A stretch of DNA of 39,724 bases from a virus. The stretch lies in the IMG/VR virus record IMGVR_UViG_3300020202_000051. One strand, 5' to 3'. The translations under genes and the position numbers were made by a program. A model generated the notes under the pieces. That model did not search any database and was not told where the DNA came from. It saw only the letters and a list, made by a program, of their open reading frames with translations. Within the stretch, counting starts at the first letter, position 1. Each line of letters begins with the position of its first letter. Positions 1-39,724 of the stretch are shown here, in pieces.

Positions 1-127
1 AAGTGCTACCCCCCGCCTCCGTGCGGTAAAGGCGTCTCTCACTGATCCCGAAGCTTGCCGCAAAGGTCGGGATGGAGGACACCCGGAGGGTAGCCCCGGC
101 CGCAGTGAATGTCGTGCTGACTGGGCC
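1..127. repeat. Terminal direct repeat, copy 1 (identical to 39598..39724); circular-closure overlap
   Basis: Read directly: bases 1-127 (aagtgctaccccccgcctcc...gtgctgactgggcc) recur base for base as the last 127 bases. An ORF stays open across the junction. Confidence 0.95.
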
Positions 128-667
128 CACGTCGCTTTCGACACTCTGCGAGTTGACTGCAGTGACCTTGTACCGGTAATCGCCGGTCAAGACACCTACG
201 GCCTGAGATGCTACGGAATGAGTCGTCGTCGGAGGATACACCCCGTGACGGGTCCAGTTCGTCCCGTTCCACTTGTAGGGGATCACGTATCCATTGCCGC
301 AAAAGAGATGGTTCTCAAACTGAGAAGCCCCGACCCGAACGCCTGCTGTAAAGACCGACTGCGCTGAGGCGATCGTCGTAAAGCTCGTTCCCCCCAACGC
401 CCAGGCCGAGCCTCCCGCAAAGGCGATCATGGTCTCAGTCGAGTCGTTGGCGCGCCTCACGTAAAGCCCATCGATCACAAATGACCCAATGGCAGCGGTA
501 TTGTGCTTGGCAAACCCGTCGCGAGTTGCGACAGATCCGTTGGAAAAAACGACATTCAGGCAGTCAGGCGACTCATTGTCCTCGATGATCGAGCGCTCAA
601 ACTTATTGTTGAGCCCCCCATCGAAGAGAATCGGCTTTCTGCCAGGATAGATCTTCTGCCCGCTCAT
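1..667 (-). CDS. 5' part (222 codons) of a 632-aa tail/nozzle-like virion protein that wraps the contig junction (continues 39597..38366)
   Basis: Hand translation from ATG 667 (MSGQKIYPGRKPILFDGGLNNKFERSIIEDNESPD...) has no stop down to base 1. It is in frame with ORF 38366..39679 through the overlap. ATGA overlap with gene 664..1320. Missing from the ORF track because it is edge-truncated. Function is inferred from size and position only. Confidence 0.8.
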   Translation of the reverse strand, partial: MSGQKIYPGRKPILFDGGLNNKFERSIIEDNESPDCLNVVFSNGSVATRDGFAKHNTAAIGSFVIDGLYVRRANDSTETMIAFAGGSAWALGGTSFTTIASAQSVFTAGVRVGASQFENHLFCGNGYVIPYKWNGTNWTRHGVYPPTTTHSVASQAVGVLTGDYRYKVTAVNSQSVESDVGPVSTTFTAAGATLRVSSIPTFAASFGISERRLYRTEAGGST

Positions 668-1320
668 ACCATCCCTAGGATCGTGATCCCGAGTCGCTCC
701 TCATCCTGAACCGCAGCGAAAGCATCACCCCTCTTCTTTCTCGCCGCATACCGCTTGGCGGCCATGAGCCCTTTCATGGGGTTATCCGCCCATTGCTTCA
801 TGTAGTACTCAGCTGCTTTAAAATTCTCGTCCTTGGCTGCCATCTCAGCATTCACGTAATCGAGAAGATCCATGTGGAACTGGGAGGGGACCTCAAGAGT
901 GGAGGTGATCGTAATGGCCTGGGGCTCGTTGTAGCTGTAAATCTTCAGCGTCTGAGCCGCATCGGGGATGGGTCTCAAGATCAGCGTCTCATCCCAGATC
1001 GCGTAATACTGAGGCGACCCCTGAGCCGTCGTCGACGCATTGAAACCCGTCAGCGCATCATCTTCCCTGAAGTTGATCGGCTGGAGCTTCGATCCATTGT
1101 AGGTGACGCGCTTGATCTGAATCGTGTTCGTCGGATACGCATACTCCTGCGTTCCTGCGACCGTGGTCGTCGTATACGCCTGCTCGATGACGAGCGCCTC
1201 GCGCGCCATCTGGAGGCAGGCGTTGTAGAGGTAGTCCAAGATCTCTTGCTGCGACCAGAAGGTATCGCCTACGGCGTTATAACGCCTGCGCGCATGAGTC
1301 TCGAGTTCAGATGGCGTCAT
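664..1320 (-). CDS. Virion-module protein, possible head-tail adaptor / tail tubular A-like (position only)
   Basis: 218-aa ORF with ATG at 1320. Its stop overlaps the start of the 632-aa tail gene (ATGA at 664-667). No motif recognised. Confidence 0.6.
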   Translation of the reverse strand: MTPSELETHARRRYNAVGDTFWSQQEILDYLYNACLQMAREALVIEQAYTTTTVAGTQEYAYPTNTIQIKRVTYNGSKLQPINFREDDALTGFNASTTAQGSPQYYAIWDETLILRPIPDAAQTLKIYSYNEPQAITITSTLEVPSQFHMDLLDYVNAEMAAKDENFKAAEYYMKQWADNPMKGLMAAKRYAARKKRGDAFAAVQDEERLGITILGMV

Positions 1321-1325
1321 TGAGC

Positions 1326-1724
1326 CTAGCTCCAGCTGGTAGAGGCAGCCGTCGCAGAGGTCCAGCTGGTGCTCGCAGCCGTCCCTGAGGAGTAGGAAGC
1401 TTCATCTCGGTTCTCAGCCTCAGTCGTGTCCGACGTGAATACGTATCTCCAGCCGGATCCGTCCTGAAGCGTCTCTGAGGTCGTCTCTGACGTAGGCGTC
1501 AGATCGTTTGAAACTAGCTTTTCTACCCTGCGCGAATAGTCGTCAGAAAGGGATTGTGAGTTTGAAATCAGCTTCACTACTGCGACCTGAAGATCTTCCG
1601 TGCCCTCGCCCCATTTGGACGTTCCCCAGGTCATTGTGTAAGGAGCGTTATTTCCCCATTTCGTCGATGGCGATCCCCCGAAGCAGTTGACCACATTCGA
1701 GATCGTCTGCGAGAAATCAGCCAC
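1326..1724 (-). CDS. Small virion-module protein with Ser/Thr-rich repeated C-terminus
   Basis: GTG start at 1724 behind AAGGGAGGGG. The C-terminus is ...SYSSGTAASTSWTSATAASTSWS, encoded by an imperfect 30-bp tandem duplication at 1331..1390. Confidence 0.65.
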   Translation of the reverse strand: MADFSQTISNVVNCFGGSPSTKWGNNAPYTMTWGTSKWGEGTEDLQVAVVKLISNSQSLSDDYSRRVEKLVSNDLTPTSETTSETLQDGSGWRYVFTSDTTEAENRDEASYSSGTAASTSWTSATAASTSWS

Positions 1725-1739
1725 TGCCCCTCCCTTGGG

Positions 1740-2210
1740 CTAGGAAAGCGTGATCTGGGCGACTACCGTCAGGGTGTCATTCGCGCCCTTATTGATCGCG
1801 CTCTCCGTATCACGAGCGAGCATCGTTCCAGCCGTATTGGAACTAAATAGACCATATTCCACGATGGCTCCCGTGCCAGAGCCTGTCGCAAAGGTCGCCG
1901 TCACCTTGTAGATCTGGTTCGATACGTAGCTGACGGTCCCCGTATGCCGAGCGAGCTCAGTGCCGAGCGCGGTATTGGCAGCAGCCTCGGCAGTCGAGTC
2001 TGTTCCAATGGCGATGTACCGCATGGTGAAGGTCGAGGCCGCAGCCGCTGCACTCTGGAGAAAAGAGGCCAGGAACTCCTTGCCGTTCGTGCAGACGACG
2101 TTATTGCCTTCTCTGACCTCTTTCAGCTCCCCATCCGGCCCACGGAGTTCAGCGCGCCATCTCCCCTTGAGCGTCACTGCTGTCGGATCTTCGACGCGCT
2201 TAAACCCCAT
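1740..2210 (-). CDS. Hypothetical virion-module protein (156 aa)
   Basis: ATG at 2210 preceded by CGGAGGAACC. Lies within the contiguous structural gene block. No motif recognised with certainty. Confidence 0.65.
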   Translation of the reverse strand: MGFKRVEDPTAVTLKGRWRAELRGPDGELKEVREGNNVVCTNGKEFLASFLQSAAAAASTFTMRYIAIGTDSTAEAAANTALGTELARHTGTVSYVSNQIYKVTATFATGSGTGAIVEYGLFSSNTAGTMLARDTESAINKGANDTLTVVAQITLS

Positions 2211-2221
2211 GGTTCCTCCGA

Positions 2222-2596
2222 TCAGTGCGCCTTGGCTTTGGCCTTGATGCGCTTTTCCTGCTCGTCCTTATCGACCATCTGCTCGAGATGCATCGCATTG
2301 ACGTGCTCATCGAGATCCGCCTTGGACGACGCTTTATAGGTGCAGGCCAGGCAGCGGTTCTCATCCACCTTGACGGGCTCAGATGGACCGATTGGCTCTA
2401 GCCGGATCATCTTAAACCCCTCGGGCATGTCATTGCCGTCGGCATCAAGCTTCGGGAAGCTGAACGTGCCCCTAAACAGGATCGCTTCGCCCTCTTCCAT
2501 CTCGATGAAGGATTTAGGCGGGATATGGATATCCCAGTCCTTGAACTTCTCCCGGTAAGGATGCACGTTATCGTTCCACACGCGGACATTGGCCAT
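2222..2596 (-). CDS. Virion-module protein with a C2H2-type zinc-finger spacing
   Basis: ATG at 2596 behind AAAAGGAGA. Residues C82-x2-C85-x12-H98-x4-H103 (CLACTYKASSKADLDEHVNAMH) are followed by a Lys/Glu-rich tail. Confidence 0.65.
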   Translation of the reverse strand: MANVRVWNDNVHPYREKFKDWDIHIPPKSFIEMEEGEAILFRGTFSFPKLDADGNDMPEGFKMIRLEPIGPSEPVKVDENRCLACTYKASSKADLDEHVNAMHLEQMVDKDEQEKRIKAKAKAH

Positions 2597-2617
2597 CTGG
2601 GATCGTCTCCTTTTCGT

Positions 2618-2968
2618 CTAAAAATCGCCGCAGATCAGCTTCAGGGTCGCCCCATCACTCACTGCAGCGGTCGTTTCAATCTTGAGGTACCGAAGCCCAG
2701 TCGGGCCTTCGATGACTCCTCCCGATACTGCGCTTGCTACCTTCCAGATGTTTGCCTGGACGGTTGAAGTTCCCGCCGCCTGAGGCAGATACACCTGCCG
2801 GTAGGTGCCTGAGGCTTTCTCAGCAGCCTGGTACCTGACTTCGGAATTGGCACCCGTCGGGTCAATGTAAACCTTCTGAAAGAGCCTCCCCAGGTCGATC
2901 TCGCTGCTCAGAGTCGCCCCTGATGCGATCGTAACTGAGAAAACCCGAAACCCATGACCGTGCGCCAT
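2618..2968 (-). CDS. Hypothetical virion-module protein (116 aa)
   Basis: ORF with ATG at 2968, packed 3 nt after the stop of the upstream gene. Confidence 0.6.
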   Translation of the reverse strand: MAHGHGFRVFSVTIASGATLSSEIDLGRLFQKVYIDPTGANSEVRYQAAEKASGTYRQVYLPQAAGTSTVQANIWKVASAVSGGVIEGPTGLRYLKIETTAAVSDGATLKLICGDF

Positions 2969-2971
2969 GGG

Positions 2972-3241
2972 TCACCGTCCTACTGCGACGACGTAAAAGA
3001 CGTCCCCTGCGGCAGCTGAGTTGATGTTCAGGATTCCAGGCCTCGAGGTCGCGCCCGAGCCGATGTTCTTCTTGAATGTGGGTGAGGCAGTCGCCATCGA
3101 GATCTGGCCAATCGAGAAGTAATCAATCACCGATAGGCCGGTATCGATGTTCCCGCTCGCCGAATCGATCGAGCACGAAACGCAGTGCTGGCGCTTATTC
3201 CCCCAAACCGACTTACTGATGATATCCAACGTAAAGGCCAT
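2972..3241 (-). CDS. Hypothetical virion-module protein (89 aa)
   Basis: ATG at 3241 preceded by CTAGGAGGAGCGAGAAC. Confidence 0.6.
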   Translation of the reverse strand: MAFTLDIISKSVWGNKRQHCVSCSIDSASGNIDTGLSVIDYFSIGQISMATASPTFKKNIGSGATSRPGILNINSAAAGDVFYVVAVGR

Positions 3242-3254
3242 GTTCTCGCTCCTC

Positions 3255-4271
3255 CTAGAACAGAATTTTCATGTCTTTCTTCTCGGGCTCTAAGCACTGC
3301 GCCCGCATTTCATGGTACATCGTGTACATCCACAAGAATCGTTTGAGCGGCATCTGCTGAATCTGCATGATGTTGCCCTCGGGGTAGGCTCCCATCGTGC
3401 CGCCCTCTGAACAGTTGATGTAGAGCCCGGCCACGGTCGACGCCAGCCAGTCAAACCAGATCTTGAAGTTGAAGTAGCTTGCCCAGGTGAGGACCTTGTT
3501 GCCAAAGACGTCGACCGCCCGCATCGCCTCACCCAGGTTCCCGTCGTACTTCGACTTCCACGGGTGAAACTGCTTGGAGTAGGAGAAGCAGAAATCCGAT
3601 CCCACCCAGGCGATGGGGTTGGCTCCTAGAATCGCTTTGGCAATGTAGGTCGCAGCTCCCAGGACATTTCCGCCGGTCGATACGTAAGTATGGAACTGCT
3701 CGATCTTCTCAATCTCAGAGAGAAGCCCCTCATCGGGGATCGGGCAGTTGAAGAAAAGAACCTTGCCCTGCCAGAGCTTGAGGAGATCCGGGTGCGTCCC
3801 GATGAAACAGAGGAGCGTCCGGTCTTTCGTCAGCTCCTTGTACTCGTCTAACGTCTTCTTCCCGCCTTCAGCGATCTCTGGAATCGTGACGGCACCGGCG
3901 TCCAGGCTAACGTAGTAGTCGACCTTGACCCCGTGATCTTCCATGTAATGGAAATTGTGCAGGCAGGAGAGGATGGGGATCCCTTTCGTGTCCTTGAGGT
4001 CTTCGATCGAATTCTTAAGCGAAGGCCCTGAGCCCGCCACGATCACGGGCTGCTTATCGAACTTCCCGTAGAGCTGCCCAATCCCCTGGGCTTTGAAGGA
4101 GCCGAACCTGGCCTTATTGGCTGCGATCTGTTCCAACCACTGCTGCCGCCACGTCGAGACCGTCGTCTTATCGTTGCTGCAGGCCTGGGCGTACATCTCC
4201 TGCTGATTCCTGGGCGGTCCAGGAATCATATTCATGTACTCGAAATCCATCTCTACCGTTTTTAGAACCAT
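3255..4271 (-). CDS. DUF115/MptE-like (Maf-type) putative nonulosonic-acid glycosyltransferase
   Basis: 338 aa. Motifs KQPVIVAGSGPSLKNSIEDLK, HGVKVDYYVSLDAG and STGGNVLGAATYIAKAILGANPIAWVGSDFCF match my memory of the PF01973/Maf core. Located inside the capsid gene block. Confidence 0.7.
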   Translation of the reverse strand: MVLKTVEMDFEYMNMIPGPPRNQQEMYAQACSNDKTTVSTWRQQWLEQIAANKARFGSFKAQGIGQLYGKFDKQPVIVAGSGPSLKNSIEDLKDTKGIPILSCLHNFHYMEDHGVKVDYYVSLDAGAVTIPEIAEGGKKTLDEYKELTKDRTLLCFIGTHPDLLKLWQGKVLFFNCPIPDEGLLSEIEKIEQFHTYVSTGGNVLGAATYIAKAILGANPIAWVGSDFCFSYSKQFHPWKSKYDGNLGEAMRAVDVFGNKVLTWASYFNFKIWFDWLASTVAGLYINCSEGGTMGAYPEGNIMQIQQMPLKRFLWMYTMYHEMRAQCLEPEKKDMKILF

Positions 4272-4382
4272 CGTCGATTGTCCTTGTGAGATTGTGTAGA
4301 GGCGGGCTGCCCTTCTCGCAGGAAGGGCATTTGCTGCGTCAGCTCCCTCAGCACTGAGCGCACCCGCCTCAACATGGTTGGA
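4272..4382 (-). promoter_or_regulatory. Structured intergenic leader upstream of the Maf-like gene (element D)
   Basis: An 8-bp outer stem (4299-4306 with 4363-4370) encloses a 7-bp GC hairpin (4309-4315 with 4322-4328). On the minus strand this is followed by CACAAT-N8-GACAAT-CGACGATG ending at the start codon. Confidence 0.5.
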
Positions 4383-4871
4383 TTAGACCCCGGTCTTGAT
4401 GAAAGCGTAGGCCGTGCCGCCAGCGCCGGTATTCGCCCCAAGGACGTATCCGACAACCGTTGCAGTCCCCATCGTGGTAGTGCCAGAGGCCTCGATGAAC
4501 TTGCCGTCCACTCCCAAGGCAATCATCTTGTAATCAGCGGTCGTGGCCGACACCATGACAACCGACGCAAAGCCCCTCACCATGACCCAGCCGTAATCGG
4601 CCGTCGCCATGGTCGAGTGCTTCACCACGCCGACACACGGACTGAAGGTATCGGTCAACGAGGTCGCAGCGACCGAGTAACCGCTCGCACCGGTGATGAA
4701 CTTGACACCATTGCCTTTGCTCGCCTGTCCGCCCCCTGAATTGTAGCAGTAGACGTACTCCTCGCCCTGATACCAGAGCCTCGTTCCCAGATCGACCGAC
4801 GGGGTCGCCGTGACCTGAGAGACCGATTCAAACTGAATCGGGCCTGCACTATGCCATTGCATGGATCCCAT
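4383..4871 (-). CDS. Putative head decoration/cement protein (position-based)
   Basis: 162-aa Gly/Thr/Ala-rich ORF immediately downstream of the major capsid gene. ATG at 4871 behind GGTGAGGTGA. Confidence 0.55.
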   Translation of the reverse strand: MGSMQWHSAGPIQFESVSQVTATPSVDLGTRLWYQGEEYVYCYNSGGGQASKGNGVKFITGASGYSVAATSLTDTFSPCVGVVKHSTMATADYGWVMVRGFASVVMVSATTADYKMIALGVDGKFIEASGTTTMGTATVVGYVLGANTGAGGTAYAFIKTGV

Positions 4872-4889
4872 GTGTGTTCACCTCACCTA

Positions 4890-5810
4890 TTAGGAAGTTG
4901 TGGCCGAGAGCCGCCCATGAAGCCTGTTATTGGAGCTACCGAAAGCCCCCATCCACAGGATCTTGGCGGTCTTGACGTCCTGATTCACCGGCTTCTGGAA
5001 CGGCTCAAACTTCATGTCACAATCCTTGTGAACGAAAAGGTGGAGATAGTTCTCGTTCAGGAAGAACATATTTGAGGCCGGGCAGTAGCTATCCGGAATA
5101 ACCGGCGCGCCGTTGAACATCAGGTTCTCAAAGCCGCCCTTGGCGGTCTCAGAGTCCTGAAACCGCTGCTGAGGCTGCAAAAGCGCGTAGTACGAGTTGT
5201 ACAGCGTCCGGGTCGTTGCGATCACAGTCGGCTTATCGTTATTGACAGTAGCCGCAGTGAACCGGGTCTGCATGGCAGCGATCGAAAGAACGGTTGTCGT
5301 GCTATCGACCCCGCCCTGCCACCAGCTGTAGGAGCTTTGAGAGATGCCGCCTACGGTCTGGTCGGTGGCCACGATGTCCCGGAGGCCCACGATCGACTTC
5401 GTGTCGCTCCCGTCCGAGTAGATCCCGGTTCCAAGCTTATCGAGCATGGTCTTCTCGGCGATCTTGACCTTGTTTTTCACCAAGCTCAGGACCTGAGAGT
5501 CGCCCGAGTTCTTTCGCTCGTCAGCGCCAGTGATCGAGATATTGGCGTAAAGCTGCTTCCAAGTGTACTCGGCAGCGGTCATGACGTCGTTGTCGGTCGT
5601 GAGCAGCGTGTCGGCGCCCGAATACCAACCGGAGCTCGTCACAGTCGCGTAGTTGAGCGGCACGACGATTCTCTCGCCGCCGTCCAGCTTCTCATACGAC
5701 TTCTTCTTGAGCCGCATCAGGAGCGCATTGGAGTCAAAGATATTGTCGTAAAGCTTCGGAATGAACTTCTTCTGAGTGATCGCACTCAGCTGGTCATACG
5801 TCAGTGGCAT
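4890..5810 (-). CDS. Major capsid protein (HK97-fold type inferred)
   Basis: 306 aa in portal-scaffold-capsid order. N-terminal MPLTYDQLSAITQKKFIPKLYDNIFDSNALLMRLKK and C-terminal FNGAPVIPDSYCP...FLNENYLHLF resemble phage coat proteins, from memory. Confidence 0.75.
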   Translation of the reverse strand: MPLTYDQLSAITQKKFIPKLYDNIFDSNALLMRLKKKSYEKLDGGERIVVPLNYATVTSSGWYSGADTLLTTDNDVMTAAEYTWKQLYANISITGADERKNSGDSQVLSLVKNKVKIAEKTMLDKLGTGIYSDGSDTKSIVGLRDIVATDQTVGGISQSSYSWWQGGVDSTTTVLSIAAMQTRFTAATVNNDKPTVIATTRTLYNSYYALLQPQQRFQDSETAKGGFENLMFNGAPVIPDSYCPASNMFFLNENYLHLFVHKDCDMKFEPFQKPVNQDVKTAKILWMGAFGSSNNRLHGRLSATTS

Positions 5811-5822
5811 GGCCTTCCCCCA

Positions 5823-6704
5823 TTAAGCACCCAGGCCGAGCTCGGCTTTCACCTCGTCCAGAATGCTTTCGTAAGATTTGGATTTTAGGTTTTGGACCGG
5901 AGCCAAGCTCTGCTGAGGAGTTGGGGATTTCCCCAATAGTCCAAGCTTGGTTTTCTTTTGCAGGTCCTTGGCAGATTCTTCCTTCGCGCGCTCGGCATGA
6001 AGCTTCAGGATCTCGTCATGGTAAAAGTCGCGAAACGCGGTCTTGAAGTTCCTAATACCCTCTTTCTGGGCGTACTCTAAGACCTTGTATTCGAGTGACT
6101 TGCCATCGGCCCCAGGAGTGGTGAGATCTAGATTCGGAAACTCTTTCCGAATGGATTCCATCTGCTCCTGATACTGGGCGTCCTCGGTTTGGATCCGCCT
6201 CTGCTCGCGCTCCTGTTTCCACTCCTGGATGATCTGATCCTGCTCACCCAGTCGGGAGCGAAGGGCTTGAATCTCTTGTGCGATGGGATTGTTGGGATCA
6301 AACGCCTGTTCCCGCTGCTTCCAGGAGCTTTCCACATGCTCCCACCACTGCGGGTTCTCGCGAACGTAATCATCAATGGGCTTGTAGCGGCCCTCGATCT
6401 CTTTCAGTGCCCTCTGCTGGGCTTCAAACTCCTGCTGCCGGCGGTTCAGTTCCGCCATCTTCTGGGGATAGTCGTATCCCTGAGAGGCCCACTGCAGAAT
6501 CTTGTCGAGCGGGGCCTTGATGGGCTTTCCGTTCGCCGTAAACTCATACTCTTGGGGCGGCTGAGGAGGAGCCTGCGCCACACTGGGCTCAGCCCCAGCC
6601 GCTGTCATCGGGATCTCTGAGCTTCCCGGCGACTCAATCTGGTTTAAGAGGGCATCAACGTCGATATCGGGCGCGGATCCGCCTGAGGGAGTGCCTTCCA
6701 GCAT
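5823..6704 (-). CDS. Scaffolding protein
   Basis: 293-aa Gln/Glu/Lys-rich, coiled-coil-like ORF lying between the portal and capsid genes. Confidence 0.65.
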   Translation of the reverse strand: MLEGTPSGGSAPDIDVDALLNQIESPGSSEIPMTAAGAEPSVAQAPPQPPQEYEFTANGKPIKAPLDKILQWASQGYDYPQKMAELNRRQQEFEAQQRALKEIEGRYKPIDDYVRENPQWWEHVESSWKQREQAFDPNNPIAQEIQALRSRLGEQDQIIQEWKQEREQRRIQTEDAQYQEQMESIRKEFPNLDLTTPGADGKSLEYKVLEYAQKEGIRNFKTAFRDFYHDEILKLHAERAKEESAKDLQKKTKLGLLGKSPTPQQSLAPVQNLKSKSYESILDEVKAELGLGA

Positions 6705-6705
6705 G

Positions 6706-6996
6706 TTAGAGGGCCCTCACTGCAGGCTTTCCGGCCGTTTCAGGAGGAACATTGCCCTGTTCAGCAGGCACTGGGCCTTGCTGAGGCGCCCCGCCGCCGA
6801 CAACCTCCTCGATCACGGCCCTGTAGCCGTCGAGAAGCTGCTTCATCTGGCCTGCGGGGCCTTCCATCCCGCTTTGAGCGAGCATGTCTGCGATCTGGGC
6901 TAGATTCGTGTGGGTTTCAGCGATGAGAGACTGGGCACCCCCGGGTTGGGGCGCTCCTTCTGCTCCTTGTGGAGCTTCGGGCGGCATTTCTGGCAT
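6706..6996 (-). CDS. Small Pro/Gly/Ala/Gln-rich acidic protein (head-assembly module)
   Basis: 96-aa ORF and the first gene after promoter-like element A. Its stop is 1 nt from the scaffold ATG. Confidence 0.55.
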   Translation of the reverse strand: MPEMPPEAPQGAEGAPQPGGAQSLIAETHTNLAQIADMLAQSGMEGPAGQMKQLLDGYRAVIEEVVGGGAPQQGPVPAEQGNVPPETAGKPAVRAL

Positions 6997-7105
6997 GGCG
7001 GCTTCCCTGGGAAGGGCACTTCAGACGGTTTTTAGGGGATTGTGTCGAGGTGGGATTGTGGAACTACTCGATGCGGCAATTATAGCACACAAGAATCGTG
7101 GAATC
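6997..7105 (-). promoter_or_regulatory. Late promoter-like element A: extended -10 TGCTATAAT plus tandem CACAAT boxes and a conserved leader
   Basis: Minus strand reads TGCTATAAT (7087..7079), N18, CACAAT, N10, CACAAT, ..GTCTGAAGTGCCCTTCCCAGGGAAGCCGCC ATG. It aligns along about 100 nt with element B. Confidence 0.6.
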
Positions 7106-8971
7106 TCAAGCGGGAACTGCTTGGGGCGCTCCTTTCGCTGCCATCTGGGCCTGGGCTTCAGCCTGCTTCTTCTGCATCACGCGCTCGAGGATGGGCTGCC
7201 AGTTGGGAATGTCTGCAGCCTTCAAGTACTCCTCCTCGTCAAAGACACCGTCCAGGTACATCTGTCGCGCACGGTTGAATTTGACGTCTTTCGCGAAGGG
7301 TAGGCTCGATCCGGTCGAGACTTTCACGTCGAAATCCCCTCTCAGGATGAATTCCCGGGTCTCCAGGGTCTCTGAGTAATGACCCGTCTCAGGATTTTGG
7401 ACGTAATCCCTGACGTAGGCCTTCCTGACAGTCGATCCATCGGGTTGCTGCTCATTCTGGACATGAAATTTGAAGTATTTGGATGCCGCCTGATCGTTTG
7501 TGACGCGGATGATCTGAGGGGTCGTGTAGAACTGAAAGACCCGGTTCTTGTAGAGCTGGCCGACTGACTGAAGGAACGCGTCTAGATTGCGGGATTTCTG
7601 CCGGATCCGGGTCTGAGCTGCCTCCTGGAGGCTGGCAATGGCGCTTGCTGCCGTAATCCCCTCGGGTCTGACGCCTCGAGAGACCTCCTGGGAGCCTGCA
7701 ATCTCGTCGACCGAGTTCCGCATCGTCTCAGCGAGCTGAAGGACGTAGGGCTGAAGCTGAACGCCCTCCTCGCGCCTGACCTCCGTGCCTGGAGTCTTCT
7801 CAACCACAAGCCCGGGTCGGTTGACCAGATTGTCAGTATCGATCCCGGCCGTGTCATCGCAGATCCAAATGGGGTTTCCCATCAAGGTCAGGACGTCGAG
7901 CGCAAAGGAGATGAGCTTGTTATAGATCTTCTGAGGCGATTGGAGCTGCTCGATCTCAGAGATTCCCCAGAACGTGCGCGGATCGATGTAGTTGACGAGT
8001 CTTGCATAGGGGAAAAGCCCGTCATCGAATGGATTCGGCCCATCGTGAAGGAGAACGCCTCCTGCGACACAGATTTTTCGCCCGTTCGGGTATTTCAGGC
8101 GCTTCTCGTACTCGACGACTTCCTGTCCATCGGGGCCGACTGAGCGCTTTTCCTCCTCCTCGACCTCTTCTGACTTAAGATAGACCGTCATCTTGAGCGC
8201 CTGATCGCGCACGGAGGCGTCATAGACGCTCGTTCCTTCGATGATGGTCTTGGTATCGACAGGCGAGCGGAACCGGACGACGTCAACGTCAGTCTTGGAT
8301 CCCTGGACGAGATCGATCAGATCCGCTTTGATGAAAGGTGCTTTCTCGGGATACTCTCTTTTCAGCTTCGAAACCTCAATCGGTTCCGCATAGATCATGA
8401 AGCTTGCGCGTTCGTTACAGTCCCTGGCATCCGGATCTGGAAAGAAGTAGAAGGGATCGAGCGAATCGAGCGTGATCTGCCCCTGGTTGTAGCGTGCCTT
8501 GCCGTCGTATCCGCACTCAGAGAGACCTGTCCCGTAGAAATGCCCGTCAAAGATGATCTCGGCTAACTTGAACGTCCAGTTCTGCCTCTGCCAGTCGGAT
8601 TCAGCGACCTCATCTAGGATTTTCGCAAACTCCATGTCGCTCGGGTCTTGAGCCAGATACTCAAAGCGCTGTCTCGCATCCGTCATGACAGGGACGACGC
8701 TTTGAATCGTCTGAAAGATCTTGTTGATGACCTCGCTATGCCGGTAGGAGGGGCGCTGCTCCTTCCACTGCTTGCCCCGGAACATCCGGTAGTAATCCAT
8801 CCAGTGCTGGTCGTACTGCTGGCGGTAGGATTTCGCCTTGGCAAAGAGCTTGTTGACGAGCGCGATTGCTTTTCGTTCGGCTTCAGACGGCGTATACTCT
8901 GCCGGCTCTGTGGAATTCATTCCCTGGCCTAAGGCCTGGTGCTCTCCAAGGACCGGTATGACCTCAGCCAT
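7106..8971 (-). CDS. Portal protein
   Basis: 621 aa, downstream of TerL and upstream of scaffold and capsid. The N-terminal region YRQQYDQHWMDYYRMFRGKQW is portal-like. Confidence 0.8.
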   Translation of the reverse strand: MAEVIPVLGEHQALGQGMNSTEPAEYTPSEAERKAIALVNKLFAKAKSYRQQYDQHWMDYYRMFRGKQWKEQRPSYRHSEVINKIFQTIQSVVPVMTDARQRFEYLAQDPSDMEFAKILDEVAESDWQRQNWTFKLAEIIFDGHFYGTGLSECGYDGKARYNQGQITLDSLDPFYFFPDPDARDCNERASFMIYAEPIEVSKLKREYPEKAPFIKADLIDLVQGSKTDVDVVRFRSPVDTKTIIEGTSVYDASVRDQALKMTVYLKSEEVEEEEKRSVGPDGQEVVEYEKRLKYPNGRKICVAGGVLLHDGPNPFDDGLFPYARLVNYIDPRTFWGISEIEQLQSPQKIYNKLISFALDVLTLMGNPIWICDDTAGIDTDNLVNRPGLVVEKTPGTEVRREEGVQLQPYVLQLAETMRNSVDEIAGSQEVSRGVRPEGITAASAIASLQEAAQTRIRQKSRNLDAFLQSVGQLYKNRVFQFYTTPQIIRVTNDQAASKYFKFHVQNEQQPDGSTVRKAYVRDYVQNPETGHYSETLETREFILRGDFDVKVSTGSSLPFAKDVKFNRARQMYLDGVFDEEEYLKAADIPNWQPILERVMQKKQAEAQAQMAAKGAPQAVPA

Positions 8972-9323
8972 TCACCTGCTCCTGTACCTCTTTCAGTGCC
9001 TGATCATAGGAGGCTTCGCGTTTCTCGCGTCTCTCTCGTTCATAGTGCTGACGAATGGATTCGGGGCTTTCTGAGCCCACTTCGATCAATCCCCGCTGCC
9101 TTGCGATCTCTTCTCGGTGCCGCTTACTCTTCGTAATGCACCCCAATCCTGGGTTCCATTCGGCGTGCTCGACCTTGGCGCCCACGAAATGGACGCGAGC
9201 GGTGAACTGGCGCTTCGAGGCCTCACCGCAGGAAGGGCACGGCGCCGGATCATCCCGGTCATCGACCCTTCGCGAGAGATCAAACCGCGCTTCACATTTC
9301 GAGCAGGCGTACTCGTAAAGCAG
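8964..9323 (-). CDS. FmdB-like zinc-ribbon protein (start uncertain, possibly CTG at 9323)
   Basis: The frame of ORF 8964..9185 stays open upstream to a TGA at 9336-9338. It encodes LYEYACSKCEARFDLSRRVDDRDDPAPCPSCGEASKRQF (CxxC...CxxC). The only start-like codon in the extension before GTG 9185 is CTG 9323. Confidence 0.5.
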   Translation of the reverse strand: MLYEYACSKCEARFDLSRRVDDRDDPAPCPSCGEASKRQFTARVHFVGAKVEHAEWNPGLGCITKSKRHREEIARQRGLIEVGSESPESIRQHYERERREKREASYDQALKEVQEQVNG

Positions 9324-9418
9324 GGGTAAGCCCTTTCAGGCGTGATTCAGGCTGGAATTGTGGGGATGCGGCATTGTGGGACTGCGAGGCGGAAGCTTAC
9401 AGGGCTAGTATACCATGA
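9324..9418 (-). promoter_or_regulatory. Late promoter-like element C: TGGTATACT plus two CACAAT boxes
   Basis: Minus strand reads TGGTATACT (9416..9408), N28, CACAAT, N10, CACAAT. It begins directly after the TerL stop. Confidence 0.5.
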
Positions 9419-10735
9419 TCAAGACCAGGATTCAGACTGGTTCCTCCGGCTCGGCCTCCGGAGCCGTTCCATCCGGGCGTGAATGTCCTCCTCTACGGGG
9501 GCTGCCTCAGGCGCCCGGGGAGCCTTCTTCGACTGCGCCCGGTAGGTCATGAGCGTTAAATACCTATCACAATCCATCGCATGGTCATTCTGGCCCACAG
9601 GGAGCTGATCTTTTGAGTCCTGATCAGGCTTTAGGTCCTTGGGTTCAGGGTAGTGGTACATCTGCCTTTCATCGGCTGAGTAAGGGCACGCCCCTTTGAA
9701 CTCCTTGTACCTGCGCGTTTTGATCAACTCATAATGAAGATCAATGCCGCGGCGAATGTCATTGTCAGCAGGAGCAGCCGGGAGCCCGGCCCGGCCCATC
9801 TCCTCAATCGACCCGGGCTGGCTAGGGTCGCACCAGAAGGTTTGAATGCCGTACACGCGGTGCTTTTGTCTTGCGATCTCGATCTGATCCATCAGGGTCA
9901 GCCCTGACTTGTAAAACTCTGAGACGCCGTAGTGCCTACCGTCAGGCGTCACAGCTCTCACCTTGAGCGCAAAGGGGTCTGTGAATCCCCAGTCGACCCC
10001 TGCGTAGTAGCGCGTCCCAGGGGGGAGCTCAAAGGGCTCGACCAGGTTCTGGTCATCGTCCCAGCAGTCATAGACGAGTCCGACCATCGAGCTCCACTCT
10101 CCACCAAAGAGCATCTTGAAGCGCCTGGGGTCCATCTGCGCTTCCATCTCGGCCCGGCGCTTGGGGTCATGAAGTGAGTGATAGGGATTCTCCCAGCTTG
10201 CCCCTTGAAGGAGCCTTACTTTGGGGAGCCCGCCTGCAAGCTTGGGTTTGATGTAGTCTTTGTAGAGCCAGTTCAAGGTGTAGGGGGACGTCGTCAGGAG
10301 ACCCTTGGCGCCGATCGCAGCCGCCCGCGCGAGTACGTTCTCCCAGAAGTAAAGTGACGCCAGGCCCGCCTCGTCTAGCCAGTAGGCTTTGACCCTCGGG
10401 ATACCGACGATCGAATTGGGATCCGTTCCGGTGCGCAGGAATACTAAGTCACCGGTATAGAGTTCATAGACCGCTTCGGCTTTCTTGTGATCCCCCGCTC
10501 CTTCCATGTAGTGCAGGAAGTAAGGAAGCATCGACTGCTGCATGATCTTGTAAGTCGGCGCCATGAGAAGGAATGCGGATTTTCCGTCAGATCCCTCATG
10601 GATCTGGCGTTTCATCCAGATAGCACCGCCTTGTGACTTTCCCCACTGGGTTCCAAAGGCTCCGATGGTTAACTCATTGTCGGAGAAAATCAGCTGCTCT
10701 TGTTTATCAGAATGGGGAACAAATGTTTCAGGCAT
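9419..10735 (-). CDS. terL: Terminase large subunit
   Basis: Walker A-like GTQWGKSQGG, Walker B-like YWLDEAG, and nuclease-type acidic motifs GVDWGFTDPFA and HAMDCDRYL. Start taken at ATG 10735 (MPETFVPHSDKQ). The track's GTG 10777 would add an AT-rich, non-coding-looking extension. Confidence 0.85.
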   Translation of the reverse strand: MPETFVPHSDKQEQLIFSDNELTIGAFGTQWGKSQGGAIWMKRQIHEGSDGKSAFLLMAPTYKIMQQSMLPYFLHYMEGAGDHKKAEAVYELYTGDLVFLRTGTDPNSIVGIPRVKAYWLDEAGLASLYFWENVLARAAAIGAKGLLTTSPYTLNWLYKDYIKPKLAGGLPKVRLLQGASWENPYHSLHDPKRRAEMEAQMDPRRFKMLFGGEWSSMVGLVYDCWDDDQNLVEPFELPPGTRYYAGVDWGFTDPFALKVRAVTPDGRHYGVSEFYKSGLTLMDQIEIARQKHRVYGIQTFWCDPSQPGSIEEMGRAGLPAAPADNDIRRGIDLHYELIKTRRYKEFKGACPYSADERQMYHYPEPKDLKPDQDSKDQLPVGQNDHAMDCDRYLTLMTYRAQSKKAPRAPEAAPVEEDIHARMERLRRPSRRNQSESWS

Positions 10736-10900
10736 CAGTTGTTGTTTATAAGTAGAAAAACAAAGGTTTTTTCGCACCCAATTCGCGATTCACCCTGACA
10801 ACTCATCAAAGTGGTAAAGCCGCGGTTCGACCGATAACCGTCCGATCGATTAACCTTAAATAGTGGCGTCACGCTGGAATTAGGCAAAAGGAGTTGTACG

Positions 10901-11026
10901 ATGACCGAATGGATCCTCGGAATTTTTGGGAGCATCATCAGCCGAATACTGTCCGAAATCGTACTGAATCGCCTCAAGGCGTTCTGGCGCTGGGTCACCC
11001 AATCACCATTCACCCCGTCACGCTAA
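10901..11026 (+). CDS. Candidate 41-aa amphipathic peptide, antisense to the flanking operon
   Basis: AAAGGAG sits 7 nt upstream of ATG 10901. Translation is [41 protein letters not shown]. Third-position GC is about 68% by hand count, against about 55% for the overlapping 92-aa minus-strand ORF. Confidence 0.35.
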
Positions 11027-12578
11027 TCATATCACTGGACGCCTCACCTAAGCCCGTGAGCCCCTGCTCAGCGAATTCCACCGCCTGCTGGGCGACGGTA
11101 GCACGGTCGGCGTCGCTTTCTGGCATCCCGTTGATCTTCACAATGGCATTCATGATCCAGGCAGCGAAGTACGCGCGCTTACTGATCACCGTCATGAGCG
11201 TTGCAGGATCATCGCCAAGTTCTTGAAGGACTCTTAGGGCTAGAAGCTTCGCGTTTGACGAATAGACCGCCTGAGTTTCAGCGTCCGAGGGGAGGCCAAA
11301 AACGGCGACGACCGCGTTCATCGCTTCCAGTGTAAAGTAGGTGCGCTTCGTCATGACCGGGAAGGGGAGCGCTCCTCCTCCGCCTCCTCCTCCCGCGGGT
11401 CCGGGGGGGCCTTGGGGTCCGACTGGACCTATTGGACCGGCTGGTCCCTGTGGTCCCACTGGGCCAGGAACGCCTGCTGGGCCAGATGGACCCGGATCGC
11501 CTCGATCTCCTTTGGGTCCAACGGGGCCGGGCAAACCGTCGGCGCCGGGGGGGCCAGCAGGTCCTGGAGGGCCTTCTGGGCCTGGCGGGCCGTCCGCTCC
11601 TTGTGGACCCGGTGGTCCAGGAACAGGATCACCCGCGCCAACGCCCGGAGGACCCTGAATGCCCTGCGGCCCCATCGGACCCACATCACCCTTGTCTCCT
11701 TTCGGCCCTTGAGGGCCAGGAGGCCCCGGAATCCCTTCACCCGTGCCGCCGCCCGAGCCTGCTGGGCCGGGAGGGCCTTGCGGACCTACCGGGCCTTGAG
11801 GTCCCGCGACGCCTTGGATCCCTTGCGGGCCTTGCGCGCCCGGGTCGCCTTTGTCGCCTTTTGGACCTGCTGGTCCAACTGGACCTTGATTGCCTGCTGG
11901 ACCTTCTGGGCCTCGTTCGCCTGGAGGACCCATTTCCCCCTTCGGGCCTTGGGGACCGACGGGACCTTGAGCGCCCTGCAGACCAGGCGGTCCCTGGTCG
12001 CCCTTGGGACCTTGGGGCCCTTGCGGCCCCGGGGATCCAGGCTGTCCAGATAGTCCAGTAGGGCCGATATCACCTTTTGGACCGGGGGGCCCGGGCAGGC
12101 CCTGGGGTCCTTGCAGCCCATCTGCACCTGGTAAACCTTTCGGTCCAGGTAGGCCTTGAGGACCAGGTACTCCAGGCTGACCGGAAGGACCTTGTGCTCC
12201 TGGAGGACCTGGAGGTCCAGCGGGACCAGGAGCGCCTTGCGGCCCCTGAACACCTGCCGGACCAGCGGGTCCAACCGGGCCTGCGGGCCCAACGGGTCCG
12301 ATGGGCCCTTGCGGTCCCGGAGGACCCTGCGGCCCCGGCACTCCTCCCGTCCCACCGCCTGTCGTTTCGTCATCCGGCATCTCCAAAAGCTCCTTGAGCC
12401 ATTTTCTCCCAAACGTCTGCCGCATGAGAATCTCACGCCCCCAGGGATGGGATTCGAGCGGAAGCTCCACCTTGGGTCCAAAGAACTCAGCCGCGTTCGA
12501 GAGACGTTCAATGATCTCGATCGCGCGTTTCCATTTCTTCGACTGCCCGGGCGGCGTGGGTTTATCGGGTTTCGGCAT
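11010..12578 (-). CDS. Collagen-like protein (about 340 aa of G-X-Y triplets) with a duplicated C-terminal domain
   Basis: N-terminal 76 aa, then [17 protein letters not shown]... through roughly 11324..12350 with short interruptions. The C-terminus has two similar units, [25 protein letters not shown] and [25 protein letters not shown]. Confidence 0.9.
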
Positions 12579-12598
12579 CGCTTGATGGGAAAGGGTAG

Positions 12599-12640
12599 GC
12601 GGGCCAGAGAGGATAGAGCTATTGGGGTTTCCTGGCCCGC
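12599..12640 (-). other. 9-bp GC-rich stem-loop in the leader of the collagen-like gene
   Basis: GCGGGCCAG (12599-12607) is complementary to CTGGCCCGC (12632-12640) with a 24-nt loop. There is no U-tract, so it is not a canonical terminator. Confidence 0.4.
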
Positions 12641-12656
12641 TTCGCTTGACTGCGGC

Positions 12657-12701
12657 TTACTTCTTCGATTTCTTGCCGGTCTTCTTAGTCTTCTTAGGCA
12701 T
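12657..12701 (-). CDS. Candidate 14-aa lysine-rich micro-ORF (MPKKTKKTGKKSKK)
   Basis: ATG 12701 is preceded by GAGAAGGAGAAAAACG, a consensus SD with good spacing. TAA stop at 12657-12659. Confidence 0.35.
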   Translation of the reverse strand: MPKKTKKTGKKSKK

Positions 12702-12760
12702 CGTTTTTCTCCTTCTCAGTCTTTTAGGGAATAAGGGATCCGTGCGGGTTGTCTAGTGAA
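12702..12760 (-). promoter_or_regulatory. Diverged copy (element E) of the late leader motif
   Basis: Minus strand reads AGACAACCCGCACGGATCCCTTATTCCCTAAAAGACTGAGAAGGAG. This resembles element A, CACAATCCC..CACAATCCCCTAAAAACCGTCTGAAG. Confidence 0.4.
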
Positions 12761-12829
12761 ATCAGCGGCGGGCCGGCGGGTCGAACGCCGTGGTCCCGTG
12801 AGACCTGCCCCAGTTGGCCATCCCGCCGC

Positions 12830-12953
12830 CTTTCCCCGTGGTCGGGCTTGATTCCGGCTAAGTGCAATTTTGGCGGACCCTAGAAATCCGCCTCCACGTG
12901 GCTTGCACCGTCAACCAGGCTCCTGCGTGTCCATCCACGCCGCACGGGGAAAG
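12830..12953. other. Three nested inverted repeats in the largest intergenic region
   Basis: Complementary pairs are 12830-12840 with 12943-12953 (11 bp), 12863-12868 with 12903-12908 (6 bp), and 12872-12877 with 12887-12892 (6 bp). Confidence 0.5.
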
Positions 12954-12959
12954 CTATTC
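12940..12959. repeat. 20-bp perfect direct repeat, copy 1 (CCGCACGGGGAAAGCTATTC)
   Basis: Identical to 13204..13223. It covers the last codon and TAG stop of gene 12954..13190 plus 14 nt downstream. Confidence 0.9.
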
Positions 12960-13190
12960 TTCTACTGGTTCATACGTCGCCTCAAATATCTCCGGCTTGC
13001 ACGGATACTTTTCACCCTTCACGCCAGTGATAATCCAGTCACCGGGGGATGCTTTCATAAACCCCTCAAGTGTGCTCACCACGCCGTAAATCTCTTGCGG
13101 GTTCTCGTTCTCAAGTACCCCATCAACGTCCACTCCCGGGAACCACTGCACGGCTTCAATCACAACGGGTTTCTTGCGGAACTTGGGCAT
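12954..13190 (-). CDS. Hypothetical early protein (78 aa)
   Basis: ATG at 13190 behind GGAAGGAGG. Last gene of the early operon. Confidence 0.7.
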   Translation of the reverse strand: MPKFRKKPVVIEAVQWFPGVDVDGVLENENPQEIYGVVSTLEGFMKASPGDWIITGVKGEKYPCKPEIFEATYEPVEE

Positions 13191-13203
13191 TTCCGGCCTC
13201 CTT

Positions 13204-13223
13204 CCGCACGGGGAAAGCTATTC
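13204..13223. repeat. 20-bp perfect direct repeat, copy 2
   Basis: Identical to 12940..12959. It covers the last codon and TAG stop of gene 13218..13418. Confidence 0.9.
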
Positions 13224-13418
13224 AATATCTCCAAACGCAGGCGGCAAGCTCGCCGCCCACTTTTCCATCATCTCCTTCATCCTGTCGATATCCTCGACCG
13301 TGAGTGGTCGGCCGGCCGAGCAGAAAGGCTTGTGCCTGGGCACTGGGAAGCTCAGGTCGTGGACCCACTCGAATTTCTCGCCGCATACTGAGCAGGAATC
13401 TAGGTCAAGTAGCGGCAC
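13218..13418 (-). CDS. Hypothetical early protein (66 aa, CxxC near the N-terminus)
   Basis: GTG at 13418 behind AAGGAGGTAAATC. Confidence 0.65.
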   Translation of the reverse strand: MPLLDLDSCSVCGEKFEWVHDLSFPVPRHKPFCSAGRPLTVEDIDRMKEMMEKWAASLPPAFGDIE

Positions 13419-13448
13419 GATTTACCTCCTTGGGTCCGATAAGGTTGA

Positions 13449-13682
13449 TTATGGTAACTGGGGCTGCTTCCGTATGGCAGCCTTTACCGCTTCGTACCTG
13501 CAGGCTTCCTCTAACTGGGCAAACTTCTGCACAGCCGCCATGACCTTTTGCGCCACCCGCTTGTCCCGATAGGTACCGATGACGACAAGCTGCCCCTCAA
13601 AGGTAGCGGCAACCTCCCAGGCGCGCTTCCTCGTGTTCAGGCTCATAATGAGCTGGTCCACAATCACCTCACTCCTCCGCAT
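13449..13682 (-). CDS. Hypothetical early protein (77 aa)
   Basis: ORF with ATG at 13682, within the contiguous operon. Confidence 0.55.
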   Translation of the reverse strand: MRRSEVIVDQLIMSLNTRKRAWEVAATFEGQLVVIGTYRDKRVAQKVMAAVQKFAQLEEACRYEAVKAAIRKQPQLP

Positions 13683-13863
13683 CCTCTGCTATCTCCTTCA
13701 GGTATCTTTGAAGTCCAGCAGCCAAGTCTCGCGCTCGGGTCTCTGAAATTTGCAGCAGTAGCCGAGTAGAGCCACAATCCCACTCCAGATACAGACCGTC
13801 CTCATACATCTCGCGATACAAGTGGTAGCCCTCGCCATAGGCCATAGTGGACTTAGTGCTCAT
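13669..13863 (-). CDS. Hypothetical early protein (64 aa)
   Basis: Internal ATG at 13863 behind GGGAGGAGCGGG is preferred over the track start at 13899. Confidence 0.55.
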   Translation of the reverse strand: MSTKSTMAYGEGYHLYREMYEDGLYLEWDCGSTRLLLQISETRARDLAAGLQRYLKEIAEDAEE

Positions 13864-14032
13864 CCCGCTCCTCCCTCTTCGCATACGCCCCCCGCCCATG
13901 AATCTTGTCCCAGAGCACCCGGTCGGCCACCTGGTAGGCTTCCTTCTCGCTTAAGCCGCCGTCATGGATGCAGATGGCGATGCGCTCTTCATATTCTTCG
14001 CGTTCGGCGAGCAGGTCACGCTTCGGGGTCAT
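13853..14032 (-). CDS. Hypothetical early protein (59 aa, below the track cut-off)
   Basis: Hand translation gives MTPKRDLLAEREEYEERIAICIHDGGLSEKEAYQVADRVLWDKIHGRGAYAKREERDEH. ATGA overlap with gene 14029..14352. Confidence 0.5.
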   Translation of the reverse strand: MTPKRDLLAEREEYEERIAICIHDGGLSEKEAYQVADRVLWDKIHGRGAYAKREERDEH

Positions 14033-14352
14033 GGGTCCTCTTGGGTAAGCGCCACTATGGCGGCTTTCAGTTTGGCATTCTCGTTTCGGAGCTTGATAAT
14101 CTCGCGCATCAAGTCCTTAGGAGAATCTTGATAGTCCAGCACCTGTTTGATGAAAGAAACATCAAGGTTGAGCTTCTCAGTTAAATCAGAAAGCCATCTA
14201 GGCGGAATGCGCTCGGCGACAAACCAAGCGTTTGCGGCTTGTCGCGACACGCCTAAAGCCTCACCAACCATCTCAATGGTCCAACTGCGACGAATTAGCT
14301 CCGCCTTAAGCAGGTTGGAGTTGAACGGAATGGTAACACCGCGTCCCATCAC
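14029..14352 (-). CDS. HTH DNA-binding protein with a C-terminal coiled coil
   Basis: WTIEMVGEALGVSRQAANAWFVAERIPPRW is HTH-like. Start is GTG 14352 or ATG 14349. Confidence 0.6.
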   Translation of the reverse strand: MMGRGVTIPFNSNLLKAELIRRSWTIEMVGEALGVSRQAANAWFVAERIPPRWLSDLTEKLNLDVSFIKQVLDYQDSPKDLMREIIKLRNENAKLKAAIVALTQEDP

Positions 14353-14385
14353 TTCTTCCCCCCAGTGCGCCGGGCGGGGCGGCGC

Positions 14386-14580
14386 TTAGACTTCCCAGAG
14401 AAGCGTCTTACCAACATAGTCATCACGTCTCCAAAATTCGTCCTGACAGTCGTCACATCCAAGGTAATACACATCGCCACCAGAGCCATCGGCGCGGCAA
14501 TTGTCATACGCCCGCCAGCTTCGATGGAAGCGAAATAGGCAATGCCAGTAGAGCCTCCACTCGGCTTTCCATCGCTTCAC
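14386..14580 (-). CDS. Hypothetical Cys/Trp-rich early protein (64 aa)
   Basis: GTG at 14580 behind GGGGAGGGGAA, with GTGA overlap on the upstream stop. This is preferred over the track start at 14640. Confidence 0.5.
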   Translation of the reverse strand: MKRWKAEWRLYWHCLFRFHRSWRAYDNCRADGSGGDVYYLGCDDCQDEFWRRDDYVGKTLLWEV

Positions 14581-14810
14581 TTCCCCTCCCCGGCCAGGGC
14601 GCGAATCTCCTCGGCCACTCGCCGTGCTGGGTAGTCGCATCCTGGCTCATTGCCCACCTTCTCGCATGCCGCTACCGCGTCCTGGGTCGCCTCAAGGTAG
14701 CCGGCGAGGTAGGCGTGATAACGCATCTCACTGGGTGTATCGAGCTGGTCGCGAGGATTGTCGACACAGGCCGACGCATAGGCTTCCGCCTTCTTCTCAA
14801 CTTCACTCAC
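14577..14810 (-). CDS. Hypothetical early protein (77 aa)
   Basis: GTG at 14810 behind CAGGAGGAGCC. Confidence 0.6.
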   Translation of the reverse strand: MSEVEKKAEAYASACVDNPRDQLDTPSEMRYHAYLAGYLEATQDAVAACEKVGNEPGCDYPARRVAEEIRALAGEGK

Positions 14811-15285
14811 GGGGCGGCTCCTCCTGACTTCGGCCGTTGGCCTCGTCCGTCCTGGCGGACGCTAGCTTGGCAAGTGCCTGGCTCGCCACTCTGCCAATAC
14901 CAAAGTTGCGTTCAAAGTCCGCACTTTCGGGGCTAATGGGCCGGTGTGGTGGGATGTAGCTAGCGTAGAACTCTAGAGCCTCCTTAGCCAAGGCGAGTTG
15001 AGCGTCTCGCCGACGGATAGCCAAGCTCGCGGCGCCATAATGGGCGTTCGAACTAGCCACCTCATTGGCCAGAACCACACCAGCCTCCTCCAGCGCCCGG
15101 GCTCGCGCTTCGGCAGCTGAAGCCTCCAGAGCATCGGTGATGCGGTTCACGAGCGCAAAGTAAACCGACTCCGAAATTCTAATCTGCGCAAAGGTGCCCT
15201 CACCTCGAAGGATGCCTTCGAACCACTTCTCGACTATCTCCCTGGCCCGCTCCTCGTGACTACCCTTCGCCATACTGCTCACCAT
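14803..15285 (-). CDS. Hypothetical early protein (about 160 aa)
   Basis: ATG at 15285 behind GGAGGCTTTCT is preferred over 15306. Confidence 0.6.
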   Translation of the reverse strand: MVSSMAKGSHEERAREIVEKWFEGILRGEGTFAQIRISESVYFALVNRITDALEASAAEARARALEEAGVVLANEVASSNAHYGAASLAIRRRDAQLALAKEALEFYASYIPPHRPISPESADFERNFGIGRVASQALAKLASARTDEANGRSQEEPPRE

Positions 15286-15457
15286 AGAAAGCCTCCATCT
15301 GCTCATCGCCTTCGATAGCAGCGTGCAGGTGCCTCAAGGCATACTGCACGTATGCTTCGCCTATGGTTCCAGGCTGGCACCAAAGTCCGGCGTCGTTCGC
15401 TTGGCGTTCGACTACAGCCAAGATGCGCTTGAGCCGCTCCGAGTAGGGGGCGGTCAT
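15260..15457 (-). CDS. Hypothetical early protein (65 aa)
   Basis: ATG at 15457 forms an ATGA overlap with the stop of gene 15454..15669. Confidence 0.55.
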   Translation of the reverse strand: MTAPYSERLKRILAVVERQANDAGLWCQPGTIGEAYVQYALRHLHAAIEGDEQMEAFYGEQYGEG

Positions 15458-15669
15458 GGCCCCTCCCACATCCCGCGCTCCATAGCGGTCATTCCGCATT
15501 TAGAGCACGAGACCGAACCCCAGCGAGCACGCCTGCGGCTCTCTGGGTCACTTGCCAGCCCCTGCCAGTAAGTGCCGTCTGGGTTTTCGCCGCCACACAA
15601 CTCGGGACCGTCCGAATCGCAGATATGGTCTTTGGGTGGGCCACAATGAAATATCTGTATGTCGCTCAT
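15454..15669 (-). CDS. Hypothetical Cys-rich early protein (71 aa)
   Basis: ATGA overlap with the upstream gene at 15666-15669. Confidence 0.6.
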   Translation of the reverse strand: MSDIQIFHCGPPKDHICDSDGPELCGGENPDGTYWQGLASDPESRRRARWGSVSCSKCGMTAMERGMWEGP

Positions 15670-16220
15670 CCCTTCTCCCCCTCTCCCCGCAGCTGGGCGA
15701 GGGCCTGGCGGGCGCCGTCCAAATATGCCTTATTGGACGCTACTTCTAAGTGCGTCGGGACACATCTTTCCTCGCAACAGTTACCTAGCGTCTCCGCAGC
15801 AGACATTAATCCCTCTTTGGCTTCCTCCAGCGCGTCCGTGGCCAGGGCGAGCTTCTTTTCACCCTCTGCCCACTTGATAGCCCACTCAGATTCTTGCAGC
15901 CACTTGTCCAGTCTAGATGGATGCTCAGCCGCAGCTTTCCATTCGGCTACCTCAGCGCGAAGTACCGCTATCTTTGCCTCTTGTTCCTCCACCAGCGCCA
16001 GCAGACGCGGGATGTCTGAACGCGCATGACTTATAAACTCCAAGAACTCAGTCGAAGGCTCTACACCTGAATCATCTTGAACCAAATGCTCGCCGGTCTC
16101 TGAGTTCCAGAGCTCCCAGTGGTCTAGGTCATCGCCGTGCGCATACGTCCACGGGGGAGGAGGCACCGCATCCACCCGCGCCTGCACCTGGGCGAGCCAG
16201 GCCTTCTCGTCTTCCCTCAT
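15666..16220 (-). CDS. Hypothetical early protein with a coiled coil (184 aa)
   Basis: ATGA overlap with the NeuB-like stop at 16217-16220. Confidence 0.65.
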   Translation of the reverse strand: MREDEKAWLAQVQARVDAVPPPPWTYAHGDDLDHWELWNSETGEHLVQDDSGVEPSTEFLEFISHARSDIPRLLALVEEQEAKIAVLRAEVAEWKAAAEHPSRLDKWLQESEWAIKWAEGEKKLALATDALEEAKEGLMSAAETLGNCCEERCVPTHLEVASNKAYLDGARQALAQLRGEGEKG

Positions 16221-17260
16221 CTCTCACCATCCCAATCCCAGCGGCCAATCGCATGGCCCGCCTGAATGTTCACCCTGACCCGGTGCCCCTCGATGCTCGG
16301 AGCCGCATGAGGCGGAAGCCAGTCGAGTGACGGCACGTGCGAGCGGTAGATGCCAAACGTCTCGCCTTCTTTCAGAACGTCGCCTTTCTTAAGATCGCGT
16401 AGGGCGATCAAGCGCCTGTGATGCAGGAGCCGCATCGAATTGTCGTCGGCGTTCTGTTCAGGCAGATTCCCACGGATCGCTTGCACCATTTCCTTAAATT
16501 CAGACGGGATCAGACTATGCGGCCGGTCAGGCGTCATCACGTCGGGAATTACCGTAAAGTGCTTCTCAATCACACAAGCACCGGTTCCCCATGTCATGGC
16601 CAGGATCTCGGTTGAATGATCCGAAAGCCCTGCGGGCACCCGGAACTCATGAGCGAAACGCGAAAGTTTCCACAACTCTGTCCGCCGTGCTGGATAGGCT
16701 CCTACGCAGTACATGAGAACGACAGGCGTCTCGCCCAGGCGCCTAAGCGCAAGCCGGATCTCCGTCTCGCTATGCCCTGCGGTTGAAAGGAGCACGGGCT
16801 TCCCGTAGCCTTTGAGCTTATCCAAGATTCGGATATGCGCCATCTCGGAGGATGCGACCTTATGGATCCTGACGTAAGGGTTAACCACGTCGTAAAGCTC
16901 GGGCGAGAAGGCCGAGCACAGGAATTCAATCGCATGCTCATCGCAGTGGGCTGAAAGGAGCGGGATCCACTCAGGCGGCATCTCACCCGGCAAGCGCTTT
17001 CTTAAGCTCCCGCGCGCATAAAGTTCCTCAAGGGGGATATCCGAGTCAGGCGCTGTCGCATCCGTGAGACTGAGAACGCCATAAAGCGCCTGCTCATTGA
17101 AGAGCTGAAACTTGACCGCATCTGCTCCCGCCTCTTTCGCTGCCTCAATCGATCTCAGGCAATCGTGAATGTCACGCCAGTTGCTGCCGACCTCGGCAAT
17201 TATGAAGGGCTTACATCCGTCGCCGATCTTAAGATCAGGACCGACTTCAATCGTGCTCAA
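16217..17260 (-). CDS. NeuB/PseI/SpsE-family nonulosonic (sialic-like) acid synthase homologue
   Basis: N-terminal KPFIIAEVGSNWRDIHDCLRSIEAAKEAGADAVKFQLF (NeuB TIM-barrel signature). C-terminal SAF-like LIALRDLKKGDVLKEGETFGIYRS. TTG start at 17260 behind GAGGAGGAGGAG, with a TTGA overlap. Confidence 0.75.
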   Translation of the reverse strand: MSTIEVGPDLKIGDGCKPFIIAEVGSNWRDIHDCLRSIEAAKEAGADAVKFQLFNEQALYGVLSLTDATAPDSDIPLEELYARGSLRKRLPGEMPPEWIPLLSAHCDEHAIEFLCSAFSPELYDVVNPYVRIHKVASSEMAHIRILDKLKGYGKPVLLSTAGHSETEIRLALRRLGETPVVLMYCVGAYPARRTELWKLSRFAHEFRVPAGLSDHSTEILAMTWGTGACVIEKHFTVIPDVMTPDRPHSLIPSEFKEMVQAIRGNLPEQNADDNSMRLLHHRRLIALRDLKKGDVLKEGETFGIYRSHVPSLDWLPPHAAPSIEGHRVRVNIQAGHAIGRWDWDGER

Positions 17261-17649
17261 CTCTCCTCCTCCTCTTTCCGCTCGGCTGCCTCATAGCCGA
17301 GTTCCACCCGCGTCCCGTCCCGCTTCTCGATGATCGTGGGCCGGGGGAACTGGTGGGAAACCTCATCGACCACTTTCCCGATCGAGCGATTGAGAAGCAT
17401 TTCAAGCCGGCCGGGGTCGGCTTCGTTCACACCCTTGTGGATGATCGATGCGATGTAGAGATCAATCGCAGGCGTCGCTGGATCTGAGACGATCTCCATC
17501 ACCTGGGCTCTGGTCATGTGCAGGAACTTCGAGACGAGCTTCCGAAGAGAGTCTTTCGTCAGGCTATCGATCGCCTTCAGCTCCGGAGGAAGCTTCGGCC
17601 GCCCCTTGGGATTCCCGGACTGCCCTGGCTTGAAACGTCCTTTCACCAT
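17257..17649 (-). CDS. DUF5681-like protein (FKPGQSGNPKGRPK motif); possible DNA-binding/small-terminase-like
   Basis: The N-terminal GNPxGRPK motif is recognised from memory. Function is not established. Confidence 0.5.
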   Translation of the reverse strand: MVKGRFKPGQSGNPKGRPKLPPELKAIDSLTKDSLRKLVSKFLHMTRAQVMEIVSDPATPAIDLYIASIIHKGVNEADPGRLEMLLNRSIGKVVDEVSHQFPRPTIIEKRDGTRVELGYEAAERKEEEES

Positions 17650-17858
17650 ATGGGCCTCTCCTCTGTTTTTTCTCTGTTTAATCCCTGACTATCAGTCTCA
17701 GGAACGATCGCGACCCCGAGCGCGCAGTCCCGAAGCGCCGAGAGCCGCATCACCTGATCCGCATCGCTTTGGGGTACATCCAGCGTCACGCGCCAGCCGC
17801 CGTCTGCGGTGGTCGAGACGCGGACCAGGATGGCGTGAAGGGTGATGGGAGCGCTCAT
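17643..17858 (-). CDS. Hypothetical early protein (71 aa)
   Basis: ORF in the operon, overlapping its neighbours by 4-7 nt. Confidence 0.55.
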   Translation of the reverse strand: MSAPITLHAILVRVSTTADGGWRVTLDVPQSDADQVMRLSALRDCALGVAIVPETDSQGLNREKTEERPIW

Positions 17859-18118
17859 GGACGGTTCTTCCCGTCGTTCTCTACAAAGCCCCGTATCTTT
17901 CTGAGCCTCCGAAGTTGTCTCCTATCAGCCTTCAAGCATAAGTAGGGTTTCATCTTGGTCGGTATCAGTCTGCCGACCTCCAGCTTGAGTTCAGTCATTC
18001 CGGCATTCGTCAGGATCGGAAAAGTCATCCATAGCCCTACTGGGTAGGACCCTAGCTTCTTGCCCTTGATCCATCCGAGAAGAGAATGACCATTCCGCTT
18101 GTCTCTGATCTCGATCAC
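17855..18118 (-). CDS. Small protein, paralogue 2 of a tandem pair
   Basis: GTG at 18118 behind GGGAGGTGGGGAA. Shares LLGWIKGxxLG, ExxLEVG, PYLxLKADR and GF(I/V) with gene 18156..18431. Confidence 0.6.
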   Translation of the reverse strand: MIEIRDKRNGHSLLGWIKGKKLGSYPVGLWMTFPILTNAGMTELKLEVGRLIPTKMKPYLCLKADRRQLRRLRKIRGFVENDGKNRP

Positions 18119-18155
18119 TTCCCCACCTCCCTGCAGCTCGCAATGAACGCCGTGT

Positions 18156-18431
18156 CTAGTGCATCCACGGCTCACCTGCCCGATTCGGGATAAACCCGAT
18201 CACGCGCTTAAGCGCCCACCACGGCACGCGGTCCGCTTTGAGCGCCAAGTAGGGCTCGCGGTCTAGCCCCGCCGTGTAAGCGCCTACTTCCATCTCGAGA
18301 TAGTCCAGCTCGCCTCGGCCGAGCAGCATCGCAAACTGGATCTTAGACCCATGGTCATCGGGGCCGAGTTGAAGTCCCTTGATCCAGCCGAGTAGCGCGC
18401 TCGGCTCTTCCGTGCTTCTCACCTCAGTCAT
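18156..18431 (-). CDS. Small protein, paralogue 1 of a tandem pair
   Basis: Start taken at ATG 18431 (MTEVRSTEEPSALLGWIKG). This aligns residue for residue with the start of paralogue 2. Confidence 0.6.
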   Translation of the reverse strand: MTEVRSTEEPSALLGWIKGLQLGPDDHGSKIQFAMLLGRGELDYLEMEVGAYTAGLDREPYLALKADRVPWWALKRVIGFIPNRAGEPWMH

Positions 18432-18516
18432 CATGACGACACCCATCCCGTGCGCCTGTGATAAAGGCCATGATGCCCACCCCGACTACGCACCCGATCA
18501 GAAATCCCATGCCCAT
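18424..18516 (-). CDS. Candidate 30-aa membrane peptide
   Basis: Hand translation gives MGMGFLIGCVVGVGIMAFITGARDGCRHDD. Below the track cut-off. Confidence 0.3.
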   Translation of the reverse strand: MGMGFLIGCVVGVGIMAFITGARDGCRHDD

Positions 18517-18527
18517 TTCAACCCCCG

Positions 18528-18665
18528 TCACAGGCAGCTCGAAAGTTTATCCCACTGCAGCTCAGGCCAAAGGTCCGGCGTATTGAGAAGCGCCAGCCTC
18601 GCCTCGGCATCCAGGCGCTTGAGCTTATCCGCCTTTTCATCCATCACGTCGCACCACTCGCACAT
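18528..18665 (-). CDS. Candidate 45-aa protein
   Basis: Hand translation gives MCEWCDVMDEKADKLKRLDAEARLALLNTPDLWPELQWDKLSSCL. TGATG overlap with the upstream stop. Confidence 0.35.
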   Translation of the reverse strand: MCEWCDVMDEKADKLKRLDAEARLALLNTPDLWPELQWDKLSSCL

Positions 18666-18850
18666 CACTTCTTCCCCTTCTTCGCCCGGCGCTGGCCGTT
18701 CTTGTACAGAATCGCGTTCATCGCGAATGAGTGATCGAGATACATGTCACTCAGGATGCCGATCACCTCCCTGATATTGCCCACCCCCACCTGAGACTTC
18801 TTCCCCTCGCGCCTGGCGATCTCACGCACCAGGTCCTTGATCGATTTCAT
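18665..18850 (-). CDS. Hypothetical basic protein (61 aa)
   Basis: ORF with ATG at 18850 and a Lys-rich C-terminus. Confidence 0.55.
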   Translation of the reverse strand: MKSIKDLVREIARREGKKSQVGVGNIREVIGILSDMYLDHSFAMNAILYKNGQRRAKKGKK

Positions 18851-18987
18851 CTATTCCCCCGATTGATCATCCACCATGCACATAGGCAGATCCCTGCCAT
18901 TGCACCCATAAGCCCCATCACTTCCCAGAAGTTATCTGGAATCGGATAGGTCCGAACCATTGACCTTCCGCCGCCAACGATGCTCAT
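18847..18987 (-). CDS. Candidate 46-aa membrane peptide
   Basis: Hand translation gives MSIVGGGRSMVRTYPIPDNFWEVMGLMGAMAGICLCAWWMINRGNR. ATGA overlaps at both ends. Confidence 0.35.
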   Translation of the reverse strand: MSIVGGGRSMVRTYPIPDNFWEVMGLMGAMAGICLCAWWMINRGNR

Positions 18988-19352
18988 TCTGCTGCCCCCT
19001 TCGGTATGATCGTCTCCACTAGCTTCGGATTCTCAGCGCGGCCCATGAAGATCATCAAAGGTCCTGGGCCGTAGGACGCCCAAAGCTTCTTCTTCATGAG
19101 CCAGTCTCGAGTCGCGAAACCTTTCGCCTCTGCCCATGCCTCGCATCCGGTGCGAAAGTCCCACAATTTGAAATCGGGCTTGTAGATAATCCTGGCCTCG
19201 CTCAGTCGCACCTCATCCTGCACCTTGAGCACCTTGATCTCGCCCGCCTGCTCCATCGCCTTCAGGAGTAGGAAAACGCCACGCTCAAGCCGGCTTGCGA
19301 ATGAATACCCCTGAAACTCGCAGCGGCGAGCGCCGTATTTCTGGCTCCTCAT
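18984..19352 (-). CDS. DUF1064-like putative endonuclease
   Basis: Pattern KYGARRCEFQGYSFASRLERGVFLLLK...YKPDFKLWD...EAKGF, from memory of DUF1064. ATG at 19352 forms an ATGA overlap. Confidence 0.55.
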   Translation of the reverse strand: MRSQKYGARRCEFQGYSFASRLERGVFLLLKAMEQAGEIKVLKVQDEVRLSEARIIYKPDFKLWDFRTGCEAWAEAKGFATRDWLMKKKLWASYGPGPLMIFMGRAENPKLVETIIPKGAAE

Positions 19353-19984
19353 GCGGACGTGTCCTCCGGAAGCTTCAGAACTCCGCCCGATTCCGACCAA
19401 GCACGATCTCTGAGATCCCGAATCTGATCTTCGATTCTGGCCAACCCACTCACGGGACCGGATGCCTGTCCAATCGCCTGAAGTCCGCCACGAGAGCTGG
19501 GCAGCTTAGGTGCCTGATCGAGTCTCCCCATCCTCGCAAGCCTCTGCGCCGATATCGCCGCCTCTCTCCACTGCGCCTGGAGGAATCCCACGTTGTCATG
19601 GGTCAGCATTTGGCAGACGTTCAGCCATCCGCCCTGGCGCTCAACCACGTGCCAGCCGAGTTCCCCGACGTATTCCTTCGCTCGCATGGGGTTACTCCAA
19701 CCGTAGCGGGCAACGGCGGCCACGATCCGGGCGGCTGAGTCCCGGGCCTCGTTCTCGCTCGTGTCAGCAGGCTGGATGCGATCCCGGATCAGGGCCGGAA
19801 GCGGAAAGCGCGTCGTCCGGGGGTCGCGCCTGAGCTCGCCAATCGCCCGGGCCACAGCCGGATAGTCGAGATCGGCCAGGTCCTCGACGTAGAGAACCAA
19901 GACCTCGTCGGGGATCCGGTGCCCGTAGTAAAGCGACGTTGCCACGATGAGCGCCTTCAGTTTCTTGATCTCGTCTGCAGTCAT
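19349..19984 (-). CDS. Putative replicative-helicase loader (G39P-like N-terminus)
   Basis: Start at ATG 19984 (ATGA overlap). MTADEIKKLKALIVATSLYYGHRIPDEVLVLYVEDLADLDYPAVARAIGELRRDPRTTRFPLPALIRDRI resembles the SPP1 G39P family, from memory. Confidence 0.5.
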   Translation of the reverse strand: MTADEIKKLKALIVATSLYYGHRIPDEVLVLYVEDLADLDYPAVARAIGELRRDPRTTRFPLPALIRDRIQPADTSENEARDSAARIVAAVARYGWSNPMRAKEYVGELGWHVVERQGGWLNVCQMLTHDNVGFLQAQWREAAISAQRLARMGRLDQAPKLPSSRGGLQAIGQASGPVSGLARIEDQIRDLRDRAWSESGGVLKLPEDTSA

Positions 19985-20871
19985 AGTTCCCCCGCTGCAA
20001 TACGTTCGAGTTGACCCCGTTGGTATTCGACCGTCTCCATCGCCTGGGCCTCGACCCGGGTGATGACCCGCTTGGATTTCCATTCGGTGTAAAGCTTCTC
20101 CGCGTCGAGCAGGCAGGCGCCGACGGGATGGCGGCACTTCACGTAGTAGGCATCGGGGTGATGGACGTAGAACCGGATCACCTGGACGGCGTCCTCGGCT
20201 CCCAGGCGGTCGACGAGCTGGCAGAGTTGAGAGTTGACCCGGGAGTTCCGTTTCGGGTCGACCTTCCACCGTGCGAGGTATTCTTCTCGGTAGGCTTCCC
20301 AGACCCCCGAAGATTTCGATTCGGTCTTCGCTGCCGGGTTGAGCCGCGGCTTGTGTCCGCGGATCACCTTCAGTTCCCCGTTAGAGTTAAAGTTAGAGTT
20401 ACCCGTTAAAGTTAAAGGCGGATTGGCAGGTGGTTTGTCAGTGGTCGGACACTTGCTAGCAACTGGCTGGCAAGTGTCTAGCAATGTCTCCTCAGGAATC
20501 GCGAACTTCGCCTCCTCCTTCGGGTGACACTTCTGATGCTTCTTGAATGTGGGCGAATAGAGATACGATTTGCCCTCGTGGATCAGTCCACGAATTCGTC
20601 CGGTGTCAATTAGCTCCTGGATGAGCTCTGCGACCCGTTTCGCGGTCAGGTCGTCGTCATATGGAAAGATGTTCCGCTTGATCAGACGCGGATCGCCGTC
20701 GCAGATTCCCTGCCTGTCCATGAAACACCACAGACCCACGTACAGGAGCCTGGCCTCCCGGCTGAGACCCGCCAGCCCAACGTCCTCAAAGAACTCCGGC
20801 TTGATGTACCTGATGCGCGCCACGATGCCCCCCTGATTCCCAACGCCGCTCCGCCCGAACCCGTTCAACAA
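19981..20871 (-). CDS. Putative replication initiation/organiser protein
   Basis: N-terminal ARIRYIKPEFFEDVGLAGLSREARLLYVGLWCFMDRQG is a motif common in prophage replication proteins, from memory. The start could instead be GTG 20823. Confidence 0.5.
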   Translation of the reverse strand: MLNGFGRSGVGNQGGIVARIRYIKPEFFEDVGLAGLSREARLLYVGLWCFMDRQGICDGDPRLIKRNIFPYDDDLTAKRVAELIQELIDTGRIRGLIHEGKSYLYSPTFKKHQKCHPKEEAKFAIPEETLLDTCQPVASKCPTTDKPPANPPLTLTGNSNFNSNGELKVIRGHKPRLNPAAKTESKSSGVWEAYREEYLARWKVDPKRNSRVNSQLCQLVDRLGAEDAVQVIRFYVHHPDAYYVKCRHPVGACLLDAEKLYTEWKSKRVITRVEAQAMETVEYQRGQLERIAAGEL

Positions 20872-21292
20872 TCCTTCTGGCCACAGTGCCCCCAGCCAGC
20901 CCCAGGAAATCGCTAATCCGCCGATAGCTCATGCCCTGCTCTCGTAAATTGAAGGCCTTGTTCTTCAATTCCTCGGAATGCTTCGCCGGCCTACCAATGC
21001 GTTTCCCCTCTCTTCGCGCTCGCTCAAGTCCATCCCTGATACTTTGGTGCTTGAGGCGGGCACTCAATACGTGAACGCCAAATTCCGCCGCCATCAGCGG
21101 CATCCGCTTGTCGAGCCAGGATCTGAATTCCTCTACACATTCCGCACATAGCGGGGCTGGTAGAGACTGAATGTCGATTGCTTTGCGAAGATTCCTGAAA
21201 AGAAGTCTGGACGACGCATTCAGGTAGATCTGAAATACGTCGTCCCCAATCTTCTCCCCGTGAGTGATCCCGCACACGAGGCAGACGGCCAT
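20786..21292 (-). CDS. Zn-ribbon plus resolvase-type HTH regulator
   Basis: N-terminal CLVCG...CAEC. C-terminal GRPAKHSEELKNKAFNLREQGMSYRRISDFLGLAGGTVARRI is HTH_7-like. Confidence 0.6.
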   Translation of the reverse strand: MAVCLVCGITHGEKIGDDVFQIYLNASSRLLFRNLRKAIDIQSLPAPLCAECVEEFRSWLDKRMPLMAAEFGVHVLSARLKHQSIRDGLERARREGKRIGRPAKHSEELKNKAFNLREQGMSYRRISDFLGLAGGTVARRIVERVRAERRWESGGHRGAHQVHQAGVL

Positions 21293-21294
21293 GG

Positions 21295-21528
21295 TCAGTT
21301 CCCCAGCATGAGCGGCTCGGGCATCTGAGGCTGAAGCCCCGCTTTGCCCATCGAAGCGAGAAAGCGCGCGTAGTCGAGTTCCATGTTCGAGATTGCGATG
21401 ATCTGACTGGCGCCCTTGATGACCACGTTGGCTCGAGCCGGTGTCGATTCGCCGGCCAGCACCTTGTCGAGTTCGTCAAAAATGGCCTGCCGCAGTCCTA
21501 GCGTGCTGCGAGTGATCTTCGAATGCAT
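21295..21528 (-). CDS. Hypothetical protein (77 aa), first gene after attP
   Basis: ORF with ATG at 21528. Confidence 0.5.
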   Translation of the reverse strand: MHSKITRSTLGLRQAIFDELDKVLAGESTPARANVVIKGASQIIAISNMELDYARFLASMGKAGLQPQMPEPLMLGN

Positions 21529-21615
21529 TGTTGCCCCCTTCGTTTATCGTTGACCGCTTCCTGCGTAGACCCCCGCCCAGCGTCCTGCCGGCGCGGGTAC
21601 TGCGTTCAATGCTCT

Positions 21616-21635
21616 GCTGACACCTGGCTGACAGA
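21616..21635. repeat. 20-bp perfect direct repeat GCTGACACCTGGCTGACAGA (arm-type site candidate), copy 1
   Basis: Identical to 21870..21889. Each copy contains two GCTGACA heptamers, and a fifth heptamer lies at 21836-21842. Confidence 0.85.
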
Positions 21636-21749
21636 GGGCTCGAAAACCGCCAAAAAAGCCGGTAAACCGCCCAATGCCAAAACGGCACTAAGCCTCGGTG
21701 ATCGCGTTGAAATTTGTGTTTTCTTGTGGTTTACGAAAACCCGTTGGAC

Positions 21750-21809
21750 GGACTTAAAATCCTGGGATCCGAAAGGATCGTGGGGATTCGAGTTCCCCCC
21801 TCGGCACCA
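21750..21809 (+). other. attP core candidate: 3' portion of a type-II tRNA-Leu(UAA)-like sequence
   Basis: Anticodon loop CTTAAAA; variable-arm hairpin GATCC-GAAA-GGATC; T-arm GGGGA-TTCGAGT-TCCCC; acceptor 3' strand CCTCGGC; discriminator A; CCA at 21807-21809. No D-arm or complementary GCCGAGG is found upstream. Confidence 0.7.
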
Positions 21810-21869
21810 GACTTCATTCAGGAATTCTGATTCTGGCTGACAAAAGTCCTGGGACCGACCGAAATCTTG

Positions 21870-21889
21870 GCTGACACCTGGCTGACAGA
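21870..21889. repeat. 20-bp perfect direct repeat, copy 2 (adjacent to the integrase stop)
   Basis: Identical to 21616..21635. Confidence 0.85.
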
Positions 21890-21892
21890 TTC

Positions 21893-23017
21893 TCACCGCT
21901 TGGCCCCCCCGGTGATCGACACCACGACGTCCTGCAGGCCAGCTCCAAAGCCGATCCGTTTGCCCTTCTCAACCAAGTGCGAAATGTCTTTCTTCGTGTA
22001 CCGCTCAGTCACAAGCACCGTCGAATGACCCAGCATGTCCTTGATCTCAGATTTGGAGTACCCGGCGCGCTCGGCATTCGTCGCGAACGTCCGCCTGAGG
22101 TCATGGATCGTTACCCGGGTGACCTTGGCTTCGGTGATCGCCCGCCTGTGGACATCCTTGAACGTGTCGTAAGGGATGAATCCCCCTTCAGGCTTTGACG
22201 CGATGTAGTCCTGAGGCCGGGTCCATTTCGTCTCACTCCGGAATGCATCAATCGCATCCCTGAGCCTTGGGAAGAGGGGCACCAGGGTCTCCCCTCCTTC
22301 GCCCTTCCCCTTTTGGCGTTCCACGACCTCACCCAAGGCTCGGTCCTCAAGGCGCCTGACCTGGACGACGGACGCCTCCCAGTCGATATCCTGGAACTGA
22401 AGCGCATTGGCCGAGCAGATCCGGGCGCCTGTCCAAAGCAGGAGCTGGCCCAGCATCCAGTAGTGAATCCCCTCTGCCCGGAGGGCCTCAAGATACCTCC
22501 CCTGCTCCTCCCAGCTCAGAACCTGCTTGGACTTGATCGGCTCGGGCTTGAGCGGAATTCGGCTGATCGGATTGACCAAGACCTTGCCTTCCATGAAGGC
22601 GTCCTGAAAGAGCTTGTGCATGAGCGCCCGGTACCGATTCCGGGTCGCGACCGTTTTCTTCATCTCGTATTGAAGCTCATCCAATGCCTCGAGAACCTCA
22701 GCAGTCGAGATGCTCTGCATGGGCCTCACCCCAAACCTGGGGAGCCAGAAGTTCTTGAGCCTCGAATCGTCATTCTTGACCGTCCCAAGCGGCATCTCGG
22801 CATAGCGCTTCCTGATCCACCGCTTGGCAAAGTCAATGAGCAGGATCTCATCCAGGGGAGCGGCAAGTCCGGCCTTCACCCTCTGGCGGTCAATCTGAAC
22901 CTTGCCTTCAAACTCAATTGCGTCTTGTTTCCGGGTAAATGAGCGGGTTTTGACCTTCCCCATGTCCCGCCATTGTACCATCCAGGGGGCTTTCCGCCCT
23001 TCCCTGTACTGAGGCAT
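21893..23017 (-). CDS. int: Tyrosine integrase
   Basis: TGARICS (Arg), HDLRRTFAT (His-x-x-Arg) and LGHSTVLVTERYTK (His...Tyr). Adjacent to the attP-like tRNA fragment. Confidence 0.9.
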   Translation of the reverse strand: MPQYREGRKAPWMVQWRDMGKVKTRSFTRKQDAIEFEGKVQIDRQRVKAGLAAPLDEILLIDFAKRWIRKRYAEMPLGTVKNDDSRLKNFWLPRFGVRPMQSISTAEVLEALDELQYEMKKTVATRNRYRALMHKLFQDAFMEGKVLVNPISRIPLKPEPIKSKQVLSWEEQGRYLEALRAEGIHYWMLGQLLLWTGARICSANALQFQDIDWEASVVQVRRLEDRALGEVVERQKGKGEGGETLVPLFPRLRDAIDAFRSETKWTRPQDYIASKPEGGFIPYDTFKDVHRRAITEAKVTRVTIHDLRRTFATNAERAGYSKSEIKDMLGHSTVLVTERYTKKDISHLVEKGKRIGFGAGLQDVVVSITGGAKR

Positions 23018-23301
23018 CAGCCCACTCTCCGCTTCAGGCGCTGCGTTTCCAGGAATGCCTCAAGAGCCTCAAGGCTGATCCGCCAGGTGCGCCCTATGGG
23101 CTGGGCATCCAGCTCCCGCAGGCGAATGTAATCATAGATCCGATCGATGCTCACGCTGAGGCGCGCAGCGATCTCCTTGACCGAAAAGAACTGACTGGGA
23201 ACACCCTTTACCTTGGGCCTTACAATCATGGCCTTGGCCTGGGTTGGCTTTCGGTCCTCTTTCCACCAGTCACGGTCAAGCCGCATCACTTCTGCTTTCA
23301 T
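23017..23301 (-). CDS. xis: Excisionase-family HTH protein
   Basis: FFSVKEIAARLSVSIDRIYDYIRLRELDAQPIGRTWRISLEALEAFL. ATG at 23301 behind GGGGGGAACA. TGATG overlap with int. Confidence 0.75.
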   Translation of the reverse strand: MKAEVMRLDRDWWKEDRKPTQAKAMIVRPKVKGVPSQFFSVKEIAARLSVSIDRIYDYIRLRELDAQPIGRTWRISLEALEAFLETQRLKRRVG

Positions 23302-23389
23302 TGTTCCCCCCACTTCTCAGATGCAGGGCGAGCCCAGCTACGGGGGGTCTCCTTTCGCCTTGACCCACCCCGCATCTGCCCACCCCAAC

Positions 23390-23800
23390 CTACTGCGCTG
23401 CTGTTGAATTGTGCGATTCCGTATAGGCCTTGCCCAGAAGCGTCCCGTTGAACGGTACCGCAGGCTGCTGAAAGATCGTCGCAAGCCTGCTCGTCAGGAT
23501 CTCCTGAATCGCGTTCTTCACCATGGATTCCAAGACGCCAGGAGGAATCTGCATCGTCACCGTAATCCCCGTCTGGACGTCAAAGCTTGTGGTCTCAATG
23601 GGCGCAGGCGTTGAGGCGCTGGGCGAAGTGACCTTCGCCTTAACCGGAGGCAAGGTCTTCCGCCAGCCGTAGTAAAGGGTCGGGTTGATCCCGATCTTCT
23701 TACAGGCCTCATTCACGCCTTTGCCCTCGCTGACAAGCTTGTCGATCAGCGTAACAATCTGGCGCTTTTCATCATCCGTTCTCATCGTTCGATTACTCAT
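23390..23800 (-). CDS. HTH protein (IS3-transposase-like N-terminal HTH), 136 aa
   Basis: Start at ATG 23800 behind GAGAAGGACGAGAG. DDEKRQIVTLIDKLVSEGKGVNEACKKIGINPTLYYGWRK. Confidence 0.55.
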   Translation of the reverse strand: MSNRTMRTDDEKRQIVTLIDKLVSEGKGVNEACKKIGINPTLYYGWRKTLPPVKAKVTSPSASTPAPIETTSFDVQTGITVTMQIPPGVLESMVKNAIQEILTSRLATIFQQPAVPFNGTLLGKAYTESHNSTAAQ

Positions 23801-23814
23801 CTCTCGTCCTTCTC

Positions 23815-23916
23815 TCAGAAGGCTTCCATGCCCAGAATATAGATCGCTGCCGATATCGCTGCGATCCCCAAACCGAGTGTCGCCCACACCGCTGCGCGCT
23901 CGTCTTTCGTGTACAC
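23815..23916 (-). CDS. Candidate 33-aa membrane peptide
   Basis: Hand translation gives (GTG)YTKDERAAVWATLGLGIAAISAAIYILGMEAF. TAGTG overlap with the SSB-like stop. Confidence 0.3.
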   Translation of the reverse strand: MYTKDERAAVWATLGLGIAAISAAIYILGMEAF

Positions 23917-24422
23917 TAGAAAGGCGCCTCCTCAAGCTCCTTCTCCTCCTGCTCACCCATCGCAAGATCGATCAGCTCGACTGACTGAAGCTCCTTCTCA
24001 ACCGCAGGCTTGATCAGCCCCGCCTCACCGGGAACAGGCGAGATCACAATCTGGGAATTCTTCCCTTCTCCCGACTTTGAGATCCTGACCCGCATCTTCT
24101 CAAGCGGGCAGTCCTGATTAAGCGCCTTCAGCTGCTCAAAGACGCGCTTTCCGCCCTCAAACACCTTGGCTCCCCACTGGCCGTCGACATAGATCAAGAA
24201 ATTGATCCTGAAGCGTCCATTGGCGCGCCTGTCATCCTCGTTCTCGCTCTGGCAAAGATCGCAGGTGTCTCTCCCCGGGCAGATGATCGACCTGCCCGAT
24301 TTCCAATGCTGATAGAACCGGGTGATCTCACCCCGGAACACCCCTTGGATCGAGTCACCGTCCTTCAGTCTCAGTATGTGCTTTCCGATTCCGGATCCCC
24401 ATTCTGGGAATTGCATATGCAT
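23916..24422 (-). CDS. SSB-like protein with a Cys cluster and an acidic C-terminal tail
   Basis: Contains CPGRDTCDLC and ends EQEEKELEEAPF, an acidic tail with terminal Phe as in bacterial and T7 SSBs. ATG 24416 may be the true start. Confidence 0.45.
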   Translation of the reverse strand: MHMQFPEWGSGIGKHILRLKDGDSIQGVFRGEITRFYQHWKSGRSIICPGRDTCDLCQSENEDDRRANGRFRINFLIYVDGQWGAKVFEGGKRVFEQLKALNQDCPLEKMRVRISKSGEGKNSQIVISPVPGEAGLIKPAVEKELQSVELIDLAMGEQEEKELEEAPF

Positions 24423-24443
24423 TCACTCCATTGGGCCTGTAGA

Positions 24444-25322
24444 TTACGACGCAGCCTGCTTGCCCAAGGCTGGCTGGTCATCTTTTGATTCTTGAATGGC
24501 TTGGTAAAGCGAACAGAACTTGGCAGCCGAGCAGTAGTGCTTACAGCGCGTACTCTCCCCCGGTCGCTTCTGAACGAAATAAGCTGGGTTCTGGCTCGCG
24601 TGCGCATGAGCCTCTTCTTCGCTCTCGTAAAGCTTCACGGCCCGGGCCTTCCCTTGCGCCATGACGGCGAATACGTCGGGCTTAGCCCAGCGCTCCTCAG
24701 CCGTACAGAGGGGAAGCTCAACCCGCGCCTGCTGGTGCAGGATTACGCGCTCCCGCATGAACTTCTGCGCATCAGCCTCGGGCCAGAGCGGGACATTGAT
24801 GATCATGACCTGCTTCTGGGGATACTCAGGGTCCCGGGAGGCCTCGATCTTGCTCCAGTCGCGCAGGATGGCTACAATCTGAAGCTTCCTGACGGGGTGC
24901 CCGTTGGCGCGAAGGAGTTCAGCATAGAGGTTAGCCTGAGCCTCGTATTCAATCGGCGCCTTTCCCCCTTTGAACTTCCACGACGTCACGAATTTATAGT
25001 CCTGAAGGAGACCATTCGCGTAGTACGCATCTTGGCTCCCTGAGACCGTCCACCCTGCGCATTTCACGTAAAGCCTACGCTCAGCAACGCCTGTCGTATT
25101 GGCGCGCTCTAGGATCCCGTGCATCACCTGGCCGACGAGCGACCAGATGCGGTCTGAGCAGTCTTCCGTGATCTCATCCCAGTGCTGCTCAGTGAGCGCG
25201 ACCTTCCGAGGCGGATCGAGAAGCTGAGTGACCGAGATATCGGCCTTGCCCTTCGAATAGCTGTCGTTTGAGACCGCCTCAAAGAGCGGCTGGGGGAGGT
25301 TCGAGTGATTGGTAATGATCAT
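24444..25322 (-). CDS. PD-(D/E)XK, Cas4/RecB-like exonuclease
   Basis: QDAYYANGLLQDYKF (D...D/E-x-K) plus the C-terminal Cys cluster CKHYCSAAKFC. Confidence 0.65.
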   Translation of the reverse strand: MIITNHSNLPQPLFEAVSNDSYSKGKADISVTQLLDPPRKVALTEQHWDEITEDCSDRIWSLVGQVMHGILERANTTGVAERRLYVKCAGWTVSGSQDAYYANGLLQDYKFVTSWKFKGGKAPIEYEAQANLYAELLRANGHPVRKLQIVAILRDWSKIEASRDPEYPQKQVMIINVPLWPEADAQKFMRERVILHQQARVELPLCTAEERWAKPDVFAVMAQGKARAVKLYESEEEAHAHASQNPAYFVQKRPGESTRCKHYCSAAKFCSLYQAIQESKDDQPALGKQAAS

Positions 25323-25573
25323 GCGGGTACTCCTTTTTCATGTTCATCCCCCGATGAATCGTCCCAGGCCCCAGCTTTGGCATACGGATCATCCGGCTCA
25401 CACGCGCCGTACAGCTTCCGCTGCGCGCGGTTCTCTGCCAGGTGAAGCAGGAACTCGAGGCGGTCGGAAAGCTCTGCCTTGCTGATGAATCCGCGCGCGT
25501 ACATGTCCAGGCACTCGTCCAGATCGCTGTCGGTTACGAACTCGTCCGCAACTAAATCGGTTAATGTGGACAT
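25319..25573 (-). CDS. Hypothetical acidic protein (84 aa)
   Basis: ATG at 25573 behind GGAGAAAT is preferred over GTG 25600. Confidence 0.55.
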   Translation of the reverse strand: MSTLTDLVADEFVTDSDLDECLDMYARGFISKAELSDRLEFLLHLAENRAQRKLYGACEPDDPYAKAGAWDDSSGDEHEKGVPA

Positions 25574-25647
25574 ATTTCTCCATCCGCGCCAAAGACGCAC
25601 ATCTTGCGCAAGGCAATGTTGCGTTGCACATTACATTCAGGTAGCCG

Positions 25648-25866
25648 TCAGCTTGCCTGCCGTTGCTCAGCGATTCGGTTTTCGATTCGCTCCATCGTTT
25701 CGCGCAGGACAACTATGCTGGGGTACCTCATGCGCACCGTCTTACCGTTCAGGAATCGCCATAGCGTGCTAGGGGCAATCCCCAGTTCATTCGCTAACTC
25801 GGATCCAGTTACCCGCCAGCGGATCATCCAGTCTTGGATCCACTTTTGGGATGCACGGCTCTTCAT
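25648..25866 (-). CDS. Cro-like HTH regulator, first gene of the leftward early operon
   Basis: TGSELANELGIAPSTLWRFLNGK. ATG 25866 lies 6 nt downstream of a TATAAC -10. Confidence 0.65.
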   Translation of the reverse strand: MKSRASQKWIQDWMIRWRVTGSELANELGIAPSTLWRFLNGKTVRMRYPSIVVLRETMERIENRIAEQRQAS

Positions 25867-25917
25867 GATCAGGTTATAGATCCAGTTTGCAAAAACTGCA
25901 ACTAAAAATTGCAAAAA
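25867..25917. promoter_or_regulatory. Divergent switch region with a palindromic operator
   Basis: TTGCA-AAAAC-TGCAA at 25887-25901, and a second TTGCA at 25909. The minus-strand promoter reads TTGCAG (25901..25896), 17 nt, TATAAC (25878..25873). Confidence 0.6.
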
Positions 25918-26427
25918 ATGTCTAAGGATACTCTTTCGATTTTAAACCGAAATTTTGGCCGGATGATCCAGAAGCTGAACTGGGATCAGAAAAGGGCCGC
26001 GGCAGCAATGGGCCTAAAGCATTATACTTTGAGCCGCTATCTCGCCGGCAAAACTGACCCAGGAATCAAGGGCCTGGAGAAGATCGCCAAGGGCTTCGGG
26101 ATCACCGTCTCGGAACTGCTCGACCCAGAAAAGCCACCCTCCGCCCGATTCGCCCCGATTAGCGCAATGGACGCGCTCGTAGCGATTGAAGAGCACGTCC
26201 GTGCGACGTCGGATCATCCTGTCCCATCAACTGAAACGATTGATGAAATTCTCGCCAGCTTGAAGGAACTTCATGCGCGGCTTGATCACGCGCCGGAGCT
26301 GCCCCCGCGGCTTGACCTGGCGACGATTCCGTTGCCTCTTCTCTGGGCCCTTGGCGCCATTGACCGCCAGGGGCTGGTCACCATCACCAAGATGCTCGAA
26401 GCGCTTTTGAAGCGTCGCATGTTGTAG
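25918..26427 (+). CDS. CI-like repressor candidate (XRE HTH plus C-terminal domain)
   Basis: ATG at 25918. QKRAAAAMGLKHYTLSRYLAGKTDPGIKGLEKIAKGFGITVSELL. No S24 peptidase motif seen. Confidence 0.7.
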   Translation: MSKDTLSILNRNFGRMIQKLNWDQKRAAAAMGLKHYTLSRYLAGKTDPGIKGLEKIAKGFGITVSELLDPEKPPSARFAPISAMDALVAIEEHVRATSDHPVPSTETIDEILASLKELHARLDHAPELPPRLDLATIPLPLLWALGAIDRQGLVTITKMLEALLKRRML

Positions 26428-26607
26428 GATCTGAGCCATCCTAGAATAGGTGTCCGTGCAGACACCCATCAGAAGATCAACGTCGATCGAGTCATCAAGA
26501 TCGTCTAGATTGGCCAGGTAAAGGACCCATGCGCACATTTCTTTAAGTTGAGCGACAGTCAACTTGATCTCAATCCCACGTCGCGACTTTTTACTGATCT
26601 TTTTCAT
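26227..26607 (-). CDS. Questionable ORF overlapping the 3' end of the CI-like gene
   Basis: MKKISKKSRRGIEIKLTVAQLKEMCAWVLYLANLDDLDD... looks protein-like only in its first 60 or so codons (26428..26607). The Arg-rich remainder is antisense to 26227..26427. Confidence 0.25.
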   Translation of the reverse strand: MKKISKKSRRGIEIKLTVAQLKEMCAWVLYLANLDDLDDSIDVDLLMGVCTDTYSRMAQILQHATLQKRFEHLGDGDQPLAVNGAKGPEKRQRNRRQVKPRGQLRRVIKPRMKFLQAGENFINRFS

Positions 26608-26735
26608 TGAGTGCCCCACCACACAAAAACCTGACGGGCCCCTACATACGGTGCGGTCGCGCGAAATGCAATATGCGCAATTTCATTTTTTTAAGTATCC
26701 CCAGCGGAATACCGCCACCAGAGCGGCAAGCCGGA

Positions 26736-26752
26736 ATTGCCAATTCGGCAAT
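26736..26752. promoter_or_regulatory. Palindromic operator-like site ATTGCC-AATTC-GGCAAT
   Basis: Perfect 6-bp arms with a 5-bp spacer, the same TTGCN-N5-NGCAA architecture as 25887-25901. Lies about 76 nt upstream of the HTH gene at 26828. Confidence 0.5.
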
Positions 26753-26827
26753 AGCTAGTCTCACACGTGAGATACTCTCATTTAAGACAGAATTTCGCGG
26801 ACTTAAATCTTGGCGTAAGCTTCAGAA

Positions 26828-27031
26828 ATGGCCCGGCTTCTCATCAAGAAAATCTGCGAAACCCGCAAGATATCTAAGCGCCAGCTTGCGCTCGCCATGG
26901 GCTACAAGAAGGGCTCAGCCCAAAACGTACATCGCCTTATGCAACGTACCGGCAATCCCAGGATTGATACCTTGATCCGCTGCGCCAAGGCTCTCGGACT
27001 TAAGGTCTCCGATCTGATCATCGAGAGGTAA
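26828..27031 (+). CDS. XRE-family HTH protein (67 aa)
   Basis: ISKRQLALAMGYKKGSAQNVHRLMQRTGNPRIDTLIRCAKALGLKVSDL. Confidence 0.7.
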   Translation: MARLLIKKICETRKISKRQLALAMGYKKGSAQNVHRLMQRTGNPRIDTLIRCAKALGLKVSDLIIER

Positions 27032-27095
27032 ACCCTTTCGATTGTGCTTTTTTTGACACATTCATTTGATCGGAATTCCGACCGATACTCAAAGC

Positions 27096-27371
27096 ATGAA
27101 AACTGCCATTCTCATGGGAATAGCCCTATTCCTCGCATCAGGCCCTGGGTGCTCGGGGATGAAAAAGCGCCAATCGATCACTGCGCCCCAGGTTGGCTGC
27201 CCTCCCCAAGAAATCCAAATTGTTGATCAGCGACGCGCGTTCCTCTCCTCAACTCACTCCTGGACAGCCATTTGCCGAGGCAAGGTCTACCACTGCGGCG
27301 GAGAAGGTGGCTTTGCTACCTGTAAGCAGGATCCAGCTAACGCTGCTCTTTCTCAGCCAAATACGCCTTAA
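27096..27371 (+). CDS. Secreted or lipoprotein-like protein (possible prophage-expressed surface/exclusion factor)
   Basis: ATG at 27096. MKTAILMGIALFLASGPGCSG is a signal peptide with Cys19. Five further Cys residues. Confidence 0.55.
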   Translation: MKTAILMGIALFLASGPGCSGMKKRQSITAPQVGCPPQEIQIVDQRRAFLSSTHSWTAICRGKVYHCGGEGGFATCKQDPANAALSQPNTP

Positions 27372-27570
27372 CGTCATCGTTCACGACGGGCTTCCGCTTC
27401 ACGGGCTCGGGCTTGAAGGTAAACCGCCCCGATCTCACCAGCTGCTGAGGCGCAGGCTTATCATAGGGGATCGGGCTCGGCCGCTGGCCGAAGAGGAGGA
27501 GCCCCAAGGCCAGGAGCGCGATCGAAAGGAGCACTCCGATCACGATCCCGAGCCAGAGCACGCGCTTCAC
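27337..27570 (-). CDS. Single-pass membrane protein (77 aa), last gene of the sugar cassette
   Basis: N-terminal VLWLGIVIGVLLSIALLALGLLLF. ATGA-type overlap with the GNAT gene. Confidence 0.55.
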   Translation of the reverse strand: MKRVLWLGIVIGVLLSIALLALGLLLFGQRPSPIPYDKPAPQQLVRSGRFTFKPEPVKRKPVVNDDVKAYLAEKEQR

Positions 27571-28181
27571 CCTACGGCTCTAGAGTAAGCAGGCTGCCCC
27601 GCCTGATTGAACCGCTGCCAGTCTTCCATCCGAAGCGGGATCTTGTTCGGGTAAGCAGCGTGCGAGAACCACTCATCTCTGAGCAGGCTGTAAAGCTGCG
27701 CATCGAGATACTCGCCTTCGCGGTAGTAAAATGCGCGCCTTGAGCCCTCGAGCTTAAACCCCAGGTCCTGAAAGATCTTCTGGGCGGCATTGCCCTCAAA
27801 CGATTCACCCCAGATGCAGTTGAGCCCGAGCGTATAGAAGCCGTGGCTAACGAGCGTCTGAAGGGCTGCCCTCCCGTGCCCATGCTTACGCTCATTGGGT
27901 GCAATGTAGAGGGAGAATTCAGCCCTGTGGTTCCAGGGGTCGATCGACGTCAGTCCACAGACGCCGACAGGCTTTCCTTCGGCCTTGATGATGTACATCT
28001 TGATCGACGGATCCTGCGCCTGGCGCTCATACCATTTCTCCTGGGCGTAATCCGAAATGAGATCGTTCTGCCTGCAGGTGCGCCAGGTCGCGTAATCGTT
28101 CCGCCATTCCTTGATCAGATGCATGAAATGGCGATCGAGCGGCCCGAGACTGACGTTCTTCCCGTAGCCGTAGGCGATCAC
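27567..28181 (-). CDS. GNAT N-acetyltransferase (PseH/RimL-like)
   Basis: LIKEWRNDYATWR..., GVCGLTSIDPWNHRAEFSLYIAPNERKHGHGRAALQ and NAAQKIFQDLGFKLEG fit the GNAT fold and PseH-like N-terminus. Confidence 0.7.
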   Translation of the reverse strand: MIAYGYGKNVSLGPLDRHFMHLIKEWRNDYATWRTCRQNDLISDYAQEKWYERQAQDPSIKMYIIKAEGKPVGVCGLTSIDPWNHRAEFSLYIAPNERKHGHGRAALQTLVSHGFYTLGLNCIWGESFEGNAAQKIFQDLGFKLEGSRRAFYYREGEYLDAQLYSLLRDEWFSHAAYPNKIPLRMEDWQRFNQAGQPAYSRAVG

Positions 28182-28372
28182 GCGGCTTTCTCCCAGAGCT
28201 TCTGGATGAGATCCACCAGGTGGAAGTTCTCGGAAACGCCGACGTTGTCCTTCAGAAATGCGCCGAAGGCTTCGCCGAACTTCCCCTGCTCATGCTTCAG
28301 TTCCATCTCCATCTTTCTCAGCTTCTCTCGCCATTCGACGAGTGCCTGGATCTTTGTATCAATCTCACTCAT
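28178..28372 (-). CDS. Hypothetical helical protein (64 aa)
   Basis: ORF coupled to both neighbours by 4-nt overlaps. Confidence 0.5.
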   Translation of the reverse strand: MSEIDTKIQALVEWREKLRKMEMELKHEQGKFGEAFGAFLKDNVGVSENFHLVDLIQKLWEKAA

Positions 28373-29589
28373 GCCTTTCCCTCCCTCACTTTGGCGGCAA
28401 ATGGACTCTGAGGGGCTTTGCCCTCAAGTTGTACAGACCCTGTCCTGATCCGGGTCAAAATGTCTGAGCAGGTATTCAGAACCTGATCCATGACGGATAT
28501 ATGGTGGAAGTTGAAGAACCAGGAGGGGCCAAAGAGAATCCCTGCCCGGCAAGCCTCCTGCCAGAACTTGGCCTTCACCTCGGGATCGCCTTTGAAGTAG
28601 CCCCGCGTCGGATACCCTTCGATCTGGATCATCCCGGGCCAGATGGAATTGAAGGCCTTTAGGAATTGCCCGCCCTTCTCCCAGAGGTGCTCAAGTCGAT
28701 ATTTCGTCTGAAGGAGCTGCATCGTTTTTGTGGCAGCGGCCAGAGACAGCGTCTCGCCCGCAAAGGTCGAAGAGACGAAATACTCCTGTCCGCTCATGAG
28801 ATCGCGCTTGCCTGCGACTGCTGACAAGGGCATCCCATTGGCGATCGCCTTCCCCAGGCAGATGAGATCCGGCTGAATGCCGTAATGCTGAGCTACGGTG
28901 AAACCTGGATACCTGAAGCCCGTAATGATCTCATCGAAGATGAGAACGACTCCATTACGCGTGCAGAATTCCCGCAGCTGCCTGAGCCAGGCAATTCGGT
29001 CGTCGCTTGTATCGAGCATGACGGGCTCGATGATGACGGCAGCTGTATCGGGCTCGATTTCGGCCGCCTCAAGCTTCCGGATCCACTGATGATGCATCAC
29101 TCCCAATGCGGGAGGGGTCAGCGAGACGAACTCGTCAGACCACCCGTGATATCCTTCGGTGTAGACGCGGTTCCGCTTGGTATAGGCCCTGGCGATCCTG
29201 AGTGCTGCCTGGCAGGCTTCGGAGCCTGTCTTTAGGAACTTCACTTGCTCGACCCAGGGGACGAGTTCTTTGACCTTCTCAGCGGTGAAAAGCTCAGTAT
29301 AGGAGCTGAGCGAAAGCGTCGCTCCCTGGTGCGCCCGGTGGATGATGGCTTCAGTGACTTCCGGGTGCCCGTAGCCCAGGATGTTTGAGCCCAGGCCGCA
29401 GATAAAGTCTAAGAACCTGTTTCCTTCAACATCCCATACATAAGCGCCATGACCGGTAGCTAGATGAGTAGGGTAGATTCCCTCGATCAAACAGGAGGGC
29501 CTCTTACTGTTTGTCAGCGAACCCTGAGCAATACACTCCATAGCTCGCCGCTGGTAGTCCCATTTTGGTGGTTTCCACTTATGCGGCAT
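28369..29589 (-). CDS. Class-III PLP aminotransferase (glutamate-1-semialdehyde aminomutase-like)
   Basis: HGAYVWDVEGNRFLDFICGLGSNILGYGHPEV and the PLP-lysine context DLICLGKAIANGMPLSAV. Start is ATG 29589 (GGAAGGG SD) or 29604. Confidence 0.75.
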   Translation of the reverse strand: MPHKWKPPKWDYQRRAMECIAQGSLTNSKRPSCLIEGIYPTHLATGHGAYVWDVEGNRFLDFICGLGSNILGYGHPEVTEAIIHRAHQGATLSLSSYTELFTAEKVKELVPWVEQVKFLKTGSEACQAALRIARAYTKRNRVYTEGYHGWSDEFVSLTPPALGVMHHQWIRKLEAAEIEPDTAAVIIEPVMLDTSDDRIAWLRQLREFCTRNGVVLIFDEIITGFRYPGFTVAQHYGIQPDLICLGKAIANGMPLSAVAGKRDLMSGQEYFVSSTFAGETLSLAAATKTMQLLQTKYRLEHLWEKGGQFLKAFNSIWPGMIQIEGYPTRGYFKGDPEVKAKFWQEACRAGILFGPSWFFNFHHISVMDQVLNTCSDILTRIRTGSVQLEGKAPQSPFAAKVREGKA

Positions 29590-30043
29590 GGGCAGCCCTT
29601 CCATGTTCTGCCAAATGATGGATGCGACAAAGCCACGTAATGTCTAGTGGCTTGCTATAATCGGTATGGTGAGCCTGCGAATTTGGATCACCGCAAATCT
29701 CACATGCTTGTCGGATCAGCTTTCCCGTCATCAGTGCTTTTCTAACCCGGGCATAAACGCGGTTCCGCATTTTATAGTTTTCTGTTTTCCAATACCGCCT
29801 TATTGCTAACCATCTGTCTTGGGATTTTTTGTATGCATCCAGGACCAGCTTACCCCGATCTGTGCTCTGATATTTGCGCGTGGCCAAGATTGCGGCCTGT
29901 CGACCCTTTTCCGTCTTCCGATACTCACGCGTGGCGGTTAAAAGGCATGTTTTGCATTTGCCGCGCACACCATCGCGACTTGTAGAATCCTTGTAGAATT
30001 CGGCTAGCGGTTTTTCAGTCCCACAGCCCTTACAGCGCTTCAT
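29579..30043 (-). mobile_element. HNH homing-type endonuclease gene inserted in the sugar cassette
   Basis: CKGCG...CKTC at the N-terminus and CEICGDPNSQAHHTDYSKPLDITWLCRIHHLAEH at the C-terminus. Visibly AT-richer than its flanks. Confidence 0.7.
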
Positions 30044-30055
30044 CTCATCCCTCCC

Positions 30056-30781
30056 TTAGAACCGGTGAACCAGCTGTTTGCCAAACTTCTCCTGGGCAGC
30101 CTGGCGCTTCTTCTTGATCTTCTCGAACTCTTCTCTCACGCGCTCTAAGTCCTCAGGCGTATCGACCGAGAACTTGAAATGGGCCTGGTCAAAGGCGTCA
30201 TTGAAGAACGTCCCGCACCGGGCCCACTCGGGAGGCTCCCTGCGGAGAAAGGTCGTCACGTGCTCACGGTCAGGGGCCTCCGTTGCGTGATCAAAAGCGT
30301 AGCGAAGGAGCTTCGAAGAGATGACTTCGCAGTCCATCCCATCAGCCCAGGTGCGGCAGGTCTCTTCGACGTTCGAGTAGTAGTCGCAGGCATCCTTGAT
30401 CGCGTTATTGATGCACTTCTGGATGACAGTCTCTGAAATGAGCGGGCAGTCACCAGTGACCCGCACGATGTACTGGGCATTCACCTGATCGGACATGGCC
30501 TGGTAGCGCGCGAGCACATCCTCCTCAGGCCCTTCGATGACGGACGCGAGATGCCTGAACTTGTCTTTGATCTCATCACCGAAAGGAACGAGGAGCGCGA
30601 TACTCACATGCACGCCCGTTTTTCCGGTGTGACGATTCACAAAGCGCGCAGCCCTCTTACAGGAGCCGATCACATGCGAGAGAAGGGGCTGGCCATCGAG
30701 AAGCGCAAACGCCTTTCTGGGAAAGCGCCTGCTATTCGTCCGGGCCTGAATGCCGATGCAGACGTTCGTGATCTCAACCAT
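30056..30781 (-). CDS. SpsF-type (CTP_transf_3) cytidylyltransferase, putative CMP-nonulosonate synthetase
   Basis: IGIQARTNSRRFPRKAFALLDGQPLLSHVI and EGPEEDVLARYQAMSDQVNAQYIVRVTGDCPLI match the SpsF/acylneuraminate cytidylyltransferase signature. Confidence 0.75.
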   Translation of the reverse strand: MVEITNVCIGIQARTNSRRFPRKAFALLDGQPLLSHVIGSCKRAARFVNRHTGKTGVHVSIALLVPFGDEIKDKFRHLASVIEGPEEDVLARYQAMSDQVNAQYIVRVTGDCPLISETVIQKCINNAIKDACDYYSNVEETCRTWADGMDCEVISSKLLRYAFDHATEAPDREHVTTFLRREPPEWARCGTFFNDAFDQAHFKFSVDTPEDLERVREEFEKIKKKRQAAQEKFGKQLVHRF

Positions 30782-30980
30782 GGCGGGGAGACCTCAGGAA
30801 AACGTCCGTAGGCGCAATCCTACGCACCTCGATAATGGCAACGCCTGAGGTCAGGTCGTGAAGCAGCGCTCTTGCGTCGTAGGATTCCTGACGAACGGGC
30901 GGCTTGTGGCGGGCTTTTAGGTAGAGGAAGGCATTGCAGGCCAGCGAGATGCCGAAAAGCGGCAGGAGAAATAGTTCCAC
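30774..30980 (-). CDS. Small membrane protein (68 aa)
   Basis: GTG at 30980. N-terminal ELFLLPLFGISLACNAFLYL. 8-nt overlap with the cytidylyltransferase start. Confidence 0.45.
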   Translation of the reverse strand: MELFLLPLFGISLACNAFLYLKARHKPPVRQESYDARALLHDLTSGVAIIEVRRIAPTDVFLRSPRHG

Positions 30981-31071
30981 GGCGGGATCGTCCGATCGTC
31001 AGGGGTTCCATGGTTCATCGTGGTACTACTCCCATAAGCTAAACTGATCAGATCTATAAACTCAATCAGTT
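30981..31071 (-). promoter_or_regulatory. Element F: late-leader motif copy in front of the sugar cassette
   Basis: Minus strand reads GAGTAGTACCACGAT, N16, GACGATCGGACGATCCCGCC, GTG. A small hairpin (GATCAGT-AAA-ACTGATT) sits at the amidase stop. Confidence 0.5.
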
Positions 31072-31521
31072 TTACTGATCCAGCAGCAGATAGGGCTTGA
31101 TCGCCTCGTCCAGATCCAGGTGGTACCAGGTGATGATCCTGGCCATGTCCATATTGGGGCAGGTCTTCCCCAGCTTGATCGCGCTCGGGAATTGGTAATG
31201 CCCATACAACTCCCAGGGCTTGATCGAGTAGGTCGTCACCATGGAATCGATGAAATAGCGCAGGGCGTGAAACTGCTGGGCGGTAAACCGGTCACGGCCG
31301 ATCAGGCAGACGTGGGTAGAACCCTCATTGGCTCCCTCAACGCCTGCGCCCTTCTCCCTGAGCCCCCGGCCCTTATCCCGCTGCCCATCGGGCTGTAAAA
31401 CGACGTGATAACCGATATCGGCCCATCCCCGGTCGAGATGCCACCTCCGGATGGTTGCCACGTCCACGGGCTTCCCGTTATCGGTGTCGCTGCAGTGCAG
31501 GACGATCCTGACGGGCATCAT
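31072..31521 (-). CDS. N-acetylmuramoyl-L-alanine amidase (T7 lysozyme/PGRP type) endolysin
   Basis: IVLHCSDT..., GWADIGYHVV..., HYQF...KTCPNMD correspond to the Zn ligands and fold motifs of Amidase_2. Confidence 0.85.
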   Translation of the reverse strand: MMPVRIVLHCSDTDNGKPVDVATIRRWHLDRGWADIGYHVVLQPDGQRDKGRGLREKGAGVEGANEGSTHVCLIGRDRFTAQQFHALRYFIDSMVTTYSIKPWELYGHYQFPSAIKLGKTCPNMDMARIITWYHLDLDEAIKPYLLLDQ

Positions 31522-31850
31522 CGGAGGAGCCCCATCGCTTCCAAGGCGTCCTTCACCTGCTCAGTGCTCACGTTCGGGCAGCCGGGGTTGAGGCTCTTCC
31601 ACTTCGAGCAGTTGAGAACGAAGGTCGAATACAGGCAGGCCAGGTCCTTGGCCGACAGGCAGATGTACCCGTCAAAGCGGGGATCCCCGCACCGGAGGAG
31701 TCCGGGCGGGGTATCCTGCCGCCTCTCAATCCCTTCGACCTCGCTTGAGCCCGCCCAGAACTTACCTGAGTAAGCGGGCATCCCCTGCCTTCCACAGGCC
31801 ATTCCGCTAAGCAGCAGGGGGAGGAGGCTTAGAACCGCCAAATAGCTCAT
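31518..31850 (-). CDS. Cys-rich secreted/lipoprotein-like protein (possible spanin component)
   Basis: Internal ATG at 31850 gives MSYLAVLSLLPLLLSGMACGRQ..., with seven Cys residues. Overlaps gene 31807..32031 by 44 nt and has an ATGA overlap with the amidase. Confidence 0.45.
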   Translation of the reverse strand: MSYLAVLSLLPLLLSGMACGRQGMPAYSGKFWAGSSEVEGIERRQDTPPGLLRCGDPRFDGYICLSAKDLACLYSTFVLNCSKWKSLNPGCPNVSTEQVKDALEAMGLLR

Positions 31851-32031
31851 CGAGCCCACGGGTATCCTTCTCCTTCCTGGCTTTCTCGAGTGCATCCTTG
31901 AGCTCCTTGAGCTTCTTATGACGCTCGAAGTAATCGGCGACCTCATGCAGGAATCCCATGATCTCCTTGGCAAGCTTCAGGAAATCAGGGACCGCCTTGA
32001 TGAGAGTGATGAGGCCCGTAATCCAGCTCAT
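31807..32031 (-). CDS. Small lysis-module protein (74 aa)
   Basis: Amphipathic N-terminus MSWITGLITLIKAVPDFL followed by a charged coil. TAAATG junction with the upstream gene. Confidence 0.5.
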   Translation of the reverse strand: MSWITGLITLIKAVPDFLKLAKEIMGFLHEVADYFERHKKLKELKDALEKARKEKDTRGLDELFGGSKPPPPAA

Positions 32032-32313
32032 TTAGGCCTTCTTGATCAGGGCTTCAGCGATATCAGCGCCAGCCAGGAGCCAGGCTTTCAAGAAGGCTGC
32101 CTTGTCCTCTTTCAGCTCGTCGCCGAGCTTATCCAGGCCGTCCACGCCAGCCAGAAGGGCGGGGAGGTTGGGCGCTAGGATCACCGGAATGTCCATCCCG
32201 GGCTGAAAGCCGTCTTTCACGGCCTCCTTCACTGCGATGATGAGCTTCTTAACGGCTTCCGCAAGCTCATGGGCCTCTTTCGCGACCGAAACCTTCACTT
32301 CGACCTTTTCCAT
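32032..32313 (-). CDS. Small lysis-module protein (93 aa)
   Basis: ORF with a central hydrophobic stretch IPVILAPNLPALLAGV. Confidence 0.5.
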   Translation of the reverse strand: MEKVEVKVSVAKEAHELAEAVKKLIIAVKEAVKDGFQPGMDIPVILAPNLPALLAGVDGLDKLGDELKEDKAAFLKAWLLAGADIAEALIKKA

Positions 32314-32315
32314 TC

Positions 32316-32600
32316 TCAGCTCCTTTCGAGCGTTTTCTTCACTGCGTCCATGATCGTCTGCAGAACTGCGACGTCCCGCTTCAGATCGGAGATCTCATCC
32401 ACGTGCTTAAAGAGAAGCACGATCTTATCTTCAATATGTTTAATCTGCTGGCGCCAGTTCGACATTTCGGCGCGCATCTGAATGATTCCGTTTGACGCCT
32501 CATCGAGCTTAGTGACCAGGCGCCGGATGAAAAACAGATTCCCGCCTGCCAAGGCCAGAATGCCGATCTCCACCCAGTGGGCCCAGTCAGGCATCGTCAA
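32316..32600 (-). CDS. N-terminal TM plus coiled-coil protein (holin or i-spanin-like)
   Basis: WVEIGILALAGGNLFFI is followed by a heptad-like charged region. Confidence 0.5.
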   Translation of the reverse strand: MTMPDWAHWVEIGILALAGGNLFFIRRLVTKLDEASNGIIQMRAEMSNWRQQIKHIEDKIVLLFKHVDEISDLKRDVAVLQTIMDAVKKTLERS

Positions 32601-32860
32601 TCGACCTCAAATCCCACTTCTTTGGCGAGCGCTTCCAATGCCGCCTTGAGCGCCGGGATCGTATTCGCCCTCTTAATGTCCTTGATCGCCGCGCGTCTTG
32701 CGTCCCGCTCAGCTTTCTTCTGTGCTTTCTCAGCCGTGATATCGGTTTCAACAATGATTGGATTAGGACCCCACTCCGGCTCGAGAGTCGCCCGGGCCTC
32801 ATCAGCCTCATAGGCGAACTTCATTCCGTTGACCTGGTTGGTGATCTCAAAGCGTTTCAT
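32597..32860 (-). CDS. Hypothetical protein downstream of the tail fibre (87 aa)
   Basis: ORF 12 nt after the tail-fibre stop. Confidence 0.5.
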   Translation of the reverse strand: MKRFEITNQVNGMKFAYEADEARATLEPEWGPNPIIVETDITAEKAQKKAERDARRAAIKDIKRANTIPALKAALEALAKEVGFEVD

Positions 32861-32872
32861 CGGATCCCCCGG

Positions 32873-34237
32873 TTAAATGTCATAGAACTTGTCGATTGCG
32901 ATCCAGTTGAGGGCAGCAGTCGCTATCAGCGTTTCATTGGCGCCGGACTGGTTCGTCAGGCGAACATCGAGTGTGTCCCCTACCGCGCACTTCACAACGG
33001 CTGAGCCTCCGAGCCCCACGTTCTCGGTATTCGTCCCCATCTTCCCCTGGAAGCAGAGCCGCGAGACGTTTGATCCGTTCTGATAGAGATCTAAGAAGAA
33101 GATTCCAGCCGCCGAGCTATCAGACACCTGGCAGTGAGCTGCCACATGGTAATAACCGGCTGCAGGCGCGGTAAAGACACCGGTGGATGAGTTAAATGCC
33201 CCGTGAGTGTCATAGATCTCAGTTCCGAAGACGACAATCGTCGTATCGGTATTGAGCATCGACTGACCTGCGGCCGTCCTAGCCCGGACGCCAACGTGCT
33301 TAGGTTCGAAGTGTCCCACGGCGATCTCGGTCGGAACCGCTGCCCAGGTGCCGGCCGTCGTCTGATTACTGGTGAGTCTCGCCAGAAGCCTGACGGGCAC
33401 GTCGGTGCGCGCAGTCGTCGAGTACATGACCGCATTGGAATCCGCGCCTCCTGCGCCTCCTTCTGCGGTCGTCGACTGCCGGGTGCCGTCGTCAAAGAGG
33501 GTATGGGAGACGGCGAGCTCCACCGTCCCAGAATTATCGAGCGCGTAGACATAGATGGGATGCGCAGTCCCGTCCGTATGCCCCAAGGTCGAGCCCGAGC
33601 TGACCGTCATGGATAGAGCAGCAGTAACCGTCCGGTTAGTGACCGTTCCTGTCGCAGCGGTTGAGCTTCGGAATGGGATCTCAACGGGGTTGGTAGCCGA
33701 GGCGTCGTTTCCGTCAGCGCCTTTGAGAGCGATCGTCAGCGCATTGGAGGCAACTGAGCAGGCAATCCCGACGTTGTAACCGCCCCAGGCGCTACGCCTG
33801 TGCGGCTGCCAGGACATGGTGCCTGAGCCATCGGTCTGGAGGAAATCCCTGGCATCGCCGTCGGTGATCGGAAGAGTGAGTGTGATGTTCCCAGTAACGG
33901 CGCCGCCGATGAGCCGCGTTCCGAACGCGCCCCCTGAGCTTCCGAAGTAGATGGACCGGAGGCCTAAGGTCGAAGAGCCAATGTCATAGGAGTTCGTCGT
34001 CTTGATCGCGATGGTGGATGCAAGACTCGCCGTGATCGTGAGATCATCACCTGAGGCATTGCCGAGGTTTACGTTGCCGTTCAGAGTCGCAGTCCCTGCA
34101 CAGGTGAGGGCCGAGATCGACAGGTCCTTAGTGCCGTCACTGACGCCGTTGATGATATCCGTGAAGTTCTGGTTAACTTGACTCGCATCCGCTGTGGTCG
34201 AGTTCGAAAACGTGTAGGTAACTGATGGAGCGGGCAC
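32873..34237 (-). CDS. Tail fibre with a C-terminal C1q/TNF-like globular domain
   Basis: GTG at 34237 behind GGGAG. N-terminal TYTFSNSTTADASQVNQNFTDI is fibre-like. C-terminal GVFTAPAAGYYHVAAHCQV...LYQNGSNVSR...GGSAVVKCAVGDTLDVRL follows the C1q-domain pattern. Confidence 0.75.
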   Translation of the reverse strand: MPAPSVTYTFSNSTTADASQVNQNFTDIINGVSDGTKDLSISALTCAGTATLNGNVNLGNASGDDLTITASLASTIAIKTTNSYDIGSSTLGLRSIYFGSSGGAFGTRLIGGAVTGNITLTLPITDGDARDFLQTDGSGTMSWQPHRRSAWGGYNVGIACSVASNALTIALKGADGNDASATNPVEIPFRSSTAATGTVTNRTVTAALSMTVSSGSTLGHTDGTAHPIYVYALDNSGTVELAVSHTLFDDGTRQSTTAEGGAGGADSNAVMYSTTARTDVPVRLLARLTSNQTTAGTWAAVPTEIAVGHFEPKHVGVRARTAAGQSMLNTDTTIVVFGTEIYDTHGAFNSSTGVFTAPAAGYYHVAAHCQVSDSSAAGIFFLDLYQNGSNVSRLCFQGKMGTNTENVGLGGSAVVKCAVGDTLDVRLTNQSGANETLIATAALNWIAIDKFYDI

Positions 34238-34340
34238 GCGACGACTCCCGGAATGGGCACTTCAGACTGTCAGATGGGAATCGTCGGGTGGAATCGTGGG
34301 ACTACTTTGAACTGCCGTAAGTATAGCACCCGGGCTTGGG
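34238..34340 (-). promoter_or_regulatory. Late promoter-like element B: TGCTATACT plus CACGAT/GACGAT boxes and a conserved leader
   Basis: Minus strand reads TGCTATACT (34318..34310), N21, CACGAT, N7, GACGAT, ..GTCTGAAGTGCCCATTCCGGGAGTCGTCGC GTG. It aligns with element A. Confidence 0.6.
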
Positions 34341-36065
34341 CTAGGGTCCAGAGGATTTGCGCTGCCTCCTCTGGATGGCGCCTTTCAGACCCTTGTCCTC
34401 CTCGTCAGCAGCGACCTTCCTGGTACCGCCAGCCATACCCTCGGCTTCAGGGGCGCCAGCGCGATAGGACTTCAGTACAGCCTGTCCTTCAGCGGTATTG
34501 AGCGCCCGGAACGCTCGTCCGATCGTGGCATCCGACAGGTCTTTCGCGCCTCCAGCGAGCTTGCTGACCATTTCAGTCGATACGCGACCAGTCCGAATCG
34601 CAAACTTGAGCGCGGCGGGACTGGTCAAAGCACCCAGGGCAATAGCCCCCTTCGGGCCAGCTACAAGGAAACCCGCTCCGAATCCACCAAGCATCCTGGC
34701 GACGGATTTACCCGTATTGTCAGCCGGAAGCCATTGGGCGTCCTTGAACGTCCGTGCAGCCGAAAGATTCTCTGCCTTCTGCTGAATGGGGTATCCAGTG
34801 ATATCGCCCATCTTCTTTAGCATCAGTTGATTGCGCTGATTCGAACCGGATCCAGCCGCATAGAGCGCCGAATCACTTTTTCCAGGGGAGAGGAGATTCT
34901 TATTTAGCCTGGATTCAAGCTCATGCAGCGCGGCCAGCTGGTTATTGGCCTTCCCGACTTCAGGTGCAATGCTATTGATCTGCTTCCTGGCGATGGCTCC
35001 CGCGGCCTTGGCGGCCCTGGCTGACTGCGGTGCCGCCTGAAAGATCTGGCCGTCCTTCAGGTAAGCTGATCGAGCTCGGTCCTGAAGAAGCTCCTTAATG
35101 TCGTGCAAATCTTTGGCGCTGACGAGGTATTCAGTCTTCTCAACCCCTGGGAAGGGGGAACTTTGGGCATTGGCCCCTCGCTTGATCTCCTGGATAAGCT
35201 CGTCAATCTGACCTATTGCCCCACGGTCATAGTTCGGATTGAGTGCTCCTTTGGCCTTCTCCAGTTGGGCCAAAACGGGCTGAATGTCGATATTACGCTC
35301 AGGACCCACCGCCTGGAGGCTTTTTCCAACCTGATCGGACAGCTCCTTTCGTTTCGCCCGAATGGCTGTCTGAAGATCTTCCCTGATCTTGTCGGCCGCA
35401 GCAGGAAGCTCCCCACCGCTATCTTTGATCAGCTTCTCGACTTCGCCGGTCCGCCTGGCATAAGTCGCAATGTCCTTCTCGGGTAGCCCGGTAAGTGTAG
35501 CTGCCGTCTTCCTGCCGAGCTTACTGGCCAATCCGCTAACGACTTCCGCACCCTTCTGCAGTCCTTGCCCCGCCTTGGCGAACGTGGTCGATCCCTTGGC
35601 GAGCTTTCCCGCTAGACCTGCAGCGGGAATGATATTGGAAAGATCGGCTGTCGCTCCGATGCCGACCGCAGCGGCATCCTCATAGGTCGGCCCATAACCA
35701 GCCAGAGCAGCGGCCTTGAAAGGGAGTGGAAGCGCCTGAAATGGGATCTTTTCAGTCGAAACACCGGCCTTTTGAGCGATCTGACGTTCCGTCGGTGCCC
35801 GCTTCGGGTCCTCTCCAAACTGGCCCTTTAGTGCGCGGCCAGCAGCGACCAGATCGTTTGATTTCTGAAATTCTCCAATGGCAGCCCGAACTGGAGCCCC
35901 AGTGTAGGAGTCGATCTTGTTTGCCACGCCAACCGCAGCGTCAACGGCCTTTTGTCCGAAGGTCCGAGCGTCCTTGGGAAACGCAGGAGCAGCCTGATAG
36001 TCCATCCATGGGCCGCTTTCATCAGACTTTCCCTTCTTCTGATAGTCTTCCCATGGGCCAGCCAT
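34341..36065 (-). CDS. Internal virion/ejection protein candidate (about 574 aa)
   Basis: Ala/Gly/Lys-rich and largely helical. Repeated PW(E/M)DYQ at the N-terminus. ATG at 36065, 2 nt after the upstream stop. Confidence 0.6.
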   Translation of the reverse strand: MAGPWEDYQKKGKSDESGPWMDYQAAPAFPKDARTFGQKAVDAAVGVANKIDSYTGAPVRAAIGEFQKSNDLVAAGRALKGQFGEDPKRAPTERQIAQKAGVSTEKIPFQALPLPFKAAALAGYGPTYEDAAAVGIGATADLSNIIPAAGLAGKLAKGSTTFAKAGQGLQKGAEVVSGLASKLGRKTAATLTGLPEKDIATYARRTGEVEKLIKDSGGELPAAADKIREDLQTAIRAKRKELSDQVGKSLQAVGPERNIDIQPVLAQLEKAKGALNPNYDRGAIGQIDELIQEIKRGANAQSSPFPGVEKTEYLVSAKDLHDIKELLQDRARSAYLKDGQIFQAAPQSARAAKAAGAIARKQINSIAPEVGKANNQLAALHELESRLNKNLLSPGKSDSALYAAGSGSNQRNQLMLKKMGDITGYPIQQKAENLSAARTFKDAQWLPADNTGKSVARMLGGFGAGFLVAGPKGAIALGALTSPAALKFAIRTGRVSTEMVSKLAGGAKDLSDATIGRAFRALNTAEGQAVLKSYRAGAPEAEGMAGGTRKVAADEEDKGLKGAIQRRQRKSSGP

Positions 36066-36067
36066 CG

Positions 36068-36994
36068 CTATTTCACCTTCTCCCAACTTTTAGGATTCGC
36101 AGGGTCGCCTCCCCTGAATCGGTAACCCTTCTGGACTGCTCCAATCTCGGGAGCCGCCTTGGCCTGCGCATCCTGAACTCCTGGCACTCCGAATCCGCCC
36201 GCTTTTGACTGATCAAGCGGCATTCGCGGCGGGATCTTCACCTTGCCCCAGAAGTGCCCGGCTTCCATCTTTAACGACTCGATCGCGAGCGCCCGATTGG
36301 CAGCCTTTTGTTCGATCACTGCCGGAGTGTCGCCGGGACGCGGGAAGAACTGGACCGCACCCTCTTCGATTTCCTCATCTTTGATAGACGCTCCAGAAGT
36401 CCTACGAAGGTAGGCCGCTAGGAAGTTCCTTTCTGCTTGCTTCTGTAGCTTCCAGTTCTCCCCTTTAAATGGTTCTGGAGTGATCGCGTTACCTGTCGCC
36501 GCCATCCGGCTAGTCGGATCGAATCCTGATCGCGTTAGATTGGAAAAGTCCTGCTCCGCCTGCTCCATCATTTTACCGAAAAGCGCGGCACGCCCCTGAT
36601 TCTCCTTCGGCTCTGCCGTCTGCGCCGTCGCCTTTGATTTGGCGAGCGACTCGACAACTTCCTTCAGTCCGGGAGTGTTCTTCAGCTGAGCTGCGGTAGT
36701 CGTCGGACTAACCTTGTACCCCGCCTGCTCGGCAACCTTCCTGCCCAAGATGGACTCTTGACTGTCCGGGCTATTCTGGTTCTGCCAATCAGCCTGCTTC
36801 TGCTCAAACTCGGTCTTCTCACGGCCAGCCTTCTCCTGCGCAATCTGCGTCTCGCGCTCCTGCTGCTCTTTCAGGAGCTTGGCTTTCGACATGTCCGTCT
36901 TGATGCCATAGATGGACTGCGCGACCTGGAGCGCTTTGACAAGGTTATCGAGCCCACTTTCTCGCCTCTGCGGCTGATTCACTGCGACTGGCAT
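36068..36994 (-). CDS. Internal virion protein candidate (308 aa)
   Basis: Gln/Lys/Ala-rich ORF. TAATG junction with the upstream gene. Confidence 0.6.
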   Translation of the reverse strand: MPVAVNQPQRRESGLDNLVKALQVAQSIYGIKTDMSKAKLLKEQQERETQIAQEKAGREKTEFEQKQADWQNQNSPDSQESILGRKVAEQAGYKVSPTTTAAQLKNTPGLKEVVESLAKSKATAQTAEPKENQGRAALFGKMMEQAEQDFSNLTRSGFDPTSRMAATGNAITPEPFKGENWKLQKQAERNFLAAYLRRTSGASIKDEEIEEGAVQFFPRPGDTPAVIEQKAANRALAIESLKMEAGHFWGKVKIPPRMPLDQSKAGGFGVPGVQDAQAKAAPEIGAVQKGYRFRGGDPANPKSWEKVK

Positions 36995-37254
36995 TAGGCG
37001 TACCCTCCATAGCCGGAGCCGCGAAGGGTTTTAAAGCGCCTTCCCATCGCCCCGCCGTCGTCAGCCTGAGCTAGGCTCCTCTTCGATGAGATCCCGACTC
37101 CACTCCCGCCCCCGCTATACTGTGACGAGGCATCCGCCTGCCCACCAGGCTTTCCACCCGACCCCTTGAACGCCTGGAAGATCTGGAGCCCCATCCCAGC
37201 AGTTCCTAGCGCATCGTTTTCCTTCTTCTTCGGTCGACTGACTTCAACCGCCAT
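36994..37254 (-). CDS. Small Gly-rich virion protein (86 aa)
   Basis: TAATG junctions at both ends. Contains SGGGSGVG and ends GSGYGGYA. Confidence 0.55.
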   Translation of the reverse strand: MAVEVSRPKKKENDALGTAGMGLQIFQAFKGSGGKPGGQADASSQYSGGGSGVGISSKRSLAQADDGGAMGRRFKTLRGSGYGGYA

Positions 37255-37601
37255 TAGACACCTCCGGGAGTCATCTTCTGCGCCCTTGCCCGCTGATAGG
37301 CTTCCATAAGCGGCTTTTCATACTCAGCGCGCACCTCGTCGGGCATTTCAGGCAGCGACTGAATCCCGGCCTCAAGGGCCTTGGTAGGATCCGCCTCATC
37401 CAGCTGCTGCTTTCTGCGATCAATGGCATTTCCGGGCGACTGAACCGCGCCGGGAGGCTTTCTCGCCCCCTGCTGATCGAGCATTCCGCCTGCGGCCCCT
37501 CCGATGGCAGACCCAACCGGTCCATAGATCGAGCCCACCGCGGATCCAACTGCTCCGAATGGGGTTCCAGCCCTTCTCTGTGGCATCATGACCTGCGCCA
37601 T
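37254..37601 (-). CDS. Small Gly/Ala-rich virion protein (115 aa)
   Basis: ATG at 37601 behind AAGGGGGA. Contains GAVGSAVGSIYGPVGSAIGGAAGG. Confidence 0.55.
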   Translation of the reverse strand: MAQVMMPQRRAGTPFGAVGSAVGSIYGPVGSAIGGAAGGMLDQQGARKPPGAVQSPGNAIDRRKQQLDEADPTKALEAGIQSLPEMPDEVRAEYEKPLMEAYQRARAQKMTPGGV

Positions 37602-37610
37602 AGATCCCCC

Positions 37611-38366
37611 TTAAAACAACCCGCCTGGGTCGAACACTTTTCCTGCCCAGCCGCCGCCTTTTCGTGATCCATAGAGCCCGAACAGGCCCCCCTGGCCTCC
37701 AATGCTTCTGATGAGCCCATCCGGCCGGTTGAGCTCCTCTCGAGCCAGCCACTTGTTGAACTCAGTAGTATCCTTATCCATCTCAAACTGCTTGAGCGCC
37801 AAGTTGAACTGATCGATGCGCGCCGCGTTCTCGGCGTTAAACACCTTGTTCTTAAACTCCAGATCCTGCTCGGTCAGCTGCTTCTGGAACATCCGCTGGT
37901 CATGGGCCTCAGTCTTGGCCCATTGGCGCTGCTTTTCGGATTGCCCAGCATCAAACTCGCGGCCCAGGTGCGCCTGCTCAGCTGCGAACCTTCGCCCCAG
38001 GGCAGACTCACCCGAGGCGAACTCACGGCCTAGCCGAGATTCAGCTGAGGCAAACTCCCGCTGCTTCTGAGCTTCCCCAGCCTGAAACTCCCTACCCTCT
38101 TTCAGCTCCTGAAGCCGCCTGCGTTCGGCGTTTTCTTGAACATCAATCCCCTCGTTTGCGTCCTGGAGCTGCTCCTGCTGCCTGTCCTGCGCGAGCTGCT
38201 GCTGCTTGATGTAAGCCCCGCTATTGAGCCCTCCGAGGGCCGCGAACCGCCTCTTCAGGGCATCCTGCTGCTCCTGGCCCGATGCGGTCACCCGCTGCTG
38301 GGCCCTTTTCCTGGCGAGATCATATTCAGGCAGCGACTGCTGCGCCTGCTGTCCTGGCATCGGCAT
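37611..38366 (-). CDS. Internal virion protein candidate with seven 11-residue repeats
   Basis: Units are REFQAGEAQKQ, REFASAESRLG, REFASGESALG, RRFAAEQAHLG, REFDAGQSEKQ, RQWAKTEAHDQ and RMFQKQLTEQD. TAATG junction with the tail gene. Confidence 0.6.
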   Translation of the reverse strand: MPMPGQQAQQSLPEYDLARKRAQQRVTASGQEQQDALKRRFAALGGLNSGAYIKQQQLAQDRQQEQLQDANEGIDVQENAERRRLQELKEGREFQAGEAQKQREFASAESRLGREFASGESALGRRFAAEQAHLGREFDAGQSEKQRQWAKTEAHDQRMFQKQLTEQDLEFKNKVFNAENAARIDQFNLALKQFEMDKDTTEFNKWLAREELNRPDGLIRSIGGQGGLFGLYGSRKGGGWAGKVFDPGGLF

Positions 38367-39724
38367 TATCTATTCCTCCCTTTCGGGTTATAGGAAAACT
38401 TTCCCCAGTGGACCTTAAACATCTGGCCCACCCTGTTCTGATTCGAGAACTTGAACTGAATCCTCTGACCCCGGGCGCCCGCCAAGGGCTGCCTGATCTC
38501 CTGCTGATCCACCCCGCCGCCCCAGTTATCGCGCCCCCAGACCATGGAACCCCACAGGGAGCCTCCCGGGTCGAGATCAATCTGCGCGGTATCGCCGTCT
38601 CCTGAGTCTGAGTCCACCCGCCAGCCTAGGGTCATGAAGTAGTCGCCGGCCTTTTCGACCAGGAAGCGGGCATCCCGGAAGTCCTTGTGGGCTTCTGCGT
38701 CTTCCGACCCGCCGTCGAATTCTTTCGTCCAGAAATAGGAATTGATCGCCGTTCCATCGTCGGAATAGACGCCTGAGTTGAGCTTGTAGACGAATCCTGT
38801 GGCAGTCGATGACCCGTAGTAGAGATTGCCGGCATAAATGACGAACTGAGCAGCGTTCAGCCCCGTCCAAGGGACCCAAGCTTCTCTCTGGCGTTTGGCA
38901 ATGTTGGAAATCGAGAAGTCCATCACATAGACACGGTTATTCGTCGTCTGGCCTGAGCCGTAGGTGACGGCGATGTAGGCCTTATTCTTAAACACCATGC
39001 CCGAGAAGTTCCCGACGTAACTTTCCTGCATGTTGAAGACGTCAGGCTCGATGCGTTCGCTCTTGAGATCGCTTCCTGCGGTCGAAACGGTGAGAAGGGT
39101 CGCCGAGGGATCGACCGTATCGCCGTTGAGCGCTGCGAAACCCGCCAGCTTGTCATTCTGCATGGCTGGAAAGAGCGTCTTGTTATTGTAATCGAGGATA
39201 CAAAAGGGCGATTTCGTCCCGTAGCTCGACTTTACCCTGACCCGGCGCCAATCCGAATCCGAAGTAGATGGCATGTAATTGATCCAGGCGGATTTCTCGC
39301 AGAAGATCACAAGCGAGTTGTCATAGACGCCGAAGCCCTTGACCAGATCCGCGCTCGCATCGCCTGCGATAAAGAAGTTGGTTGAAGCGACCGTGTAAGG
39401 CTCGTCAAGACCCGTGTACCAGACGTAGCTCGGGTTCGCGAGATCGTTCATGAAAAGCCGCCGCTGGTGATAGATGATCACCGAGTACTTGGGCGGAACG
39501 CCGTTATCGGTCGGAGCTGTCGCACCTAGGGCTGAGTCGGCGTTATTGTCGTCATAGGTCGTCGTCGTGTTATCCGCGATCGTCGTCACGCGCTTAAAAG
39601 TGCTACCCCCCGCCTCCGTGCGGTAAAGGCGTCTCTCACTGATCCCGAAGCTTGCCGCAAAGGTCGGGATGGAGGACACCCGGAGGGTAGCCCCGGCCGC
39701 AGTGAATGTCGTGCTGACTGGGCC
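38366..39724 (-). CDS. 3' part of the wrap-around 632-aa tail/nozzle-like virion protein (unique part 38366..39597)
   Basis: The ORF is open to the window end. The track's start at 39679 is an internal GVal codon (GTG). An FN3-like stretch GDYRYKVTAVNSQSVESDVGP lies in the 1..667 part. Confidence 0.8.
   Translation of the reverse strand, partial: GPVSTTFTAAGATLRVSSIPTFAASFGISERRLYRTEAGGSTFKRVTTIADNTTTTYDDNNADSALGATAPTDNGVPPKYSVIIYHQRRLFMNDLANPSYVWYTGLDEPYTVASTNFFIAGDASADLVKGFGVYDNSLVIFCEKSAWINYMPSTSDSDWRRVRVKSSYGTKSPFCILDYNNKTLFPAMQNDKLAGFAALNGDTVDPSATLLTVSTAGSDLKSERIEPDVFNMQESYVGNFSGMVFKNKAYIAVTYGSGQTTNNRVYVMDFSISNIAKRQREAWVPWTGLNAAQFVIYAGNLYYGSSTATGFVYKLNSGVYSDDGTAINSYFWTKEFDGGSEDAEAHKDFRDARFLVEKAGDYFMTLGWRVDSDSGDGDTAQIDLDPGGSLWGSMVWGRDNWGGGVDQQEIRQPLAGARGQRIQFKFSNQNRVGQMFKVHWGKFSYNPKGRNR
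39598..39724. repeat. Terminal direct repeat, copy 2
   Basis: Identical to 1..127. Confidence 0.95.

Follow-up and report, generated by a model that had tools for sequence, protein, structure and literature searches.

The window (the whole stretch of DNA analysed, 39,724 nucleotides; IMG/VR record IMGVR_UViG_3300020202_000051) is the complete 39.6-kb genome of a temperate podovirus with an integrase gene (21893..23017) and an HTH repressor-like gene; no tRNA genes were found in it. Positions 3255..4271 of its minus strand form one ATG-to-stop open reading frame of 338 amino acids, whereas the plus-strand reading of the same positions contains many stops. The earlier note had thus been right about the existence of a 338-aa reading frame, while its account of the strand has to be corrected. 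The gene is annotated here as encoding a minimal, Maf-like putative nonulosonic acid transferase (PF01973). All three peptides that had been cited for it are present in the translation (KQPVIVAGSGPSLKNSIEDLK, HGVKVDYYVSLDAG and STGGNVLGAATYIAKAILGANPIAWVGSDFCF). Because homologues of the protein fall into 1474 clusters, and the 120 best clusters are 56–70% identical to it and about 337 amino acids long, the reading frame is not a chance one.

When the minus strand is followed, the gene lies within the capsid block, as had been claimed. The genes of this block, all on the minus strand, are those for the portal (7106..8971; P22_portal/SU10_portal match), a 293-aa protein in scaffold position (5823..6704; assigned by position), the major capsid protein, MCP (4890..5810; phrog_9953 major head protein, E = 9e-64), g162, a 162-aa protein with a capsid decoration/cement fold (4383..4871), the Maf-like protein and g89 (2972..3241), a small virion-module gene that is preceded by a GAGGAG site and starts 13 nt past the Maf-like stop codon. 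Five small genes lie between the Maf-like gene and an SU10-type adaptor (664..1320; family match). In IMG/VR the phage has 161 relatives, which form an uncultured clade with the Maf-like gene as a core gene; across 83 loci portal, scaffold, MCP, g162, Maf-like gene, g89 and the genes up to the adaptor keep a constant order, and the succession of MCP, g162 and Maf-like gene is also kept in divergent lineages. A promoter and terminator scan around the Maf-like gene gave no signal above chance. There is no cultured relative, the closest portal of a cultured phage being just 24.7% identical, and a tblastn search of 50,697 GenBank phage records with the Maf-like protein yielded no match. A scan of the genomes of 185,579 species for the host returned only three binned MAG contigs, of inconsistent taxonomy.

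In bacteria, Mafs attach nonulosonic acids, supplied in CMP-activated form, to serine and threonine residues of flagellin. The PF01973 (MptE-like) domain that had been expected in the phage protein was matched in Pfam (E = 5.1e-21; residues 62–230; 75.6 bits versus a cutoff of 34.6); other Pfam domains, including the Maf N-terminal domain PF20157, were not found, and PHROGs and NCBIfam gave no family match. The AlphaFold (AF2) model (pLDDT 91.9) has as its best Foldseek match the Maf from Magnetospirillum, 5MU5 (E = 1.4e-11; 310 aligned columns; query-normalised TM 0.52), whose central domain has a modified, sialyltransferase-like GT-A fold; archaeal MptE and a run of CMP-sialic acid (GT29) sialyltransferases come next. 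Searched against the PDB, the single sequence finds 5MU5 only with E = 0.49, which is too weak by itself, and the family profile finds it with E = 3.4e-4, about 400-fold ahead of MptE (0.13).

The Pfam family bears the name of MptE, and the protein might therefore be a 6-hydroxymethyl-7,8-dihydropterin pyrophosphokinase (HPPK) or another small-molecule kinase, the more so since the MptE of M. jannaschii (8sd5) is matched by the model with E = 2.6e-5 (TM 0.51–0.55, target-normalised). We consider this extremely improbable: by predicted structure 5MU5 is ahead roughly 10^6-fold in E-value, in addition to the profile gap just given; PF20157, the N-terminal domain of Mafs, occurs in the closest cellular relatives (see below); the motifs held in common with Mafs reach the TEGG region (residues 288–291); folate or pterin genes are absent from the genome; and the constant partners of the gene are a NeuB-type synthase and a cytidylyltransferase. 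In a weak alignment with the 241-aa HPPK, phage residues 196–251 lie opposite HPPK residues 164–218, so that the HPPK chain appears to stop before the TEGG region. The earlier note had held that a lack of PF01973 or Maf similarity, or a clear affinity to MptE, would speak against its assignment, and neither was observed. Assignment of the protein to the Maf-type enzyme family is well supported, as is the sugar pathway described below.

In an exhaustive profile search the phage family is followed by many proteins of 580–635 amino acids (E = 1e-19 to 1e-22), in which approximately residues 190–470 are matched. Of six relatives that were scanned (five of about 620 aa, one of 981 aa), four have both PF20157 (Maf_flag10_N) and PF01973; judged by sequence, the closest cellular kin are canonical Mafs of about 620 amino acids. 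The phage protein corresponds to the central region only of these Mafs and is without their C-terminal helical domain, for which a tie to flagellin or chaperone binding has been proposed. Motifs common to both (GPSL, LD124AG, GGxV, GxD226, H236, D254..GN.V.T and TE289GG) extend over some 280 residues.

Mutagenesis has shown that MmMaf E324 and D415 and their equivalents in CbMaf and GkMaf are essential (bioRxiv 10.1101/2020.06.03.131540). The first of these acidic residues (MmMaf E324, CbMaf D272, GkMaf D285) is aligned to D124 of the LDAG motif, which is kept in all 189 distinct members of the phage family. The second is MmMaf D415, CbMaf D357 or GkMaf N379; the G-x-D of canonical Mafs is aligned to G224-S-D226, and position 226 is Asp in 183 and Asn in 6 of the 189 members, Asn being the residue found in GkMaf. 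Since the HMMER alignment to 5MU5 reached only the N-terminal half, with 5MU5 numbered no further than residue 332, D226 is the probable counterpart of D415 by motif alignment and spacing rather than by structural superposition. H236 is present in 188 and E289 in 186 of the 189 sequences, against a mean column identity of about 59% across the family. The serine of the GGSV motif that is essential in two bacterial enzymes, CbMaf (S334) and GkMaf (S356; bioRxiv 10.1101/2020.06.03.131540), is replaced by N202 (GGNV), the position being occupied by Asn in 185, Cys in three and Thr in one of the 189 members, so that the phage enzyme may differ from them in its chemistry or in its donor.

This replacement, together with the location of the gene among structural genes, could mean that the protein is catalytically dead and now acts in head assembly or as a structural component. 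Such a role is highly improbable in our view, because conservation of D124, D226, H236, E289, GPSL and GGNV in the 189 members amounts to a maintained active-site signature, in which the replacing Asn is itself near-invariant, and because for a non-enzyme the lasting linkage to a sugar nucleotide pathway would have no point.

The genes of that pathway, all on the minus strand, are found at two locations in the genome, and what had been said of the NeuB, GNAT, class-III aminotransferase and CTP_transf_3 genes proved right at the family level. For the narrower types PseH, PseI and PseF, no match reaches its equivalog cutoff. A NeuB-family nonulosonic acid synthase of the PseI/SpsE-like kind is encoded at 16217..17260 (PF03102, E = 5e-46); in NCBIfam it scores 141 bits with PseI and 140 bits with NeuB, both far below the equivalog cutoffs, and its best PDB matches are SpsE (1vli, 5e-27) and PseI (8h2c, 2e-22). 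NeuB is found in 21 of 23 informative loci, directly upstream of the terminase.

The second location harbors a cassette. Its putative CMP-sugar synthetase, a CTP_transf_3 cytidylyltransferase (30056..30781; PF02348, E = 2e-18), matches 6oew in the PDB (E = 2e-12), and Pfam and NCBIfam scans gave no PseF equivalog match for it. The GNAT N-acetyltransferase (27567..28181; Acetyltransf_3, E = 5e-13) is weakly PseH-like: PseH (TIGR03585) is its best NCBIfam match with 75.9 bits, below the cutoff of 93.1, and among PDB sequences SpeG (8e-13) is better than PseH (4ri1, 8e-5). Between them lies a class-III (GSA-aminomutase-like) aminotransferase (28369..29604; PF00202, Aminotran_3, E = 2e-49) with PDB matches to GSAM (about 1e-42) and also to the sugar C-6' aminotransferases GenB and NeoN; it is the only aminotransferase in the window, where a DegT-type PseC was not found, and putatively holds the place at which a PseC-type enzyme would act. 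The cassette also contains g154 (29579..30043), a reading frame with no significant family match whose homologues occur within the cassette of only three other loci.

In a survey of related phage contigs the Maf-like gene was found to co-occur throughout the clade with NeuB and the CTP_transf_3-containing cassette, as the earlier note had led one to expect; the combination of CTP_transf_3, class-III aminotransferase and GNAT is present in 24 of 27 informative loci. In a few relatives, L012/L092, L094 and L161, the Maf-like gene is kept and NeuB or the cassette is lost. A dehydratase resembling PseB, the inverting 4,6-dehydratase of the canonical pathway, is encoded in 30 of 33 cassettes of the relatives, i.e., in about 90% (240 bits to TIGR03589 versus a cutoff of 408; Polysacc_synt_2, E = 7e-71), and is absent from the window by tblastn; a candidate for the UDP-sugar hydrolase PseG was found neither in the window nor in the L101 cassette. 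Of the proposal that the phage makes or completes a CMP-sugar, only the second half can therefore hold: without the dehydratase the phage at best completes the pathway and cannot run it from UDP-GlcNAc.

Phage glycosyltransferases that add diverse glycans to DNA are known (10.1101/2023.12.21.572611; PMC13326640), which, with several reading frames of the window still without annotation, raises the question whether the nonulosonic sugar could be put on phage DNA as a base hypermodification against restriction rather than on protein. This we regard as scarcely to be expected, since genes for base hydroxymethylation, TET/5mYOX or DNA methyltransferase were not found in the scanned reading frames, since the Maf-like gene belongs to the head module rather than to the replication module, and since no action of Maf or sialyltransferase families on DNA is known.

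Among the virion proteins, g162 is the candidate acceptor with the best placement, a choice suggested by gene position only. Its AF2 model (pLDDT 84) matches in Foldseek the base of phi29 gp8.5 (6qyy, E = 1e-4) and also capsid accessory proteins of Pam3, T1, TW1, HFTV1 and BB1; its gene adjoins that of MCP, ahead of the Maf-like gene, in 78 of 83 loci, and residues T60, S63, G64, Y65 and S66 are invariant. MCP (18% Ser + Thr) is, again by position only, the alternative candidate. Of the small genes downstream, g89 is kept at about +1.0 kb in 75 of 83 loci and has a family median of 20% Ser + Thr, and g132 (1326..1724, minus strand), a Ser/Thr-rich small head-tail-module protein, is a candidate acceptor by composition (32.6% Ser + Thr; family median 25%; conserved Ser/Thr-rich C-terminal tail), its outlier status being weak evidence because virion proteins are generally rich in serine and threonine. 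A collagen-like protein with just 6% Ser + Thr is an unlikely acceptor.

Mirror-tree analysis of 24 genomes (23 loci and the window) detected no specific co-evolution of the Maf-like protein with g162 (Spearman 0.085, partial correlation −0.03), nor did any other virion protein stand out as its partner. This result leaves some weight on a host component as the target, which might be a protein (flagellin, pilin or one of the S-layer) or a lipid-linked precursor of a glycan. Its modification would serve to mask receptors, to exclude superinfection or to bring about lysogenic conversion. Every characterised Maf acts on flagellin; the phage is temperate, as its integrase and HTH repressor-like genes indicate, so that host-directed roles have room; and prophage enzymes that tailor nonulosonic acids of the host are known, e.g., epaA/epaB of Acinetobacter baumannii (PMC12053666). 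A host target is nevertheless unlikely, if worth keeping in mind. In every relative the Maf-like gene is a fixed core gene of the head block rather than a variable moron near the integrase/immunity region, it is tightly coupled to its structural neighbours, with neither a promoter nor a terminator signal rising above chance around it, its product is without the N- and C-terminal Maf domains, of which the latter is the one with a proposed tie to flagellin or chaperone binding, and lysogenic conversion fits late-operon expression poorly.

From the enzyme family, the fold, the conservation of catalytic-type residues, the synteny and the co-occurrence with the pathway, we lean, with some reserve, towards the proposal that the Maf-like enzyme O-glycosylates virion surface proteins with a CMP-derived sugar of the pseudaminic/legionaminic class, g162 and MCP being the likeliest targets. 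The gene would encode a shortened Maf that is soluble and catalytically competent and is expressed along with the head genes as part of the late operon. As its donor we infer a 5,7-diamino nonulosonic acid, CMP-activated and pseudaminic or legionaminic in type, with which the clade would largely supply itself by means of the PseB-like dehydratase, the class-III aminotransferase, the PseH-like GNAT, the NeuB-type synthase and the CTP_transf_3 cytidylyltransferase; the phage of the window, having no dehydratase, would have to draw an intermediate from its host. O-glycosylation of exposed serine and threonine residues would take place in the cytoplasm, either ahead of head assembly or in its course, most likely on g162 and/or MCP and possibly on the Ser/Thr-rich small head-tail proteins, and the particle would end up coated with an acidic sugar. 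The wider proposal, that a large, globally distributed, uncultured clade of podoviruses (about 35–41 kb) makes its own CMP-pseudaminic-like sugar and that its GGNV-type minimal Maf O-glycosylates g162 and/or MCP, is put forward tentatively, as something we would hold at a little short of an even chance.

Beyond the mycobacteriophages, knowledge of how phage particles are modified post-translationally is scant, and a published precedent for phage-encoded nonulosonic acid glycosylation of the virion was not found. If the proposal is correct, this would be the first virus-encoded system for protein glycosylation with nonulosonic acids and the first non-flagellin class of acceptors of the Maf family; many environmental phages would spend about 15% of a 40-kb genome on a sialic acid-like capsid sugar, and the presence of NeuB-like genes in viromes would be explained. 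The virion surface would have to be seen anew with respect to charge, stickiness to mucus and particles, resistance to proteases and grazing, and how immune lectins and antibodies recognise it; since the sugar cassette differs among members of the clade, the chemistry of the capsid surface would differ too. A compact, soluble 338-aa nonulosonic acid protein transferase would become available to glyco-engineering, and because nonulosonic acids are immunologically active, the finding would be of relevance to phage therapy and display.

With the bacterial Mafs (5MU5, CbMaf of C. botulinum, GkMaf of G. kaustophilus and those from Campylobacter, Helicobacter and Aeromonas) the phage protein shares the PF01973 core, the best structural match, by alignment both acidic residues essential in mutagenesis, and, as partners in the genome, genes for a cytidylyltransferase and a synthase of the NeuB type. 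It differs in having 338 rather than 600–660 amino acids, about half, in lacking both Maf_flag10_N and the C-terminal helical domain, and in having Asn in place of the essential Ser of GGSV. The Mafs are bacterial and have flagellin as acceptor, whereas the phage gene lies inside a head-gene block; scans of the reading frames of the complete 39.6-kb genome revealed no flagellar genes, and with no flagellin gene the acceptor must be a different one. Archaeal MptE (8SD5) has the Pfam family and the Rossmann-like core in common with the phage protein, but is a single domain of about 230 amino acids apparently without the TEGG region, belongs to an unrelated pathway context and is a much weaker match than Maf.

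Of the canonical pathway PseB-PseC-PseH-PseG-PseI-PseF the phage clade has PseB-like, PseH-like and PseI-like (NeuB) enzymes, CTP_transf_3 in the position of PseF, and an aminotransferase, with all matches below the equivalog cutoffs. The canonical aminotransferase is of the DegT/PseC type and that of the phages a class-III, GSA-aminomutase-like enzyme; no counterpart of PseG was found in the window or the L101 cassette, and the phage set has in addition a short GFO-like protein (208 aa) and is split over two genome locations, the window phage lacking the PseB-like enzyme as well.

In 2023 Freeman and colleagues reportedly found that glycosyltransferases encoded by mycobacteriophages modify capsid and tail-tube proteins. 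These are likewise tailed phages encoding enzymes for the glycosylation of their own structural proteins. Their enzymes are conventional glycosyltransferases with ordinary nucleotide sugars as donors, and we know of no nonulosonic acid, Maf-type enzyme or comparable phage sugar pathway in that system. They have been termed "putative glycosyltransferases" (PMC11256854).

Prophages of A. baumannii carry epaA/epaB, which convert Pse to 8-epi-Pse (PMC12053666), and O-acetyltransferases (PMC6586298). These enzymes, too, are phage-borne and act on sugars of the pseudaminic/legionaminic type, but they edit the capsule of the host (lysogenic conversion) and come without a protein transferase, a link to capsid genes or a set of synthase and cytidylyltransferase. 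[quoted passage not shown] There the sugar and the glycosylation machinery come from the host rather than from a virus-encoded pathway (PMC6137143), and the glycan is N-linked on an enveloped archaeal virus, whereas that proposed here would be O-linked on the capsid of a tailed phage.

The gene at 3255..4271 is an open reading frame of 338 amino acids that runs from ATG to stop on the minus strand. The earlier note had placed it at this interval, and the three peptide motifs quoted there are all found in the protein; the strand, however, has to be given as minus, the plus-strand translation of 3255..4271 being full of stops. As predicted in that note, Pfam assigns the protein (residues 62-230) to PF01973 (MptE-like, earlier named DUF115/Maf_flag10), with E = 5.1e-21 and 75.6 bits (gathering cutoff 34.6 bits).

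PF01973 includes both the Maf glycosyltransferases and the archaeal pterin pyrophosphokinases (MptE/HPPK), and on four counts the phage protein sides with Maf, so that the outcome named in the earlier note as speaking against its reading, a clear affinity to MptE, did not arise. The AlphaFold2 model, based on 30 members of the family (pLDDT 91.9, pTM 0.90), has as its best structural match in the PDB the Magnetospirillum Maf glycosyltransferase 5MU5 (E = 1.4e-11, 310 columns), followed by the archaeal MptE/HPPK 8SD5 (E = 2.6e-5) and then by a long series of CMP-sialic-acid-dependent GT29 sialyltransferases. The family profile searched against the PDB gave E = 3.4e-4 for 5MU5 and 0.13 for MptE. 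When 1.84 billion representative proteins were searched exhaustively with the profile, 4133 matched, the closest after the phage family being many proteins of 580-635 amino acids (E = 1e-19 to 1e-22) that match at about residues 190-470 with profile positions 33-320; four of six cellular relatives scanned for domains (five of ~620 amino acids, one of 981) contain PF20157, the Maf N-terminal domain, plus PF01973 and are therefore canonical Mafs. Finally, MAFFT alignment of the phage proteins with canonical Mafs revealed the common motifs GPSL..N, LD124AG, GG-x-V, G-x-D226, H236, D254..GN.V.T262 and TE289GG, which cover almost the entire phage protein, the last three falling outside the Pfam domain. 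In a single weak alignment to a 241-amino-acid HPPK, phage residues 196-251 correspond to HPPK 164-218, so that the HPPK chain appears to stop short of the TEGG region. That the gene encodes an MptE-type kinase, the reading for which the second rank of 8SD5 could be cited, is thus very improbable.

Mutagenesis has shown that E324 and D415 are essential in the Magnetospirillum Maf, as are the equivalents D272, S334 and D357 in the C. botulinum Maf and D285, S356 and N379 in the G. kaustophilus Maf (bioRxiv 10.1101/2020.06.03.131540). E324 is directly aligned to phage D124, and the Asp in the G-x-D motif of canonical Mafs, which lies 23 residues past the conserved Ser (the published spacing), is aligned to phage D226. 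Among 189 distinct family members D124, G82, L85, G200 and G201 are conserved in all, H236 in 188, and P83, S84 and E289 in 186; position 226 is Asp in 183 and Asn, also found in the G. kaustophilus Maf, in 6. At a mean column identity of only about 59% in a 30-member sample, such conservation marks an active site that has been maintained, and we give very little credence to a non-catalytic role of the protein in assembly. The phage protein differs from Mafs in three features: 185/189 members have Asn (GGNV) in place of the essential Ser (GGSV), the Maf domains at both the N- and the C-terminus are missing, the second of these having been compared to flagellin and flagellin chaperones (PMC11339370), and there is no flagellin context. 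A further family of short proteins (~300 amino acids; alignment A4) also has Asn at this position. Because of the Asn and the missing flanking domains we describe the protein as a "minimal Maf" subtype with a predicted Maf-like action.

The first 127 nt of the window are identical to nt 39598-39724. The window is thus the complete genome of a phage, circular (or terminally redundant), with 39,597 unique bp (57.3% GC), and its gene complement can be treated as complete. The minus strand carries nearly all its credible genes, among them the head block, which reads terminase large subunit (9419..10777, phrog_2), P22/SU10 portal (7106..8971), a 96-aa ORF, a 293-aa gene in scaffold position, major capsid protein (MCP; 4890..5810, phrog_9953, E = 9e-64), g162 (4383..4871; small ORFs are named by their length in amino acids), the Maf-like gene, five small genes and an SU10-type adaptor (664..1320). 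The structural gene following the Maf-like gene starts 13 nt past its stop and is preceded by a GAGGAG site; a scan of the window found no promoter or terminator signals above chance around the Maf-like gene.

Gene order and spacing hardly vary among 83 loci, with NeuB at -7.5 kb from the Maf-like start, terminase at -6.3, portal at -4.6, scaffold at -2.3, MCP at -1.45, g162 at -0.5, g89 at +1.0 and the adaptor at +2 to +3 kb. Divergent lineages (Maf-like protein at 23-113 bits) still keep the order MCP, g162, Maf-like gene, and in locus L156 the g162 ORF overlaps the Maf ORF. The Maf-like gene is a constant member of the late head operon rather than a moron. This position, together with the missing flagellin-associated domains, speaks against the main rival explanation, namely that the enzyme acts on a host component rather than on the virion, which is favoured by the precedents in Acinetobacter prophages (PMC12053666) and by the temperate lifestyle deduced from an integrase (21893..23017, minus strand) and a divergently oriented HTH_3 repressor-like gene (25909-26427, plus strand); we consider it unlikely.

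The Maf-like family comprises 1474 clusters in a database of 5.8 billion proteins, of which the best 120 have a length of about 337 amino acids and lie on contigs reaching at most near 35-41 kb. There are 161 relatives in IMG/VR, and none of 50,697 GenBank phage records matches the gene; the closest portal of a cultured phage shows 24.7% identity. The gene belongs to a clade of uncultured phages. Only 3 MAG contigs from the genomes of 185,579 species contain it, yet the phage bears an integrase; integrated copies appear to be rare or the hosts unsampled. Other uncharacterised MptE-like proteins are found in uncultured phages and a mimivirid, and the phenomenon may therefore reach beyond the clade. 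Such viral proteins (L190:9977-11835; P0184, P0198; BFVD A0A6J7XC21, A0A6J5PVH5, A0A5B8IGA8) include two tandem copies in a 65.6-kb viral contig, short proteins with a fused SAM methyltransferase, proteins of about 700 amino acids from uncultured Caudovirales, and, in the mimivirid ChoanoV1, DUF115 proteins.

In four relatives (L014, L034, L042, L075) NeuB is flanked directly by a DUF5681 protein, in the putative small-terminase position, on one side and by the large terminase on the other, and is therefore embedded in their packaging module. In the window the NeuB region (16217-17649) is split from the terminase by a ~4.5-kb insertion. The insertion holds a collagen-triple-helix-repeat protein (11010-12578, minus strand; five Pfam Collagen stretches, E = 2e-42) with only 6% Ser+Thr; two divergent lineages have very large collagen-like ORFs (L186:11279-17386, L188:11379-14597) directly downstream of the Maf-like gene.

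The other sugar genes form a clade-wide cassette placed after the fibre genes, which came to light in a second set of 69 loci anchored on the tail fibre's conserved N-terminal domain; in L101 a few ORFs, one of them M15 peptidase-like, separate the two. The fibre itself (32873-34237, minus strand) has a modular architecture of receptor-binding swap, with ~140 N-terminal residues conserved clade-wide and a variable C-terminus, in the window a C1q domain. A PseB-like SDR (TIGR03589 at 240 bits; Polysacc_synt_2, E = 7e-71) comes first in the cassette, then a GFO-like protein of 208 amino acids, CTP_transf_3, the class-III aminotransferase, one small ORF and the PseH-like GNAT. NeuB was found in 21/23 loci showing the region upstream of the terminase, and the core of cytidylyltransferase (CTP_transf_3), aminotransferase and GNAT in 24/27 loci that extend 8 kb or more downstream of the fibre; 30/33 cassettes have the PseB-like gene. 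A few relatives show cassette decay or rearrangement with the Maf-like gene retained: L092 has a truncated aminotransferase (11441-12391), in L139 (7532-8616) the GNAT adjoins a short NeuB-like gene, and L094 has in place of the cassette a DUF3799 PDDEXK protein and a spermidine-synthase-like methyltransferase (L094:13094-15412). The window also has two peptidoglycan-hydrolase-like genes: an Amidase_2 endolysin candidate (31072-31521, minus strand), which adjoins the cassette, and, separate from it, a 437-aa, probably virion-associated tail-module protein with an amidase-like domain (38366-39679, minus strand; phrog_5107).

We interpret the clade as encoding five of six steps in a route of the pseudaminic-acid type (PseB-PseC-PseH-PseG-PseI-PseF), with NeuB as the PseI-type synthase. 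The aminotransferase differs from that of the canonical route, and among the clade's sugar genes there is no recognisable candidate for PseG. The missing step could be replaced by g154 (window 29579-30043, minus strand), which is inside the cassette of only three other loci, or by the 208-aa protein of relatives (L101:14025-14651), which contains only a fragment of the GFO_IDH_MocA Rossmann domain; either could also do something else. Neither the PseB-like nor the GFO-like gene is present in the window, which therefore could only complete the pathway from a host intermediate. The four sugar enzymes named in the earlier note (NeuB, PseH-like GNAT, aminotransferase, cytidylyltransferase) hold at the family level, but every Pse-specific assignment scores below the equivalog cutoff; the predicted sugar would be of the pseudaminic-acid type.

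An AlphaFold model of g162 (pLDDT 84) matches gp8.5, the head fibre of phi29, in its base domain (E = 1e-4), and also chains in the capsid reconstructions of Pam3, T1, FCWL1, HFTV1 and Borrelia BB1 and the capsid-stabilising protein of TW1, all of which we take to be decoration or cement proteins; the match to lambda gpD/SHP is weak. This supports the earlier note's description of the gene as decoration-like. The loop T60/S63/G64/Y65/S66, where the model is less confident, is invariant in the g162 family. The small protein g132 (1326-1724, minus strand) contains 32.6% Ser+Thr (family median 25%), and its homologues in 55 loci have a conserved S/T-rich C-terminal tail, typically ending ...[ST]xW[ST]. 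A mirror-tree analysis of 24 genomes (23 loci and the window) did not single out g162 (Spearman 0.085, partial -0.03) or any other virion protein as a specifically co-evolving partner of the Maf-like protein. This result is neutral, not contradictory to virion glycosylation. There is no sequon that Mafs recognise, and they also tolerate engineered acceptors (PMC11339370).

We propose that the phage makes a CMP-activated 5,7-diamino nonulosonic acid, which this genome would finish, and that the cytoplasmic minimal Maf would transfer it during head assembly to Ser/Thr of virion surface proteins. The likeliest targets would be the adjacent g162 and/or the MCP, with Ser/Thr-rich small proteins such as g132 as possible further ones; we infer the acceptor from gene position only. 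Taken as a whole, this mechanism is the one towards which we lean, by a little; DNA as the acceptor of the sugar is most improbable: none of the scanned ORFs gave a base-hydroxymethylating, TET/5mYOX or DNA-methyltransferase match, the Maf-like gene lies in the head module and not among replication genes, and Mafs and sialyltransferases are not known to modify DNA. The earlier interpretation is supported in part: enzyme family and pathway are solid, and virion glycosylation, judged from gene position, is plausible.

The enzyme family and the sugar class are known; context and architecture are new, and presumably also the acceptor. In the full-text literature open without subscription, neither a phage-encoded Maf nor virus-encoded nonulosonic-acid protein glycosylation was found described. 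Among the nearest precedents are the mycobacteriophages, the virions of which are reportedly glycosylated by conventional glycosyltransferases (Freeman et al. 2023). Another is HRPV-1, whose spike carries a legionaminic-acid glycan, a nonulosonic acid made by the host (PMC6137143), and a third are the Acinetobacter prophages, whose enzymes edit the nonulosonic acids of the host capsule (PMC12053666).

Follow-up and report, generated by a model that had tools for sequence, protein, structure and literature searches.

A sugar-nucleotide cassette in a viral genome is shown here to be real and to form part of a larger gene set that is conserved in a widespread family of uncultured phages. Its apparent function is the synthesis of an activated sugar resembling sialic acid and the transfer of that sugar to the capsid of the phage itself; no phage has been described as doing this. 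In the explanation that we favor, and to which we give about an even chance, a late-expressed phage pathway would deliver a CMP-activated 5,7-diamino nonulosonic acid of the pseudaminic (Pse) or legionaminic (Leg) type to the capsid surface, with the cassette serving as the block for nucleotide activation, amination, and N-acetylation. The analysis itself establishes enzyme families, gene synteny, the place of these genes in the core genome of the phage family, and a fold like that of Maf.

Genome and Cassette Organization

The window, that is, the whole 39,724-nt stretch of DNA analyzed, has ends that share a 127-bp overlap, so the assembly is circular and closed and represents the 39.6-kb genome of a temperate phage with an integrase and a cI-like repressor. 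All seven co-oriented genes of the original prediction were found at 27337-30980 (Table 1), after the lysis genes, at the end of a single long transcription direction and adjoining the immunity region; the last ORF overlaps a convergent plus-strand lipoprotein-like ORF (27066-27371). The overlapping stop and start codons ascribed to the unit occur at five of seven junctions: the 68-aa and cytidylyltransferase genes share 8 nt, the HNH and aminotransferase genes share 26 nt, and 4-nt overlaps occur at each of the aminotransferase/64-aa, 64-aa/GNAT, and GNAT/77-aa junctions, but gaps of 12 nt and 91 nt separate the cytidylyltransferase from the HNH gene and the endolysin from the first cassette gene, respectively.

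Table 1. Cassette genes and associated features of the phage genome
Feature	Coordinates	Strand	Description
68-aa protein	30774..30980	-	First cassette gene; hydrophobic N-terminus; no Pfam, NCBIfam, or PHROG match
SpsF-type cytidylyltransferase	30056..30781	-	241 aa; PF02348 CTP_transf_3, E 1.8e-18
HNH-type homing endonuclease	29579..30043	-	154 aa; phrog_2340 endonuclease, E 9e-31
Class-III HemL-like PLP aminotransferase	28369..29604	-	411 aa; PF00202 Aminotran_3, E 2.4e-49
64-aa protein	28178..28372	-	ORF; no family match
PseH-like GNAT N-acetyltransferase	27567..28181	-	204 aa; Acetyltransf_3, E 5e-13
TM-anchored 77-aa protein	27337..27570	-	Last gene of unit; no family match
Amidase_2 endolysin	31072..31521	-	PF01510, E 1.8e-9; upstream boundary of cassette
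NeuB-family nonulosonate synthase (SpsE/PseI-like)	16217..17260	-	PF03102, E 4.7e-46
Truncated Maf-type transferase	3255..4271	-	PF01973, 75.6 bits vs cut-off 34.6
Capsid decoration (cement) protein	4383..4871	-	AF2 model and Foldseek
Major capsid protein	4890..5810	-	phrog_9953 major head protein, E 9e-64

When PseB-like, Gfo-like, PseC, and PseG queries were run by tblastn against the whole closed genome, none was found; because the genome is circular and closed, the reported lack of a dehydratase, epimerase, or UDP-sugar hydrolase holds for the entire phage, which thus does not encode a full pathway by itself. The suggestion that the host supplies the early steps agrees with this gene content; most relatives do carry a PseB-like 4,6-dehydratase, together with a short Gfo/Idh/MocA protein. 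The NeuB-family synthase, also named previously, is encoded by the phage but lies outside the seven genes, 10 kb away.

Not all seven genes belong to the pathway. The HNH protein has no match in Pfam but does match PHROG families annotated as endonuclease, HNH, and endonuclease VII; homologs occupy other cassette positions in two relatives (L090 and L116) and lie within the aminotransferase gene itself in three others (L134, L143, and L145), and the gene is absent from the closest relative, L252. Because its position varies in this way, the HNH endonuclease, although present as predicted, is a mobile insert rather than a pathway gene. Nothing ties the three small proteins to sugar chemistry, contrary to their earlier inclusion in the cassette. 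In 20 related loci, tblastn located a homolog of the 68-aa protein, which may be lysis-related, immediately preceding the PseB-like gene. The 64-aa protein has no family match in Pfam, NCBIfam, or PHROG, and its position between the aminotransferase and GNAT genes is occupied by a 63-98-aa ORF in L001, L005, L252, and L253; relatives have a 68-74-aa ORF at the position of the 77-aa protein. In L001-L004, an opposite-strand gene lies between the endolysin and the cassette.

Enzyme Families and Pathway Assignment

Profile searches confirmed the identities of the SpsF-type cytidylyltransferase, the HemL-like class-III aminotransferase, the PseH-like GNAT, and the HNH endonuclease. The best PDB match of the cytidylyltransferase is a Leptospira cytidylyltransferase (6oew), and its closest cellular homologs sit in the PseF slot of Pse clusters, adjoining pseI and flagellin in Azospirillum, in the context pseB-degT-CTP-GT28...neuB in Synechococcus, and in another such cluster in Pseudosulfitobacter. 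SpsF is the cytidylyltransferase of the Bacillus subtilis Leg pathway (PMC7439481), and SpsF-like domains stand in place of NeuA in Vibrionaceae Pse clusters (PMC7371886). The phage enzyme is accordingly placed at the PseF-equivalent step, as a predicted CMP-nonulosonate synthetase. Its gene lies directly upstream of the aminotransferase gene in 50 related loci, and the two are fused in 19 distant viral loci as well as in the Pseudosulfitobacter Pse cluster.

The NeuB-family synthase scores almost equally against the PseI (141 bits) and NeuB (140 bits) profiles, both below cut-off, and its PDB matches are SpsE (1vli, 5e-27), PseI (8h2c, 2e-22), and meningococcal NeuB (2.5e-14). Together with the PseF-slot homologs, these matches uphold the assignment to a pseudaminic/legionaminic-type (Sps-like) pathway, in favor of which KDO and teichoic-acid enzymes were rejected. 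In distant viruses, NeuB, PseB, aminotransferase, GNAT, and cytidylyltransferase genes are contiguous (L131; L108 and L142), indicating that the dispersed genes of the window belong to one pathway.

The top NCBIfam matches of the aminotransferase are HemL-type equivalog models, all well under cut-off, and its PDB relatives include the sugar C-6' aminotransferases GenB and NeoN, and also GSAM. A tetrapyrrole pathway was rejected, with scores far under the HemL cut-offs (186 vs 527 bits) and tetrapyrrole context in no relative. Among 36 family members, neither the PLP-lysine motif GK (K252) nor the DE..TGFR motif varies, and more than 100 homologs (56-67% identity) lie on 34-41-kb contigs. Its predicted reaction is the amination of a sugar intermediate bearing a keto or aldehyde group. 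It is a class-III enzyme and not the canonical, DegT-type Pse/Leg aminotransferase. Since class-III aminotransferases occur alongside DegT/PseC in other viral and cellular clusters, fused to the cytidylyltransferase, this enzyme may perform a tailoring step. The best NCBIfam match of the GNAT is PseH (TIGR03585; E 3.4e-21, 75.9 bits vs cut-off 93.1), and the protein aligns with the C-terminal PseH-like domain of a Pseudosulfitobacter PseG fusion (E 1e-6); a pairwise PDB search placed SpeG above PseH (4ri1).

A different chemistry is conceivable, and we consider it tentatively: the aminotransferase and GNAT would replace PseC and PseH on the UDP-hexose, yielding an autonomous Pse pathway in which the class-III enzyme acts as PseC. 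This proposal concerns chemistry only; it opposes tailoring of the nonulosonic acid or its CMP form and fits either acceptor, phage or host. It draws on the resemblance of the GNAT to PseH and on the finding that a DegT-type aminotransferase occurs in no locus of the window's family, though PseB-like, GNAT, NeuB, and cytidylyltransferase genes do. Against this, 16 distant viral loci and Pseudosulfitobacter have both the class-III enzyme, fused to the cytidylyltransferase, and DegT/PseC, which suggests a step at the nonulosonate level, like that of EpaA-type fusions; furthermore, no PseG equivalent was found, and the Gfo-like protein would be left with no explained role.

A Maf-Type Transferase in the Head Module

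Absent from the original prediction was a Maf-type transferase, which probably gives the cassette its purpose; its gene belongs to the head module and comes next after those for the major capsid and decoration proteins. A family profile of the transferase had Maf 5mu5 as its top hit (E 9e-4), and Foldseek searches with its AF2 model (pLDDT 92) ranked Maf 5mu5 (E 8e-12) above MptE kinase (2e-5) and GT29 sialyltransferases (~5e-4). With CMP-nonulosonic acids as substrates, Maf enzymes catalyze O-linkage to Ser/Thr (bioRxiv 10.1101/2020.06.03.131540; PMC11339370), and the phage protein is predicted to be the nonulosonic-acid glycosyltransferase that uses the CMP-sugar.

The major capsid protein gene served as the synteny anchor. 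The order capsid protein, decoration protein, Maf is found in 64/64 loci, and in all 64 the Maf-type gene follows the capsid gene within 2.5 kb; the decoration protein gene lies between the two in 75/76 loci. NeuB, for its part, is encoded between a DUF5681 TerS-like gene and TerL in 27/30 related loci. The AF2 model of the decoration protein (pLDDT 81) matched the phi29 gp8.5 head-fiber base, decoration proteins of Pam3, T1, HFTV1, Sf11, and TW1, and DUF2190. This protein, which has a conserved Thr-rich loop (residues 126-136, of low confidence in the model), is a candidate acceptor, with the major capsid protein as the alternative. Position in the head module is itself no proof of a virion substrate.

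Which sugar is made, how the steps are ordered, what accepts the sugar, and when the genes are expressed are inferred here as follows. The NeuB/SpsE-like synthase, encoded between the terminase genes, would condense PEP with an amino-deoxy-hexose, and the product would be CMP-activated by the SpsF-type enzyme. The class-III aminotransferase and PseH-like GNAT would supply or tailor the acetamido group; the PseB-like dehydratase and Gfo/Idh/MocA protein would contribute in most relatives, and here the host would provide the missing early steps. Late in infection, the minimal Maf-type transferase would then O-link this CMP-sugar to the surface of the capsid, with the decoration and/or major capsid protein as acceptor. 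Co-orientation with structural and lysis genes, from which lytic-cycle expression had been argued, is weak evidence on its own because the integrase and early genes share that strand; stronger indirect support comes from gene placement across the family, with NeuB between TerS and TerL and Maf following the capsid genes, and late expression is plausible.

It is extremely improbable that the sugar instead goes onto phage DNA as a hypermodification against restriction. Phages are known to glycosylate DNA bases (PMC13326640), a precedent with no pointer specific to the window, but the complete genome yielded no hydroxymethylase, base-modifying kinase, or DNA glycosyltransferase family, the transferase has a Maf/sialyltransferase-like fold and is encoded in the head module, and nonulosonic-acid enzymes go unmentioned in the paper on glycosylated 5-hydroxycytosine.

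Conservation Across the Phage Family

The pathway genes of the cassette, together with those for NeuB and the Maf-type transferase, belong to the core genome of a large family of uncultured phages of 34-41 kb, of which no prophage was found among GTDB representative genomes. Cytidylyltransferase, aminotransferase, GNAT, and Maf genes are present in each of the 19 IMG/VR contigs with coverage on both sides; identities of these proteins to those of the window (38-53%) are in line with the 46-49% of portal and TerL, and aminotransferase identity correlates with that of portal (rho 0.59, p 0.01) and with that of Maf (rho 0.62, p 0.004).

Both the window and L252 are without the PseB-like and Gfo/Idh/MocA genes. 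The loss of these two genes, found in most relatives, and the HNH insert between cytidylyltransferase and aminotransferase could signal a decaying, non-functional cassette, yet this is very unlikely: all ORFs are intact, NeuB and Maf included, and each family-invariant residue is kept, down to the PLP lysine. Moreover, L252, at only 67% identity, has retained this reduced gene complement (cytidylyltransferase, aminotransferase, small ORF, GNAT, small ORF), which implies long-term purifying selection.

A more serious but still doubtful alternative is that the sugar, whether in the lysogen or in the course of infection, is made or tailored for host flagellin, pilin, LPS, or capsule. Flagellins are the known Maf substrates and, to our knowledge, the targets of all characterized Maf enzymes; in addition, the phage is temperate, its cassette lies next to the immunity region, and an incomplete pathway implies a host that already produces such sugars. 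Such conversion would alter receptor chemistry, for example in superinfection exclusion or serotype, and has a precedent in Acinetobacter baumannii, where prophage EpaA and EpaB, the only experimentally studied phage-borne nonulosonic-acid enzymes, turn host capsule Pse into 8-epi-Pse (PMC12053666). EpaA, a fusion of CTP_transf_3 and an aldo-keto reductase (PMC12053666), resembles the window's system in coupling a phage-borne CTP_transf_3 domain to an enzyme that tailors a Pse-type sugar, and both systems rely on a host Pse pathway. However, EpaAB-type genes are sporadic morons, near-identical across unrelated prophages, that epimerize C8 of capsule Pse in lysogens, whereas the window's genes are universal in their family, have diverged like portal and terminase, and include an aminotransferase, a GNAT, NeuB, and a dedicated transferase in the structural module. 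The transferase and NeuB genes, fixed between capsid and tail genes and between terminase genes, respectively, do not occupy moron sites by the att or immunity region, and the Maf-like protein (338 aa) is without the flanking domains of the flagellin enzymes (632-666 aa).

Comparison With Known Glycosylation Systems

Under the capsid reading, a close parallel is Maf-dependent flagellin O-glycosylation with pseudaminic or legionaminic acid in Campylobacter, Aeromonas, Magnetospirillum, and Clostridium, with which the phage system shares a PF01973 Maf-fold transferase, a NeuB-family synthase, a cytidylyltransferase, a GNAT, PseB-like in its relatives, and, as predicted chemistry, Ser/Thr O-linkage from a CMP-nonulosonate. 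It differs in being phage-encoded, in its half-size transferase, whose gene is linked to those for capsid and decoration proteins and not to flagellin genes, and in having a class-III aminotransferase instead of DegT/PseC, with PseG not found in the genome. The B. subtilis sps legionaminic-acid pathway (SpsM/C/D/G/E/F; PMC7439481) includes, in SpsF and SpsE, the closest characterized or solved relatives of the phage enzymes and likewise places its sugar on a proteinaceous shell, the spore crust as against the proposed capsid. In that pathway, SpsC is DegT-type, SpsG is present, and the acceptor and transferase differ.

PMC11256854 alludes to virion glycosylation in mycobacteriophages. As reportedly described by Freeman et al. 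in 2023, mycobacteriophage virions are glycosylated on capsid or tail proteins by phage-encoded glycosyltransferases, which are said to be ordinary GT-A/GT-B enzymes using host nucleotide sugars. We know of no nonulosonic acid, phage-encoded sugar biosynthesis, or Maf-type enzyme in those systems; the feature held in common would be a phage-encoded transferase acting on capsid or tail proteins, as proposed for the window's phage.

Organization of the genome and identity of the cassette genes

We tentatively propose, at slightly less than even probability, that members of a widespread temperate podophage-like family supply most of the enzymes for making a CMP-activated pseudaminic-type nonulosonic acid, with which a minimal Maf O-glycosylates their decoration or major capsid protein. 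The two ends of the window (1-127 and 39598-39724) form an exact 127-bp overlap, which identifies it as a closed circular assembly of approximately 39.6 kb; its gene inventory is therefore complete and absences from it are real. Nearly all genes lie on the minus strand, where transcription would run from the Cro-like gene through the integrase (among the early genes, in the middle of the early region) and the TerS-like gene to TerL with the portal, the major capsid protein, the adaptor and, across the junction, the tail genes and fibre, then the lysis genes, and finally the cassette, whose end abuts the immunity region on the plus strand. Since the integrase shares its strand with nearly all other genes, strand alone cannot separate lysogeny from lytic functions here, as the original prediction had attempted.

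Principal features of the window, in minus-strand transcription order followed by the plus-strand immunity region
Feature	Coordinates	Strand	Evidence or remark
Cro-like gene	25648-25914	-	
Integrase	21893-23017	-	
TerS-like gene	17257-17649	-	DUF5681
NeuB-family synthase	16217-17260	-	PF03102, 157.6 bits, E 4.7e-46
Orphan ORFs	14803-15306; 15666-16220		Window phage only
Collagen triple-helix repeat protein, 522 aa	11010-12578	-	Local GC 0.65-0.68
TerL	9419-10777	-	
Portal	7106-8971	-	P22/SU10-type
Major capsid protein	4890-5810	-	
Putative decoration/cement protein, 162 aa	4383-4871		Modelled structure
Maf-like protein, 338 aa	3255-4271	-	PF01973, 75.6 bits (cut-off 34.6)
Adaptor	664-1320	-	SU10-type
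Tail fibre	32873-34237	-	C-terminal C1q domain (PF00386, E 1.9e-8)
Endolysin	31072-31521		Amidase_2
Cytidylyltransferase	30056-30781	-	CTP_transf_3, E 1.8e-18, 67.6 bits (cut-off 22.6)
HNH/endonuclease VII-type endonuclease	29579-30043	-	PHROGs E 9e-31; no Pfam match
Class-III aminotransferase	28369-29604	-	E 2.4e-49
GNAT	27567-28181	-	Best NCBIfam PseH, 75.9 bits (cut-off 93.1)
cI-like gene	25909-26427	+	Immunity region
HTH gene	26828-27031	+	Immunity region
Lipoprotein-like ORF	27066-27371	+	Immunity region; signal peptide with Cys

The seven minus-strand ORFs of the cassette (27337-30980) lie where the original prediction had placed them, and profile searches upheld its identification of the cytidylyltransferase, class-III aminotransferase, PseH-like GNAT and HNH endonuclease. 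Two genes beyond this range, those of the NeuB-family synthase and the Maf-like protein, go with the cassette. The overlapping junctions that it described were found at five of seven positions; a 12-nt gap precedes the HNH gene and a 91-nt gap follows the endolysin. The 68-, 64- and 77-aa cassette proteins had no family match in profile searches. An origin in tetrapyrrole (true HemL), KDO or teichoic-acid metabolism, the outcome against which the prediction had been framed, agrees with neither the scores nor the gene context. Glutamate-1-semialdehyde (GSA) aminomutase was rejected as an identity for the aminotransferase (TIGR00713, 186 versus 527 bits; PRK06209, 206 versus 486 bits), whose neighbours in every locus examined are sugar enzymes, with no tetrapyrrole context; Kdo (KdsB) and MobA readings likewise scored far under their cut-offs and were not borne out by gene context. 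The GNAT aligns weakly with a PseH-like domain (E 1e-6), and SpeG outscores PseH in a pairwise PDB search.

Expression of the cassette together with the lysis genes, also part of the original prediction, is unlikely in the lineage of four relatives (L001-L004), where an 82-aa KH-domain protein is encoded on the opposite strand (8080-8328, minus) between the endolysin and the cassette. In the window, scans for promoters and terminators near the cassette performed no better than on shuffled sequence. At the far end of the cassette, the lipoprotein-like ORF, located 3' of the two plus-strand HTH genes, converges on the last cassette gene with a 35-nt overlap and may encode a lysogen-expressed exclusion protein. 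Homologues of the HNH gene occupy differing cassette positions in two related loci (L090, ~11230; L116, ~9450), and in three others (L134, L143 and L145, ~10370-10800) the homologue lies inside the aminotransferase gene with both gene halves in one open frame, an arrangement that could represent an intron, an intein or a split gene. Repeated HNH invasion of the cassette fits a conserved homing target.

Conservation across the phage family

Public metagenomes contain more than 100 homologues of the aminotransferase (56-67% identity) and more than 100 clusters of the Maf-like protein, many of both on contigs of 34-41 kb. A single-protein pattern scan of IMG/VR recovered only two loci; hence, relatives were collected by alignment scans anchored on the aminotransferase (108 relatives), the Maf-like protein (161) or the major capsid protein (388), with 80 loci kept for each anchor, and gene layout was surveyed by tblastn. 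The order capsid protein, decoration protein, Maf was found in all 64 loci with room for the three genes, and in 27 of 30 loci NeuB precedes TerL, between TerL and TerS wherever a TerS-like gene was detected. After the endolysin, the relatives' cassette comprises a small TM protein, a PseB-like dehydratase, a Gfo/Idh/MocA protein (~210 aa), the cytidylyltransferase, the aminotransferase, a small ORF, the GNAT and another small ORF. Among the 19 contigs covered on both sides, all carry the cytidylyltransferase, aminotransferase, GNAT and Maf, whereas the PseB-like gene is present in 18 and the Gfo-like gene in 16. The latter two are absent from the window and from its closest relative, L252 (67% aminotransferase identity), and both are present in L253, a 65% relative.

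The identities of these proteins to those of the window (aminotransferase 52%, Maf 53%, cytidylyltransferase 43%, GNAT 49%, NeuB 38%) resemble those of the core proteins (portal 46%, TerL 49%), and aminotransferase identity correlates with that of the portal (rho 0.59, p 0.01) and of Maf (rho 0.62, p 0.004). Universality, which extends to Maf throughout the lineage, together with core-like identities and co-divergence, marks these as old core genes rather than recent morons. This bears on a serious alternative, namely that the sugar system acts on the host surface as a lysogenic-conversion moron; the phage is temperate, and EpaAB, the prophage-borne enzymes that modify capsule pseudaminic acid in Acinetobacter baumannii (PMC12053666), provide a real precedent, but the genes studied here are universal in the family, co-diverge with its core genes and hold fixed positions within the packaging and head modules. 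This is not the sporadic distribution and recent transfer that mark EpaAB-like morons, which would also sit at the prophage periphery and have their own expression in the lysogen. The smaller gene set of the window might also suggest a decaying remnant, an explanation that we consider unlikely given that every family-invariant residue is retained and that the reduced set persists at 67% identity in L252. Use of the sugar as a DNA modification found no support.

Isolated phages showed no DNA similarity to the window, and a tblastn search of GenBank phages with the aminotransferase returned only matches of at most 33% identity, mostly in host-contaminated records. Among 185k GTDB species genomes, the same protein matched only generic HemL-like genes (at most 34% identity) with no cassette partners nearby. 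In the 50.9-kb contig of relative L001, phage genes flank the integrase on both sides and thus offer no host flank. Of the five enzymes, three (the cytidylyltransferase, NeuB and the Maf-like protein) have no family in PHROGs v4. Two further observations concern the structural genes. The C1q-domain tail fibre is kept in 76 related loci; and TerS, NeuB and TerL, contiguous in relatives, are interrupted in the window phage only, where the collagen-repeat gene and two orphan ORFs split NeuB from TerL. The idea that the collagen-repeat protein is a head fibre whose base resembles the decoration protein was rejected, as hhalign found no relation and the protein is absent from relatives.

Probable membership of a pseudaminic-type pathway

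The NeuB of the window is nearest in the PDB to Bacillus subtilis SpsE and pseudaminic acid synthase (PseI), with NeuB itself more distant; NCBIfam typing among PseI, NeuB and LegI gave tied scores (PseI 141 bits, NeuB 140 bits, both far under equivalog cut-offs). The B. subtilis pathway to legionaminic acid uses SpsF as its cytidylyltransferase (PMC7439481), and in Vibrionaceae pseudaminic acid (Pse) clusters SpsF-like domains fused to an aldo-keto reductase substitute for NeuA (PMC7371886). In cellular Pse clusters, homologues of the window's cytidylyltransferase take the position of PseF: that of Azospirillum brasilense Sp7 has pseI and a flagellin-encoding gene beside it; Synechococcus NIES-970 shows the arrangement pseB-like, degT, cytidylyltransferase, GT28 and, further on, neuB; and in Pseudosulfitobacter pSMR1-1 pseB, pseC, an aldo-keto reductase, a GNAT and a hypothetical gene are followed by a cytidylyltransferase::class-III aminotransferase fusion, pseG and pseI.

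In more distant viruses all of the genes are contiguous, indicating that the dispersed genes of the window belong to one pathway. For example, the distant virus L131 carries, in order, NeuB, PseB, an aldo-keto reductase, the aminotransferase, a GNAT, two unknown genes, the cytidylyltransferase and a tail fibre, and in L108 and L142 the cassette adjoins the terminase. A 70-kb contig labelled as a giant-virus MAG (L087, IMGVR GVMAG-M-3300024302-11) groups within ~7 kb a class-III aminotransferase (~32% identity), NeuB, a DegT aminotransferase and an epimerase.

PseB, the inverting UDP-GlcNAc 4,6-dehydratase, was not found in the closed window genome. The relatives' dehydratase reaches 240.8 bits against TIGR03589 (cut-off 407.75), and its best PDB matches are 4j2o (a UDP-GlcNAc 4,6-dehydratase/5-epimerase), CapE and FlaA1 (PseB, 2gn4); judged by sequence, it is a PseB/CapE/FnlA-like enzyme. 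Two PseG/GT28 queries had no tblastn match in the window, none of the window ORFs scanned carries a PseG-type Pfam domain, and the single match within the family was to the GNAT-like C-terminal part of a fusion query.

A probable Maf-type transferase and its putative capsid substrate

The PF01973 family includes the archaeal kinase MptE as well as Maf flagellin glycosyltransferases. A profile built from 30 Maf-like family members found the Magnetospirillum Maf structure 5mu5 as its first match (E 9e-4), and Foldseek searches with the AlphaFold model (pLDDT 92) returned 5mu5 at E 8e-12 (probability 1.0), MptE at 2e-5 and eukaryotic GT29 sialyltransferases at ~5e-4. Profile and predicted structure thus agree on a PF01973 catalytic domain with a Maf/sialyltransferase-like fold, and a folate-kinase (MptE-like) identity was rejected because the Maf structure fits far better and the gene is found together with nonulosonic-acid genes. 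Known Maf proteins (~630-670 aa) possess N- and C-terminal domains and are encoded near flagellin genes, whereas the window protein has neither feature: only 270 columns align with the 632-residue 5mu5, the gene sits between capsid decoration and tail genes in all 64 loci, and no flagellar genes were found in the window genome. We read the protein as a probable Maf-type catalytic core without flanking domains.

The model of the neighbouring 162-aa protein resembles a capsid decoration or cement protein, with structural matches to the phi29 gp8.5 head-fibre base, the decoration proteins of Pam3, T1, HFTV1, Sf11 and TW1, and DUF2190. It contains a conserved Thr-rich loop (residues 126-136) of low model confidence. 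Maf enzymes accept several CMP-ulosonic acids as donors for transfer to Ser/Thr (bioRxiv 10.1101/2020.06.03.131540; PMC11339370). From this gene anatomy, the phage would, late in infection, top up or complete the synthesis of a CMP-activated pseudaminic-type sugar, which the Maf-type enzyme would O-link to the capsid surface, with the decoration protein as the likeliest acceptor. Our confidence that the acceptor is a virion protein is moderate.

The proposed system would combine known kinds of component, namely virion glycosylation, Maf glycosylation and phage-borne nonulosonic-acid enzymes; neither a Maf-type enzyme encoded by a phage nor virion glycosylation with nonulosonic acid turned up in full-text literature searches. 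If the proposal is correct, a "sialylated" phage capsid and a Maf substrate other than flagellin would both be firsts. Synthesis and transfer machinery carried in the structural module would extend virion glycosylation beyond mycobacteriophages, to acidic nine-carbon sugars and to a family of transferases hitherto described only for flagella. Candidate roles for such a sugar coat include shielding, colloidal stability, and host-surface mimicry or adhesion. The minimal size of a Maf catalytic core also becomes a question.

The step taken by the class-III aminotransferase

No DegT homologue (DegT/DnrJ/EryC1-type PseC) was found in the window or any family locus, where the sole aminotransferase is class III; this would fit the enzyme in the role of PseC, a possibility that we regard as somewhat less likely than not. 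Against it, 19 distant viral loci encode the cytidylyltransferase and aminotransferase in a single ORF (680-710 aa), a DegT enzyme co-occurs in 16 distant viral loci (nearly all among those 19) and in the Pseudosulfitobacter cluster, and 50 family loci have the two genes side by side. The viral CTP_transf_3::class-III aminotransferase fusions lie on contigs of mostly 20-77 kb (within L146-L166, e.g., L161 9203-11185), and the fusion in the Pseudosulfitobacter plasmid cluster lies at L247 12007-14040. To our knowledge, this pair has no described function, and its job in bacterial Pse clusters is a further question that the system opens.

A parallel to this coupling is EpaA, a fusion of a cytidylyltransferase and an aldo-keto reductase that tailors Pse at C8 (PMC12053666). 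By analogy with EpaA, the coupling suggests that the substrate is the nonulosonic acid or its CMP form, which would be oxidized, then transaminated and then N-acetylated, and the sugar of the family may be a new derivative made through the coupled enzymes. On plasmids, the aminotransferase has its nearest homologue (37% identity) in Methylomagnum ishizawai (L248, 9223-15668), within a different ulosonic-acid-like cluster that also includes an SpsF-like "glycosyltransferase family protein", a split transketolase, an SDR, a NeuB-family protein and a HAD phosphatase.
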